Shown: piece by piece, positions 1 to 64,000 of the stretch
Position numbering within the stretch: the first letter of the stretch is position 1
How the letters are laid out: the number at the start of each line of letters is the position of its first letter
NCBI GenBank assembly: GCA_963693365.1
Contig: CAVNZM010000003.1
Coordinates: 13,173,252-13,237,251 of the forward strand
DNA length: 64,000 nt
Direction: 5' to 3'
Origin: Amoebidium appalachense
Lineage: Eukaryota; Protista; Ichthyosporea
Translations under genes and position numbers: made by a program
The notes under the pieces: model-generated
What the model saw: only the letters and a program-made list of their open reading frames with translations
Databases searched by the model: none
What the model was told of the DNA's origin: nothing

Positions 1-351
1 ACACTCTCAAAGTGAAGACACTTTGCAATAAACCAAATTCCATATATATCTATTGTCCAATCACAACACACATATATTAACAGACAGGAATGCACAACAC
101 AATCTACAGATGTACTCGCTCGCGACTATTGGCGAGCCATCCTTTTGAGAACAAAACTAAGCCATTTTGAAATAAAGGAAAGACAACGAGTGAGGCTAGC
201 CAATCACGCTACCTCTCAGATAAACAGAGGAGAGCAAACAGAAATAAAATACAATAAGTTCTTATCAGGCAAGAGAGCCAGGTGTGCACAGATCTACAGA
301 TATCTGTGCCCACAGAAACAAGGGAGAGAGAGATACGGGGGGGGGGGGGGG

Positions 352-742
<391 letters not shown>

Positions 743-862
743 CTCCCTCCCTCCCTCCCTCTCCCCCTCCCTCTCCCCACACACATACACACGTTTTTCC
801 GCACCCCTCCCCTTTCCAACAATTCTACGGCTCATCTTACCTCAACCCACGTGCAATACACA

Positions 863-2052
863 GGCATGACATGCAGCTGTGGCAAGAATCGTGCAACATC
901 AAAGACGGATACAGCGTACTGCACCGGCAAAGGCCCGGGAAATGGTCGGTGTGCGTGCAATGTAAAGGGTGTCGGTTGTAGCCGCCAGTGCAAGTGCTAT
1001 AATTGCAGGAACCCTTTCGGCCGCCATGTACGCAAGGGGGCACCAGCCCGCACTCGCAAGCGCCATCGGGCCAGTGCAGCTTCTGCACCCACTAATGGCA
1101 ACGCGGGCACCACTGGTAGCCAGCAGCTACCAAGGATTCGTGGCTCCCATTTTCTTGTTTCAGTCAGAGAGCCATTGCGCACGGGCAAGTGGGCCATATC
1201 AGAGTCTTTGGCCATTCAAGTTATTGTCGAGACAGCAATACGGAATGGTGTGGATCTCCTCCCAAGCCCCCACTCTCCCCTTCCCCCCCTCTTCTCCACT
1301 GGCCCCCTCCCCCCCCCCCCCCCCCACCACCACCACCACCATAACCACCACACACCACCACCTCCCCTCCTCCCCACCTCCTCTGGGCCTATGATACTCA
1401 GAGCCGAACATGTCACTAGGGCGCACACATATACATGCACATACATGCATTCACACACTGAGGCGCACACACAAACATGCATACGCACGCTTTTACATAT
1501 ACCACTTGCAGTAGACACGTAGACATGTAATCTTCTTCTCATACAGCTTGTGACTGCAGCATGCTAACACGTTGTAATTGTAACCATACTGCAGGTGTCG
1601 AGGTAACAGCCGACGAGGTTCTAAAGAATTACGACCAGCTGCGACTTATCCACAACCTAGCGGAGGTTGGCGATAGTGCTAAGCCTTCAATCCTCCGCGC
1701 ACACACGGTTAAACAAATTCAAGCCAAAATCGACCATTACATGAGACGGAGGCATTTGTTATCAGCCTTGTCAAATGCAGCAGCGTCAGCCAAAGGCAGC
1801 CGCCGCACTGCTACGGTCCCACCTTCCCAGCAACCAAACATGCAGCAGGAGGTGGATCTAATGGATACATCTGGCGGCAACTCACCGCCAAATTCCCCAA
1901 TTGTTCCACCGAGTCAGGGCCTTGGCTCCCAGCGGCCGATCTGCCCCATATACGCAATCCTTTCCCAATGCCGATGGTTCCACCAAACGCGGTTCAAGTT
2001 CACCAGATCGTGGGATATTTGTGTTGTGCTTGTGGGATGGGCTGCCCCATGA
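863..2052 (+). CDS. Spliced gene fragment encoding a tesmin/TSO1-like CXC (Cys-rich) domain protein; exons approx. 863-1247 and 1595-~2050
   Basis: Translation CSCGK...YC...GRCACNVKGVGCSRQCKCYNCRNPFG fits the CRC/CXC pattern. There is a cacag acceptor near 862, a gtgtgg donor near 1248 followed by a poly-C intron, and a ctgcag acceptor near 1594. The 5' and 3' limits are uncertain. Confidence 0.55.
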
Positions 2053-2292
2053 TGCCACATTATGTCGGTACGGCCTGTGTAAATCCGCGATGCCGGCGCT
2101 ACGTGCAGAAGCTGGCCAACGGCCATCAAACATGGGCCTGGAAGTAGTGTGGGGGAAAGGGCGGAGGGTACGGCCAGGGGTGAGGTTGGGGGGTTTGGGT
2201 GGGGGGGGGGGGGGGGGGGGGGAAGGGGGAGGGAAGGGAAGGGGGAAATTGGGGAGGGGGGGGGGGGGGGAATTAGAAGGAGCAGCTGGGGG

Positions 2293-2293
2293 G

Positions 2294-2326
<33 letters not shown>

Positions 2327-2378
2327 TAGAAGAGAGAGAGAGAGAGAAGAGAGAGGGAGAAGAGAGAGAGAGAGAAGA

Positions 2379-2409
<31 letters not shown>

Positions 2410-2413
2410 AGAG

Positions 2414-2451
<38 letters not shown>

Positions 2452-2490
2452 GGAGAGAAAGAGAGAGAAAGAAAGAGAGAGAGAGAGAGG
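2293..2490. repeat. (GA)n-rich microsatellite
   Basis: Directly visible. Confidence 0.9.
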
Positions 2491-2897
2491 GAGGGCACGG
2501 TTTAGAGCCTCATTGTGTGTGTGTGAGAGAGAATTTCCACAATGTACATGTTTTATGTGTGACTCCGACTTTTGTGTCCGTAAATCAGCTAGACGTTTTA
2601 TCAAGTGATGTATCATGTTTTTTGTGTCATTTGTGTGTCATGCCATGTTCATGTCATATAATCAGTTGTACGGATTCTAGCACCTGTTACATGTACTTGT
2701 GAGTAGAAGTTTCTGTAGAGTATGGGGGCGCCATTAATGGTATTGTATATACATGTACTGTAGACCATCTGTATACGCGTACGTGCAGCAGTGCCACGTC
2801 TAATTAATAAATATTAGCATGTATCCCCCCCCCCCCCCCCCCGCCCCCCCGCCCCCCCCCCGCCCCCCACCCCCCCACCCCCCCCCCCCCCCCGCCG

Positions 2898-2932
<35 letters not shown>

Positions 2933-3724
2933 CACCGTATCACTGAGGTACTGCCACATGGCCTGTCTTGAAGATATAATTTGGATGGCCAATAGCGCTA
3001 CAAAAGAACTCTCCAAAGATCTCCTTAGATGATCCACTGCCTAGCTGTGATATATCCTGACGACATTCTAACGCAATCAGTTCGTTTCGCAAATGTTGCA
3101 TGGCCATACGGGATTAAGAGAGGATAAAGATTGTACTAAGATCTCCGCAGTACATCTTTAACATATCTCTACGCCCATCCCACGAGCGCCTTGTGTCAAC
3201 TTTCTTGCGTGTATAATGCATCTTACACACATCTATATAATATGTATCGGTATCTCTCATAGACATCCTGTAGAATGAGTGCAGACGTCTTTAGGACATC
3301 TGTTAACAACCCCATGTTCCGGGATGATAAAAATATGTCCTCAATCCGTCCAAGATATCTTTAAGACGTAAAAGACATGAAAACCCGAAAGACGTCTTTC
3401 ATATATCCCGTATGCATCCGCAACCCATCAGACAATTTAATGGGGGGTTAAGGACATCGGACTTGTGCTGATGGGTATAGTGCACTTCCAGGTGTCTGTA
3501 TACATCTTGTCAGACGACTTTACTACGTCTTGCAGATGTCCACTGTCTTGAATCCGTGCCAGACATATTTAATATATATGGGATGTGTTTCAGACGCCTT
3601 GCCATCCTGAAATTCCGGGTTATCCTAAACCCGTCCTAAGCTATCTTTTAGATATATTAACGACGATAGGACGTCCTAAAGTCGTACAAGACAGGTTTCG
3701 GATGGGGGGTGATCTTTGCTGATG

Positions 3725-4700
3725 TAGGTGGTGGCCGAGCTCAGCAGCAAGCGCAATGATGTAGCGTGTTGTGGCGGGGTTGGCGGTGGAGCAGAAGGTC
3801 TCGGTGTAGTCCAGACCCGGCCTCTGGGTGTATGCCATAGCCACTAGTAGGCGGGCCCGGAAGCGGATAACTGCGTTGTTGGCGTTGGTCTTGACGTCAT
3901 ACACCCATTGCACTTTGATTGGCTTGCAGCCTGGCGGGGGGTCTACTAGTGAGTAGGTGCCGTACTTGTCCAGCTTGGCTAGCTCTGCATGCATGGCCTC
4001 CTCCCACTGTGGTGCAAAAGATGACGCACGTGCCTTCGTCAGCGAATTTGGTATGGGCACGTCGGCTACATAGTAGATGGGCTCGGTTATGCCGGTGCCA
4101 TTACTGTTGCTGCCGCTGGTGGTGGTGCTGGCCAGAGCACTGGCTGCTGCCGTCATGGCTAGCACCTTGCTGTTGTCGCGCATGCGTCCACCACCCACGT
4201 GCTCACTAGAGTTGAACACACGGCCACTACGGGTCCTAGGTGGCTGGTGGTGGGTAGGCACAACCTCCCCCCCAATCCGCACGCGCCGATTGGTTGGTGC
4301 TGTCGCAGGGGAAGTAGCCCGTTGCTGTGCACTTGCAACTGGTGCAGTCTCCTCCTGTGTGGTTGCCTGGGTAGCCGGTGTGCACGGTGGTGTGTGTGGT
4401 GCAGCTTCGCCCGCTGTGGCAGAATCAACGGGTGGCTGGCGTACTGGTGCCTTGATCTGATTGGCTGCCGGAGTCAGCGAATCGTGCGACACGCTGGTGG
4501 GTGTAGTGGGGCTGAAGGGGATCGGGGTGCCCTTGTGCAGGGTCATACCCTCGTCGAACACCACACTCCTCCTCACCACGACCTTCCCAAAGCCCTTTTC
4601 GGTGGCCAGCAATATGCGGTATCCCTTCACCTGCACCCCACCGTCGCTGCCGTAGCCAATCAAAATGCCGCGTTCGGCGCGTGGGCTTCGTCCTCGAAGG
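3725..4700 (-). pseudogene. Ty1/Copia pol fragment (post-integrase SH3-like region and RT N-terminus)
   Basis: Motifs GILIGY...KGYR...RSVVFDE and WEEAMHAEL...GTYSLV...WVYDVK...RFRARL..AYTQRPGLDYTETF. Truncated at both ends. Confidence 0.85.
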
Positions 4701-4899
4701 AGTGAGTGATAGGGTGAGATATGTGTGAAAAAAAAACGACATATAGTCATAAGCATCAGCTTACGATCTGTGTTGTGAGGAATGGTTCCTAACGAACCAA
4801 TCACAGCCATGTGCTAAATTTTATCCGGGCAGATCCTGATCTTCCTGCACGTGGGGAAGAGGGTCTGTGTCGATCAATTAGACTCAAACTCAAATTAAT

Positions 4900-5644
4900 T
4901 TTCAATGACCTCAATTGTGTTTTATCCATCCACACAGGATTATCACGGCCAGCTTTAAGGCGGAAGATATTTTGTGTAGGTAGAGCACGCGTTTCGTAAA
5001 GAAAGGGGTGTTCTATCTCAATCTAGAATGGCCTCTATTTCGACTTCATCATCTGCAACAATGTTCCAACCATGTGACTGACCAGTCACAGGGAGGTCAT
5101 CATTTAGGCATAGCGCCACGTAATTCACATGAGAATACGAATATCATTTAAATCTTGCTTATTTCTGACCCTATAAGCTAATTCTCCCACTTGCTTGACC
5201 ACCTCAAATCCGTGGTGCCAACGAGGGGATAATTTACCTGGATGCTCAGAAGTATTTCTGATCATCACTGGGTCTCCTCTGAAAAATTTGCGAATTTTCG
5301 CAACTTGATCTGATTTGTGCGAATTATTCTTAGCATATCCAGGCGGCTTATTCATTTGCATATGCCGCACAATCTGAATTTGCCGTATCGCTTTTTCCCC
5401 TATAGCAGTCCACTCTGGTTGCTTCATGGGTTCCCCAGGAGGCAACAGAGAGACATCCGGAAAAAGTGTAGGATGTTGCCCGAATACGAGATAATATGGT
5501 GAATATCCAGTAGCCGCATGTTGAGTAACCCTATACCCAAACATAACGGGAGCTAGATATTCGTCCCAATCATCCCCATCCAAATTCACATACTTACTAA
5601 TGGCATCATTAATCGGTCTGTGAGACCTTTCGTTAATGGCATTA
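4900..5644 (-). pseudogene. Old Ty3/Gypsy integrase, C-terminal part (segment 3 of 3) with a degenerate chromodomain-like tail
   Basis: NAINER...WDEYLAPVMFGYRVTQHAATGYSPYYLVFG...GDPVMIR...KLSPRW; downstream EVEIEAILD is followed by stops. Confidence 0.8.
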
Positions 5645-6329
5645 TCTATGAAAACTACTCCGGGACGTGTGTTGCCTCTAGGGGGACATCCCCTTGGACG
5701 AAAGTGAACCTGCAATGGTTGTAAACCACGGCAAGCCCCCAGTCATCAATTTATTGATCCGTGAGGTCCATGTGCCCAAAAAACGGGGGAAGTCTTCGCC
5801 CCGTGAAAAAACAGCACGTATGTGTGGATCAATGGGGGTTGTGTGTGGGTGTAGGTGGGTGGGTGAAAAGGAATATATAGCTGTAAGGCTGTGGATGCTA
5901 AACACAGAAGATGTGTTTGTAGCTTGCTGATCTGCTAAAAACTGTCGTGCTTATATACCTAAGCCTACCGATCTGAGCCAATCAAAAATCGATCTAGTGA
6001 TATGTGAAATCTGATCCGAGCCAATCATAACTCGGTCTAGTGATCTGTGGTATCTGATGTTTTGACTGGCTAATAGGTGCCCGTGTGCGGGCAGCCAACC
6101 GCTAACTGCTAAAACACGAAATGAAGCCTACATGGTTATGTTGGTATCGAACACCCATCCTACGTGTTTACCCAGAAAAATATTTATGTCAATAATTTCC
6201 ACAAATAAAACCTCTATGAAAACTACTCCGGGACGTGTGTTGCCTCTAGGGGGACATCCCCTTGGACGAAAGTGAACCTGCAATGGTTGTAAACCACGGC
6301 ACGAGAGCAGTATGCTTGCTCCAAAGGTT

Positions 6330-7392
6330 TCACTTAAGAATAGAGGCGAATACACGTGTGGTGGTGGCAGCAATGGAGGCCGGACGAAGTCGAGTATAGA
6401 TCAGGAAGCAGTCGGAGGACCACCGGCCGAGTTGTTTGATCCGGGAGTCGTTGACCCCGGCCTCAGCCAGTGCTGTGGCCCCCCCGATGCGGAGGCTGTG
6501 TCCGGCAAACCGGGAGGGTGAGAGGCCTGCCCGGGAGAGGAGGGCACGGAAATCGGCAGAGAAAGCACTCTTGGTGTAGGGGATGCCACCGAGACTGAAG
6601 AGGGGGTCGTCGGGTTGACCGGACGTTGTATCCAGGAACTGCCGGAGGAGATGGGCTGGGGAGAAGTGGGTGAGGGGCAGGGCAGCTAGGGTGACGTTGA
6701 CACCTCGGGCCTGTACATCCGTCTTAGAGGTTGGCAGGTGGAGGGTGGCATGGGACAAAGTACCGGTGGGGGTGTAGCTGAAGGTCACGTCCTTCCGTTT
6801 AACGTGACGGGACGGGTCGAAAGAAGTCAGGGTCTTGGAGGTAAATTCCCCTGAACGGAGGAGACCACAGAAACCGACGATGAGGGCCGTCCATAGCCGG
6901 AGATTGGCCGAGGAGGCCTTGGTGGGGCACTGGCCATGGAGTAGGCTGAGGTGGGAGGGGAGGAGGGGTTCCCTGGTGGATGAGCGGGGTCGGATGTTGT
7001 GAGACAGCTGCCATCGGCCTACCCCCCGTAGGAACCAGGCCAGAGACTTGTCGTGGGGGTAGGGAGCAGGGAGGCCCATGTCGAGGTGGAGCCTGGTGAT
7101 GGCCGAATTGTAGCCGGTTAAGGAAGAGGCCTGTACCCCTCGTTGGGCACACCAGGCGAGAAAAAGTTGCACGGTGTGTGGGGAGGCCGGGAGGGAGGAC
7201 CCGGAGGAGGATTGCAGCCGAGATGCCACACAGAAATCGATGAACACTTTTTGCACCTGGGAGTAAAAGGCCCGAGAGTCGAGGTTGAGACTCAGGGCCT
7301 GGCATTCCTGCAGGGTAGTGGTGGCTCGAAGCAGCTCGGCCGGAGCAAAGTGGGGGGCCAATCTGCCAGTGTTGCTCCGGAACGGGAGATCT

Positions 7393-7427
<35 letters not shown>

Positions 7428-7540
7428 GCCCAAGGGAAGGGATAGGAACTCGTGGACCCAGGAGGGGAAGGGGCAGGGCTCCGGTTGCAGGGAAGGTCGG
7501 AGTCGTCGGGCCCGGGGAAGTTGGTTACGAGAAATGGCAT
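6330..7540 (-). CDS. Tyrosine recombinase (ORF3) of Ngaro copy 1; frame break in poly-G near 7400
   Basis: Catalytic signature LLRSGE...SKTD...GHSLRIGGAT...LGRWSSDCFLIY. Confidence 0.9.
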
Positions 7541-9121
7541 CGGCCAGATGGTTGAGGGGTCCTGGTAGGTAGGATGCCTGTAACGTAAATTGGTATTGCA
7601 TTTCCATGCGGGTGATGAACCGAATAAGTTTGGCCATCACGGGGTGGGGGCAAGACCGGGAGTGCAGGTCAGACACAGCACCCGTGTTGTCGCATAAAAT
7701 ACGGACATGGTGGGTGGACCAGGAGGGGGCCCAGAGGGCCACGGCGGCTGCGATGGCCAGGAGTTCGATGACGGAAGAACCGAGTTTACCCTCATGAGCA
7801 TAGAGGGCTTGGGTGGAGGGGGACCAGGGCATGAAGAACCATTGGTCGAGCCAGTGGCCACCTAGACCCACCGATCCGGCAGCGTCAGTGGCCAGGGTGG
7901 TATATGTGGGGGGTGTGATGAGGTGCACCCCATTCCATGATGTGAGGAACTGGTGCCATTCGGCTATGTCGGCCCGGGCGGCAGCAGTCAGCCGTATGTG
8001 GTGGTGGCCGGCAAGGTGTGGGTGGGTCCGGAGAAGGGCCCATAGGCGCTGGGAGAAGGCCCTCCCGGGGGGAACCAGCTGGGCACACCAGGTGAGTTTG
8101 CCGAGGAGGGACTGGAGGTCCCGAATGGTGATGGTGGGCTTTGGGTGGGAAGTGAGGTCGAGTAGGTCCGAGAGCTTGGAAGCCGGGATTCGTGCCTCCA
8201 TGGCGATGGAGTCGAATTCGATACCGATGAAGACGACACGGGTAGCCGGGCCCTGCATCTTGTCTTCGGAGATGGCAATGTGCAGCTCTCGGCAGAGTTG
8301 CAGGAAGGTGGATAGGTGACGTTGGCACTGCTGTTGTGTGGGGGCGACTATAATCCAGTCGTCTACGTAGTGGCGGATGAGGGTAATACCGTGCTGGTGT
8401 GCCAGCCACTGTAGGGTGGCCGCGATCCGTTCCCAGATGGCTGGGCTAGATTTCAGGCCGAAGGGCAGTCTGGTTTCAACGTAAAAATGCCCTTGCCATT
8501 TGAATGCCATTAAGTGGTGGTCTTCCGGTCGGATGGGCATGTGCCGGAAGGCTGCCTGCACATCTGCCACGGCCATGTAGCAGCCGGGGCCTGCGTCGAG
8601 AATGAGTTGGGTGACATCCCGGGCGCGAATGTACTGAAGTTCGTCGGGGTAGGTGATGCTGTCATTGACACTGCTACCCCGGGGCCAGGAGAGGTGGTGG
8701 ATTCGACGGTACTTGGGGGGGTTCCCTTTCTTGGTAACGGCGCCGATGGGGGAGGAACGGTGGACGGGAAATTCGTCAAAGAATTGGGCCGGGGAGAGGG
8801 GGCCGCGCAGGTGGCCGAGGGCGACTTCTTTGGCAATATCCACCGTGATAGCGGCAGCTGCCTCCGGGGTGGTGGGTAGGTTGGGGCCCACCCGAGAGGT
8901 GGAGGGGCCGCGATAGCCGATGTCGACGCCGAATTCGACATCGTGGAGGAGTTGTGCGGCGAATGGTTGGTCCGGGTAGGAGGCCAGCAGTTCCCGGAGG
9001 CGGGAGGTGTCAATGTGGTGCTGGGGCAGCGGGCGGGCCTCCGGGTCTGAGCCTCGGGGGAAGGGGGTGGTTAGCAAGGGTGGTGTACCCTTGGGGAGAT
9101 CCCGGCAGGGGGGGGGGGGGG

Positions 9122-9162
<41 letters not shown>

Positions 9163-9278
9163 CAGGGGCCCCGGGGGGTTAGAGTAGGGCAGCTGGGCCC
9201 AAGTGAGGGTTGGCAGGGAGGGCAGCGGGGCCCTGTGCGGGGGAATGTGCCCGAGCACGCGGGGGTGTGGGCGGACAC
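7425..9278 (-). CDS. Reverse transcriptase/RNase H (ORF2) of Ngaro copy 1
   Basis: KYRRIHHLSWP, ADVQAAFR, LPFGLKSSP, HYVDD, TDAAG, ELLAI, CDN, NHLADAISR. Confidence 0.92.
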
Positions 9279-9552
9279 AGCGGTAGAAGAAGGGGGGGGA
9301 GGGAGTGCTAGGTGAGTGTAAGGGGGGGGAGGCTCGTGGGATGGGGGGGGGGAGTAAAATTATGTGCAGTGGCCAGAATAAACGTCTTTGTATAGGGACA
9401 TTTATTCTTGACGCGCGCGGGCGCCGTAGTTGGCCTGCGAAATTTTGTACTCAGCCCTATTGGCCCGTTCTCCCGAGCTCCGTTTCCCTGTACTCGTGTG
9501 TCCTAGCTCCTAACCCCTATGTTCTAGCTGTGTGTGTGGGTGTGCGCGTAGA

Positions 9553-10730
9553 CTAGGCATTGTGCTTGCAGTCTTTGCGGGGGTGTGTGCCAGAGCAGAG
9601 CGGGCACACGTGGGAGAAGGGGCAGGGCTGCTTAGCGCAGGACCGACCGTTAATGTGGAAATTCCTGCAGTGCGTCGCGGGTAGATCCACGGGTCGGGCC
9701 GGTTTTGCCGGGCCGGGTTGCGGGCCAGGGCGGTTAGGGGTGTGACCCCCGCCGGGCTTGTGGGGCGGCTTAAAGCCGTCAAGACCACAGCCGGGCTTGG
9801 GGTACATGGGGCAGGCCGCGCTGGGGTGGTCGGGGAAGCCACAGCGCTGACATGCGTCCTGGATGAGCAGAGTGGGTGGCAGGAGGAGATCCTGGTGGAG
9901 TTGGGCGAGCAGGTTGGGGCACTCGATCGGAGCCCGACCCTGCTGGTGGGCCACGGTGCGGGCGTATACGTCATAGTTGTGGATCTGGGCCCACGGGTAT
10001 CGGGTGCTGAGGCGAGTGATGTGCTGAGTCCAAAGTACGTCTTTGTCCGTGGGAAGGCCGAGGTGGTGCTTGGCGGCCATGTAATGGGTCCAAGCTTGGA
10101 TCCAAATGACGAGTGAACGCAGGGGAACGGGTTTGTCTTGGCGAAAAGTCTCGATGCTGCCGTCGTCGGCCATGCGCAGATGCTGACCTTTCTTGGATGG
10201 GGCCAGGAGGGCGGCGGGGGTGAACTTATACAGGTCGACGAAACGATTGGCGCGCAAATCTGCCAGCACATCCGCGGGGGGAAGCGGGAGTGTGCCCGGC
10301 TGAATGTCGCCAGTGTTCTCACCTGTGATGGGGGGCGCGGGCAGGGCAGGCAGGTCAAGGTCAGGGCCGAGATGCAGCCCCGGGGAAACCTCCCCCGGGC
10401 CGGGTGTGGAGGGGGCGCGGCGGGGGGCGCGGGAGGGTCGCGGTTGGTGAGAGCAGCCAGGACGCCAGCCATCTGGGTGCTGATGGCGGTGAGGGCGGCC
10501 AGGACGGCGTCTTGAGAAGTCATCTGCGGGGACGGCGGGGCCTGAGGGGGGACTTCAGGAGTGGAGGGGAGAGTAGCCGGCGGGTCCGGGTCCGTGGTGG
10601 TATGGGCCGCTGGAGGCGCGTCAGTGTCCGCGGGAGCGTTGGTCAGCCTGTGGCGGAGGTCGCTGCGGGTCAGGCGCTTAGGTGCCGCGGCAGGGGCGGC
10701 GGCTGAGGCCTGGCGCTTTTTCGGCGGCAT
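9553..10730 (-). CDS. Gag-like ORF1 of Ngaro copy 1 (frameshift near 10400 relative to copy 2)
   Basis: Nearly identical to the intact ORF1 of copy 2. Contains CQRCGFPDHPSAAC knuckle and CRNFH...C...CPFSHVCPLCSGTH zinc fingers. Confidence 0.8.
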
Positions 10731-11109
10731 GCTGACCGGCGTAGGGAAAGATAGGGAGAATGAAAAGGAATATATAGCTGTAAGGCTGTGGATGCTAAAC
10801 ACAGAAGATGTGTTTGTAGCTTGCTGATCTGCTAAAAACTGTCGTGCTTATATACCTAAGCCTACCGATCTGAGCCAATCAAAAATCGATCTAGTGATAT
10901 GTGAAATCTGATCCGAGCCAATCATAACTCGGTCTAGTGATCTGTGGTATCTGATGTTTTGACTGGCTAATAGGTGCCCGTGTGCGGGCAGCCAACCGCT
11001 AACTGCTAAAACACGAAATGAAGCCTACATGGTTATGTTGGTATCGAACACCCATCCTACGTGTTTACCCAGAAAAATATTTATGTCAATAATTTCCACA
11101 AATAAAACC

Positions 11110-11290
11110 GTTTGAGGGTGATAGGCGGCTGTGTTTAACTTTGTGATATTCAACATTTTACACAGCTCTAGCACTATCTCCTAGAGAAAAGTTGCACCGC
11201 GGTCAGACAATAGTGACCTAGGTGGGCCATAAACATAACAAAATCTATCTAAGATAAGCCGTGCAATTGTGGCAGCCGTTTCATCAATTA
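11110..11290 (-). pseudogene. Gypsy integrase core fragment (segment 2 of 3)
   Basis: Reads IDETAATIARLILDRFCYVYGPPRSLLSDRGATF*...AAYHPQT and joins both neighbouring segments in frame once the insertions are removed. Confidence 0.8.
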
Positions 11291-12337
11291 CAGTATGCGT
11301 CCGCGCGTAACATACTCCGCGCACAACATAACGTCGACGCCGATTTTCAAAAATCTTAACATACTGACCTCGGTCATTTTTCGGGATTATGTTAGCGCAC
11401 CAAGGGGTCCTATGGTTTATCTGGTCAGTTTAGACCCCCTATCTTTAGTATTTCGATCTCTTTCCCAGACAAAACAGTGGTTCGCCGTGATTTCAACGAC
11501 CGCCCAAAGCTCGCCAGGGCCAATGATAGGCGGCGGCCGCACATCGCATGGTATGCAAAGGACTCATGTGGCCGACTATGTCGATAAACGAGCAGAAACA
11601 TACGAAGGCCCCAACTACTAGTTCGAAGCAGTCTTGTATAGCTAGTTTTTACATCCTAGTCATATAGGCAGGTTGAATGCATATTAAACCCACCGATCAT
11701 GACCAAGCCAGTAGTCCAGGTGCAGGCAGCTGCACTTGGGGCGTTGAATAGTGCACTGCACACAGTAAATGAGGCCACAGACAAGTTTCAGGAAACTACC
11801 CAAGAAGCCCAAGCAATCATTTCTGAGGGTTTTGTAAACGCAAACAACACAATCAACAACGCAACCACACGTGCAATTGCACAAGCCGAAACGGCAAAAG
11901 CACAATTGCGCTCGCACATGGAGAGTTTAGAGAGCCGCAGAGCCCCCACACGCGCGGAATCGCTGAAAAAGGCTGCCAGTAAGCCTGGGCAGAAGACGAT
12001 GTTCGATTTTGGGGCCAAGAAAATTTTTTTGGTTCAACTGAACGGCCGGCAGAAGGTTATGAGTGCGCGCAGTGCGGAAGAAGCGGAGAAAATAGGTGAG
12101 CTACTCGCTGCAGACGATGTTTCGCCCAAGTTTCGCTGCATTGGCTGCGAGCAACCTTGTGGTAATGCTGGTTCACTCACAAACCACGAAAACAGTTGTG
12201 CTTTGGCAAGAGGGGGGGGGGGGGGGGGTAACATAATCGAGACGGGCTCTGGGAGCCTATTTTTAGATACTAATTAAAATTTAACATAATGACCTCGACC
12301 CTTGTCGGGGCGGTATGTTAGGCGCGGACGCATACTG
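11291..12337 (+). mobile_element. Non-autonomous Tc1/mariner-pogo-like TIR element (1047 bp)
   Basis: 25-bp TIRs CAGTATGCGTCCGCGC(G/C)TAACATAC with one mismatch, flanked by TA on both sides (11289-11290, 12338-12339). Interrupts the Gypsy integrase. Confidence 0.88.
11699..12277 (+). CDS. 192-aa ORF inside the TIR element; helical N-terminus plus CxxC..HxxxC zinc-finger-like motif, possibly a truncated transposase N-terminus
   Basis: ATG-started ORF containing CIGCEQPCGNAGSLTNHENSC. No DDE domain visible. Confidence 0.5.
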   Translation: MTKPVVQVQAAALGALNSALHTVNEATDKFQETTQEAQAIISEGFVNANNTINNATTRAIAQAETAKAQLRSHMESLESRRAPTRAESLKKAASKPGQKTMFDFGAKKIFLVQLNGRQKVMSARSAEEAEKIGELLAADDVSPKFRCIGCEQPCGNAGSLTNHENSCALARGGGGGGNIIETGSGSLFLDTN

Positions 12338-13570
12338 TACCGCAAAGGCTTCTGCATATCTCGTAGGAATATCCATAATAACGATAATTTTGGTATTCCC
12401 ATTTTTGGAAGGTTTAGAGTGCACGATTGTATCAATACTTATTCTTTCGAATAATTTTGTAGGAGTGAGGGATGGAGGTGGGGATGGTCTAACTTTCATG
12501 TGTGGGTCAGAATTACGTGCCTGACACCCAACACACGAGTGCACCCACCTATGCACATACCTACTCATACCCGGCCAATAATACGTGCGCAACGCTTTTA
12601 ACGTGCGATGCACACCAAAATGGCCCATCTTATCATGCACACTCTCTAATAATTCGTGATATAAAGCCTCGGGAACAAACAACTTTCTCCCCTCCAAAGA
12701 AAATTAATATAGGACATTATTTTCCACAAAACAGTGACGAGCAATGCGAGGAGTTTTCTTCTTTTCGCATTACAATACCTGGTGTGGGGTCCTCTACATT
12801 TTCTTCCATATTATCAGCGGGAGAAGTGTTATTCCGTGTGATATTTTGCGTTAATTTTTGCATGAATGCATGCTTTTTGGGTCCCCGTGGGTCTTTTGTA
12901 GACAACAAGGTAATGATATCACCACAAAGGAGGTCATTACATTGTGCTGCTACGATCGCATCTCTCTAGTAGCCGGCCCCAGCTAAGGCAGCTATCTGCA
13001 CAGGATGCGAAGGGGAATCTTGGGAGATATTGCCATTTTTGGAAGCAATATTATTAAGGTACAAAACATGCGAATTTTCTTCTGTATGCAGGGGGACCTG
13101 CACAACATGAAGAGAATTCGAATCTACTCTCTGTTTAACCATGATCACCGAACGAAGGGACCCTTCTAAACTAATTTCACAGGGACCATTCGCTGGCGGG
13201 GAAAGTTTAACGTGAGTATGGGTGGCAGATATGCCCAAATATGGTAAGCAAGCCGCGACGTGCGCTTGCAAAGGCATAGGGGGGTGAGAAGGAGCAGTGT
13301 ATGAGTCATCAGGCAAATAAACTGACGAGATCACTACTGTAACACGCTCCAACTCAGTATTCTTATCATAATGCACCCATCTATCTGCTTCCTGAGAGTG
13401 ATCTGCAGGCGGTTCGTCTGATTGGTCCTCAGCTGCATAAGGAATGCGACTGATACCATCAGCGTCCGGCAAGTCAGAACCTTTTTTATAAAATAACTGG
13501 AAGTCAAAGCCCTGCAGCTTTGCAGCCCAACGACAAATTCTATCATTGGCTATACGCGTGCCTCCGGTAA
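12338..13570 (-). pseudogene. Gypsy pol fragment: end of RNase H, linker, integrase HHCC finger and start of core (segment 1 of 3)
   Basis: RWAAKLQGFDFQLFYKKG..DADGISR; HDKMGHFG...YYWPGM...CVGCQ; FERISID...TRYAEAFAV. Contains frameshifts and stops. Confidence 0.82.
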
Positions 13571-13678
13571 TACATAAATTGAATTTCGGCTTATGATCCG
13601 TATATACGCGAAATGTCCGACCATAGAGATATACTCTCCACTCATGTGTGAGCTGTCAATAGCTGTATGTGTCGTAGT

Positions 13679-13680
<2 letters not shown>

Positions 13681-13748
<68 letters not shown>

Positions 13749-13898
13749 TTGTCTGCCTTTTGGTGGCTGCCCGCATGATCGTTTGTGGTGCGCGAGGGGA
13801 AGGGTAAGTGGAGAGTTTGGGGGGGGGGGGACTGGACTATGATAATAAGGGGGGGGGGGCTGGGTGTTCTTTTCGGTGCTGGTGTGCATATAAATATT

Positions 13899-13956
<58 letters not shown>

Positions 13957-13959
13957 TAT

Positions 13960-13997
<38 letters not shown>

Positions 13998-14319
13998 TGT
14001 TCGTGTGTGGTGTGTCCGGAGGGGGGGGGGGGGGGGGGGAGGACCAAATAGGGGGGGGGGGGGGGGGGGGCTGGGTGTTCTTTTCGGTGCTGGTGTGCAT
14101 ATATATATATATATATATACTAGTATATATATATATATTGTGTATGTGTGTGTGTGTCTGTGTGTGTATGTTTGTGTTCGTGTGTGGAGGGGTCCCCCCT
14201 CCCCCCCTCCGTGTCCGGAGGGAGGAGGGGGGGGACTGGACCATAATAGGGGGGGGGGGGGGGGGGGGGTGTTCTTTTCGGTGCTGGTGTGCATATGTAT
14301 ATATATATATATTTATATA

Positions 14320-14350
<31 letters not shown>

Positions 14351-14361
14351 TGTGTATTCCG

Positions 14362-14392
<31 letters not shown>

Positions 14393-14455
14393 TGCTCGTG
14401 TGTGGTGTGTCCGGAAAGGGGAAGGTGGGTTTGGGGAGGGGGGGGGGGGGGGGGG

Positions 14456-14486
<31 letters not shown>

Positions 14487-14592
14487 AGAGAGAGAGAGCA
14501 AAGGGATCATGGAAGAAGCACGATATCGCTGGACCATAGTACGGAAGGGGTCTGGGTGTTTTATTCGCTGCTGGTGTGCATATATATATATA

Positions 14593-14678
<86 letters not shown>

Positions 14679-14680
14679 AC
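13681..14680. repeat. Compound tandem repeat of ~4 degenerate units (poly-G, ggtgttcttttcggtgctggtgtgcat, (TA)n, (TG)n)
   Basis: The core motif recurs near 13863, 14074, 14268 and 14555, separated by variable microsatellites. Confidence 0.8.
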
Positions 14681-15338
14681 GTACAAGTGCGAGTGCGAGT
14701 GAGCCTATGCCTGCACACATTTTGTGTGTATGTGGGTGTGTGTGCATATGAGGTACATCGGAGCTAATGCGTTTGCGCATATGTGTACGTGTGGGGCCTT
14801 GATTTTTGGGTTGGTGTATATGTTTAAGGAATGAGTGCCGTGTCCGTTTCCACGGCAATGAATGCCGAGAGGGAGAGGGGGGGGGGAGGTATATGCGTTA
14901 GAGAGGGGAACTTGCCGAGGCAAAGGAATTCAGAATCATATACACAAAAAACATAAAGGCATAAACCAGTAAATAAAAATTGTTCAGGCAAGAGATACTT
15001 ATATAGAACCCATTGGGAGGATGGCAGTTGAAGCAGGTAAAAGCTTAAGAGCCACGTAGAATACTAACACGGTTCAAAGGCAGAGTATGCGAGATATACA
15101 AATAAAACATACACCTGACGAAGGGAGGGGGGAGGGGGGGTTATTTAGAACCCCAAAATGAAGACCAGTACGCAGAAGGGGAGGGGAGGGGTGAAGAGGG
15201 GGAGCTTAGGAAGAAGGCAGGAATGATTGCAATAGGCAGAAGAGTGGAAACGGGGTGGGTGTTGGAAGATGGTATCGTTATCCAGTCCGATCGCATGAAT
15301 CAGATCATGATCGGCTGGTGGCCTGCGAGATCTTAACC

Positions 15339-15411
15339 GATCTCGTAGCTCAGTTGGTAGAGCACTCGACCGGAGATAGAGGGGTCGCGGGTTCAAATCC
15401 CGTCGGGATCA
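15339..15411 (+). tRNA. tRNA-like gene in 5' LTR (anticodon loop CCGGAGA, nominal GGA, short variable loop; probably non-decoding)
   Basis: Cloverleaf: acceptor GATCTCG/CGGGATC, D stem GCTC/GAGC, T arm GCGGG-TTCAAAT-CCCGT. A and B boxes present, TTTTT 3 nt downstream. Confidence 0.75.
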
Positions 15412-15708
15412 TCTTTTTCTCATCCTCTTCTCGCTGGGGTAAAAGCCAGCACGCCTTTACTGGCGTCATCACAACCATCGGCAGTGGTTAGGTTGTGATC
15501 TCAAGGCTAGCAAGATCGCTAGTCTCTGCACCAGGACAAAATCCAAAATGGTAGCATGAACAGAGGTTCAGTGGGGACTGAGGGGGCAGTCCACCCTAAC
15601 CTGATTCTGCGATTCGTCCTGAGTGGGGATGTTGGAAGATGGTATCGTTATCCAGTCCGATCGCATGAATCAGATCATGATCGGCTGGTGGCCTGCGAGA
15701 TCTTAACC

Positions 15709-15781
15709 GATCTCGTAGCTCAGTTGGTAGAGCACTCGACCGGAGATAGAGGGGTCGCGGGTTCAAATCCCGTCGGGATCA
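15709..15781 (+). tRNA. Identical tRNA-like gene in 3' LTR
   Basis: Exact copy of 15339-15411, offset by 370 bp. Confidence 0.75.
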
Positions 15782-16157
15782 TCTTTTTCTCATCCTCTTC
15801 TCGCTGGGGTAAAAGCCAGCACGCCTTTACTGGCGTCATCACAACCATCGGCAGTGGTTAGGTTGTGATCTCAAGGCTAGCAAGATCGCTAGTCTCTGCA
15901 CCAGGACAAAATCCAAAAGTGGGTGGGTGGGTGGGGGGGGGGGGGGGGGGGGGGGGGAAACTAAAAATGTTTGCCGCGAACATCAGGACTGCAACAACTG
16001 GATGCCAGCAGTCATCAAAATCGATAACTGCTGAACGAGGGAGAAAGCGGGTGGTGGTAGCACAAGGGAGGGGGACAGACACAAAGCAATCAGCAGCCAG
16101 AAAGAAAAGAGAAAGTATGATGGCACTTCTGTTTGAAGACTAGGCCACCGGGGCCTT

Positions 16158-16202
<45 letters not shown>

Positions 16203-16517
16203 CGAACGGTGCAAAATCGCGTGGGGACGCTCGTTCGTACAGCTATGTCTGGGAGAGCAGGGGTCCTCCGTGGGGATTTGTGAGGAAGAGACGAAGAGGA
16301 CCAGCACAAATTTACTGTTGCGAAAAACAGGAGAAGAAGTTGGAGAATAACAAACACGAAGACAACATCAGAGTGGGAAGGAACAGAGAGAGGAGCAGGG
16401 TTAGGCCTCCCCTCCCTCCCCCCAAGCCCCCTGCGTCTCTGGAGTCCCTCATTCCCCTCCTCTTTCTCGGTGCCGTTCCCTCACTCCCTCACTCTCTCCA
16501 TCTCTCTTTCTTCAAGT

Positions 16518-16549
<32 letters not shown>

Positions 16550-17839
16550 CCCCCCCCCCCCCCCCCACCTCCCTCCCTCCCTCATTCCCTCTCTCCAAAA
16601 CACAAAGCCAACCACATGCAGAGATAAGAATAAAAGAGAAGCATTACGTTTGACTTTCTCCTCTACCCCCTCAAAAAAGTATACACAGTGTGCACGCAGC
16701 ACACACAGAGGCAACCCAGGGGACAAATATCCATTTACGCCTGCCATTACCAGGTTAACCTGTGAAACAAGCAGGAGGTATTCCCCATGAGGCGCGAAAT
16801 AAAAAAAAAAATTGCAGACGCAGGTGCATAGAACATAACAGGCAAGTCTGAATACGCGGGTAGATGACGATGGATAGTGACTTGCAACAACAACAGAACC
16901 AGTTCACCATATACCAACACTCCCAAGATGCAGCCCCAAAATTAACAGTACCATAGTTATCCCGCGAAAAGAACGCCGTCCAAAACAAGGTGTGTGCTGT
17001 GTGCTGAAGAGACCAGCCCTCATCAGCAATTTTGTCGAATCCATCCATAAGCCATCTAAGACGTCAGCATCTAATCAAAGTCATCTACATCCCACCCTTT
17101 AACCCTATCTACCCCATATCCCATCGAAAAGATGTCAGGATATTTTCGGACCATTTAAAGACGACTTTCAAGTTATCATAAAGATGTCTGGAAATTTCCT
17201 GACATCTTTATATACATTTTTCCTGACATCGTTTTCTACACCTAAACCTAACCACTACCCATCCGTAACCCCCCCCAATCCCCACCTTTTCTACCCCTAA
17301 AATATAGGTATCGTAAGATCCTGCACATCAAGACCCTTTTATGTCATCTTTAAGGCCACTTTAAAGAGCTTAAATAAGAAATTAAGGCAACAAACAGACA
17401 TCTAAACGATATCGTTAAAGGGACATCATGTACATTACCTTGTTGCAACGAGAGGTGATTTAGAGGTCTTCATGTTGACTTTTCTGCATCTAAAAAGGCA
17501 CATAAGGAGAACTAAATGTTGCCTTTACAGTATCTCGGGGCATCGGAATCCTTATTTCACGATGCCTTTATGTCATCAAACGGATCTGTTGCCGACCATA
17601 CAAAGATACCTTTTGGATCACTCTACATGATCTTTATTTCATGCACACCGATTCACGACATACACATGTCACCTTTATGTTTACTTTGTGACAACTTGTG
17701 CAGCATAATAAGTCGACAAAACGATCACTACAAGCAATTTAATAAGATCATTTTACTGTATTCTAATCGTCCAAAAATCTATATTAAAGCATCATTTTGT
17801 GCCCCGGTTGATGCCCAGATGATGTCAGTTCCCCCCAGT

Positions 17840-17876
<37 letters not shown>

Positions 17877-18192
17877 CCTTCCCTTTCCTCCCCGTGGCTG
17901 CACAGTGAAGTGTCGTTGACCGTGCTGAACAATCTTTAATTTCTTATGACACGTCCCACTGGGACGTGTCTCCACTCTTTACATCTACGGGATGTCCCAC
18001 TGGGACACCCCTCTACTGTCTCAACTATTCAAAACATTAAAATTCAAGAAAAGAAACACTATAAATTTATGAGAAAAAAACAAACTAAACAAAGTAAACA
18101 AACTTGCAAAATAAAATCCAAAATAATCCCCTACAAAAAAGGGGCAGTACATTTCTTGGGGGGAAGGGGGAGGGGGGGGGGGAGGTGGGGGG

Positions 18193-18984
18193 CTAAGGGG
18201 TGAATTTGGGCTTTTTGTGGGGGCTGGCATGACCCTGTTGGCGCCTTCTCTTCTTGGCCGACCTGGTAAGGGGGGTCTCTCCCTCAGCCTCGTTGAACTC
18301 AGCCGGAGAGTCCTCACCTTGAAACTCAGCCGCCTCCTCCTCCACCCCCTCCACCTGCTGCACGGCCTCGCTGTCACCCTCCGTGCCGCCCACAGCGACA
18401 TCCTCGCCCTCCTTGCCGACCTTGGCCGCGTCCGTCTCGTTTTCACGTTGGTCCACCTTGGGGTCTGGGGCCTCCTTGTGCAGAGACGCGGCCTCCTTAG
18501 CGGCCTGCTCCTCCCGCTCCCGCTCCGCCAGTGCCTCTGCCTCCCTCTCCGCATCGGCCTCCTCCTGCTGCCTGCGCAACTCCTCCCCGGCCTCCCGCTC
18601 GGCTGTCACCATCTGGTCCTTCACGTAGTTGTCGTAGTTTGAGATGTACTGCAGGTAATGGCGGGCACAGAGTCAGATGCTTTACAGAAGTCAGTCTAGA
18701 AAACTTTTTCCAACGATGTGATTGTGTTGTTTGTGTTTTTTTTTTTATGGGGGGGGGGGGGGGGGGGGGGGTTTGCAGATGTGAACAAAGAAGTCTTTTA
18801 TAAAACAGAACAGACTAAATGCTAACTAGCTCGAGTGTCGGCACGCTATAGTGTAGTCAGCCATAATCACACCATAAGGGGGGGGGGGGGGGTAGGAATT
18901 ATAATGAACTTAGCGTAAGTCTCGTGAGCCATGATGAAACACCCCACAGCTCAAGTGTCAGCATCCTATTGCCTAGCCAAAAGG

Positions 18985-19025
<41 letters not shown>

Positions 19026-20614
19026 CCACCAACTTGATGTTGCCTTCGGCCGCAGCACCGTCATAGTTGGGGTCGTCACATTCGAATTTCACGGGGGTCC
19101 ACTTGTTGATGAGCTTGTGTTGGTTGGGGTCTCGCAGCGACACCTCGAAGCAGTTGACGACCAGCCGGAAGAATGCCCTGTGGTCTCTGGCGATATCCTG
19201 CCCAGTGCTTCTTTAGTGATCTGTTTTCAAAAGAGGTAAAGTTCGGAAGGAATACACATAAGGAAGAGAAGAGAAGAGACAGATAATGTTGTCGTCATAT
19301 GGTCTTACTGACATCCAATGGATGTCATTAGGATCATATGACGACAACATTATGGCCCTTCATGATGTAAGAATGTGACCGTAATTCTCTATGATGATGC
19401 TTAAAACTGTCTTTATTCTTGAAATATTCCAAGCATTTGCAGACCTAGGAATATGCATCAATTTTTTTTCGATTCGATTCGTGGAATGTTCATGGTGGAG
19501 GGGAGGGGGGGGGGCGGGGGGGGGGGGGGGGGGGGGGGGAGAAAGCGTTATGCAAGTAAATATATACGATGAAAGCAAGTTATTTGGGAAGTTAAACCGG
19601 TGATCAGAGGAGAACGTGGAAGGGTGAAAGGGAGTGTGTGTGTGTGTATGTGTGTGTACACACGTGTGTTGGTTGAAGAGCGAGTATGTGTGAGTGGGTG
19701 GTGGGCAGGAGGGAAGGGGGGGGGGGGGGGGGGGGGTCCTTTGATGTAGTCTAGACTCAGAATGTGTTGAAAGTGATTTGTTGGGGACATTACATACCAA
19801 GGCAGTCTTGTTGCCAAGGACAAGCCGCACAGCCTTCAATGAGATGCTGCTGAACAGGCGGGAAAACGGCTGGTACCCGAACGGGTTGCCCGTTTCAGGG
19901 TCGACAGAGTACACGCGGCCGCACGGCTGGCCATTCAGCTTGACCTCATCCAGGAGGGCCAGCCACAGCGCTGGTCGCTCATCGGCAGTTGGGCCACGAG
20001 ACAGACAGAGCGCCCCGCCCCCCCCCCCCCCCCCCCCCCCCCCCGGCCCCCACCCGGGCCCCCGGCCCCGCCCCCCCCCCCCACGCCCACCAGTCCTCAA
20101 CACTAGACCCCACACCCAAAGCCCCCAGGCGGACAAGGCCCAGGATGGTCACCCGGCCAGCGCGGGGCAACAGCTGTGCGTAGGCGACCAGCTGTGAATG
20201 TGTGTTTGAATGCAGCAAAAGAAAGGAAACAGAAGCGAGTGGTGGTGAAGCAGGTGGCGGTGGCGTTGTGGGGGGGGGGGGGGGGGGGGGGGGGGGAGGG
20301 GGGGGGGGGGGTTAGTCCATGATTGTGTATTACAGAAGACTGTCAATAAAATATTATATAAATACAATGAAAAGAAAGTATTATTACTACATTACTACTT
20401 GAAACAGCTACATATCTCCATCCCTGTACAAATGACGTTAATGGCATACAAGTAGATTAGAACAAAACAGCTACATATCTCCATCCCTGTACAAATGACG
20501 TTAATGGCATACAAGTAGATTAGAACAAAGTAACCTGTGTGCTAGGATGCGTGTGAGAAGAGTTAAGCCCATTGTCATAGAAGGAGTCCGTTGAGTACGG
20601 AGGGCGGGGGGACG

Positions 20615-20650
<36 letters not shown>

Positions 20651-23566
20651 ATACATCGAGATTGGTCCCAGGTACAACGTACCCAGTCCTCAGGAAGTTG
20701 CGGACGTGCTGGTGGACATTGGACTTGATGGAGGTGATGCCCGTGCGGATTTTGGAGATATACTTCTGTGCGGGATCGCTACGCACACAGTTGCGGATGA
20801 TGTGGACCCACTTGGCCACGGCCTCCTGATTCAGCTTCGCGCTTGACGTCTCGACTTTCTGAAGAACCTCGACGAACTTTCCAGCCAGGTCCCCATCGTG
20901 GGCGTTGTTGATCTGGGGTGACTCCAGCACAAGGTGCTGGTAGATGTTGTGGGTCTTGGAGGACTTTTCCACATAGTCATTCTGACGGTGATGGAAAATG
21001 TTAGAAAACAAGAATGACGATGTGAATAAATCTTGATGGAGCTATAAATCCTCCATGCTGGAAACGTGCTGTAGCAGTTGCTTTGAAATGACCAAGTTTG
21101 AATAGTTCCTTCAGTTTATCCACTTAGACAGAATAAGGGTGTGGATGTAGTAGGGATGGGTTTAGTGCGGGTAGGGGGGGGATGAATGCATTAGGAGGTG
21201 GCAGCATGAGGTGGTGGGATGGCAACAATTCCTCCACAAGGATGAGCTTTGATCACAGAGATTGGTGGGGGGAGGGTTGTTTGAAACATAACTACTACAA
21301 TAGGTAAGAGAAACAAAATCAAAACGAAACCAAGGGAGGGATAGGTTGCCTACCAGGAACTGGGTGGTCTCCTGAAAGGATAATGTCTCGGGGCGTTTCT
21401 TGGAGGGGGAGGGGGTTGGGCGACGGGAAGGGGTGGTAGGGGTGCGGCCCAGCCCAGGCCCAGATGGAGACGGAGGCGGCTCTGGATCATCAAGCACTGG
21501 CAGTCTCGCCTCCTTGCCCAGGAGGGCGCGCAACTGCTCCCTCATGGCGGCGCGACTGTAGGAGCGGATGAGCTTTCGCATCCTCTGGGAGGTGTAGGTT
21601 GGGTGCTTGCCCGACAACACCAGTGTGTAAAAAAGGACCTCGAGCTGATCCTCGCGGTTGTAGGGGCATTCATCCTCGTCGTTGAAGTTGTTCTCGTCAT
21701 CTTCCTGGACTTCTGTGACTGAAGAATAGTAGGACTAATGTTAGTACAATTGTTGGAATCGTAGAAAACTAACAGAAGTGCGGAAACAGGGCAACCCTGG
21801 CAACAGATAGTATTTTCCGGCATGATCCAGATAACTATTGGAGGTCATCATATGACCCAAAACACCACCGAATCCCCCCCTTTCCCAACCATTTCTACAC
21901 CAAAAATGATCTATCGTATGGATATCCCCATCAACATATCGTGGGTGAAGGCAGAGGTTTCGAAAACACAAAAGAACTAGTTGACGTGGACAGGCGAGTG
22001 GGGGGAGCGAGTAAACCACACTAGCAGCAGGTGTGTTTAGAAAGAGTGGAGTGGGTGAAGGGAGAGTATATAAACGGAGGGGGAGGGGGGGGGGGGGGGG
22101 GGGGGGGTTGAATGCAGTCAACAGAACAAAAGTACAAATACAACGGGGAGTGTGGGTGGGTGAGTGCGGGGGGGGGGGGGGGGGGGGTTTGACCAATAGC
22201 AACGGGTATGTTTTCCTGTGTAACTGACTGGAATCCCGCTATCATGTTCTCCACACTAGGCAAGAAGTGTTCCCGACACTCGCACGTGGGATACAGCGCA
22301 AGCTGGTCGATCCAGAGAAAAGTTGCGGTGTTCACTGCTAGCGCAATGTTCGGGCCAACCTGAAAGCCATAGTGAAGCGCTCCAGGTGTGGTTTGTACCA
22401 AGTCGCCGGCGCGCTGTACGACTATGACAGGTGCCAACCCTATGGATGCAAGGTAACGCGGAGACCGAGGGATATAATTTTTGTGCTGAATTGGGTTTCT
22501 GCACGAGCCTGGCAATTCGTTGCGGGCCAGCTGTAAGAGCCGTTTGTACTGGGAGGGAGGGTGGATAAACCACACCTTAATGCCCCACAAAAGAAGGCTT
22601 GCTGAGGCCAGCGCGGCATCTTCAATGTGTGCACCAAACACTGTTAAACCCAAGACAGACAACTGCGCGTACAACATGGCAACATTGATTCCTGGCATTG
22701 TTTCCCCGAAATGATTTCTTCCCAACGGCGTGAAGTCACTGATTGCAGTTACATTGAAAACGCGTTCGTCGAATATTTGATCACCATCCACCTCGACATC
22801 GGATGCATAGACACCACCAACACCTTCGAGGTTTTCCTCAAACAACTGCGCTATCTGCTCACTGCTCATTTCACCCAAACCACTAACATCTTGAGGCAAC
22901 GTTTGACACTTGGAAAGGTCCACGCTGACAGGCTCCCGGCTTATCTCGCACCATGACTCGGACACGCGAGTTACTGTTTGCCTACACGCTTGCTCTTTTA
23001 TCTCTTTGGTCGAAAACTGTTCCATCGCATCACGAAAAGGAACAGGAGGTGCAAACCCCTCTAATAAACAACAGCCCTCCCGTTTCTCTTCAGCACTGTG
23101 CAGGGCACGAAGTGCCTTTAAAGCCTTTTCCCTATCCATGAAAGACGAAGCGCAATGTTGTTTTTATGTTTGAAGATTTTAAAAGTTTTTGATGTTACAG
23201 TGAGAAAGCCTAGGTGAAACTGACAACGAGCACACGCGTAACGACTATTTATGCAGCAGGGGGTGTAAAACACAAACACAACCCACCTTTCCTCTTCGGC
23301 TGCAGCATGGCGAGGGCGGCCGGGGCCGTAACTGAGGTGATGCCTTTGAGGAGAATGCCGACTGACTGCCCAGTAGGGCTTTCAGCCTTGCTGGGATTCT
23401 CCCTGCCCCTACCCCCGGCCTTGCTATCCTTGCCGCCCTTGCCGCCCTTGCCGCCCTTGCTGGCGGCCACGGGCTCGCTGCAGTCCGAGTCGTCGAACGG
23501 CGTCTCAACCTTTTTGCGCTTGGGAAGCTTGGTCGTTGTGGCGCCCATTTTCGCGGTCTTTGGCAT
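18193..23566 (-). CDS. Multi-exon cargo gene of unknown function (basic N-terminus, acidic C-terminus), possibly including the JmjC exon. Exons approx. 23566-23287, [23060-22194], 21718-21354, 20981-~20683, ~20191-20116, ~19985-19798, ~19197-19030, 18649-18193
   Basis: GC3-rich open segments bounded by GT/AG sites and separated by poly-C/microsatellite introns. Several junctions are phase-compatible; the middle junctions are not fully resolved. Confidence 0.6.
19283..19353. repeat. 71-bp near-perfect palindrome (35-bp arms, 3 mismatches)
   Basis: ATAATGTTGTCGTCATATGGTCTTACTGACATCCA-A-TGGATGTCATTAGGATCATATGACGACAACATTAT. Confidence 0.9.
20404..20529. repeat. Tandem duplication of ~63 bp within an intron
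   Basis: ACAGCTACATATCTCC...GTAGATTAGAACAAA occurs twice. Confidence 0.9.
22194..23139 (-). CDS. KDM4/JMJD2-like JmjC-domain (histone lysine demethylase-like) coding segment
   Basis: VYASDV, MPGINVAMLY, FGAHIED, GIKVW, CRNPIQHK, QRAGDLVQTTPGALHYGF, NIALAVN, WID..TCEC align by eye with KDM4 motifs (IYGAD, GVNTPYLY, FAWHTED, PKSW, C..FLRHK, QEAGEF..FP.GYHAGF, NCAESTN, WI..CxC). Confidence 0.85.
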
Positions 23567-24988
23567 GGTGGAGACGTGGAAGGCGTAAGCGCGAGACAGA
23601 GCGATGACGATATGTGGTCATATGGACCACAAAGATGTGTTATGTGGGGTTTCTGTTGCAGTTCCGGTTGGGAAATGGATTGCAATCCTATGCCCATGAA
23701 AAACTTTTAATTGGTTGATCATCGCATAAGCTGAAGCCAATCAAACGCGTAACCCAATCACAGACGGCGAAAACATATGATATGTTTTCCCCCCACACCT
23801 CCTGCAATTTGCTGAGGTTGGACCCTGGTCATCAAGACTTCTTGGCCATAAAATGACAATACAATTACAGCAAAACATTCTGCAGAAACCCGATATTCTC
23901 ACATTTTAAGTGTTTATAAAAAGCCTTAGTTTCAAGTAGAGGCATTTTTTTTCTTGCTTTGTGTCGACGACATCTTTTATCCGCTTGAAATTTGTCAGCA
24001 CCCATAATTCTACTATTACAGTACGTTGTATGTGGGGATCACCATCCGTCTTTCCTGTTTTAACTCGCGCTGAGGCAGAAGTTATAAGAAGCAGACGTGG
24101 AAAACTCAGCATAAGAGATCAATGAAATGAACATAAATATTAAATTACCAGACAATTTACAGTGCAAATTTTCTAGTAATTTCTAACGTCCATTACGAAA
24201 GAAAATAACCAACTTTTGACTTGCACCTGTTTTCCCTGCCGCGCTCAGGTATGTGGGTCTATCGGATGGGAAGGTGTGGACCTGACATTGAGCTTATCGA
24301 GTGGCCGCAGGGAGAATGAGCAATTAATATGATACTATTGGAATATTAATAGTTGAACTCTTCTGCATTTTTTATTGTTTTTTTGTATTTTTTACACTGT
24401 CCACATTTATTGACACTTATATAAGGACCGAACGATTAGGTAGGCTATGCCAGTGGATTCCCATGTTTACGAAGTGCGCGCGCTGCCTAGAGTGGCCACA
24501 TGTATGCATGACAGATCACCAATGATATTTGCAACGCACGCAAACCAAACAACATACAGGTCGTTGAAATCTCCACGGTTGTTCTAATAACACATTCAGC
24601 TTGTATATTTACTTTTAAGTTTGTTATTTTTTATGTCAATGAAATATGGGCATGCGCACCTAGTAGCATCAGTGTTGGACGAAGCAACGCAGCATGATAG
24701 AGTTTATGCCATAGCAGACCAATCGCCGCATTGGAACTATCCGAGTACGTGATAAATGTCCAATCACCACGATTAGGATTATTGGACATCTTCATGTTGT
24801 AGGAAACACCACCCGGGGGTCAACGCGGACTCCACGACATCAGGCAAGGGACATCATGATCAACACAACCCATCCACATCCCAGCTGGACGCACACGAGA
24901 GATCTATCTGTACTATAAAATATATATGTATATACACTGTTTTGATAAACTTTGTGTATGCACGTGATGTGCGGTAAAGCGCGTCAAA

Positions 24989-32359
<7,371 letters not shown>

Positions 32360-33393
32360 AGGTAGCAATGGGTGAGGCTATGCAAATTGTCGTACCCTTA
32401 AAAGATGCCTTTATGGGGACTTTTAGACTACATTTTCCTTTTTTCCCATCTCGATCACCCCCACATCCGAACCTTTTCGGATATCTTTATGAGATCTGTT
32501 TGACAATATGTTGATGTCTGAATCGAGTGCATAATTTTTGTTTTCGGCTTGGATTCACTTAATAATGCCAATCGTTGCCGCATCTATATGTATCTGTGGA
32601 CCCTGTAGTGGCCACATCAGCTAACAAATAACGGAAAGGGTTGTGGCCATTAGTATATCTAGTAACAATGCTGACAGTTACCGTAAGCCTGCCCGCCCAC
32701 ATGGGCCCGTATGGACAACTAAATGACGACTTAGTGGCGGGTTTATGATGTCTCGGACGATGGAATTTGTGCACGCGCACGTGCACCAAGTCTGTGACAC
32801 AAGGGTGTTGCTCCTCTGCCATATCTGATACGACTTCTTTCATGAATCATTCATTTATGCAACAATATTATTATCTGTTATAAATTATATCAAAATATAT
32901 CTTTACAACCAAGGTTGTTGGTAATTATCTACACTAGCCATATGGGTGGAATGGCTGGCTCCCTTCATTTGCACGCCTCTGTCTGGCAACCTTTAAATGA
33001 ATAATATAGGCGTGTTTTATCAAAGTATTACTTTTATAAATCTTATAATTTTCAGCTGTTAATTCCTGAGCCAGTTCTACCACATTAAAGCGTGATCAAA
33101 ATCAATTTTGCGGTCTCCCGGCAAGGATGGTGGTCTGCTTTGCACGCCTCCAGAAAAATTATGTGATCCAATCACATGACGCGAAATCCTATCTCTCAAA
33201 TCCGTGAATATTCATTGGCTTTCATTCCACGCCGCGCACCGCCCGGAGCGGCGCGCGGCGCGCGGAGTCGATCACACTGTGGAAACCATATCATCAGTCA
33301 GTCAGTCAGTAGGTTTGCATATGCTCACGGCCACACATGCACAGTAGCTTTTTGCTGCCTGGCATACTGCTATCCACCAATGATTGAACAAAA

Positions 33394-34632
33394 ATGGCGG
33401 CCCGAAACGTTGCTGTAAATGCACCCGCACATGCTGTTACACAGGGCTCACCATTTACCTCAGAAATGGTGACTGCATACGTTAACTTTTACGTTGAACA
33501 CCATGGTGAATACGTGGCATGTGACGAGGGTTCTAGGCACCCCGCGGGCTTCTGCGCCCTGTGTAATAAACAGGGCATCCGTGTTCTCTCTCAACACCTT
33601 ATTGACGCCCACCGAGATACAATTCGCCATTACACTGGCTACGAAATAGGCATGCTGCTGCAGACCCATCGCGTTCCTAAGGCTGAGCATGCACTAGTGT
33701 GGGCCGTGAGCGATGATTCAGAATATGAACGCGCTACATGGATTGCTTACCGCAAGCGAAAAAACCAGACTGCATACCGCAAAACCGACAAGGGGAGGCG
33801 TACAAACCGCAGTCTACAACTGCTGAAACGGCAAGTGCTCAACGCCTGGGCCTTCCACACTGGCGCCATGGACGGTATTGGCGGGAACATAACACAGCGT
33901 ATGGCCGTCGATACATACCGAATGGTCAGGGATGCTCATTTGGCAGCACAGACAGACATCTCCGCTTCGTTGAACGATGCCCAACAACGATTTATCACTG
34001 CATTCGCCGACCATATGGTTAGGCTCGCAAATATTGCCGTCCTTAACCGCGACACGTCGGCGGCTGTACGACAACTCATGGTGCCAGGGGCCTGTAATTT
34101 TACATGGGAGGAAGATAAAGTTGTGGAGATATCCTTTGAAGAAGTGCGTGGTTGGCACCTTCTCCACTTCGCTACAGGCCAAAAGTACTACACGCGGATA
34201 AAAATGGAAACTGTGCTGCCCAACATTAACGCCGAGATTGACTGGTCGCACCCGGACACAAAAGCCGAGGTAAACAGGGTGTTTCAAAAAAACCTGAAAG
34301 ACAGGGAGCAACAGTTGTGGACGGCAATCTACCAATATATCACAGTCAGAGCCGCCAGTGGGAATTTCCGTTATAGCGACCCAATAGACATGGGAGAATA
34401 CCTCCCTGGGCTAGTTGCAGAGATGGGCGCTTCAATGGACGACATAGAGCTTCCCTCATACCTTGCCATGTGTGGCTTCGATGAGGAAGCACAAGAGTTG
34501 TTTCTCGGACAGGCTGGGCCAGAGCCAGACGAGGAGATGGCGAAGACGCAGAGTAAATTTTCTGTTGTTGATGAGTGGGAGGGGGGCCGTGCAGAGCCTG
34601 TAACATATGGCGCTGTGCCGATGCAAATTTAA
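33394..34632 (+). CDS. Intronless 412-aa hypothetical protein with a C2H2-like finger (cargo of the large element)
   Basis: Long, non-repetitive ATG-started ORF. Contains CALCNKQGIRVLSQHLIDAH, a basic patch RKRKNQTAYRKTDKGRR and an acidic tail. Confidence 0.7.
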   Translation: MAARNVAVNAPAHAVTQGSPFTSEMVTAYVNFYVEHHGEYVACDEGSRHPAGFCALCNKQGIRVLSQHLIDAHRDTIRHYTGYEIGMLLQTHRVPKAEHALVWAVSDDSEYERATWIAYRKRKNQTAYRKTDKGRRTNRSLQLLKRQVLNAWAFHTGAMDGIGGNITQRMAVDTYRMVRDAHLAAQTDISASLNDAQQRFITAFADHMVRLANIAVLNRDTSAAVRQLMVPGACNFTWEEDKVVEISFEEVRGWHLLHFATGQKYYTRIKMETVLPNINAEIDWSHPDTKAEVNRVFQKNLKDREQQLWTAIYQYITVRAASGNFRYSDPIDMGEYLPGLVAEMGASMDDIELPSYLAMCGFDEEAQELFLGQAGPEPDEEMAKTQSKFSVVDEWEGGRAEPVTYGAVPMQI

Positions 34633-35085
34633 GGGACTGCAACCCAACCTTTAGGTATTATTGACATCAAATATATAGTTACTACGAAAAGATACAACTT
34701 ATCGTAGGTTTTATTTGTGGAAATTATTGACATAAATATTTTTCTGGGTAAACACGTAGGATGGGTGTTCGATACCAACATAACCATGTAGGCTTCATTT
34801 CGTGTTTTAGCAGTTAGCGGTTGGCTGCCCGCACACGGGCACCTATTAGCCAGTCAAAACATCAGATACCACAGATCACTAGACCGAGTTATGATTGGCT
34901 CGGATCAGATTTCACATATCACTAGATCGATTTTTGATTGGCTCAGATCGGTAGGCTTAGGTATATAAGCACGACAGTTTTTAGCAGATCAGCAAGCTAC
35001 AAACACATCTTCTGTGTTTAGCATCCACAGCCTTACAGCTATATATTCCTTTTCATTCTCCCTATCTTTCCCTACGCCGGTCAGC

Positions 35086-36255
35086 ATGCCGCCGAAAAAG
35101 CGCCAGGCCTCAGCCGCCGCCCCTGCCGCGGCACCTAAGCGCCTGACCCGCAGCGACCTCCGCCACAGGCTGACCAACGCTCCCGCGGACACTGACGCGC
35201 CTCCAGCGGCCCATACCACCACGGACCCGGACCCGCCGGCTACTCTCCCCTCCACCCCTGAAGTCCCCCCTCAGGCCCCGCCGTCCCCGCAGATGACTTC
35301 TCAAGACGCCGTCCTGGCCGCCCTCACCGCCATCAGCACCCAGATGGCTGGCGTCCTGGCTGCTCTCACCAACCGCGACCCTCCCGCGCCCCCCGCCGCG
35401 CCCTCCACACCCGGGGAGGTTTCCCCGGGGCTGCATCTCGGCCCTGACCTAGACCTACCTGCCCTGCCCGCGCCCCCCATCACAGGTGAGAACACTGGCG
35501 ACATTCAGCCGGGCACACTCCCGCTTCCCCCCGCGGATGTGCTGGCAGATTTGCGCGCCAATCGTTTCGTCGACCTGTATAAGTTCACCCCCGCCGCCCT
35601 CCTGGCCCCATCCAAGAAAGGTCAGCATCTGCGCATGGCCGACGACGGCAGCATCGAGACTTTTCGCCAAGACAAACCCGTTCCCCTGCGTTCACTCGTC
35701 ATTTGGATCCAAGCTTGGACCCATTACATGGCCGCCAAGCACCACCTCGGCCTCCCCACGGACAAAGACGTACTTTGGACTCAGCACATCACTCGCCTCA
35801 GCACCCGATACCCGTGGGCCCAGATCCACAACTATGACGTATACGCCCGCACCGTTGCCCACCAGCAGGGTCGGGCTCCGATCGAGTGCCCCAACCTGCT
35901 CGCCCAACTCCACCAGGATCTCCTCCTGCCACCCACTCTGCTCATCCAGGACGCATGTCAGCGCTGTGGCTTCCCCGACCACCCCAGCGCGGCCTGCCCC
36001 ATGTACCCCAAGCCCGGCTGTGGTCTTGACGGCTTTAAGCCGCCCCACAAGCCCGGCGGGGGTCAAACCCCTAACCGCCCTGGCCCGCAACCCGGCCCGG
36101 CAAAACCGGCCCGACCCGTGGATCTACCCGCGACGCACTGCAGGAATTTCCACATTAACGGTCGGTCCTGCGCTAAGCAGCCCTGCCCCTTCTCCCACGT
36201 GTGCCCGCTCTGCTCTGGCACACACCCCCGCAAAGACTGCAAGCACAATGCCTAG
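35086..36255 (+). CDS. Gag-like ORF1 of Ngaro copy 2
   Basis: Uninterrupted from MPPKKRQ; CCHC and CCCH-like zinc fingers. Confidence 0.85.
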   Translation: MPPKKRQASAAAPAAAPKRLTRSDLRHRLTNAPADTDAPPAAHTTTDPDPPATLPSTPEVPPQAPPSPQMTSQDAVLAALTAISTQMAGVLAALTNRDPPAPPAAPSTPGEVSPGLHLGPDLDLPALPAPPITGENTGDIQPGTLPLPPADVLADLRANRFVDLYKFTPAALLAPSKKGQHLRMADDGSIETFRQDKPVPLRSLVIWIQAWTHYMAAKHHLGLPTDKDVLWTQHITRLSTRYPWAQIHNYDVYARTVAHQQGRAPIECPNLLAQLHQDLLLPPTLLIQDACQRCGFPDHPSAACPMYPKPGCGLDGFKPPHKPGGGQTPNRPGPQPGPAKPARPVDLPATHCRNFHINGRSCAKQPCPFSHVCPLCSGTHPRKDCKHNA

Positions 36256-36537
36256 TCTACGCGCACACCCACACACACAGCTAGAACATAGGGGTTAGGA
36301 GCTAGGACACACGAGTACAGGGAAACGGAGCTCGGGAGAACGGGCCAATAGGGCTGAGTACAAAATTTCGCAGGCCAACTACGGCGCCCGCGCGCGTCAA
36401 GAATAAATGTCCCTACACAAAGACGTTTATTCTGGCCACTGCACATAATTTTACTCCCCCCCCCCCATCCCACGAGCCTCCCCCCCCCCCCTTACACTCA
36501 CCTAGCACTCCCTCCCCCCCCCCCTTCTTCTACCGCT

Positions 36538-36652
36538 GTGTCCGCCCACACCCCCGCGTGCTCGGGCACATTCCCCTGCACAGGGCCCCGCTGCCCTCCC
36601 TGCCAACCCTCACTTGGGCCCAGCTGCCCTACTCTAACCCCCCGGGGCCCTG

Positions 36653-36686
<34 letters not shown>

Positions 36687-38370
36687 CTGCCGGGATCTCC
36701 CCAAGGGTACACCACCCTTGCTAACCACCCCCTTCCCCCGAGGCTCAGACCCGGAGGCCCGCCCGCTGCCCCAGCACCACATTGACACCTCCCGCCTCCG
36801 GGAACTGCTGGCCTCCTACCCGGACCAACCATTCGCCGCACAACTCCTCCACGATGTCGAATTCGGCGTCGACATCGGCTATCGCGGCCCCTCCACCTCT
36901 CGGGTGGGCCCCAACCTACCCACCACCCCGGAGGCAGCTGCCGCTATCACGGTGGATATTGCCAAAGAAGTCGCCCTCGGCCACCTGCGCGGCCCCCTCT
37001 CCCCGGCCCAATTCTTTGACGAATTTCCCGTCCACCGTTCCTCCCCCATCGGCGCCGTTACCAAGAAAGGGAACCCCCCCAAGTACCGTCGAATCCACCA
37101 CCTCTCCTGGCCCCGGGGTAGCAGTGTCAATGACAGCATCACCTACCCCGACGAACTTCAGTACATTCGCGCCCGGGATGTCACCCAACTCATTCTCGAC
37201 GCAGGCCCCGGCTGCTACATGGCCGTGGCAGATGTGCAGGCTGCCTTCCGGCACATGCCCATCCGACCGGAAGACCACCACTTAATGGCATTCAAATGGC
37301 AAGGGCATTTTTACGTTGAAACCAGACTGCCCTTCGGCCTGAAATCTAGCCCAGCCATCTGGGAACGGATCGCGGCCACCCTACAGTGGCTGGCACACCA
37401 GCACGGTATTACCCTCATCCGCCACTACGTAGACGACTGGATTATAGTCGCCCCCACACAAGAGCAGTGCCAACGTCACCTATCCACCTTCCTGCAACTC
37501 TGCCGAGAGCTGCACATTGCCATCTCCGAAGACAAGATGCAGGGCCCGGCTACCCGTGTCGTCTTCATCGGTATCGAATTCGACTCCATCGCCATGGAGG
37601 CACGAATCCCGGCTTCCAAGCTCTCGGACCTACTCGACCTCACTTCCCACCCAAAGCCCACCATCACCATTCGGGACCTCCAGTCCCTCCTCGGCAAACT
37701 CACCTGGTGTGCCCAGCTGGTTCCCCCCGGGAGGGCCTTCTCCCAGCGCCTATGGGCCCTTCTCCGGACCCACCCACACCTTGCCGGCCACCACCACATA
37801 CGACTGACTGCTGCCGCCCGGGCCGACATAGCCGAATGGCACCAGTTCCTCACATCATGGAATGGGGTGCACCTCATCACACCCCCCACATACACCACCC
37901 TGGCCACTGATGCTGCCGGATCGGTGGGTCTAGGTGGCCACTGGCTCGACCAATGGTTCTTCATGCCCTGGTCCCCCTCCACCCAAGCCCTCTATGCTCA
38001 TGAGGGTAAACTCGGTTCTTCCGTCATCGAACTCCTGGCCATCGCAGCCGCCGTGGCCCTCTGGGCCCCCTCCTGGTCCACCCACCATGTCCGTATTTTA
38101 TGCGACAACACGGGTGCTGTGTCTGACCTGCACTCCCGGTCTTCCCCCCACCCCGTGATGGCCAAACTTATTCGGTTCATCACCCGCATGGAAATGCAAT
38201 ACCAATTTACGTTACAGGCATCCTACCTACCAGGACCCCTCAACCATCTGGCCGATGCCATTTCTCGTAACCAACTTCCCCGGGCCCGACGACTCCGACC
38301 TTCCCTGCAACCGGAGCCCTGCCCCTTCCCCTCCTGGGTCCACGAGTTCCTATCCCTTCCCTTGGGCTAA
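36538..38370 (+). CDS. RT/RNase H ORF2 of Ngaro copy 2 (start uncertain)
   Basis: YVDD catalytic motif; TDAAG/CDN/ADAISR RNase H motifs. Confidence 0.92.
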
Positions 38371-39454
38371 CCCCCCCCCCCCCCCCCCCCCAGATCTCCC
38401 GTTCCGGAGCAACACTGGCAGATTGGCCCCCCACTTTGCTCCGGCCGAGCTGCTTCGAGCCACCACTACCCTGCAGGAATGCCAGGCCCTGAGTCTCAAC
38501 CTCGACTCTCGGGCCTTTTACTCCCGGGTGCAAAAAGTGTTCATCGATTTCTGTGTGGCATCTCGGCTGCAATCCTCCTCCGGGTCCTCCCTCCCGGCCT
38601 CCCCACACACCGTGCAACTTTTTCTCGCCTGGTGTGCCCAACGAGGGGTACAGGCCTCTTCCTTAACCGGCTACAATTCGGCCATCACCAGGCTCCACCT
38701 CGACATGGGCCTCCCTGCTCCCTACCCCCACGACAAGTCTCTGGCCTGGTTCCTACGGGGGGTGGGCCGATGGCAGCTTTCTCACAACATCCGACCCCGC
38801 TCATCCACCAGGGAACCCCTCCTCCCCTCCCACCTCCGCCTACTCCATGGCCAGTGCCCCACCAAGGCCTCCTCGGCCAATCTCCGGCTATGGACGGCCC
38901 TCATCGTCGGTTTCTGTGGTCTCCTCCGTTCAGGGGAATTTACCTCCAAGACCCTGACTTCTTTCGACCCGTCCCGTCACGTTAAACGGAAGGACGTGAC
39001 CTTCAGCTACACCCCCACCGGTACTTTGTCCCATGCCACCCTCCACCTGCCAACCTCTAAGACGGATGTACAGGCCCGAGGTGTCAACGTCACCCTAGCT
39101 GCCCTGCCCCTCACCCACTTCTCCCCAGCCCATCTCCTCCGGCAGTTCCTGGATACAACGTCCGGTCAACCCGACGACCCCCTCTTCAGTCTCGGTGGCA
39201 TCCCCTACACCAAGAGTGCTTTCTCTGCCGATTTCCGTGCCCTCCTCTCCCGGGCAGGCCTCTCACCCTCCCGGTTTGCCGGACACAGCCTCCGCATCGG
39301 GGGGGCCACAGCACTGGCTGAGGCCGGGGTCGACGACTCCCGGATCAAACAACTCGGCAGGTGGTCCTCCGACTGCTTCCTGATCTATACCCGACTTCGT
39401 CCGGCCTCCATTGCTGCCACCACCACACGTGTATTCGCCTCTATTCTTAAGTGA
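38255..39454 (+). CDS. Tyrosine recombinase ORF3 of Ngaro copy 2, overlapping the end of ORF2
   Basis: R-K-HxxR-W-Y signature present. Confidence 0.92.
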   Translation: MPFLVTNFPGPDDSDLPCNRSPAPSPPGSTSSYPFPWANPPPPPPPDLPFRSNTGRLAPHFAPAELLRATTTLQECQALSLNLDSRAFYSRVQKVFIDFCVASRLQSSSGSSLPASPHTVQLFLAWCAQRGVQASSLTGYNSAITRLHLDMGLPAPYPHDKSLAWFLRGVGRWQLSHNIRPRSSTREPLLPSHLRLLHGQCPTKASSANLRLWTALIVGFCGLLRSGEFTSKTLTSFDPSRHVKRKDVTFSYTPTGTLSHATLHLPTSKTDVQARGVNVTLAALPLTHFSPAHLLRQFLDTTSGQPDDPLFSLGGIPYTKSAFSADFRALLSRAGLSPSRFAGHSLRIGGATALAEAGVDDSRIKQLGRWSSDCFLIYTRLRPASIAATTTRVFASILK

Positions 39455-42400
39455 AACCTTTGGAGCAAGCATACTGCTCTCGTGCCGTGGTTTACAACCA
39501 TTGCAGGTTCACTTTCGTCCAAGGGGATGTCCCCCTAGAGGCAACACACGTCCCGGAGTAGTTTTTCATAGAGGTTTTATTTGTGGAAATTATTGACATA
39601 AATATTTTTCTGGGTAAACACGTAGGATGGGTGTTCGATACCAACATAACCATGTAGGCTTCATTTCGTGTTTTAGCAGTTAGCGGTTGGCTGCCCGCAC
39701 ACGGGCACCTATTAGCCAGTCAAAACATCAGATACCACAGATCACTAGACCGAGTTATGATTGGCTCGGATCAGATTTCACATATCACTAGATCGATTTT
39801 TGATTGGCTCAGATCGGTAGGCTTAGGTATATAAGCACGACAGTTTTTAGCAGATCAGCAAGCTACAAACACATCTTCTGTGTTTAGCATCCACAGCCTT
39901 ACAGCTATATATTCCTTTTCACCCACCCACCTACACCCACACACAACCCCCATTGATCCACACATACGTGCTGTTTTTTCACGGGGCGAAGACTTCCCCC
40001 GTTTTTTGGGCACATGGACCTCACGGATCAATAAATTGATGACTGGGGGCTTGCCGTGGTTTACAACCATTGCAGGTTCACTTTTGTCCAAGGGGATGTC
40101 CCCCTAGAGGCAACACACGTCCCGGAGTAGTTTTTCATAGAACTTCATCTCCTCTGAAATATATTTGATAAATTTTTAGGCAAAAGCAACCATAGCATCA
40201 TCACCTTCCGCGAGCTCGCGAGCCTGGTCCAAAAGATGCCTCGACCCACCCAGGACCGATGACCACCAAAACACATCAAAGGGAAATTCAAGACACATAA
40301 GTATATATAGATTCACTTCAGACAACTAACGGCTCCTGAAAAGTGCATACAAGGACCACTTAAAGACCCTAGAGAGATGCTGTGGACTCCATTCTAGTAT
40401 GAGAATTGCATCCAGCAACATTATAGCATCTATATATGCCTATCATGTGCACCGGGTAATCCACAAACCATCTATGACGTCGTGGATGTGGACCACGCAA
40501 AGATCACATAGAGACCCTAATAGATATCATAAAGTGCACATCTGTGCCTAGAACAGGGATAAATCAGGAATGATATATAATATGCACCAGAAATACACTT
40601 AGACATCTGAGGGTACCTAGGGGGATGGATGGGAAAAGGATAGGATATTCAGAGATCTGTAATACCACATCATCAACACCATAGGTCCACAGTAGATGCC
40701 TTCAAGTGCACGGAATCGATCGAGCCAGGGTCAAAAGATTCACAAACCCATCCCAGAAACCCATGATGACCATCCGAAGGCATCTAAAAGACCACGTAAA
40801 GGCCATATAAGATGCAAATATGTTTTCCCTCATGACAACTAAATGTTCCTAAAAGGTTCATTAACAGACCACTTAAAGACGTCAAAAAGATGCTGTATAC
40901 CAGGAATAGCGTCCAGCAACATTAAAGCAACCATATATGCCTATCATGTGCACCACCCAATCCACATACCATCTATGACGTCGTGGATGAGGTCCATCTA
41001 CAAGAGCACATAAAGACACTTTGTCGATCATTAAAAGTGCATATGTTGTGCATATAACAGCGAAAAAACAATATGGATCATATAAAATGCACTAAAACTA
41101 GTCTTGGACATCATAGGGGACTTAGGGGTAGAAATGGATGGGAAGAAAATATGATCATATAAAGTGGTCCATATAATGTCTATGTGCACCGGAAATAAAC
41201 TAGAAGTACACTTGGACGTCCTGGAGTACTTAGGGTGTACTTTGGGATGGGTACAAGAAAAGAGCATTTAATGTGGTCTTTAGATGGTCCATATCACCAC
41301 CCAAACCCCACCAAATTGTGTTTGGAAAATTTTGAACATCGGGGCATTTAATATGCATTTAGGATGGGTTGTAGATCATTTCATGACACCATAGTAGATG
41401 CCTTGCGGTGCTGTTCTGGATGATGGATGATATCAAGTCCCCTTTATCCCCTCCTGGACATCATAGATGAGTTATGGATAGTGGCCATCCAAATTGTTTA
41501 CGACCCCCACATCCCATCTAGATGTCATCATGTAGGTAGGTTGTGGTGGATGTGTGGGGTGGATATGGTGGGAGGACCCCCAAAAGGTGTCCTGGATGGG
41601 ATCCGGATCGCCGAACAAGATTGCTGATGCTGTCTGCTCCTTACTCGTTTTTGAAGCGCATGAGCGAGTGTAAAATATATAGACAGAAAGTCGACTGGGA
41701 AAACCTCCGCAAGTAATATATGGAACCGTTATCCTGTTTCGTTCTAATCGTCCTTTTGTGATTACTTTGTGATAAGCAGATGTTATCGAGTTATCAGTTT
41801 TGATTGGCAAAAACGTTTCTGCCGCTATGTCCCACAACTAGTCCCACAATCAAACCCTGCAATCGGGGTGATGGGTAGAAGCCGTTTTTTACCTTCCTGA
41901 GCAGAAAGCCTTCCATTTTTGGTTATTTCATCTTAGCTTTTTCTAGCTAATGGTGCTGTTACTCCATTGGTGGGATTTACTATAATGGGCGACCAATCAG
42001 GTAATCCCCCCTTTCCCCCTTTCTCCATTTCTCCCATCTCCCGGCCCACTCTCTTGGCTCGTTCTCTTCCTTTGCACGCTTCCCTTGACCCGGCTCGCAT
42101 GCTTCCCTTGACCCGGCTCGATCTCTCTTCCCGCTCTTCCTCTGACCCGATATGTTGCCCCTGCACTCCTCTGCACCTCTCTCCCGCCATCCAATCACCC
42201 GCGTGCATATTCCTGCTCTTTCGCCCCGACTATCCCACATACTTCCCTGGCCAATCAACGCACAGTAGGTGTCCCCCCTAGGTGTGTGTCTCCCGCACTA
42301 TCCGGCAAGTATCCACGCAAAAAAATGTAAACCCCATGACATGATTTTCCGCCATAAACCCATAATGGGGTTGACCAACCGATGCGCGCGGCTTTCACAT

Positions 42401-43399
42401 CGGGCCAATCAGCTGACGTCTGCCAGTGCGCTGACAGTTTTTTTTTTTCACCTCTCAGTCAGCGCTAGTGAATATATATATACCTCTCTGCCATGCCACG
42501 GGCCAAAAAAAATGGGGACAAAGATGTTACACCACGGGTGGCGGGCCAAAAGGAAGGAAGGAGCGGGGGTCGAGAGGTGGGGAAGGCTGAGCGAACAAAA
42601 AGTAGAAAAATACCCAGAAAGAGAGGGAGAACACCACACCAACACTTAAAACCGGCGAAGGGAAGGGATGCTATAGCTTTCCCCAACTCGTAGCCTCGCG
42701 ACTCCCCCGTACATTCAGATCATTTTTTTTTGCTTCTTCCAGTTTTATTTACTGCGGTTTTGTGTTGTCGCCTGCTTTACCGTAATTTTTATACACTCAC
42801 TCAAACAAGGTAGATGAGAAAAAAACATAGAGAAATAAATATTTTTTTTTTTTTTTTGTGGTACGCCCGCAGATTTCGCGGCCACCCCAATTGGCGCCGC
42901 GGCCAGCGCCGAGATTTTCCAGGTTTTGCTTCGCAATCTCCACTTTCATCATATCAAAATTGCATAAACAAGCCCCTCACATGCACACACACATATACAC
43001 ACACGTATGCACGCACGCACACATATACACACATATATTTTTTTTCTATATGTTACATCTACGCAGGTATACCTGTAATTATCGCAATGACAGCCGCCTA
43101 GGATTAGCTGCGGCGCATGCCAGCACAGTACGCGGCCGCGCGCCAGGGTCCTAACTTATTTTGCCGGCAATTCCACCTGCTTTCCAAATTTGAACGTGCT
43201 GAATTCCATCGTGACGTCAAGTACCTTATTTCAACTCTTGCCATTTTTGTCGCCGACTTATTTCAACTCAATCCGACTATTTCTTCCCCGCGATGGCGAT
43301 TGCCAATTTGCACTACTTATTTTGCCCTTTTAAACTTGATCGAGGCTCCGAGTCCTTGCAACTTATTATTGCTTTTCATTATCCCCTGGGCAGCCCCTT

Positions 43400-44040
43400 C
43401 GGTTTGGGGCCCCACCTGTCAGTACCGATGATGACTATTATGACGATGACCAGACTGCCCCGTCTGCTGCTGCTGCTGCCGATGCCCTCGATGCCAAGGC
43501 CCTCTACCATGTTCGGTACTGTTTGGAGCAGAGTACTGTCCGCCGCAGTGTGAACCACTGCTCTACTGCTGCCGAGGCCTGGGCTGCCCTCGAAGATATT
43601 TATGGCCGTGCTACCGCCACGTCGATTCTGCCATCACCCAGCGCCTCCATTCTTTGATGCCCGACCCCAACGCCACCGTCACCGAAGTATTCAATACAGT
43701 GATGGGCATAGCCGACGAGCTGCTGGCGCCAACGCCCCGCTCTGCAACGACCAATTCTGCTAAGATATTTTTGCTGTTGCCTTCCCGGTTCCGTTCTATT
43801 GGATTTGATAACCTACACTAATGCATATGCCTCGTACCCTTGCCCAGATTAGGGGGATGTTGTTAGATAAAGAACACGAGCATGCTGTGTACCGAGCTAC
43901 TAACCCACGTGGCCGGCCTGACTCAGGACCACCACGTCAACAGGCAAGTGCCCGTGTGGCACGTGGTGAGCCCCTGGCTTCGGACCAGAAGAAGTACTGC
44001 CTCAAGCAGGGCTTGTCATCAGCAAACTTCGGAAGTATTG
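43400..44040 (+). pseudogene. Degenerate Copia-like gag remnant
   Basis: Fragments TAAEAWAALEDIYG and QRLHSL...VMGIADEL, a degenerate knuckle (YCLKQG), and GGTTTGGGGCCC upstream resembling Copia post-LTR sequence. Many indels. Confidence 0.45.
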
Positions 44041-44301
44041 CCAAGTATTTTGTATTGGCGCTATGGCGATATTGGCATAGAACCCCTTGCCGCCAATAGG
44101 AACGCCATATTGCAATAATATTGCTTTCAAGTATTAATGGTAATACAGTACCAATACCCTTCATATCCCGAAGAATTATCCATATTTTACACAATCGCCA
44201 AAGATCAACATGCCATGCAACAAAGCGACAAGGGCGAATACAATAAAACAAAAATCAAAAATAAGATAATAATGATAAAAAAAAAAAAAACAAAGGCGGA
44301 G

Positions 44302-46318
44302 GATGAAAATACCCGGGAGTGTTCTTAGGGGACACCCGAATAACCGCAATTTGTACCACGGCAAGCCCCCAGTCATCAATTTATTGATCCGTGAGGTCCT
44401 GTGCCCAAAAAACGGGGGAAGTCTTCGCCCCGTGAAAAAACAGCACGTATGTGGGGATCAATGGGGGTTGAGTGTAGGGTGTAGGTGGGTGGGTGAAAAA
44501 GAAAATATAGCTGTAAAGCTGTAGGTGCTAAACACAGAAGATGTGTTGTTGCTTGCTGATCTGCTAAAAACTGTCGTGCTTATATACCTAAGGCTGCCGA
44601 ACTGAGCCAATCAAAACCGATCTAGTGTTATGTGAAATCTTATCCTGAGCCAATCAAACTCGGTCTAGTGATCTGTGGAATCTGATGTTTTGATCGGCTA
44701 ATAGGTGCCCGTATGCGGGCAGCCGAACGCGAACTGCTAAAACATGAAACGAAGCCTGTTGATATCGGACACCCATCCTACGTGTTTACCCAGAAAAATA
44801 TTTATGTCAATAATTTCCACAAATAAAACCTCTATGAAAACTACTCCGGGACGTGTGTTGCCTCTAGGGGGACATCCCCTTGGACGAAAGTGAACCTGCA
44901 ATGGTTGTAAACCACGGCACGAGAGCAGTATGCTTGCTCCAAAGGTTTCACTTAAGAATAGAGGCGAATACACGTGTGGTAGTGGCAGCAATGGAGGCCG
45001 GACGAAGTCGGGTATAGATCAGGAAACAGTCGGAGGACCACCTGCCGAGTTGTTTGATCCGGGAGTCGTCGACCCCGGCCTCAGCCAGTGCTGTGGCCCC
45101 CCCGATGCGGAGGCTGTGTCCGGCAAACCGGGAGGGTGAGAGGCCTGCCCGGGAGAGGAGGGCACGGAAGTCGGCAGAGAAAGCACTCTTGGTGTAGGGG
45201 ATGCCACCGAGACTGAAGAGGGGGTCGTCGGGTTGACCGGACGTTGTATCCAGGAACTGACGGAGGAGATGGGCTGGGGAGAAGTGGGTGAGGGGCAGGG
45301 CAGCTAGAGTGACGTTGACACCTCGGGCCTGTACATCCGTCTTAGAGGTTGGCAGGTGGAGGGTGGCATGGGACAAAGTACCGGTGGGGGTGTAGGTGAA
45401 GGTCACGTCTTTCCGTTTAACGTGACGGGACGGGTCGAAAGAAAGTCAGGGTCTTGGAGGTAAATTCCCCTGAACGGAGGAGACCACAGAAACCGACGAT
45501 GAGGGCCGTCCATAGCCGTAGATTGGCCGAGGAGGCCTTGGTAGGGCACTGGCCATGGAGTAGGCTGAGGTGGGAGGGCAGGAGGGGCTCCCTGGTGGAT
45601 GATCGGGGTCGGATGTTGTGAGAAAGCTGCCATCTGCCCACCCCTCGGAGGAACCAGGCCAGAGACTTGTCGTGGGGGTAGGGAGCAGGGAGGCCCATGT
45701 CGAGGTGGAGTCTGGTGATGGCCGAATTGTAGCCGGCCAAGGAAGAGGCCTGTACCCCTCGTTGGGCACACCAGGCGAGAAAAAGCTGCACGGTGTGGGG
45801 GGAGGCCGGGAGGGAGGACCCGGCGGAGGATTGCAGCCGAGATGCCACACAAAAATCGATGAATACTTTTTGCACCCGGGAGTAAAAGGCCCGAGAGTCG
45901 AGGTTGAGACTCAGGGCCTGGCATTCCTGCAGGGTAGTGGTGGCACGAAGCAGCTCGGCCGGAGCAAAGTGGGGGGCCAATCGGCCAGCGTTGCTCCGGA
46001 AGGGGAGATCTGGGGGGGGGGGGGGGGGGGTGAGCCCAGGGGAAGGGATAAGAATTTGTGGACCCAGAAGGGGAAGGGGCAGGGCCCGGTTGCAGGTAAG
46101 GTCGGAGTCGTTGGGTCCGGGGAAGTTGGTTAGGAGGAGCTGCGCGGCGAATGATTGGGCTGGGTAGGGGGGCCAGCAGCTCCCGGAGGCGGGAGGTGTC
46201 ACCGTGGTGTTGGGGCAGCGGGCGGGCCTCCGGGGCAGCGGGCGGGACTCCGGGGGCTGAGCCTCGGGGGAAGGGGTGGTTAGCAAGGGTGGGGCACCCT
46301 CGGGGAGATCCCGGCGTC

Positions 46319-46349
<31 letters not shown>

Positions 46350-48236
46350 CAGGGCCCCGGTGGGTTTAGAGTAGGGCAGCAGGGCCCGAGGGGTTCGCAG
46401 GGAGGGCAGCGGGGCCCTGTGCAGAGGATGCCCGAGCACGCGCGGGTGTGGGCGTACACAGAGTTAGAAGAAGGGGGGGGGAGGGAGTGCTAGGTGAGTG
46501 TAAGGGGGGGAGGCTCGTGGGATGGGGGGGGGGGGAGTAAAATTATGTGCAGTGGCCAGAATAACGTCTTTGTGTAGGGACATTTATTCTTGGCGCGCGC
46601 GGGCGCCGTAGTTGGCCAGCGAAAATTGTTACTCAGCCCTAGTGCCCCGTTTTTCCCGAGCTCCGTGTCCTTGGACCCGTGTAACCCAGCTCCTAGCCCC
46701 TATGTTCTATCTGTGGGTGTGGGTGTGCGCGTAGACTAGGCAATGTGCTTGCAGTCTTTGCGGGGGTGTGTGCCAGAGCAGAGCGGGCACACGTGGGAGA
46801 AGGGGCAGGGCTGCTTAGCGCAGGACCGACCGTTGTGGAAATTCCTGCAGTGTGTCGCGGGTAGATCCACGGGTCGGGCCGGTGGTGCCGGGCCGGGTTG
46901 CGGGCCGGGTCGGTTGGGGGTTTGGCCCCCGCCGGGCTTGTGGGGCGGCTCGAAACCATCAAGACCACAGCCGGGCTTGGGGTACATGGGGCAGGCCGCG
47001 CTGGGGTGGTCGGGGAAGCCGCAGCGCTGACATGTGTCCGGTATGAGCAGAGTGGGTGGCAGGAGGAGATCCTGGTGGAGTTGGGCGAGCAGGTTGGGAC
47101 ACTCGATCAGAGCCCGACCCTGCTGGTGGGCAACGGTTCGGGCGTATACGTCATAGTTGTGGATCTGGGCCCACGGGTATCGGGTGCTGAGGCGAGTGAT
47201 TGCTGAGTCAAAGTACGTTTTGTCCGTGGGGAGGCGAGGTGTTTGGCGGCCAGTAATGGGTCCAAGCTTGGATCCAAAGACGAGTGAAGAGGGGAAAGGT
47301 TGTTTGGCGAACAGTCTCGATGCTGCCGTCGTCGGCCATGCGCAGATGCTGACCTTTCTTGGATGGGGCCAGGAGGGCGGCGGGGGGAACTTATACAGGT
47401 CGACGAAACGATTGGCGCGCAAATCTGCCAGCACACCGCGGGGGAAGCGGGAGGTGCCCGGCTGAATGTCGCCAGTGTTCTCACCTGTAATGGGGGGCAC
47501 GGGCAGGGCAGGTAGATCCAGGTCAGGGCCGAGATGCAGCCCCAGGGAAACCGCCCCGGGTGCGGAGGGCGCGGCGGGGGGCGCGGGAGGGTCGCGGTTG
47601 GTGAGAGCGGCCAGGACGCCAGCCATCTGGGTGCTGATGGCGGTGAGGGCGGCAAGGACGGCGTCTTGAGAAGTCATTGGCGGGGACGGTGGGGCTGAGG
47701 AGGGACTCAGGAGTAGAGGGGAGAGTAGCCGGAGGGTCCGGGGTGGTATGGACGCTGGAGGCGCGTCAGTGCCCGCGGGAGCGTTGGTCAGCCTGTGGCG
47801 GAGGTCGCTGCGGGTCAGGCGCTTAGGTGCCGCGGCAGGGGCGGCGGCTGAGGCCTGGCGCTTTTCGGCGGCATGCTGACCGGCGTAGGGAAAGATAGGG
47901 AGAGAAAAAAGAAAATATAGCTGTAAAGCTGTAGGTGCTAAACACAGAAGATTTTTTGATTGCTGATCTGCTAAAAACTGTCGTGCTTATATACCTAAGG
48001 CTGCCGAACTGAGCCAATCAAAACCGATCTAGCGTTATGTGAAATCTTATCCTGAGCCAATCAAACTCGGTCTAGTGATCTGTGGAATCTGATGTTTTGA
48101 TCGGCTAATAGGTGCCCGTATGCGGGCAGCCGACGCGAACTGCTAAAACATGAAACGAAGCCTGTTGATATCGGACACCCATCCTACGTGTTTACCCAGA
48201 AAAATATTTATGTCAATAATTTCCACAAATAAAACC
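44302..48236 (-). mobile_element. Ngaro copy 3: divergent, internally deleted (lacks most of RT/RNase H)
   Basis: A and B repeats, gag and YR are retained with frameshifts. The junction near 46132 joins ...CAGCTCCTCC to TAACCAACTTCCC, removing ~1.4 kb (equivalent to ~36851-38267 of copy 2). Confidence 0.88.
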
Positions 48237-48971
48237 ATTCCCCCCACCCCAATTAAAAAACCACACCCAGTTAAAAGATATACTATCCGCTCGCATCGCC
48301 ATCTCGATCGACGGGGGGTGGCCCGGATCCACAGATCATCAAGATCAAGTCCGAGGCCTCAAGATAGCTGTACAGCTCGTGCATCTTCTCCGGCGAGGGA
48401 GGACGTCAGCCGGGGCAGCGAAAAGATAAGGAAAGTAGGAGGATAATTGGGAGAAGTGTATGGGTTGATAGTATATGTTGCAAAGTATTTATAATTGATG
48501 TAGAGGAAAGGGGGAGGGAAGGGGGGGGAGGAAGTATAAGTAATGAGGTGTAGGGGAGGGGAGGGGTGAGAAAGATAATAAAGTTGAGTGGGAGAGATTG
48601 GATGCATCGTAGGGGGCAGGTGATGATGATTTTGAGGGCACGGCCTTGATGGCCTCAGTTGTGACTTAGCCTCATTCCGTACGGATCTAAGTTTTGCCCG
48701 TCGGAGCCTGGTCTGAATAAACTTTACCGTTTTTCCGTACACGTTCGTTCCTTTTCTTGTGTGTACACTTAGTAGAGTGCCGCGTCTCTAGTACACACAC
48801 AATAGGATACGACAAGCTACACCTTTCTTTTAGTGCGGTTTTTCGCGCTAGGATAACGCGGTGACAGTTCCTTCTGGGCTGTTGCTACACCTCAAACACA
48901 CAGAAAAAAAAAAAAAAAAAAAAAAAAAAAAACATAAACACAACCACACGGGTTCGGGCACACACCACACA

Positions 48972-50200
48972 ATGGCTAAGTTCAACGTAGATATGTTCTA
49001 CGCATTGGCAGCGGAGGATAGCTCCCTGCACACACAGGTACCACAGGTTCATACACTAGACGTTAGACAGACCACAGCTTTCAGTTTTACACTCAAACAC
49101 GACTCGGAAATACCTAGGTGGCTTAGGACACTCCTAGCTAACACACCCACACTAGTGTTAGACACAAAGAAGGCCCCCACTGTGGCGGCCTCGTGCCTAA
49201 TGATCAAGCAGTGCATCGACCACAAGACAATGGCCGACCTATGCACCCTGATGGAGGAGCACCCGTACCGGGCCGAGCAGGCCCCCCAGGTGACGGCTCG
49301 TATATACGAGCAACAGTACGACGAGGGGAGGGACGAGATGGTGTCCCGGACGCTCGGCCAGAAACGTCTGGCCGCACGATTCATCCCCGACGACGAGGAC
49401 GAGAACAGCACCGACGACGTGGACGGGGAGCTGGAGGCCTTCACACGGCCGGAAAACGAGCTCGAGTATACGGCCCGGCTCGTCGGCCGATACCTGACGG
49501 CCGACCGGCGCCGTACCTTCCGGGCCCAGCTCAGAGAATGGAAGTATACCTTTCCCACTTTAGATATGTCCCCCGTAGAAGCTCGTGCATTCTTTGAGAG
49601 GGGAATATCGGGTCTTTGAAGACCTTTGTGAGTTAGCTGGTGACGTGAGTGATAGGGAAAAGTTCGAGTTTGCTCGTAAGGCTCTCTCTGTAAACACAGA
49701 CACTGCACGCATGTTTGGGGAGCATGATGATGAAGATGAGGTGGTGTTGCATGTTAAACGTCACTTGCTTGCCATGCACGAGGTGAAGTTCAATAAGAGG
49801 GATAAAAAGGAGGTGATGGAAGTAGACAAGAAAAAGAAGGAGAGTGGACAGAAGGGGGAAAAAGAGAAAAAGGAGGGTGAACAGCCAGATGCACTCACCA
49901 TGTTGGTCAAGCAGGTTGCCGAGCTCTCCCAGGCCGTCTTCTCTGGCCGAGGGGGCTTCGGCTTCCGGGGTGGCCGTGGCGGCGACCGGGGTGGACACGG
50001 CGGTCGTGGGCGCGGTGGACGTGGAGGACAACAGCAGCAGTTCACCGAGAGGTTTGCCCCTTATCTTGCTCGTGGTGGTGGGCAGGGTAGAGGGAGGGGT
50101 GGAAATGGTGGTGAGGAGGCCGAGGGGGGCAGGGGGGAAGGGGGGGCCGTGGTGCACACGGTGGGCCCCCCCAGCATGACCGGGCTCCCGGTTATGCTTT
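48972..50200 (+). CDS. Gag-like region of the Gypsy element (frameshift near 49600; RGG-rich tail)
   Basis: ORFs 48861-49619 and 49585-50532 lie between the 5' LTR and the protease. Confidence 0.6.
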
Positions 50201-50872
50201 GCGCCAAGGTTTTGAAGTCCCCCCTGGCCCCTTCTTTGGTGCATGTTACTTTTGTGGCCGGCAAGGGCACTCTGCTGAATATTGCCGTAGTTACAAGAGC
50301 TATTGAGTTCCGGGGGAGGGGGAAGCTGGGGTCACTGAGGGAGGGGGGGGGGACAGTATCGGTCCCCCCCAGGTTGCAGAGAACCTTCACCCTCCCCCAC
50401 CCCAGGTTAAGCTTCCCTTTGCCCCCTCACCGCCCCGATACGTGTGGGAGCCGGGCATCGTCGTGGGTCCTCAAGACAGCGTCGAGGTGGTATGGCATGA
50501 ATGTTTGTGGGGTGACTCCACCAAAGGTATGAATGGTGTGAATGTTTTGTGGTTGGGGGAGGTTCCCCAGCCACAAGTGGATGGTCTCAGTGTTTCTTGT
50601 CCCAACCCGGTGTTTGTTCTAACCACACCGGAGGGGGTTTCTGTGCCATTGTTTCCGGGAGGGGGGGGGACACACACGAGTAAAGGGGGAAGGGGGGGGA
50701 AGGCACAGACACGTAGAAACACACCACCACAACAACATACGACGGTTGCAGACACACCTACACCCACACACACACCCACACATACACCAAAACACACACA
50801 CACCACCCACCCACACACCACACACACACCCCTCCACCACCACCCACATCACATACACACCCCACCCCACCC

Positions 50873-51905
50873 GTGCAGGCACCACAGGTAGGTATGTTGC
50901 ACGTAGGTATCGAGGGTGTGAGTCTTCGTGGGCAGGGATTGGGTGTGAGTGATGATGTGTTGCTTGAATTGGAGGAGGATTTAGTTGGTTTTAGCCGGCA
51001 TTATATAGACGTATGGTTAGCTGATGGTAAGTTGAAGGCTGTTGCTTTGCTCGATGGAGGGGCTCAGGTTAATTGTGTGCATGCTTCGTTTATTCGTCGT
51101 TTTAATCAGGCCGGGGGGGAAATTCCTATTTTAGATGCTTCTAGCACAGCCTTAGGTAGTGCTAATAATAGTAGTATGTCTGTGGAAGGTGTTTGTGTGT
51201 TGCCGTGTGAGATAGGTGGCCAGGCTATGCATATTGCTTGTTATGTGGTTAAGGATTTAGCTCAAAGTGTGGGGAGCCCCAGGAGAAGGTGGCGGCATGC
51301 ATATTGCTTGTTATGTGGTTAAGGATTTAGCTCAAAGTGTTTTGTTGGGAGCCCCATTTTTCCGTAGACATGTGAATGCTTTGTTTGAACGTACGAATGT
51401 TTTAGAATTGCAGTCCGGCGTTAAAATTAAAACCCATGATGGGCTCGACGGTTATCAGTCTGGTGCTAGAACGGTAGCTGAAGTAGTAATCGAGCCTTAT
51501 CAGTGCCAAACGGTACGTGTCCGGGCCGGCAATCATGTTAGGATAGGGGATTTAGGGGTTTTTACTCCGAAAACCCCATTTCAGGAGGTGGCTCAATGGA
51601 CCCTTAGTAGGGTATGGCCGGATAAGACAATAGAAATAGAATTAGTGAATCCGGGCATCGAGCCTATAGTGATTAGGTCAGGTGTTTCCGTCGGTAGTTT
51701 CACTAATGAGATTGGTAGTATAGAGGTCTCTCTTATTACCCAAAAGGAGGATGCCGGCTCGAAGGGTGACTCAGGAGGAGGGGGAACAACTTTATTTAAC
51801 GTTAGCCACCAAAATGTCACCCGACACGATGGGGGGGGGGGACCGGGACAGCACCGGTCCCACTCCCCCGACCCCCAAGAGGAAGGAGGGTCACCCCGGG
51901 TGTGA
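50873..51905 (+). pseudogene. Aspartic protease plus adjacent beta-rich spacer domain, disrupted by a short duplication
   Basis: ALLDGGAQVN and VLLGAPF motifs; a ~44-bp duplication at ~51227 and ~51297. Confidence 0.75.
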
Positions 51906-52051
51906 GAATGTGCAGGCAGGGGGGGAGGGTGTTGGTCTAACCCGTGGATCTGACGGGTTAACCAACACCGTGGGGGGCAGGGTGGCCACAGACCTCAGGC
52001 TGGCCCCCCACATACATACACTAACTCATCAGGAATTGCCCGGGGGCATGG

Positions 52052-53745
52052 GTGTGCCGGGGGGAGGGGGGGGGTGCTAAGGGTGACCGCCTATATCCGG
52101 AGGTACCTCAACCTCACCCCGAGCAGCACCGATGTAATACAGGAGGTGAAATGTTAAGTGGCACTCCGGTGAATAAGGATGCATCCACTTGTGATGGGGG
52201 TAACCCGGAGTTAGTATTGCCGTTTGGTATGAAGGAGGGGGATTGGACGGTAGAACAGAAAAAATTGCTAGCTAAGTTATTTGATAGGACTCGGTTTGCA
52301 TTTCTGGCCGATGATAACGAAGTAGGCTTCGTTAAAGGGTTTGAAATGCAGATCGACACAGGTGATAATAGGCCGGTAGTGATGCCTAGCTATAGAATGG
52401 AGCAGTATAAATTGTCGGATGCGCTAATAATAGTGAGTGATATGTTAAAAAAGGGTCATGTGGAGCATAGTTCGAGTCCGTGGAGAAGTCCGGTGCTATT
52501 GGTTAAGAAGCCCGACGGGTCTTGGCGTCTAGTGAACGATTACAGGGCTCTGAATCGGATCACTAAGGCAGACCAATGGCCTCTCCCTAACATAGACGAG
52601 CAGCTTTCACAGCTGCACGGCTATACTCACTTTGCTAAACTTGATTTAAAAGCAGCTTTTTGGCAGATAAGGTTGGAGGAGAGCAGCAAGGAGAAGACTG
52701 CCTTTGCACTGGGTGACCAGCTGTTCCAGTACAAGGTGGTGCCGATGGGTTTGCTCTCCTCTCCAGCTATGTTGTGCCGGGTAATGTATAAAATTCTCCA
52801 CCCTCATTTGGATGTATGCCACCCTTATTTGGATGATGTTTTAATTAAAGGTAGGTCATTTGAGGAGTTAGTTAATAATTGTGAAAAAGTATTTTTAGCT
52901 TTGGGTGAGTCTGGTCTTCGTATTAGCGGTAGTAAGACTGTGATTGGTGTGCCGGAGGTTAAGTTTTTAGGTCATATTGTGTCTAGTAATGGTCTTTCCC
53001 CTGATCCGGAGAAAATCCGGGCCATAGTTGAGTGGCCCCGTCCTCAGACTGTCACTCAACTAAGGCAATTTTTAGGTTTAACTAATTATCTTCGTCGTTA
53101 TATTAAGGATTATAGTATGCTTGCTTTGCCGTTAACTAGTCAGACGGGGGGGGAGAAGAAGAATAGAATAGATTGGAATGTTGATGCTGTTTCTGCTTTC
53201 GAAAAGCTTAAGTTAGCTTTGCAGTCTTCGAGTATGCTTGTTCATCGGATCCTGATTTTTCGGCCGGGGGGGGGACGTTTAAAGTTCGGTGTGATGCAAG
53301 TAAGGTTGCTGAGGGGGCCGTGTTATATCAAGTGCAGGAGGGGCAGGATAGAGTGATTGCTTATGCTAGTCGTTCATTTAGTAAAAGTGAACGTAGATAT
53401 AGCAATCCGGAGAGAGAGTCCCATGCTATCTTTTGGGCAGTCTCACAGGCATGGAGGTATATACTCGCAGGCAGGACGTTTGAGGTCTACACCGACCACA
53501 AGCCCTGCCTAGCCATGGCCGGCACCACTCGTCTGGTCAACGAGAGGATGCAGAAGTGGGCCGCGGCTCTCGGTGAGTTCTCCTATAAATTGTTTTATGC
53601 CAAGGGTGAAACAATGGTTGACTGTGATGCTCTCTCTCGTGCTGCTTATATTTTGTTTGAAGAAGAGAAGGAGGGGGAGGGGGGGCTAGTGAGAGACGGG
53701 GGGGGAGGGGGGGGAAGGGGGGGGAGAGTGAGCAGAAAGGAATAG
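52052..53745 (+). pseudogene. Gypsy RT and RNase H (frameshifts near 53250-53300)
   Basis: SPVLLVKKPDGSWRLVNDYRALN, LDLKAAFWQI, VPMGL, YLDD, FLGH, IAYASR, YTDHK, DALSR. Confidence 0.92.
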
Positions 53746-53750
53746 ATGCT

Positions 53751-55631
53751 GTGTCTGTTGATGTGTCTTCTTGGGCTCCGGGGTTGCTTGCTTATAAGTG
53801 TAGGGGAGGGGGGGGGAGGTATTTGTCAGTGTCTGAGGTCGGGACCGAGTCTCATGGCTCGGCCCCTGCCTTAGCACCTACGGCTTTGATCTTAGCTCAG
53901 GAGGAAGATGTGTTGATTGGTCTGGTTAAGAATTATTTAAAGGGGCCGGTTGATTCGATTAAATTTAAAAATAAAAGGCAGATGATTAAGGTAGCTAAGT
54001 TAGCAAAAATGTGTCAGGTAGAGCAGGATTTAGTTTATCATTGTTCTGGGCCAGACGGACACCGAGTTTGGGTCCCGACGGCACTTGTGCCTGAGGTTTT
54101 GCATATGGTGCATGAGCATCCCATGGCTGGTCATTTAGGTGTAAATAGGACGTTGCTTCGTGTTAATCGTTCGTATTTTTGGCCGGGTATGAGTAGGGAG
54201 GTGAGGGATTATGTGTTGTCATGCATGCATTGTCAGGAAAGGAATGAGAGTCCCCACTCTCGTTCCCGCCCGTCGTTTATTAGGGATTTTAATGTTCGTA
54301 TGTTTGAAAGGGTAGCAGTGGATGTGGTCGGTCCTTTTAATTCTACGGTTGAGGGTAACACTGTTCTTGTTACCGTCACCGATGTGGCCACTCGTTGGGT
54401 TGAAGTTTTTCCTCTCCCCACTGCTAATGCCGTTTTGTTTGCTCGTATTTTTGTGGATGAAATTTGTCTTAGGTTTGGTTGTCCTCGTGTTTTGTTAACG
54501 GATAGGAGTCGTGTGTTTTTAAATCAGTTGGTGTCGGAGGTGTGTAAAATTTTAAGGGTAGCTCATATCACTACGTCTGCATATCACCCTCAAGCAAATG
54601 CCATCTCTGAACGTGTGCATGCAGTGTTTCAGAAGTCCTTTGGCAAAATGGTGGATGTGGAGGCTAATGATTGGGATCATATGTCTAGGTTTATTGCTCA
54701 TTCATATAATTCTACCCCTCATGCTGTGACTGGTTTTTCTCCGTTTTATTTGGTCTATGGGCAGGAGGCTATTAGTTTGTTAGATACGGCACTTTTGCCG
54801 ATGGGGGGGGCTGACCGACTAACTTATCCCCACTGGACTGAGTTCCGGGAGCAGCTACTAACCCGGGCCCGGGCTGCACGTGATGCAGCTCTGGCCCGTA
54901 CACAGCAGGCACAGACACGTGCAGACGTGTCCACACGTCCGTTACGTGAATTTGCCGAGGGTACTTTAGTTTTAATTAGGGATCATACTAGGAAAAAGAG
55001 ATATAAGCAGGAGCAGGAAGGTAAGGGTGAAGGTGAAGGTCTTCGTAAGTATGGTAAGAAATGGTTGCCTCTTTTCATTGGCCCGTATAAAATAGTGGCT
55101 AGGTTAGGTCCGACGGAATATAAGGTGCAGAGGTTAGATAATGAGAGTGATGTTAGATTTTATAATGTAGATGATATAAAGGAATATTATGATAGGGCCC
55201 TTAGGGTTAAACGGCCGGAGGGCCGTCGAGTGTTAGATGCATTCACCCCCGACTATGACGGGTCGGTGGATGTATCGGAGGCTGCAGTAGATAAAATTAT
55301 GGATAAAAAGGTTATCGAAGGTAAGGAAGGTAAGGTAAATTATTATTTAATTCGTTTTGAGGGAGGTTATCAGGAAGATCAGTGGTTGCCTGAGTTTCAT
55401 TTGGATTGCCCGTTTTCTATTCGTGCTTATGAGGCTAGATTAGTGCAGAGGGAGTTGCCTAGTGCTCCCTCTAGGCCAAAGAGAGTTATTCCTCAGTTTA
55501 ATCGTGGTGTGAAAAAGTCGGTGGGGGAGGGGGCCGGGGGGGGAGTGATGCAAATACACGTAGACACACGGGGGGAGGGGGAGGGGGGGAGGAGACCGAG
55601 GAGGAGTGTGAACGTAGTCGTAGGAATTTAA
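53751..55631 (+). CDS. Gypsy integrase with GPY/F motif and C-terminal chromodomain
   Basis: HEHPMAGH..CMHC, DVVGP, TDR, SER, IGPYKI, VDKIMDKK...YYLIRFEG...DQWLPE..L. Confidence 0.92.
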   Translation: MSVDVSSWAPGLLAYKCRGGGGRYLSVSEVGTESHGSAPALAPTALILAQEEDVLIGLVKNYLKGPVDSIKFKNKRQMIKVAKLAKMCQVEQDLVYHCSGPDGHRVWVPTALVPEVLHMVHEHPMAGHLGVNRTLLRVNRSYFWPGMSREVRDYVLSCMHCQERNESPHSRSRPSFIRDFNVRMFERVAVDVVGPFNSTVEGNTVLVTVTDVATRWVEVFPLPTANAVLFARIFVDEICLRFGCPRVLLTDRSRVFLNQLVSEVCKILRVAHITTSAYHPQANAISERVHAVFQKSFGKMVDVEANDWDHMSRFIAHSYNSTPHAVTGFSPFYLVYGQEAISLLDTALLPMGGADRLTYPHWTEFREQLLTRARAARDAALARTQQAQTRADVSTRPLREFAEGTLVLIRDHTRKKRYKQEQEGKGEGEGLRKYGKKWLPLFIGPYKIVARLGPTEYKVQRLDNESDVRFYNVDDIKEYYDRALRVKRPEGRRVLDAFTPDYDGSVDVSEAAVDKIMDKKVIEGKEGKVNYYLIRFEGGYQEDQWLPEFHLDCPFSIRAYEARLVQRELPSAPSRPKRVIPQFNRGVKKSVGEGAGGGVMQIHVDTRGEGEGGRRPRRSVNVVVGI

Positions 55632-56603
55632 TTTATTATCATAGGTGTCTCCGTAGGTATCAAGCTTATGGTGTAGATTAATTTATTATTTTTCTTCGTA
55701 ATTTATTTAATTTAATTTTTTTTTAGGAGACTGATTAGTCTATGTCTTTTTAGGGGGTGTTAGATGTAATGTGACTGAGGTGGGACTCAGCTTTTCCGGG
55801 GGCCGGGGGGGGAGTTGACATATACTAATCCGTCTCAGCAGATCAGCCTAAGTCTACGATCGAGATCGGGGGGGGGGGGGGGGGGGGGGGTGGCCCGGGT
55901 CCACAGATCATCAAGATCAAGTCCGAGGCCTCAAGATAGCTGTACAGCTGCGTGCATCTTGCCTCTGCCGGCGCAGGGCATGGACCACGTCAGCCGGGGC
56001 AGCCGACCAATAGAATTCTAATTAGTGTGTAGGATAGATCGTAGGAGGACTTAGGAATGTGATTGTTCGGGCAGAAGCCCTTTTGTAAGTATTGGCAAGG
56101 TTTGATAGTGTATGTTGCCAAACGTATTTATATATTTCGATGTAGAGGAAAGGGGGGAGGGAAGGGGGGGGAGGATAGTATGAAATGTAGATTTAGACTC
56201 TGCGGTGCCACTAGGGGGAGGGTGAGGGGTGAGACATGGATAAATATATTAGTTTGAGTAGATCGACTTAGCTCGTGCAGGCGCACGATAAAGTAGATCG
56301 GAATGTTTGGAATGTGGCATCGTAGGGGGGCCAGGTGATGATGATCTTTGAGGGCACGGCCTTGATGGCCTCAGTTGTGACTTAGCCTCATTCCGTACGG
56401 ATCTAAGTTTTGCCCGTCGGAGCCTGGTCTGAATAAACTTTACCGTTTTTCCGTACACGTTCGTTCCTTTTCGTGTGTGTACACTTAGTAGAGTGCCGCG
56501 TCTCTAGTACATACACAATAGGATACGACAGGTATTGCACCATGTCGACATCCATACGTGTTCCGTATGGTCACTTTATTAACTTCGGTTGGATAGTGGC
56601 ATC

Positions 56604-56703
56604 AAGCACACAAGTAAACAACACAACTAATATACCACCCCAGGTGGCATCCTACAGCACACAAGTTAACAACACAACTAACATACCACCCCAGGTGGCA
56701 TCC
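56604..56703. repeat. Tandem duplication of ~52 bp
   Basis: AGCACACAAGT.AACAACACAACTAA.ATACCACCCCAGGTGGCATCC occurs twice. Confidence 0.85.
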
Positions 56704-56922
56704 ATTCTCTACTATCTACTTTATCTCGCATCTCGTATCAACATTACTCTTATGCAAACAAAAAATACCAAAAAGAATCATGACAAAAAAAGAAGAAAAA
56801 AGAAGAAAAAAGAAAAAGAAAATTACCACACAAGCACAACAGGCTGGGCTGGGGCAACACAGAAACGAAAAACGGAAACAACAGCAGCCATAGGACAAAG
56901 AGCCGGTACCAACCTCTAGAGT

Positions 56923-58172
56923 GGCAAAAAAAGAGTCGACAGAACAAGCCTCAAACATAGTGAGGACGGAAACCCGGACCAGAACTTATGAAGTCTAGAG
57001 AAGCAGAAAATAGCTTGAACGACTGGTGGAGGGGATGATAGCTATAGTGCTAACAGCAAAAGTAGTGCCCACAGTCGCTGGTTCATGAACGTGAAAAGGC
57101 AACGTGCATCTGCAGCCAGCAGGCACACGCACACACACACATACACATACACACGCACACAGACACAGACACAGACCAGACAGACAAACGCCACATGCAC
57201 AAAAGCAGGCAACACAAAACTAACCTTCACACGGCCTTTCAGCCGTTAGGCGAAGAAGCTGCAGCATGCAGCATGGTCGAAACCATTCAGCACGGTGGCT
57301 GCGCGACCTGCGGAGGGCAAAAAAAGAGTCGACAGAACCAACCTCAAACTTAGTAAGGACGGAAACCCGGACCAGAACTTATGAAGTCTAGAGAAGCAGA
57401 AAATAGCTTGAACGACTGGGGGAGGGGATGATAGCTATAGTGCTAACAGCAAAAGTAGTGCCCACAGTCGCTGGTTCATGAACGTGAAAAGGCAACGTGC
57501 ATCTGCAGCCAGCAGGCACACGCACACGCACGCACACACATACACACACACGCACACAGACACAGACACAGACACAGACATATTCACAGGCACGGACACA
57601 GACCAGACAGACAAACGCCACATGCACAAAAGCAGGCAACACAAAACTAACCTTCAAACGGCCTTTCAGCCGTTAGGCGAAGAAGCTGCAGCATGCAGCA
57701 TGGTCGAAACCATTCAGCACGGTGGCTGCGCGACCTGCGGAGGGCAAAAAAAGAGTCGACAGAACCAACCTCAAACATAGTAAGGACGGAAACCCGGACC
57801 AGAACTTATGAAGTCTAGAGAAGCAGAAAATACTCTTGAACGACTGGTGGAGGGGATGATAGCTATAGTGCTAACAGCAAAAGTAGTGCCCACAGTCGCT
57901 GGTTCATGAACGTGAAAAGGCAACATGCATCTGCAGCCAGCAGGCACACGCACACGCACGCACACACATACACACACACGCACACAGACACAGACACAGA
58001 CACAGACATATTCACAGGCACGGACACAGACCAGACAGACAAACGCCACATGCACAAAAAAAAAGCAGGCAACACAAAACTAACCTTCAAACGGCCATTC
58101 AGCTGTTAGGCGAAGAAGCTGCAGCATGCAGCATGGTCGAAACCATTCAGCACGGTGGCTGCGCGACCTGCG
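56923..58172. repeat. Three tandem copies of a ~390-430-bp unit with an internal CA/GACACA microsatellite
   Basis: GGCAAAAAAAGAGTCGACAGAAC recurs near 56923, 57316 and 57743. Confidence 0.92.
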
Positions 58173-58942
58173 GATGGGACCTGTGACCAGGCGACCTGCG
58201 GGAAGGGAACTGCGACCAGGCGACCTGCGGGAAGGGACCTGCGACCAGGCGACCTGCAGGAAAGCACCTGCGGACCTGCGGGAAGGGGGAAGAGAAATGG
58301 AGCAAACAACGTGCGTACAGGCTTAAACGGACAAAAAATTGCAAACCGGATTGGGTTTAGCCAATCACTATTTGCTATCAGAAGCGGATTCCCATGGTGT
58401 ACATAATGTGATTGGATCGATTCTCGGCGGATCGGTGAGGTTGGCGATATGGTGGACATATTTCGGACACCGTTGCCATACGTTCCGACGGAGCTTAAGT
58501 TATAACGTTAACGCTGTTTACTCGAGGCCTATCCCCGCTTTACGTAGAAAGGTCATGTGTGGGGGAAGATGTGAACACCCAGACGTGTATGTACACCCGG
58601 GCAGGCCTGTGTACTCGTTGTTATGTTAATAGTTGGTTGATGGAGTACATCTTCAACGCGACGTATACACGCGTGCGTGCGATTCAGGAAGGGGTCCCCA
58701 TATGGCTCTCGTATTATTTATTTTCGTGTGATATATATATTCTATGTACTATCTATTACCAATATACGTTACGTATTGGTACAATATCACCAATACTATT
58801 TAAATATCGTCACGCGTGATGGTGAAGGCATCCATGTAGCTCTGCAGCAGTGTGTGTGAGTGTGGTGCGTGTGTGTGTGGTGTGGAGAGGCGGCCTGGGG
58901 TGGGGGGGGGGGGGGGGGGGGAGGGGGGGGGGAGGGCGCGGT

Positions 58943-58992
<50 letters not shown>

Positions 58993-59349
58993 TAGGCAAA
59001 TACCAGACAGTAATGCATAATTGCACATTCTTTTGCAGCTACAGTTTGATGATATTTACCCACCGTGTGCACCACACATGTGACCCCAGTCTTCCGAGGT
59101 GGTGTCACAGGTGGGCGCCAACACCAATAAATTGACTGGTGACGGGTGTACAACCAAAGAAACTCAGCAGCACATATAATAACGTTGATGCTATACCCTG
59201 CCTAGTTAACGTAATAATAAGTGCACCATCGCACGCGTGACCCCCTCCCCCCCCCCCCCCCCCCCGGGGGGGGGGGGGGGTGTTTTTGCCGCGCGGTACC
59301 CCTGATATTGTAGGTGTACACTGCCCCCACAACCCCAACTGTGTGCTGA

Positions 59350-61600
59350 ATATCTCGTGCTAGGAAACCAATAACGCGAGACTAACACATGCCGCATGAT
59401 ATATGAGATATATGGTACAAGGGGGGTTTCAATCCGGGCTATAATGATGTGTTTTTTTCGTGTGACCCTCGTACTCCAGAGGCACATTCACCATCCCCCC
59501 ATAAACTTTGTGGTAAATTTCTCGTGCTAGAAGCTGTTCTGTGGGTAGTTATTGAAAAAACCAATAATGTCTAGGTAACACATGTACATATACTATGCTA
59601 CAAGGGGGGTTCTATACGAGCTACAACGTTGTGGTTTTTTCGTGTGCCCCTCGTACTCCAGGAGCACATTCACCATCCCCCCCATAAACTTTGTGGTAAA
59701 TTTCTCGTGCTAGAAGCTGTTCTGTGGGTAGTTATTGAAAAAACCAATAATGTGTAAGTAACACATGTTCATATATTATGCTACAAGGGGGGTTCTATTC
59801 GAGCTACAACGTTGTGTTTTTTTCGTGTGACCCTCGTACTCCAGGGGCACATTCACCATCCCCCCAATAAACGTTTTGGTATATTTCTCGTGCTAGAGGC
59901 TGTTCTGTGGGTAGTTATTGAAAACCCCAAAAATGTCTAGGTAACGCATGGACATATACTATGCTACAAGGGGGGTTCTATACGAGCTACAACGTTGTGT
60001 TTTTTTCGTGTGACCCTCGTACTCCAATGGCACATTCACCATCCCCCCCATAAACTGTGTGGTAAATTTCTCGTGCTAGAAGCTGTTCTGTGGGTAGTTA
60101 TCGAAAAAACCAATAATGTCTAGGTAACACATGTACATATACTATGCTACAAGGGGGGTTCTATACGAGCTACAACGTTGTGTTTTTTTCGTGTGACCCT
60201 CGTACTCCAGGGGCACATTCACCATCCCCCCAATAAACGTTTTGGTATATTTCTCGTGCTAGAGGCTGTTCTGTGGGTAGTTATTGAAAAACCCAAAAAT
60301 GTCTAGGTAACACATGGACATATACTATGCTACAAGGGGGGTTCTATACGAGCTACAACGTTGTGTTTTTTTCGTGTGACCCTCGTACTCCAATGGCACA
60401 TTCACCACCCCCGCCATAAACTGTGTGGTAAATGTCTCGTGCTAGAAGCTGTTCTGTGGGTAGTTATCGAAAAAACCAATAATGTCTAGGTAACACACAT
60501 GGCATGTACATATACTATGCTACAAGGGGGGTTCTATACGAGCTACAACGTTGTGTTTTTTTCGTGTGACCCTCGTACTCCAGGGGCACATTCACCATCC
60601 CCCCAATAAACGTTTTGGTACATTTCTCGTGCTAGAGGCTGTTCTGTGGGTAGTTATTGAAAAACCCAAAAATGTCTAGGTAACACATGGACATATACTA
60701 TGCTACAAGGGGGGTTCTATACGAGCTACAACGTTGTGTTTTTTTCGTGTGACCCTCGTACTCCAATGGCACATTCACCATCCCCCCCATAAACTGTGTG
60801 GTAAATTTCTCGTGCTAGAAGCTGTTCTGTGGGTAGTTATCGAAAAAACCAATAATGTCTAGGTAACACATGTACATATACTATGCTACAAGGGGGGTTC
60901 TATACGAGCTACAACGTTGTGTTTTTTTCGTGTGACCCTCGTACTCCAGGGGCACATTCACCATCCCCCCCATAAACTTTGTGGTAAATGTCTCGTGCTA
61001 GGAGCTGTTCTGTGGGTAGTTATTGAAAAAACCAATAATGTGTAAGTAACACATGTACATATATTATGCTACAAGGGGGGTTCTATTCGAGCTACAACGT
61101 TGTGTTTTTTTGGTGTGACCCTCGTACTCCAGGGGCACATTCACTATCCCCCCCATAAACTTTGCGGTAAACGTCTCGTGCTAGAAGCTGTTCTGTGGGT
61201 AGTTATTGAAAAAACCAATAATGTGTAAGTAACACATGTACATATACTATGCTACAAGGGGGGTTCTATTCGAGCTACAACCTTGTGTTTTTTTCGTGTG
61301 GCCCTCGTACTCCAGGGGCACATTCACCATCCCCACCATAAACTTTGTGGTAAATGTCTCGGGCGAGAGGCTGTTCTGTGGGTAGTTATTGAAAAAACCA
61401 AAAATGCCTAGGTTGAACACATGGACATATACTGTGCTACAAGGGGGGTTCTATACGAGCTACAACGTTGTGTTTTTTTCGTGTGACCCTCGTACTCCAA
61501 GGGCACATTCACCATCTCCCCTTATAATTTGTGGTGAATTTACGTGCTAGAAGCTACTCTGTGGGTAGTTAGTGAAAAAACCCGATGCTTATAAGTAACG
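59350..61600. repeat. ~183-bp satellite, ~12 copies
   Basis: TCTCGTGCTAG.AGCTGTTCTGTGGG recurs every ~183 bp (e.g. ~59520, 59703, 59886, 60069, 60252). Confidence 0.95.
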
Positions 61601-61828
61601 CATGCACAAATTGTCATCATAGCATTACACTACCATAGTAGTTGGTCGACAATAACGACATATTGGGAATGTGGACACCATATTGTAAACCAAAAAATAA
61701 TAACACCATAATATACTACACATACCTAACAATGTATTGTGAATGAATAAAATACTTGCTTACGTGCTGGTAACATACGAGAAACAAGGATTCTCTCGCT
61801 CTTTTTTTCTTTCTTTTTTGTTTGTTTT

Positions 61829-61835
<7 letters not shown>

Positions 61836-61920
<85 letters not shown>
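61836..61920. repeat. (TG)n microsatellite
   Basis: Directly visible. Confidence 0.95.
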
Positions 61921-61923
<3 letters not shown>

Positions 61924-62258
61924 AAGGGGGGGGGGGGGGGGGGGGGGGGGGGTCGTTTTGCAGATATATCGACTAGAGTCCCTCATCAGGGGACACATTC
62001 ACAGTACTTTATTAAGATCGGCCTTCAAGGCCAAAAAAGCTCAATCTCGAGTAAGATTAGATAGCATTTTTTGAGGCCGGCCAGGCCTTAAATACAAAAA
62101 GGAGAAAAAACAACACACAGCTAAACATAGATCTAATATTAGCTAAATCAATCGACACACTGGTACATTGCCTGGAGTAAACAGCATCTATCCCACTGGT
62201 ACATGTACTGTCATCATCCAACCAACACCCGTGTAGTACCTTTGTCAAGCGTTCCTAC

Positions 62259-64000
62259 TCTATGAAAACTACTCCGGGACGTGTGTTGCCTCTAGGGGGA
62301 CATCCCCTTGGACGAAAGTGAACCTGCAATGGTTGTAAACCACGGCATGCCCCCAGTCATCAATTTATTGATCCGTGAGGTCTATGTGCCCAAAAAACGG
62401 GGGAAGTCTTCGCCCCCGTGAAAAAACAGCACGTATGTGTGGATCAATGGGGGTTGTGTGTGGGTGTAGGTGGGTGGGTGAAAAGGAATATATAGCTGTA
62501 AGGCTGTGGATGCTAAACACAGAAGATGTGTTTGTAGCTTGCTGATCTGCTAAAAACTGTCGAGCTTATATACCTAAGCCTACCGATCTGAGCCAATCAA
62601 AAATCGATCTAGTGATATGTGAAATCTGATCCGAGCCAGTCATAACTCGGTCTAGTGATCTGTGGTATCTGATGTTTTGATTGGCTAATAGGTGCCCGTG
62701 TGCGGGCAGCCAACCGCTAACTGCTAAAACACGAAATGAAGCCTACATGGTTATGTTGGTATCGAACACCCATCCTACGTGTTTACCCAGAAAAATATTT
62801 ATGTCAATAATTTCCACAAATAAAACCTCTATGAAAACTACTCCGGGACGTGTGTTGCCTCTAGGGGGACATCCCCTTGGACGAAAGTGAACCTGCAATG
62901 GTTGTAAACCACGGCACGAGAGCAGTATGCTTGCTCCAAAGGTTTCACTTAAGAATAGAGGCGAATACACGTGTGGTGGTGGCAGCAATGGAGGCCGGAC
63001 GAAGTCGGGTATAGATCAGGAAGCAGTCGGAGGACCACCTGCCGAGTTGTTTGATCCGGGAGTCGTCGACCCCGGCCTCAGCCAGTGCTGTGGCCCCCCC
63101 CGATGCGGAGGCTGTGTCCGGCAAACCGGGAGGGTGAGAGGCCTGCCCGGGAGAGGAGGGCACGGAAATCGGCAGAGAAAGCACTCTTGGTGTAGGGGAT
63201 GCCACCGAGACTGAAGAGGGGGTCGTCGGGTTGACCGGACGTGGTATCCAGGAACTGCCGGAGGAGATGGGCTGGGGAGAAGTGGGTGAGGGGCAGGGCA
63301 GCTAGGGTGACGTTGACACCTCGGGCCTGTACATCCGTTTTAGAGGTTGGCAGGTGGAGGGTGGCATGGGACAAAGTACCGGTGGGGGTGTAGCTGAAGG
63401 TTACGTCCTTCCGTTTAACGTGACGGGACGGGTCGAAAGAAGTCAGGGTCTTGGAGGTAAATTCCCCTGAACGGAGGAGACCACAGAAACCGACGATGAG
63501 GGCCGTCCATAGCCGGAGATTGGCCGAGGAGGCCTTGGTGGGGCACTGGCCATGGAGTAGGCGGAGGTGGGAGGGGAGGAGGGGTTCCCTGGTGGATGAG
63601 CGGGGTCGGATGTTGTGAGAAAGCTGCCATCGGCCCACCCCCCGTAGGAACCAGGCCAGAGACTTGTCGTGGGGGTAGGGAGCAGGGAGGCCCATGTCGA
63701 GGTGGAGCCTGGTGATGGCCGAATTGTAGCCGGTTAAGGAAGAGGCCTGTACCCCTCGTTGGGCACACCAGGCGAGAAAAAGTTGCACGGTGTGTGGGGA
63801 GGCCGGGAGGGAGGACCCGGAGGAGGATTGCAGCCGAGATGCCACACAGAAATCGATGAACACTTTTTGCACCCGGGAGTAAAAGGCCCGAGAGTCGAGG
63901 TTGAGACTCAGGGCCTGGCATTCCTGCAGGGTAGTGGTGGCTCGAAGCAGCTCGGCCGGAGCAAAGTGGGGGGCCAATCTGCCAGGGTTGCTCCGGAACG
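62259..64000 (-). mobile_element. Ngaro copy 4, 3' part (B2-spacer-A2-B1 and YR), cut by the window edge
   Basis: Near-identical to 5645-7385. The YR (63977-62945) has a 1-bp frameshift in a C run near 63095. Confidence 0.92.

What the first reader, a model, noticed from the sequence alone, without database searches (positions are those of the whole stretch)
15260..15918. 659-bp TRIM whose LTRs each contain a tRNA-like Pol III gene
Seen: apparently identical 289-bp LTRs, an 81-bp core with PBS and PPT, a GTGGG TSD, and a full cloverleaf with A/B boxes in each LTR. Known: Cassandra TRIMs carry 5S rRNA sequence in their LTRs, and tRNA-bearing TRIMs have, to my recollection, been reported as Helenus. 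Inference: a recently inserted, Pol III-driven SINE/LTR hybrid, possibly a new family or host range. The LTRs end in AA rather than the canonical CA.
Basis: partly seen in the sequence, partly recalled or inferred. Interest (0 to 1): 0.78.

Follow-up and report, generated by a model that had tools for sequence, protein, structure and literature searches.

The report
tRNA-bearing mini LTR retrotransposon (Helenus type)
This is a young, multi-copy, gene-less jumping element with a tRNA-shaped sequence in each end repeat, of a kind described in 2024 (Helenus), likely in a single-celled relative of animals not yet listed as a host; its tRNA loop holds a short palindrome, as do most fungal members, which may help two RNA copies pair.

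Summary
In detail: two identical 289-bp LTRs, an 81-bp core with PBS and PPT, a 5-bp TSD and a full cloverleaf in each LTR. Public runs show a multi-copy family: foreign flanks join at both LTR ends, LTR:core depth is about 2:1, and the unit matches the window almost exactly. A plain tandem duplication is rejected. It is a Helenus-type TRIM (Kojima 2024) with the fungal, Copia-type anatomy, and matches none of the published consensus sequences. The AA end is family-wide but has a published precedent. Strong CGC/GCG depletion plus Plavaka and JmjC-only genes suggest an Amoebidium-like ichthyosporean host, a lineage not in Kojima's list. Pol III transcription and the Copia partner are inferred, not shown. 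One point looks new: the anticodon loop opens with CCGG, and 104 of 116 published fungal Helenus LTRs (by eye) have a 4-base palindrome there, of seven kinds, against 25 of 117 animal ones. This suggests a kissing-loop role; my fold prediction does not show the loop exposed. The scan has noted Helenus-type elements before on other DNA (120 notes, at least 22 genomes), none on this sequence.

The parts
15255..15259 (+). left copy of the 5-bp target-site duplication (GTGGG)
15260..15548 (+). 5' LTR, 289 bp, TG...AA, 7-bp terminal inverted repeat with one mismatch
   Evidence: foreign flanks join at 15258-15260 and 15546-15550
15260..15338 (+). inferred U3 (upstream of tRNA +1), with a predicted hairpin at 15282-15318
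   Evidence: inference from the Pol III model; fold
15339..15411 (+). tRNA-like domain, copy 1; inferred start of the RNA and R region; A box 15346-15357, B box 15390-15400
15370..15373 (+). CCGG palindrome at tRNA positions 32-35 (C33 in place of U33); candidate RNA-RNA pairing site
   Evidence: comparison with Kojima Data S1 by eye
15414..15418 (+). T5 run, Pol III terminator-like; would have to be read through in the 5' LTR; a T4 variant occurs in run X8
15434..15523 (+). inferred U5 with four predicted hairpins
15549..15556 (+). primer-binding site TGGTAGCA, abutting the LTR; same start as the fungal Helenus sites assigned to the 3' end of initiator tRNA-Met
   Evidence: host tRNA not available
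15549..15629 (+). 81-bp non-coding core with a predicted hairpin at about 15566-15597
15621..15629 (+). polypurine tract GAGTGGGGA abutting the 3' LTR
15630..15918 (+). 3' LTR, identical to the 5' LTR
15709..15781 (+). tRNA-like domain, copy 2 (CCGG at 15740-15743)
15784..15788 (+). T5 run in the 3' LTR; inferred end of a 450-nt full-length RNA
   Evidence: inference
15919..15923 (+). right copy of the TSD (GTGGG)

Best explanation
This is a young, multi-copy, non-coding LTR retrotransposon (a Helenus-type TRIM) that is likely transcribed by RNA polymerase III from the tRNA-like box in its 5' LTR and is likely copied and inserted by the proteins of an unidentified Copia element. Shown: the anatomy, many insertions with exact LTR ends, near-identical copies. 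Inferred steps: (1) Pol III starts at about 15339, sometimes reads through the first T5 and stops at the second, giving a 450-nt RNA whose repeated end (R) is the tRNA domain; (2) the RNA is packaged in Copia particles and primed at TGGTAGCA by host initiator tRNA-Met; (3) with no spacer at PBS or PPT the cDNA is blunt-ended, as in Ty1, and an integrase that tolerates a U5 end in AA inserts it with a 5-bp TSD; (4) the tRNA domain works as a promoter and not in translation. The most speculative step: the loop palindrome pairs two R copies (RNA dimer, or 5'-3' bridging).
For: Anatomy. Multi-copy: 20 of 24 listed runs hold it, in 4 organism labels and 5 studies. Depth over the element far exceeds the flank in 4 of 4 laid runs that cover both: X1 core about 4,250-8,300 vs 169, X3 700 vs 16, X12 core 354-805 vs 67, X2 core 1,253 vs 99 (the tool warns that depth is no copy number). 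Foreign flanks: 5 contigs at the left end (15258-15260) and 9 at the right end (15546-15550), one poly-G contig left out. One left flank (X15) ends in ATCAC and one right flank (X1) starts with ATCAC, a candidate second TSD. LTR:core depth 2,646:1,253 in X2 suggests few solo LTRs. Two runs guessed to be RNA hold the whole unit, including the stretch past the T5 and the core-to-LTR joint, and no flank piece. Kojima: fungal Helenus has 5-bp TSDs and Copia-type PBS; many of its consensus LTRs have a T-run behind the tRNA part and several cores start tggtagc. Ty1 cDNA is blunt and needs no 3' processing. The RNA folds better than shuffles (z -4.8 and -4.6).
Against: No transcription start, end or strand could be seen: all runs were contigs and the RNA label is a guess. 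No autonomous partner found: the window's Copia remnant (3641-4813) shares no sequence with the element. Ty1 integrase used an AA end only at millimolar manganese, not at physiological ion levels, so the partner enzyme must be laxer than Ty1's. The host initiator tRNA is not available, so the PBS match is 8 bases by analogy. Identical LTRs could partly reflect short-read polishing of the assembly: X1 shares this insertion junction yet differs from the window's left flank at 5 bases and 2 indels. A T5 straight after the tRNA should stop much Pol III transcription before the PBS, and an intact cloverleaf could be cut out by tRNA-processing enzymes (established knowledge, not tested).
Confidence: 0.85

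Rival explanations
1. Same TRIM, but transcribed by Pol II (from U3 or by read-in from flanks). The tRNA domain would be kept as a structural or packaging signal, or be a passenger.
For: The T5 directly behind the tRNA would stop Pol III before the PBS. Kojima states that Pol III function is not validated for Helenus. The LTR is rich in hairpins.
Against: A and B boxes are intact and are the conserved part across Helenus. The two RNA-guess runs show no flank pieces (weak). Cassandra, the validated analogue, also carries Pol III terminators in both LTRs and yields transcripts that read through LTRs.
Confidence: 0.12
2. A local tandem duplication of a tRNA gene or SINE region, with a chance GTGGG match.
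For: The flanks are G-rich (GTGGG at 0.9% of positions) and the window holds no second copy.
Against: Repeat ends coincide with TG, PBS and PPT; 14 contigs with other flanks join at the LTR ends and depth is many times that of the flank.
Confidence: 0.01
3. The element amplifies a working tRNA-Ser(GGA) gene, or primes itself with its own tRNA.
For: ARAGORN calls tRNA-Ser(GGA); 20 of 21 pairs are standard.
Against: C33 replaces the near-invariant U33, G30-A40 is mismatched, and there is no long variable arm as serine tRNAs have (tRNA rules from established knowledge). Its last 16 bases match the Apis tRNA-Trp 3' end printed in Kojima Fig. S2 at 14 of 16 (by eye), which disagrees with the anticodon. 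No stretch of 6 or more bases of the first 18 of the core has a complement in the element.
Confidence: 0.03

Closest known systems
Fungal Helenus TRIMs (TRIMp3), Kojima 2024, PMC10886601; I read main-text parts 1-5 of 6 and all 11 parts of the supplement; figures not seen
   Same: Under 1 kb, two LTRs each with a tRNA-like domain with A and B boxes, PBS and PPT, no coding, 5-bp TSD, TGTT start, PBS abutting the LTR and starting tggtagc in several families, T-run behind the tRNA part, anticodon and body disagree, non-CA U5 ends (TA, GA, AA in Helenus-1_PCor), palindrome in the anticodon loop (CCGG also in Helenus-1_CroRib).
   Different: No published family has 289/81-bp parts or this sequence (and reading by eye). 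The host is likely an ichthyosporean, not a basidiomycete. U5 is long (130 nt behind the T-run) and made of hairpins, where most fungal families have a short U5.
Animal Helenus (same paper)
   Same: tRNA-like LTR domain; some bivalve and wasp families have similar D- and T-arm sequence.
   Different: 4-bp TSD, Gypsy-type PBS, often a 1-3-base spacer, CA ends; loop palindrome in 25 of 117 by my count.
Cassandra TRIM (5S-bearing); seen through passages of PMC7215508 and Kojima's account; the 2008 paper was not held
   Same: Pol III gene-derived promoter and terminator in each LTR; read-through of LTRs reported.
   Different: 5S rRNA-derived, plants only; its transcription is validated, this element's is not.
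Ty1 (Copia superfamily); passages of PMC8487063, PMC2939329, PMC6844567 and the abstract of PMC5454406
   Same: Blunt cDNA ends, 5-bp TSD, initiator-tRNA priming; palindromes and kissing loops at the RNA 5' end serve dimerisation.
   Different: Autonomous and Pol II-transcribed; needs CA at physiological ion levels; its palindromes are 6-7 bases and not in a tRNA mimic.

Membership tests
TRIM | Two LTRs, under 1000 bp in all | tested here: met
   659 bp, 289-bp LTRs
TRIM | No protein coding for mobilisation | tested here: met
   Longest ATG frame is about 100 aa across the tRNA, with no room for gag or pol; not searched against Pfam
TRIM | PBS and PPT at the ends of the core | tested here: met
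   TGGTAGCA and GAGTGGGGA abut the LTRs; pairing with the host tRNA not tested
TRIM | Dispersed copies with TSDs | tested here: met
   One full TSD in the window; 14 contigs with other flanks at LTR ends and one candidate second TSD from two runs
Helenus | tRNA-like sequence with boxes A and B in the LTRs | tested here: met
   Kojima defines Helenus by this feature
Helenus | tRNA part unlikely to be a working tRNA (isotype disagreement) | tested here: inconclusive
   C33, G30-A40, short variable arm and a Trp-like 3' end against a Ser anticodon; tRNAscan-SE not available
Helenus | Sequence identity with a named Helenus family | tested here: not met
   4 of 6 motifs absent from the supplement and 2 hit unrelated families; no match by eye in Data S1. 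Repbase and Dfam were not searched. Helenus is defined by structure, so this makes it a new family, not a non-member
Helenus, fungal/plant (Copia-mobilised) type | 5-bp TSD and Copia-type PBS | tested here: met
Helenus, fungal/plant (Copia-mobilised) type | An autonomous Copia partner with the same PBS or core sequence | tested here: inconclusive
   None in the window; no genome held
TRIMp3 | Transcription by RNA polymerase III from the LTR | not testable with these tools
   Only contigs were served; no starts, ends or strand
Cassandra / Ajax | 5S rRNA-derived sequence in the LTR | tested here: not met
   Rfam finds only tRNA

The most novel reading that the evidence does not exclude
Copia-type Helenus elements have turned the anticodon loop of a captured tRNA into a self-complementary kissing loop. 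Because the tRNA domain is the R region and sits at both RNA ends, one palindrome could both dimerise the RNA for packaging and bridge its ends for strand transfer. This would explain the lost U33, the mismatched isotypes and the odd swollen tRNA classes in rust genomes. The element here would be the first case in a unicellular holozoan, with CCGG reached independently of the fungal CTAG and CATG forms.
Probability: 0.25. Interest if true: 0.7.

Novelty: new member of a known kind. Interest (0 to 1): 0.48.

Why it matters
Helenus was described in 2024 from sequence alone: its Pol III promoter and its packaging signals are untested. This family is young and homogeneous, appears in RNA-guess assemblies, and likely sits in a protist lineage with members that grow in pure culture, so it could serve for the first direct tests. 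It would extend Helenus to a lineage between fungi and animals, with the fungal Copia-type anatomy. The loop-palindrome pattern, if it survives a proper computation, gives a testable answer to how such elements get packaged without sharing LTR sequence with their helper, which Kojima names as unknown. In practice these copies will also inflate tRNA-Ser(GGA) counts in annotation.

Tried and rejected
No whole genome was held, so no genome-wide copy or partner search. Metagenome scan with the first 18 LTR bases: 35 of 35 hits are chance matches of 18-23 bases, and none has a tRNA like this one. Viral contigs: 0 hits. No RNA holder is listed on record; X11 and X14 are guesses. Empty-site evidence: in X12 a contig runs from 15262 into poly-G instead of the LTR, but poly-G tails can be a sequencing artefact and the right flank was not reached, so I do not count it. 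Protein searches for a host name gave one unnamed weak hit each for the JmjC frame and the Copia frame. C-to-T rates between the tyrosine-recombinase element copies showed no CGC/GCG excess (6 of 177, 9 of 291 other CG, 48 of 1783 non-CG); this test did not support the host reading. Self-priming was rejected. A link between the LTR's GATC sites and retrotransposon-borne adenine methylases found no support: the preprint 10.64898/2026.05.21.726589 (parts 1-2 of 5 and passages read) never mentions GATC. Fold predictions leave C32-C33 mostly paired elsewhere (unpaired 0.02 in the tRNA alone, 0.01 and 0.52 in the two copies of the full RNA, 0.7 in a 5' fragment). The 2008 Cassandra paper was not held.

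Full report
1. The observation. The two repeats, 15260-15548 and 15630-15918, are identical over 289 of 289 bases and enclose an 81-base core. The core starts TGGTAGCA with no spacer and ends GAGTGGGGA directly before the 3' LTR. GTGGG flanks both sides; only a 5-base duplication fits among lengths 3-9, and this word makes up 0.9% of local flank positions. Each LTR holds a 73-nt tRNA at 15339 and 15709 (ARAGORN; Rfam 57.4 bits). 20 of 21 cloverleaf pairs are standard and the A and B boxes are intact. A T5 run follows each tRNA and is the only run of 4 or more T on that strand. The ends form a 7-base inverted repeat with one mismatch, which is the AA.

2. It is a dispersed, young family. No genome was held and the window has one copy, so I used sequencing runs. 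20 of 24 listed runs hold the stretch, under 4 organism labels and 5 studies; some may be the window's own source. I laid 8 of the 20 holders. In the 4 runs that cover both flank and element, core depth is about 5 to 45 times flank depth; the tool warns that this is no copy number, so I read it only as 'some ten to a few dozen copies'. Five contigs carry other flanks at the left end (15258-15260) and nine at the right end (15546-15550); I left out one poly-G contig at 15252. Seven of the nine right-end contigs leave at exactly 15548, so the AA end is a family trait. A left flank in X15 ends in ATCAC and a right flank in X1 starts with ATCAC, which could be a second insertion with its own TSD; it is one match among about a dozen pairings and comes from two runs. 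LTR and core depth stand at 2,646 to 1,253 in X2, as expected if solo LTRs are few. The main contigs differ from the window at 0 or 1 base. Caveat: X1 shares this insertion but differs in the left flank at 5 bases and 2 indels, so the flank may be a repeat, or polishing may have evened out the window's LTRs.

3. Expression. X11 and X14, guessed to be RNA and from one sample, hold the whole unit, past the T5 and across the core-LTR joint, with no flank pieces. This fits a transcript that stays within the element, but contigs show no start, end or strand. In X8 about 9% of depth has T4 instead of T5. X2 and X8 share a contig that joins at exactly tRNA +1 with a foreign upstream flank: likely the host's parent tRNA gene or a related SINE (not resolved).

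4. Host. In the Gypsy pol frame only 8 of 135 CG sites lie in CGC/GCG context, against 42% expected (p about 1e-21); CGC is at 0.09 of expectation while the other CG contexts are at 0.67-1.13. The tyrosine-recombinase frames show the same (0.06 and 0.31). It is not uniform: the JmjC frame, one unknown frame and a second Gypsy piece show none, the Copia piece little, and a substitution test between element copies showed no excess. The window also has a Plavaka transposase piece and a JmjC-only frame. PMC11244446 (section 6 and passages read) reports CGC/GCG-biased methylation, Plavaka giant repeats with tyrosine recombinases and JmjC-only genes in the ichthyosporean Amoebidium. It was the only paper with both Plavaka and JmjC, and 1 of 2 with mCGC and GmCG (the other is on rice motifs, listing only). 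I put an Amoebidium-like host at about 80%. No marker gene confirms it. Kojima's Table S1 lists basidiomycetes, six animal phyla and Selaginella only.

5. How it most likely works. Inferred: Pol III starts at the tRNA, reads through the first T5 part of the time and stops at the second, giving a 450-nt RNA with the tRNA as R, a 79-base U3 and a 130-base U5. This RNA folds well above chance (z -4.8; LTR z -4.6; the cloverleaf contributes). Cassandra has the same terminator problem and yields read-through transcripts (PMC7215508, passages). The PBS start equals that of several fungal Helenus cores, a group for which Kojima names the 3' end of initiator tRNA-Met among the primers and Copia as the helper. 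No spacer at PBS or PPT implies a blunt cDNA, as in Ty1 (PMC8487063, passages). Against an easy AA story: Ty1 integrase used AA ends only at millimolar manganese, and changing CA to AC abolished use in vivo (PMC2939329, passages). For it: fungal Helenus consensus LTRs end in TA and GA as well as CA, and Helenus-1_PCor ends in AA, so the last A is kept and the C is not. The helper was not found; the window's Copia remnant shares nothing with the element.

6. The tRNA is probably not a working one. It has C33, a G30-A40 mismatch and a short variable arm under a serine anticodon. Its last 16 bases match the Apis tRNA-Trp end in Kojima's Fig. S2 at 14 of 16, the best of the ends printed there by eye. 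The PBS has no complement of 6 or more bases in the element.

7. The loop palindrome. Positions 32-35 read CCGG. I read all of Kojima's Data S1 and scored by eye whether a strict 4-base palindrome starts at loop position 32 or 33, counted from the end of the D arm. Fungal LTRs: 25 of 26, 24 of 26, 29 of 31, 23 of 30 and 3 of 3, in all 104 of 116, of seven kinds: CTAG, CATG, GTAC, ACGT, ATAT, CCGG, TGCA. Animal LTRs: 6 of 31, 9 of 31, 8 of 25, 1 of 19 and 1 of 11, in all 25 of 117, mostly CTAG; a few registers were unclear and scored as misses. The Selaginella LTR misses my rule but has a 6-base palindrome at 33-38. Chance is 6.2% per register, about 12% for two. Weaknesses: the count is by eye and the rule was set after seeing the data; the families are related, so independent changes are perhaps five to seven; CTAG is simply inherited from any tRNA with an AGN anticodon; this element's CCGG has a 6-12% chance by itself; and the fold model leaves C32-C33 mostly paired elsewhere (it does not model the tRNA's tertiary fold). 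Palindromes and kissing loops do serve Ty1 RNA dimerisation (PMC6844567, passages; PMC5454406, abstract). Kojima's main text has no 'palindrom', 'dimer' or 'kissing'. A five-term search found one unrelated review (listing only); a TRIMp3 search found only Kojima's paper on the subject; of three papers with Helenus, LTR retrotransposon and tRNA, one cites it in passing and one I did not open. Subscription journals are mostly not held, so absence from print is not proven.

8. Verdict. A real, young, new family of a known kind (Helenus, Copia type), likely in a new host lineage. The scan has noted the kind before on other DNA (120 notes, at least 22 genomes), but nothing on this sequence, this genome, an ichthyosporean host or the loop palindrome. 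Interest 0.48; the kissing-loop reading is 25% likely and would deserve 0.7.

Noticed in passing
window 15260-15548; also about 5750-6050, 25900-26320, 39700-40000, 55800-56100, 62350-62700: GATC occurs 8 times in the LTR (2.5 expected; 1 of 5000 shuffles; top of 256 4-mers) and also clusters near the ends of the tyrosine-recombinase and Gypsy elements and before the Plavaka piece. Hairpin stems double some counts. Unexplained; might relate to adenine methylation at promoters.
   Followed up: partly
window 52025-55630, 6330-9359, 60001-64000: Very strong loss of CGC/GCG in some retroelement frames but not in neighbouring frames; a usable lineage marker.
   Followed up: partly
run X2, contig leaving the core at window 15586: A low-depth variant keeps U5, PBS and 38 core bases and then runs into another A-box-like sequence: perhaps a longer subfamily with a second tRNA-like unit, or a SINE insertion.
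   Followed up: no
runs X2 and X8, contig joining at window 15339: The same foreign upstream flank joins at tRNA +1 in two organism labels; candidate parent tRNA gene or SINE.
   Followed up: no
window 5645-11109, 34707-40141, 44342-48239, 62259-64000: Four copies of a tyrosine-recombinase (DIRS/Ngaro-like) retroelement with split direct repeats of 349 and 89 bases; two full copies are 98.7% identical and one is decayed and rearranged.
   Followed up: no
window 48313-56530: A Gypsy element with diverged LTR-like ends (74% alike), pol in several frames, and by eye a chromodomain-like tail that Pfam did not report.
   Followed up: no
window 21000-33000: JmjC-only frame (22021-23163) and Plavaka transposase pieces (from 26278), like the giant repeats described for Amoebidium.
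   Followed up: partly
window 3641-4813 (-): A Copia pol remnant without LTRs, next to Gypsy pieces; shows that Copia exists in this genome.
   Followed up: partly
window 29516-31408, 56923-58177, 59365-61611: Three tandem arrays with periods of about 375, 400 and 183 bases.
   Followed up: no

Follow-up and report, generated by a model that had tools for sequence, protein, structure and literature searches.

Histone demethylases of the KDM4 (JMJD2) family require their JmjN domain for activity; KDM4A-C also carry PHD and Tudor domains, and KDM4D and KDM4E consist of the catalytic core only. A zinc motif inside the catalytic domain is a mark of the family (PMC3308871). Among transposons, PlavakaB, which is defined by CATCA..TGATG termini together with a 2- or 3-bp duplication, includes elements of Agaricus bisporus and Gymnopus confluens that carry TET/JBP genes as proposed anti-silencing cargo; the VANDAL/VANC anti-silencing proteins and the SET-carrying HarbingerS and MuDR elements are further transposon regulators or enzymes of chromatin marks (PMC12730594). 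In Amoebidium, giant-virus insertions hold divergent KDM4-like paralogs without PHD or Tudor domains, for which a role against heterochromatin has been proposed (PMC11244446). Erasers of DNA methylation in transposons and KDM4-like genes in viral insertions are, that is, already in print. The main text of PMC12730594 makes no mention of JmjC, and the Plavaka repeats of PMC11244446 are described there with tyrosine recombinases, not with JmjC. In a literature that was mainly open-access we found no report of a JmjC or KDM4 gene within a DNA transposon; supplements may list such elements.

Here we describe an intronless KDM4-like JmjC open reading frame (ORF) in 64,000 nucleotides of Amoebidium appalachense (assembly GCA_963693365.1, contig CAVNZM010000003.1, positions 13,173,252 to 13,237,251; hereafter the window, in whose coordinates positions are given). 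The ORF sits, as cargo, in a complete 24.6-kb PlavakaB element, within the first intron of a second gene, gene A; an earlier note on this DNA, made from the sequence alone, had noticed the ORF but overlooked this setting. The element shares with the TET/JBP-bearing PlavakaB elements the end motif, the 2-bp duplication, a 2-oxoglutarate/Fe oxygenase as cargo and a proposed escape from silencing, whereas its cargo is of the histone-demethylase type rather than a DNA oxidase and is nested in an intron (PMC12730594). VANC regulates in a sequence-specific manner and SET writes marks, whereas the cargo here is a predicted eraser. With the viral KDM4-like genes it has in common the divergence, the lack of PHD and Tudor domains, a selfish carrier and the proposed action against heterochromatin; there, in contrast, the vehicle is a virus insertion and the genes are multi-exon (PMC11244446). 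Compared with the KDM4/JMJD2 enzymes themselves, the ORF most resembles KDM4D and KDM4E, namely in a predicted fold that extends over KDM4A residues 23-350, in the iron triad, the 2-oxoglutarate Tyr and Lys and the zinc site, in Ala and Val at positions 288 and 289, and in having neither the PHD nor the Tudor domains of KDM4A-C. It departs from the family in a JmjN that is predicted as shortened and is undetectable by sequence, in the changes N198S, N280Q and E287L, in its location in a transposon and inside an intron, and in that its activity is a predicted one. We put at about even chances the reading that this cargo is a likely active demethylase of histone H3, most likely at K9me3/2, which helps the element to escape silencing.

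Results

The element and its boundaries

The two ends of the transposon pair in inverted orientation at 14 of 16 bases, with two mismatches, the right end lying at 41614-41629 (Table 1). This right-end match is the unique best in the window and was equalled in 2 of 200 shuffled windows; the CT at both flanks is a 2-bp target duplication, of a kind expected about once in 16 by chance alone. Because the CATCA..TGATG ends and the 2-bp duplication fit the published definition (PMC12730594), we assign the element to PlavakaB. On the left side, contigs of runs X12 and X13, which come from one sample, diverge from the window at 17021 into two different flanks, and a contig of run X15 begins at 17021. 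A right end near 32550 was considered and dropped; the inverted match there is weak and the duplication absent.

The transposase matches Pfam PF18759 (E = 4e-21 and 2.6e-10), and its spliced model presents two Asp motifs, a CxxC, a His motif and a Glu motif in the expected order. Its intron 1 was observed as a joint from 25549 to 25856 in run X9; the other seven of its eight introns were modelled at GT-AG sites. For the second possible cargo gene, the ORF at 33394, we obtained no Pfam or Atlas match and a single-sequence model with a pLDDT of 34. The retroelement inside the transposon is a later insertion, 98.7% identical to 5645-11109.

Table 1. Features of the element, gene A and the JmjC ORF (window coordinates).
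Feature	Position	Strand	Remarks
PlavakaB DNA transposon	17021..41629	.	24,609 bp; about 19.2 kb minus the inserted retroelement
Left target duplication CT (17019-17020) and left terminal repeat	17019..17036	+	flank change in runs X12/X13
Right terminal repeat and target duplication CT (41630-41631)	41614..41631	-	from the window sequence
Plavaka transposase	24989..32359	+	9-exon model, about 1,040 aa, no internal stop; head to head with gene A
412-aa intronless ORF	33394..34632	+	inside the element; second possible cargo gene
Tyrosine-recombinase retroelement	34706..40141	+	inserted into the transposon, not part of it; reverse transcriptase (RT) and recombinase domains
Gene A exon 1	23287..23566	-	93 codons, Lys/Gly-rich, phase-1 donor; X9 joint
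Gene A intron 1, containing the JmjC ORF	21719..23286	-	1,568 bases, GT-AG; one X9 contig
Spacer, exon 1 donor to JmjC start	23140..23286	-	147 bases, no ATG
KDM4-like JmjC ORF, intronless	22194..23139	-	315 codons and one base; first ATG at 23139; core to about 22195
Predicted phase-1 splice donor and poly-C tract	22170..22193	-	end of the JmjC core
Gene A exon 2	21354..21718	-	end or divergence of X16 and X19 contigs at 21718
Gene A exon 3	20655..20981	-	X19 contig covers 20658-20981; donor at 20655 from sequence
Gene A exon 4	19798..19993	-	X19 contig, joint to 19196
Gene A exon 5	19030..19197	-	X19 contig and sequence
Gene A exon 6	18193..18648	-	acidic helix, basic tail, stop

The window is eukaryotic and rich in repeats. 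Four of its tyrosine-recombinase retroelements, all bearing split direct repeats, are close relatives of one another (5645-11109, 34706-40141, 44342-48236 and 62265-64000) and presumably of the Ngaro type. A tandem array in the last transposase intron (29516-31408) has a 372-base unit in 5.1 copies with 97% matches. The subterminal regions of the element (40321-41155 and 17100-17700) are rich in GATGTC/GACATC-like motifs, candidate binding sites, and hold a 335-base internal duplication of 74% identity. Elsewhere, two 292-base copies at 15257-15918 are 99.7% identical and each include a tRNA-Ser(GGA)-like sequence, possibly as a tRNA-derived repeat; spliced-looking ORF pieces with a cysteine-rich, CXC-like stretch occupy 476-2052; and a satellite of about 11 copies of a 183-base unit lies at 59398-61631.

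Gene A and its first intron

Gene A has six exons. A GT-AG joint from 23287 to 21718, found in run X9, skips the whole JmjC ORF and is in frame; it comes from one contig of this one run, with 27 bases on its shorter side. The next joint, from 21354 to 20981, was found in X9, X16 and X19, and a 1,537-base X19 contig connects the five exons that come after the ORF and shows two GT-AG joints. No run is on record as RNA. X9 was taken as RNA, though its label was a guess of DNA, because two further GT-AG joints were seen, and we infer the same for X16 and X19. Contigs of X12 cross two gene A introns unspliced. X16, from the same study as X9, includes little of the element, and its spliced contigs represent another copy; since a different exon stands upstream of 21718 in this run, other copies of gene A appear to be transcribed with another first exon. 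The spacer between exon 1 and the JmjC start is not an assembly slip, because contigs of X9 and X12 carry the same sequence gap-free.

Gene A matched no Pfam family, and a word-index search found no relative of exon 3 among longer proteins. Exon 1 (23288-23566) has a repeated KGG motif, and we take its Lys/Gly-rich sequence to be loosely histone-tail-like. In X19, exon 2 shows a 5-base insertion and a 2-base deletion (21524, 21691), the same deletion being present in X16. At the acceptor of exon 4 no AG directly precedes 19993 in the window, and between exons 3 and 4 the X19 contig has 17 unplaced bases, beside poly-G tracts (19994-20200).

Relatives of the JmjC ORF

Pfam detects a JmjC domain in residues 166-270 of the ORF (E = 5.3e-14). 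Among proteins of solved structure the closest are human KDM4C, D, B and A (E = 1e-17 to 8e-16); a further KDM4-type chain follows at 5e-15, and KDM5-type chains at 8e-9 or weaker. Identity to KDM4 is about 25-34%. In a search of 50% clusters, from which the best 150 of 1,428 matches at E ≤0.001 were taken, the closest relative among the matches listed is the protein P0003, with 38% identity (E = 3.8e-34; a repeat-inflated record was set aside), and the earlier note was right to call the ORF diverged. A word-index search with the ORF found no relative; with a three-row profile, P0003 was the sole match. No relatives were found in IMG/VR (four queries), in metagenome contigs queried with the ORF itself, or in phages. 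Weakly grouped relatives of the ORF led to three metagenome loci, in which nothing matched the transposase, gene A or the ORF at 33394; metagenome locus L001 lies amid kinase-type host genes. A further divergent KDM4-like ORF, with an 823-aa frame and a partly changed zinc site, occupies positions 1009-3480 of metagenome contig L002.

In a tree of 149 rows, made without P0002, P0007 and P0152-154, the ORF pairs with P0003 (SH-aLRT 94) among long branches beyond the main KDM4 group. A quick tree of 47 hand-picked rows has the two in an unresolved four-row set with support 85, likewise on long branches beyond that group. Neither tree had a KDM5 outgroup or a host KDM4, and the placement of the ORF with P0003 carries no starred support in the trees of search matches.

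Predicted fold and domain content

An AlphaFold2 model of the ORF, made with a 92-row alignment, has a pLDDT of 83.5, and its best Foldseek matches are KDM4A. With a second aligner, model residues 1-315 superpose on KDM4A 23-350 over 281 residues (Z 22.9, rmsd 3.6 Å). Structure prediction and superposition on KDM4A had been proposed as a check, and on their result the ORF is predicted to cover the whole KDM4A catalytic core.

The N-terminus of the model comprises a confident helix (residues 2-18) and strand (23-26; pLDDT 88-92), with residue 1 on KDM4A residue 23 and the first JmjN strand missing. Pfam gave no JmjN match in the ORF, and against a home-made JmjN profile the N-terminus scored within the range of shuffled sequences, of which 16 of 300 and 64 of 300 did as well; profile comparison carries homology back to residue 53. 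Because the model matches the whole KDM4A core, and despite these negative sequence tests, we predict a shortened JmjN-like segment, although the model may be biased at this end, since 36 of the 92 alignment rows carry JmjN. PHD and Tudor domains had no match in the ORF or in the gene A exons that can be joined to it. Where the earlier note saw no clear JmjN, PHD or Tudor domain, the absence of PHD and Tudor stands, and that of JmjN stands for the sequence but not for the model. Nor does 'minimal' describe the protein well: it spans the full KDM4A core, as KDM4D does, and may splice onto some 500 more residues.

Ligands and pocket residues

The ligands of iron, 2-oxoglutarate and a KDM4-type zinc site that had been read from the sequence prove correctly assigned, as they occupy conserved columns of the 92-row alignment. 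H171, E173, W190, H256 and N270 are invariant; the ORF also keeps Y111 (79 of 91 homologs), K188 (90/91), C213 (89/91), H219 (88/91), K220 (86/91), C286 (89/91) and C288 (90/91). H171, E173 and H256 constitute the HxE...H iron triad on the JmjC double-stranded beta-helix, Y111 and K188 are the equivalents of the 2-oxoglutarate binders Tyr132 and Lys206 of KDM4A, and C213, H219, C286 and C288 form the Cys-His-Cys-Cys zinc site. For the iron and zinc ligands and for G170, S196, N280, E287 and N290, the KDM4A numbers are those that we assume. The remaining numbers follow PMC9712658 (Y132, Y177, F185, N198, K206, W208, K241) and PMC3308871 (D135, E169, Y175, S288, T289, R309, I71, N86, I87, Q88).

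The methyl-lysine pocket is retained (G150, Y157, S179, A268, N270, K220 and D114). Asn198 of KDM4A is replaced by Ser181, so the Asn-to-Ser change noticed earlier in the SINY motif is real; among the matches listed, 134 of 148 homolog cores have Asn here and 13 have Ser. In KDM4A, Asn198 lines the 2-oxoglutarate/inhibitor pocket (PMC9712658). Because of this position, and because the methyl-lysine pocket is kept, Asn198Ser alone implies no new specificity, and the suggestion of an altered specificity is not supported on this ground. Two other near-invariant positions are altered, N280Q (N in 142 of 148 cores among the matches listed) and E287L (E in 137 of 148), and three residues are inserted ahead of the HxE strand. 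Together with Ser181, these departures count against the reading that we favour.

Residues that contact the H3 tail bear on whether the target might be another one: H3K36me3 or H3K27me3, a protein other than a histone (the gene A product or the transposase, for instance), or methyl-lysine that a non-catalytic protein would bind. The H3K9-binding E169 and Y175 are P and M in the ORF, residues that are common in homologs (79 and 28 of 148, respectively, among the matches listed), and R309, linked to K36 binding, is retained. N198S in the 2-oxoglutarate pocket and the Lys/Gly-rich exon 1 of gene A can be counted on the same side, as can N86S, I87R and Q88E, which are probable; these last calls are unsure, because the region that bears them (55-71) is modelled at a pLDDT below 50. 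Against another target, the equivalents of KDM4A D135, K241, Y177, G170, S196 and N290 are all kept, and the ORF has Ala at position 288, as in KDM4D/E, followed by Val at 289. A different target or mode of action seems to us somewhat unlikely, and H3K9 remains the target that we favour.

How a JmjC message could be made

The reading frames, compared by eye, exclude that exon 1 splices in frame into the JmjC ORF, whose start comes after the exon 1 frame has met its stop. Since exon 1 cannot splice in and the spacer has no ATG, the ORF must use its own start. No TATA-like start was found in the 147-base spacer. The JmjC message would be a minor one and would either begin within intron 1 or retain the spacer. 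One X9 contig covers 22198-23316, and with it the JmjC ORF, gap-free. Mean depth in X9 is 358 for this contig, 96 for the remaining intron and 8,889 for the skipping joint, figures by which the parts can be ranked poorly; the excess of the JmjC contig over the neighbouring intron is a hint.

At its other end the ORF meets a GT at 22193 that is followed by a C run, a pattern shared by 5 of the element's 13 modelled donors versus 23 of 583 GT sites. This predicted donor has phase 1, like that of exon 1, and falls at the point where the model ceases to match KDM4A. Its use would join JmjC to gene A in one open frame, in phase with exon 2, and the protein would have about 800 residues. Read without splicing, the frame runs past two poly-C tracts to a stop at 22021. 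A JmjC-to-exon-2 joint is not among the listed X9 joints, from which rows at repeats were dropped, and 32 unplaced bases at the end of the X9 JmjC contig fit the splice and a poly-G tract alike. We lean towards splicing of JmjC to exon 2.

The protein P0003 may have the same layout as gene A and its JmjC ORF. It shows first a basic stretch and a tripeptide that could reflect a phase-1 donor, then 45 codons that lead to a Met and the JmjC core, and finally another such tripeptide; six tripeptides of this kind occur in its 520 residues, and the layout was judged from the protein alone. Exon 1 of gene A gave no significant alignment with the N-terminus of P0003 (best E = 0.76). That alternative first exons form a switch, by which gene A would begin either with a basic tail or with a whole H3K9 demethylase, joined in frame to one common body, is a doubtful reading.

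Copies of the ORF and the case for a passenger

Diverged copies in X9, compared by eye over 19 codons of two loose contig ends, show 9 silent changes, 7 replacements and 3 identical codons, with no stop among them. A third loose end, which covers the codons of the first once more, has 4 silent changes and 5 replacements. Near-identical copies differ at three positions, all of them replacements (V127I, A158V and I217L), of which I217L shifts to the family consensus, and the aligned part of the minor copies holds 1 silent and 2 replaced codons. The earlier note had called the enzyme selected. The in-frame paralog fragments, in which silent change exceeds chance in a count that is not equal to a dN/dS estimate, argue weakly for this; the near-identical copies, differing by replacements only, argue against it.

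A host KDM4 copy could have landed in intron 1 by accident, to be spliced out, present in precursor RNA only and of no benefit to the element. The deep X9 joint that skips the ORF would fit such a history, as would the JmjC start behind the exon 1-frame stop and the replacements between close copies. Third-position GC, 0.52 in JmjC against 0.76-0.79 in gene A, is as expected of a later arrival, but transposase exon 1 (0.58) and the ORF at 33394 (0.54) are similar to JmjC in this respect. Against it, no ligand has been lost at an identity of about 30% to canonical KDM4, the diverged copies stay in frame with many silent changes, and the ORF contig is deeper than the adjoining intron contig. With these observations, an idle passenger is quite unlikely.

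Discussion

An origin in an endogenous giant virus, the region itself being viral or the gene having been picked up from such an insertion, is very unlikely: 39% of giant-virus insertions do contain JmjC-only KDM4-like genes, and giant repeats flanked by Plavaka are described in one genome (PMC11244446), but the region is bounded by transposon ends and a target duplication and has a spliced transposase, no viral marker was found among the ORFs scanned against Pfam, the four IMG/VR queries found no relative, structure matches to viral proteins are weak (best TM 0.38), and the published viral copies are multi-exon whereas the JmjC ORF has no intron. The captured gene by itself may have a viral source.

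The reading that we prefer, an active demethylase carried as PlavakaB cargo, supposes the capture of a KDM4 core by the element, which has preserved this core intact and transcribes it as a minor form. Its product, a predicted Fe/2-oxoglutarate enzyme, would act on methyl groups of histone H3; by family precedent the substrate is most likely K9me3/2. Removal of such groups from the element's own chromatin would allow escape from silencing, to the benefit of the element.

With an intact KDM4-type gene between the defined ends of a DNA transposon, alongside an open transposase, one can test in a small system whether an element removes H3K9 methylation from itself. The enzyme is a single assayable domain of 315 residues, and the family has both near-identical and diverged copies for an analysis of selection. 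Its place in an intron hints at how the dose of an eraser that could do harm may be held down. Were the first-exon switch true, and were gene A to bind the element, the outcome would be a self-targeted eraser of heterochromatin, in a layout kept in a relative that is 38% identical.
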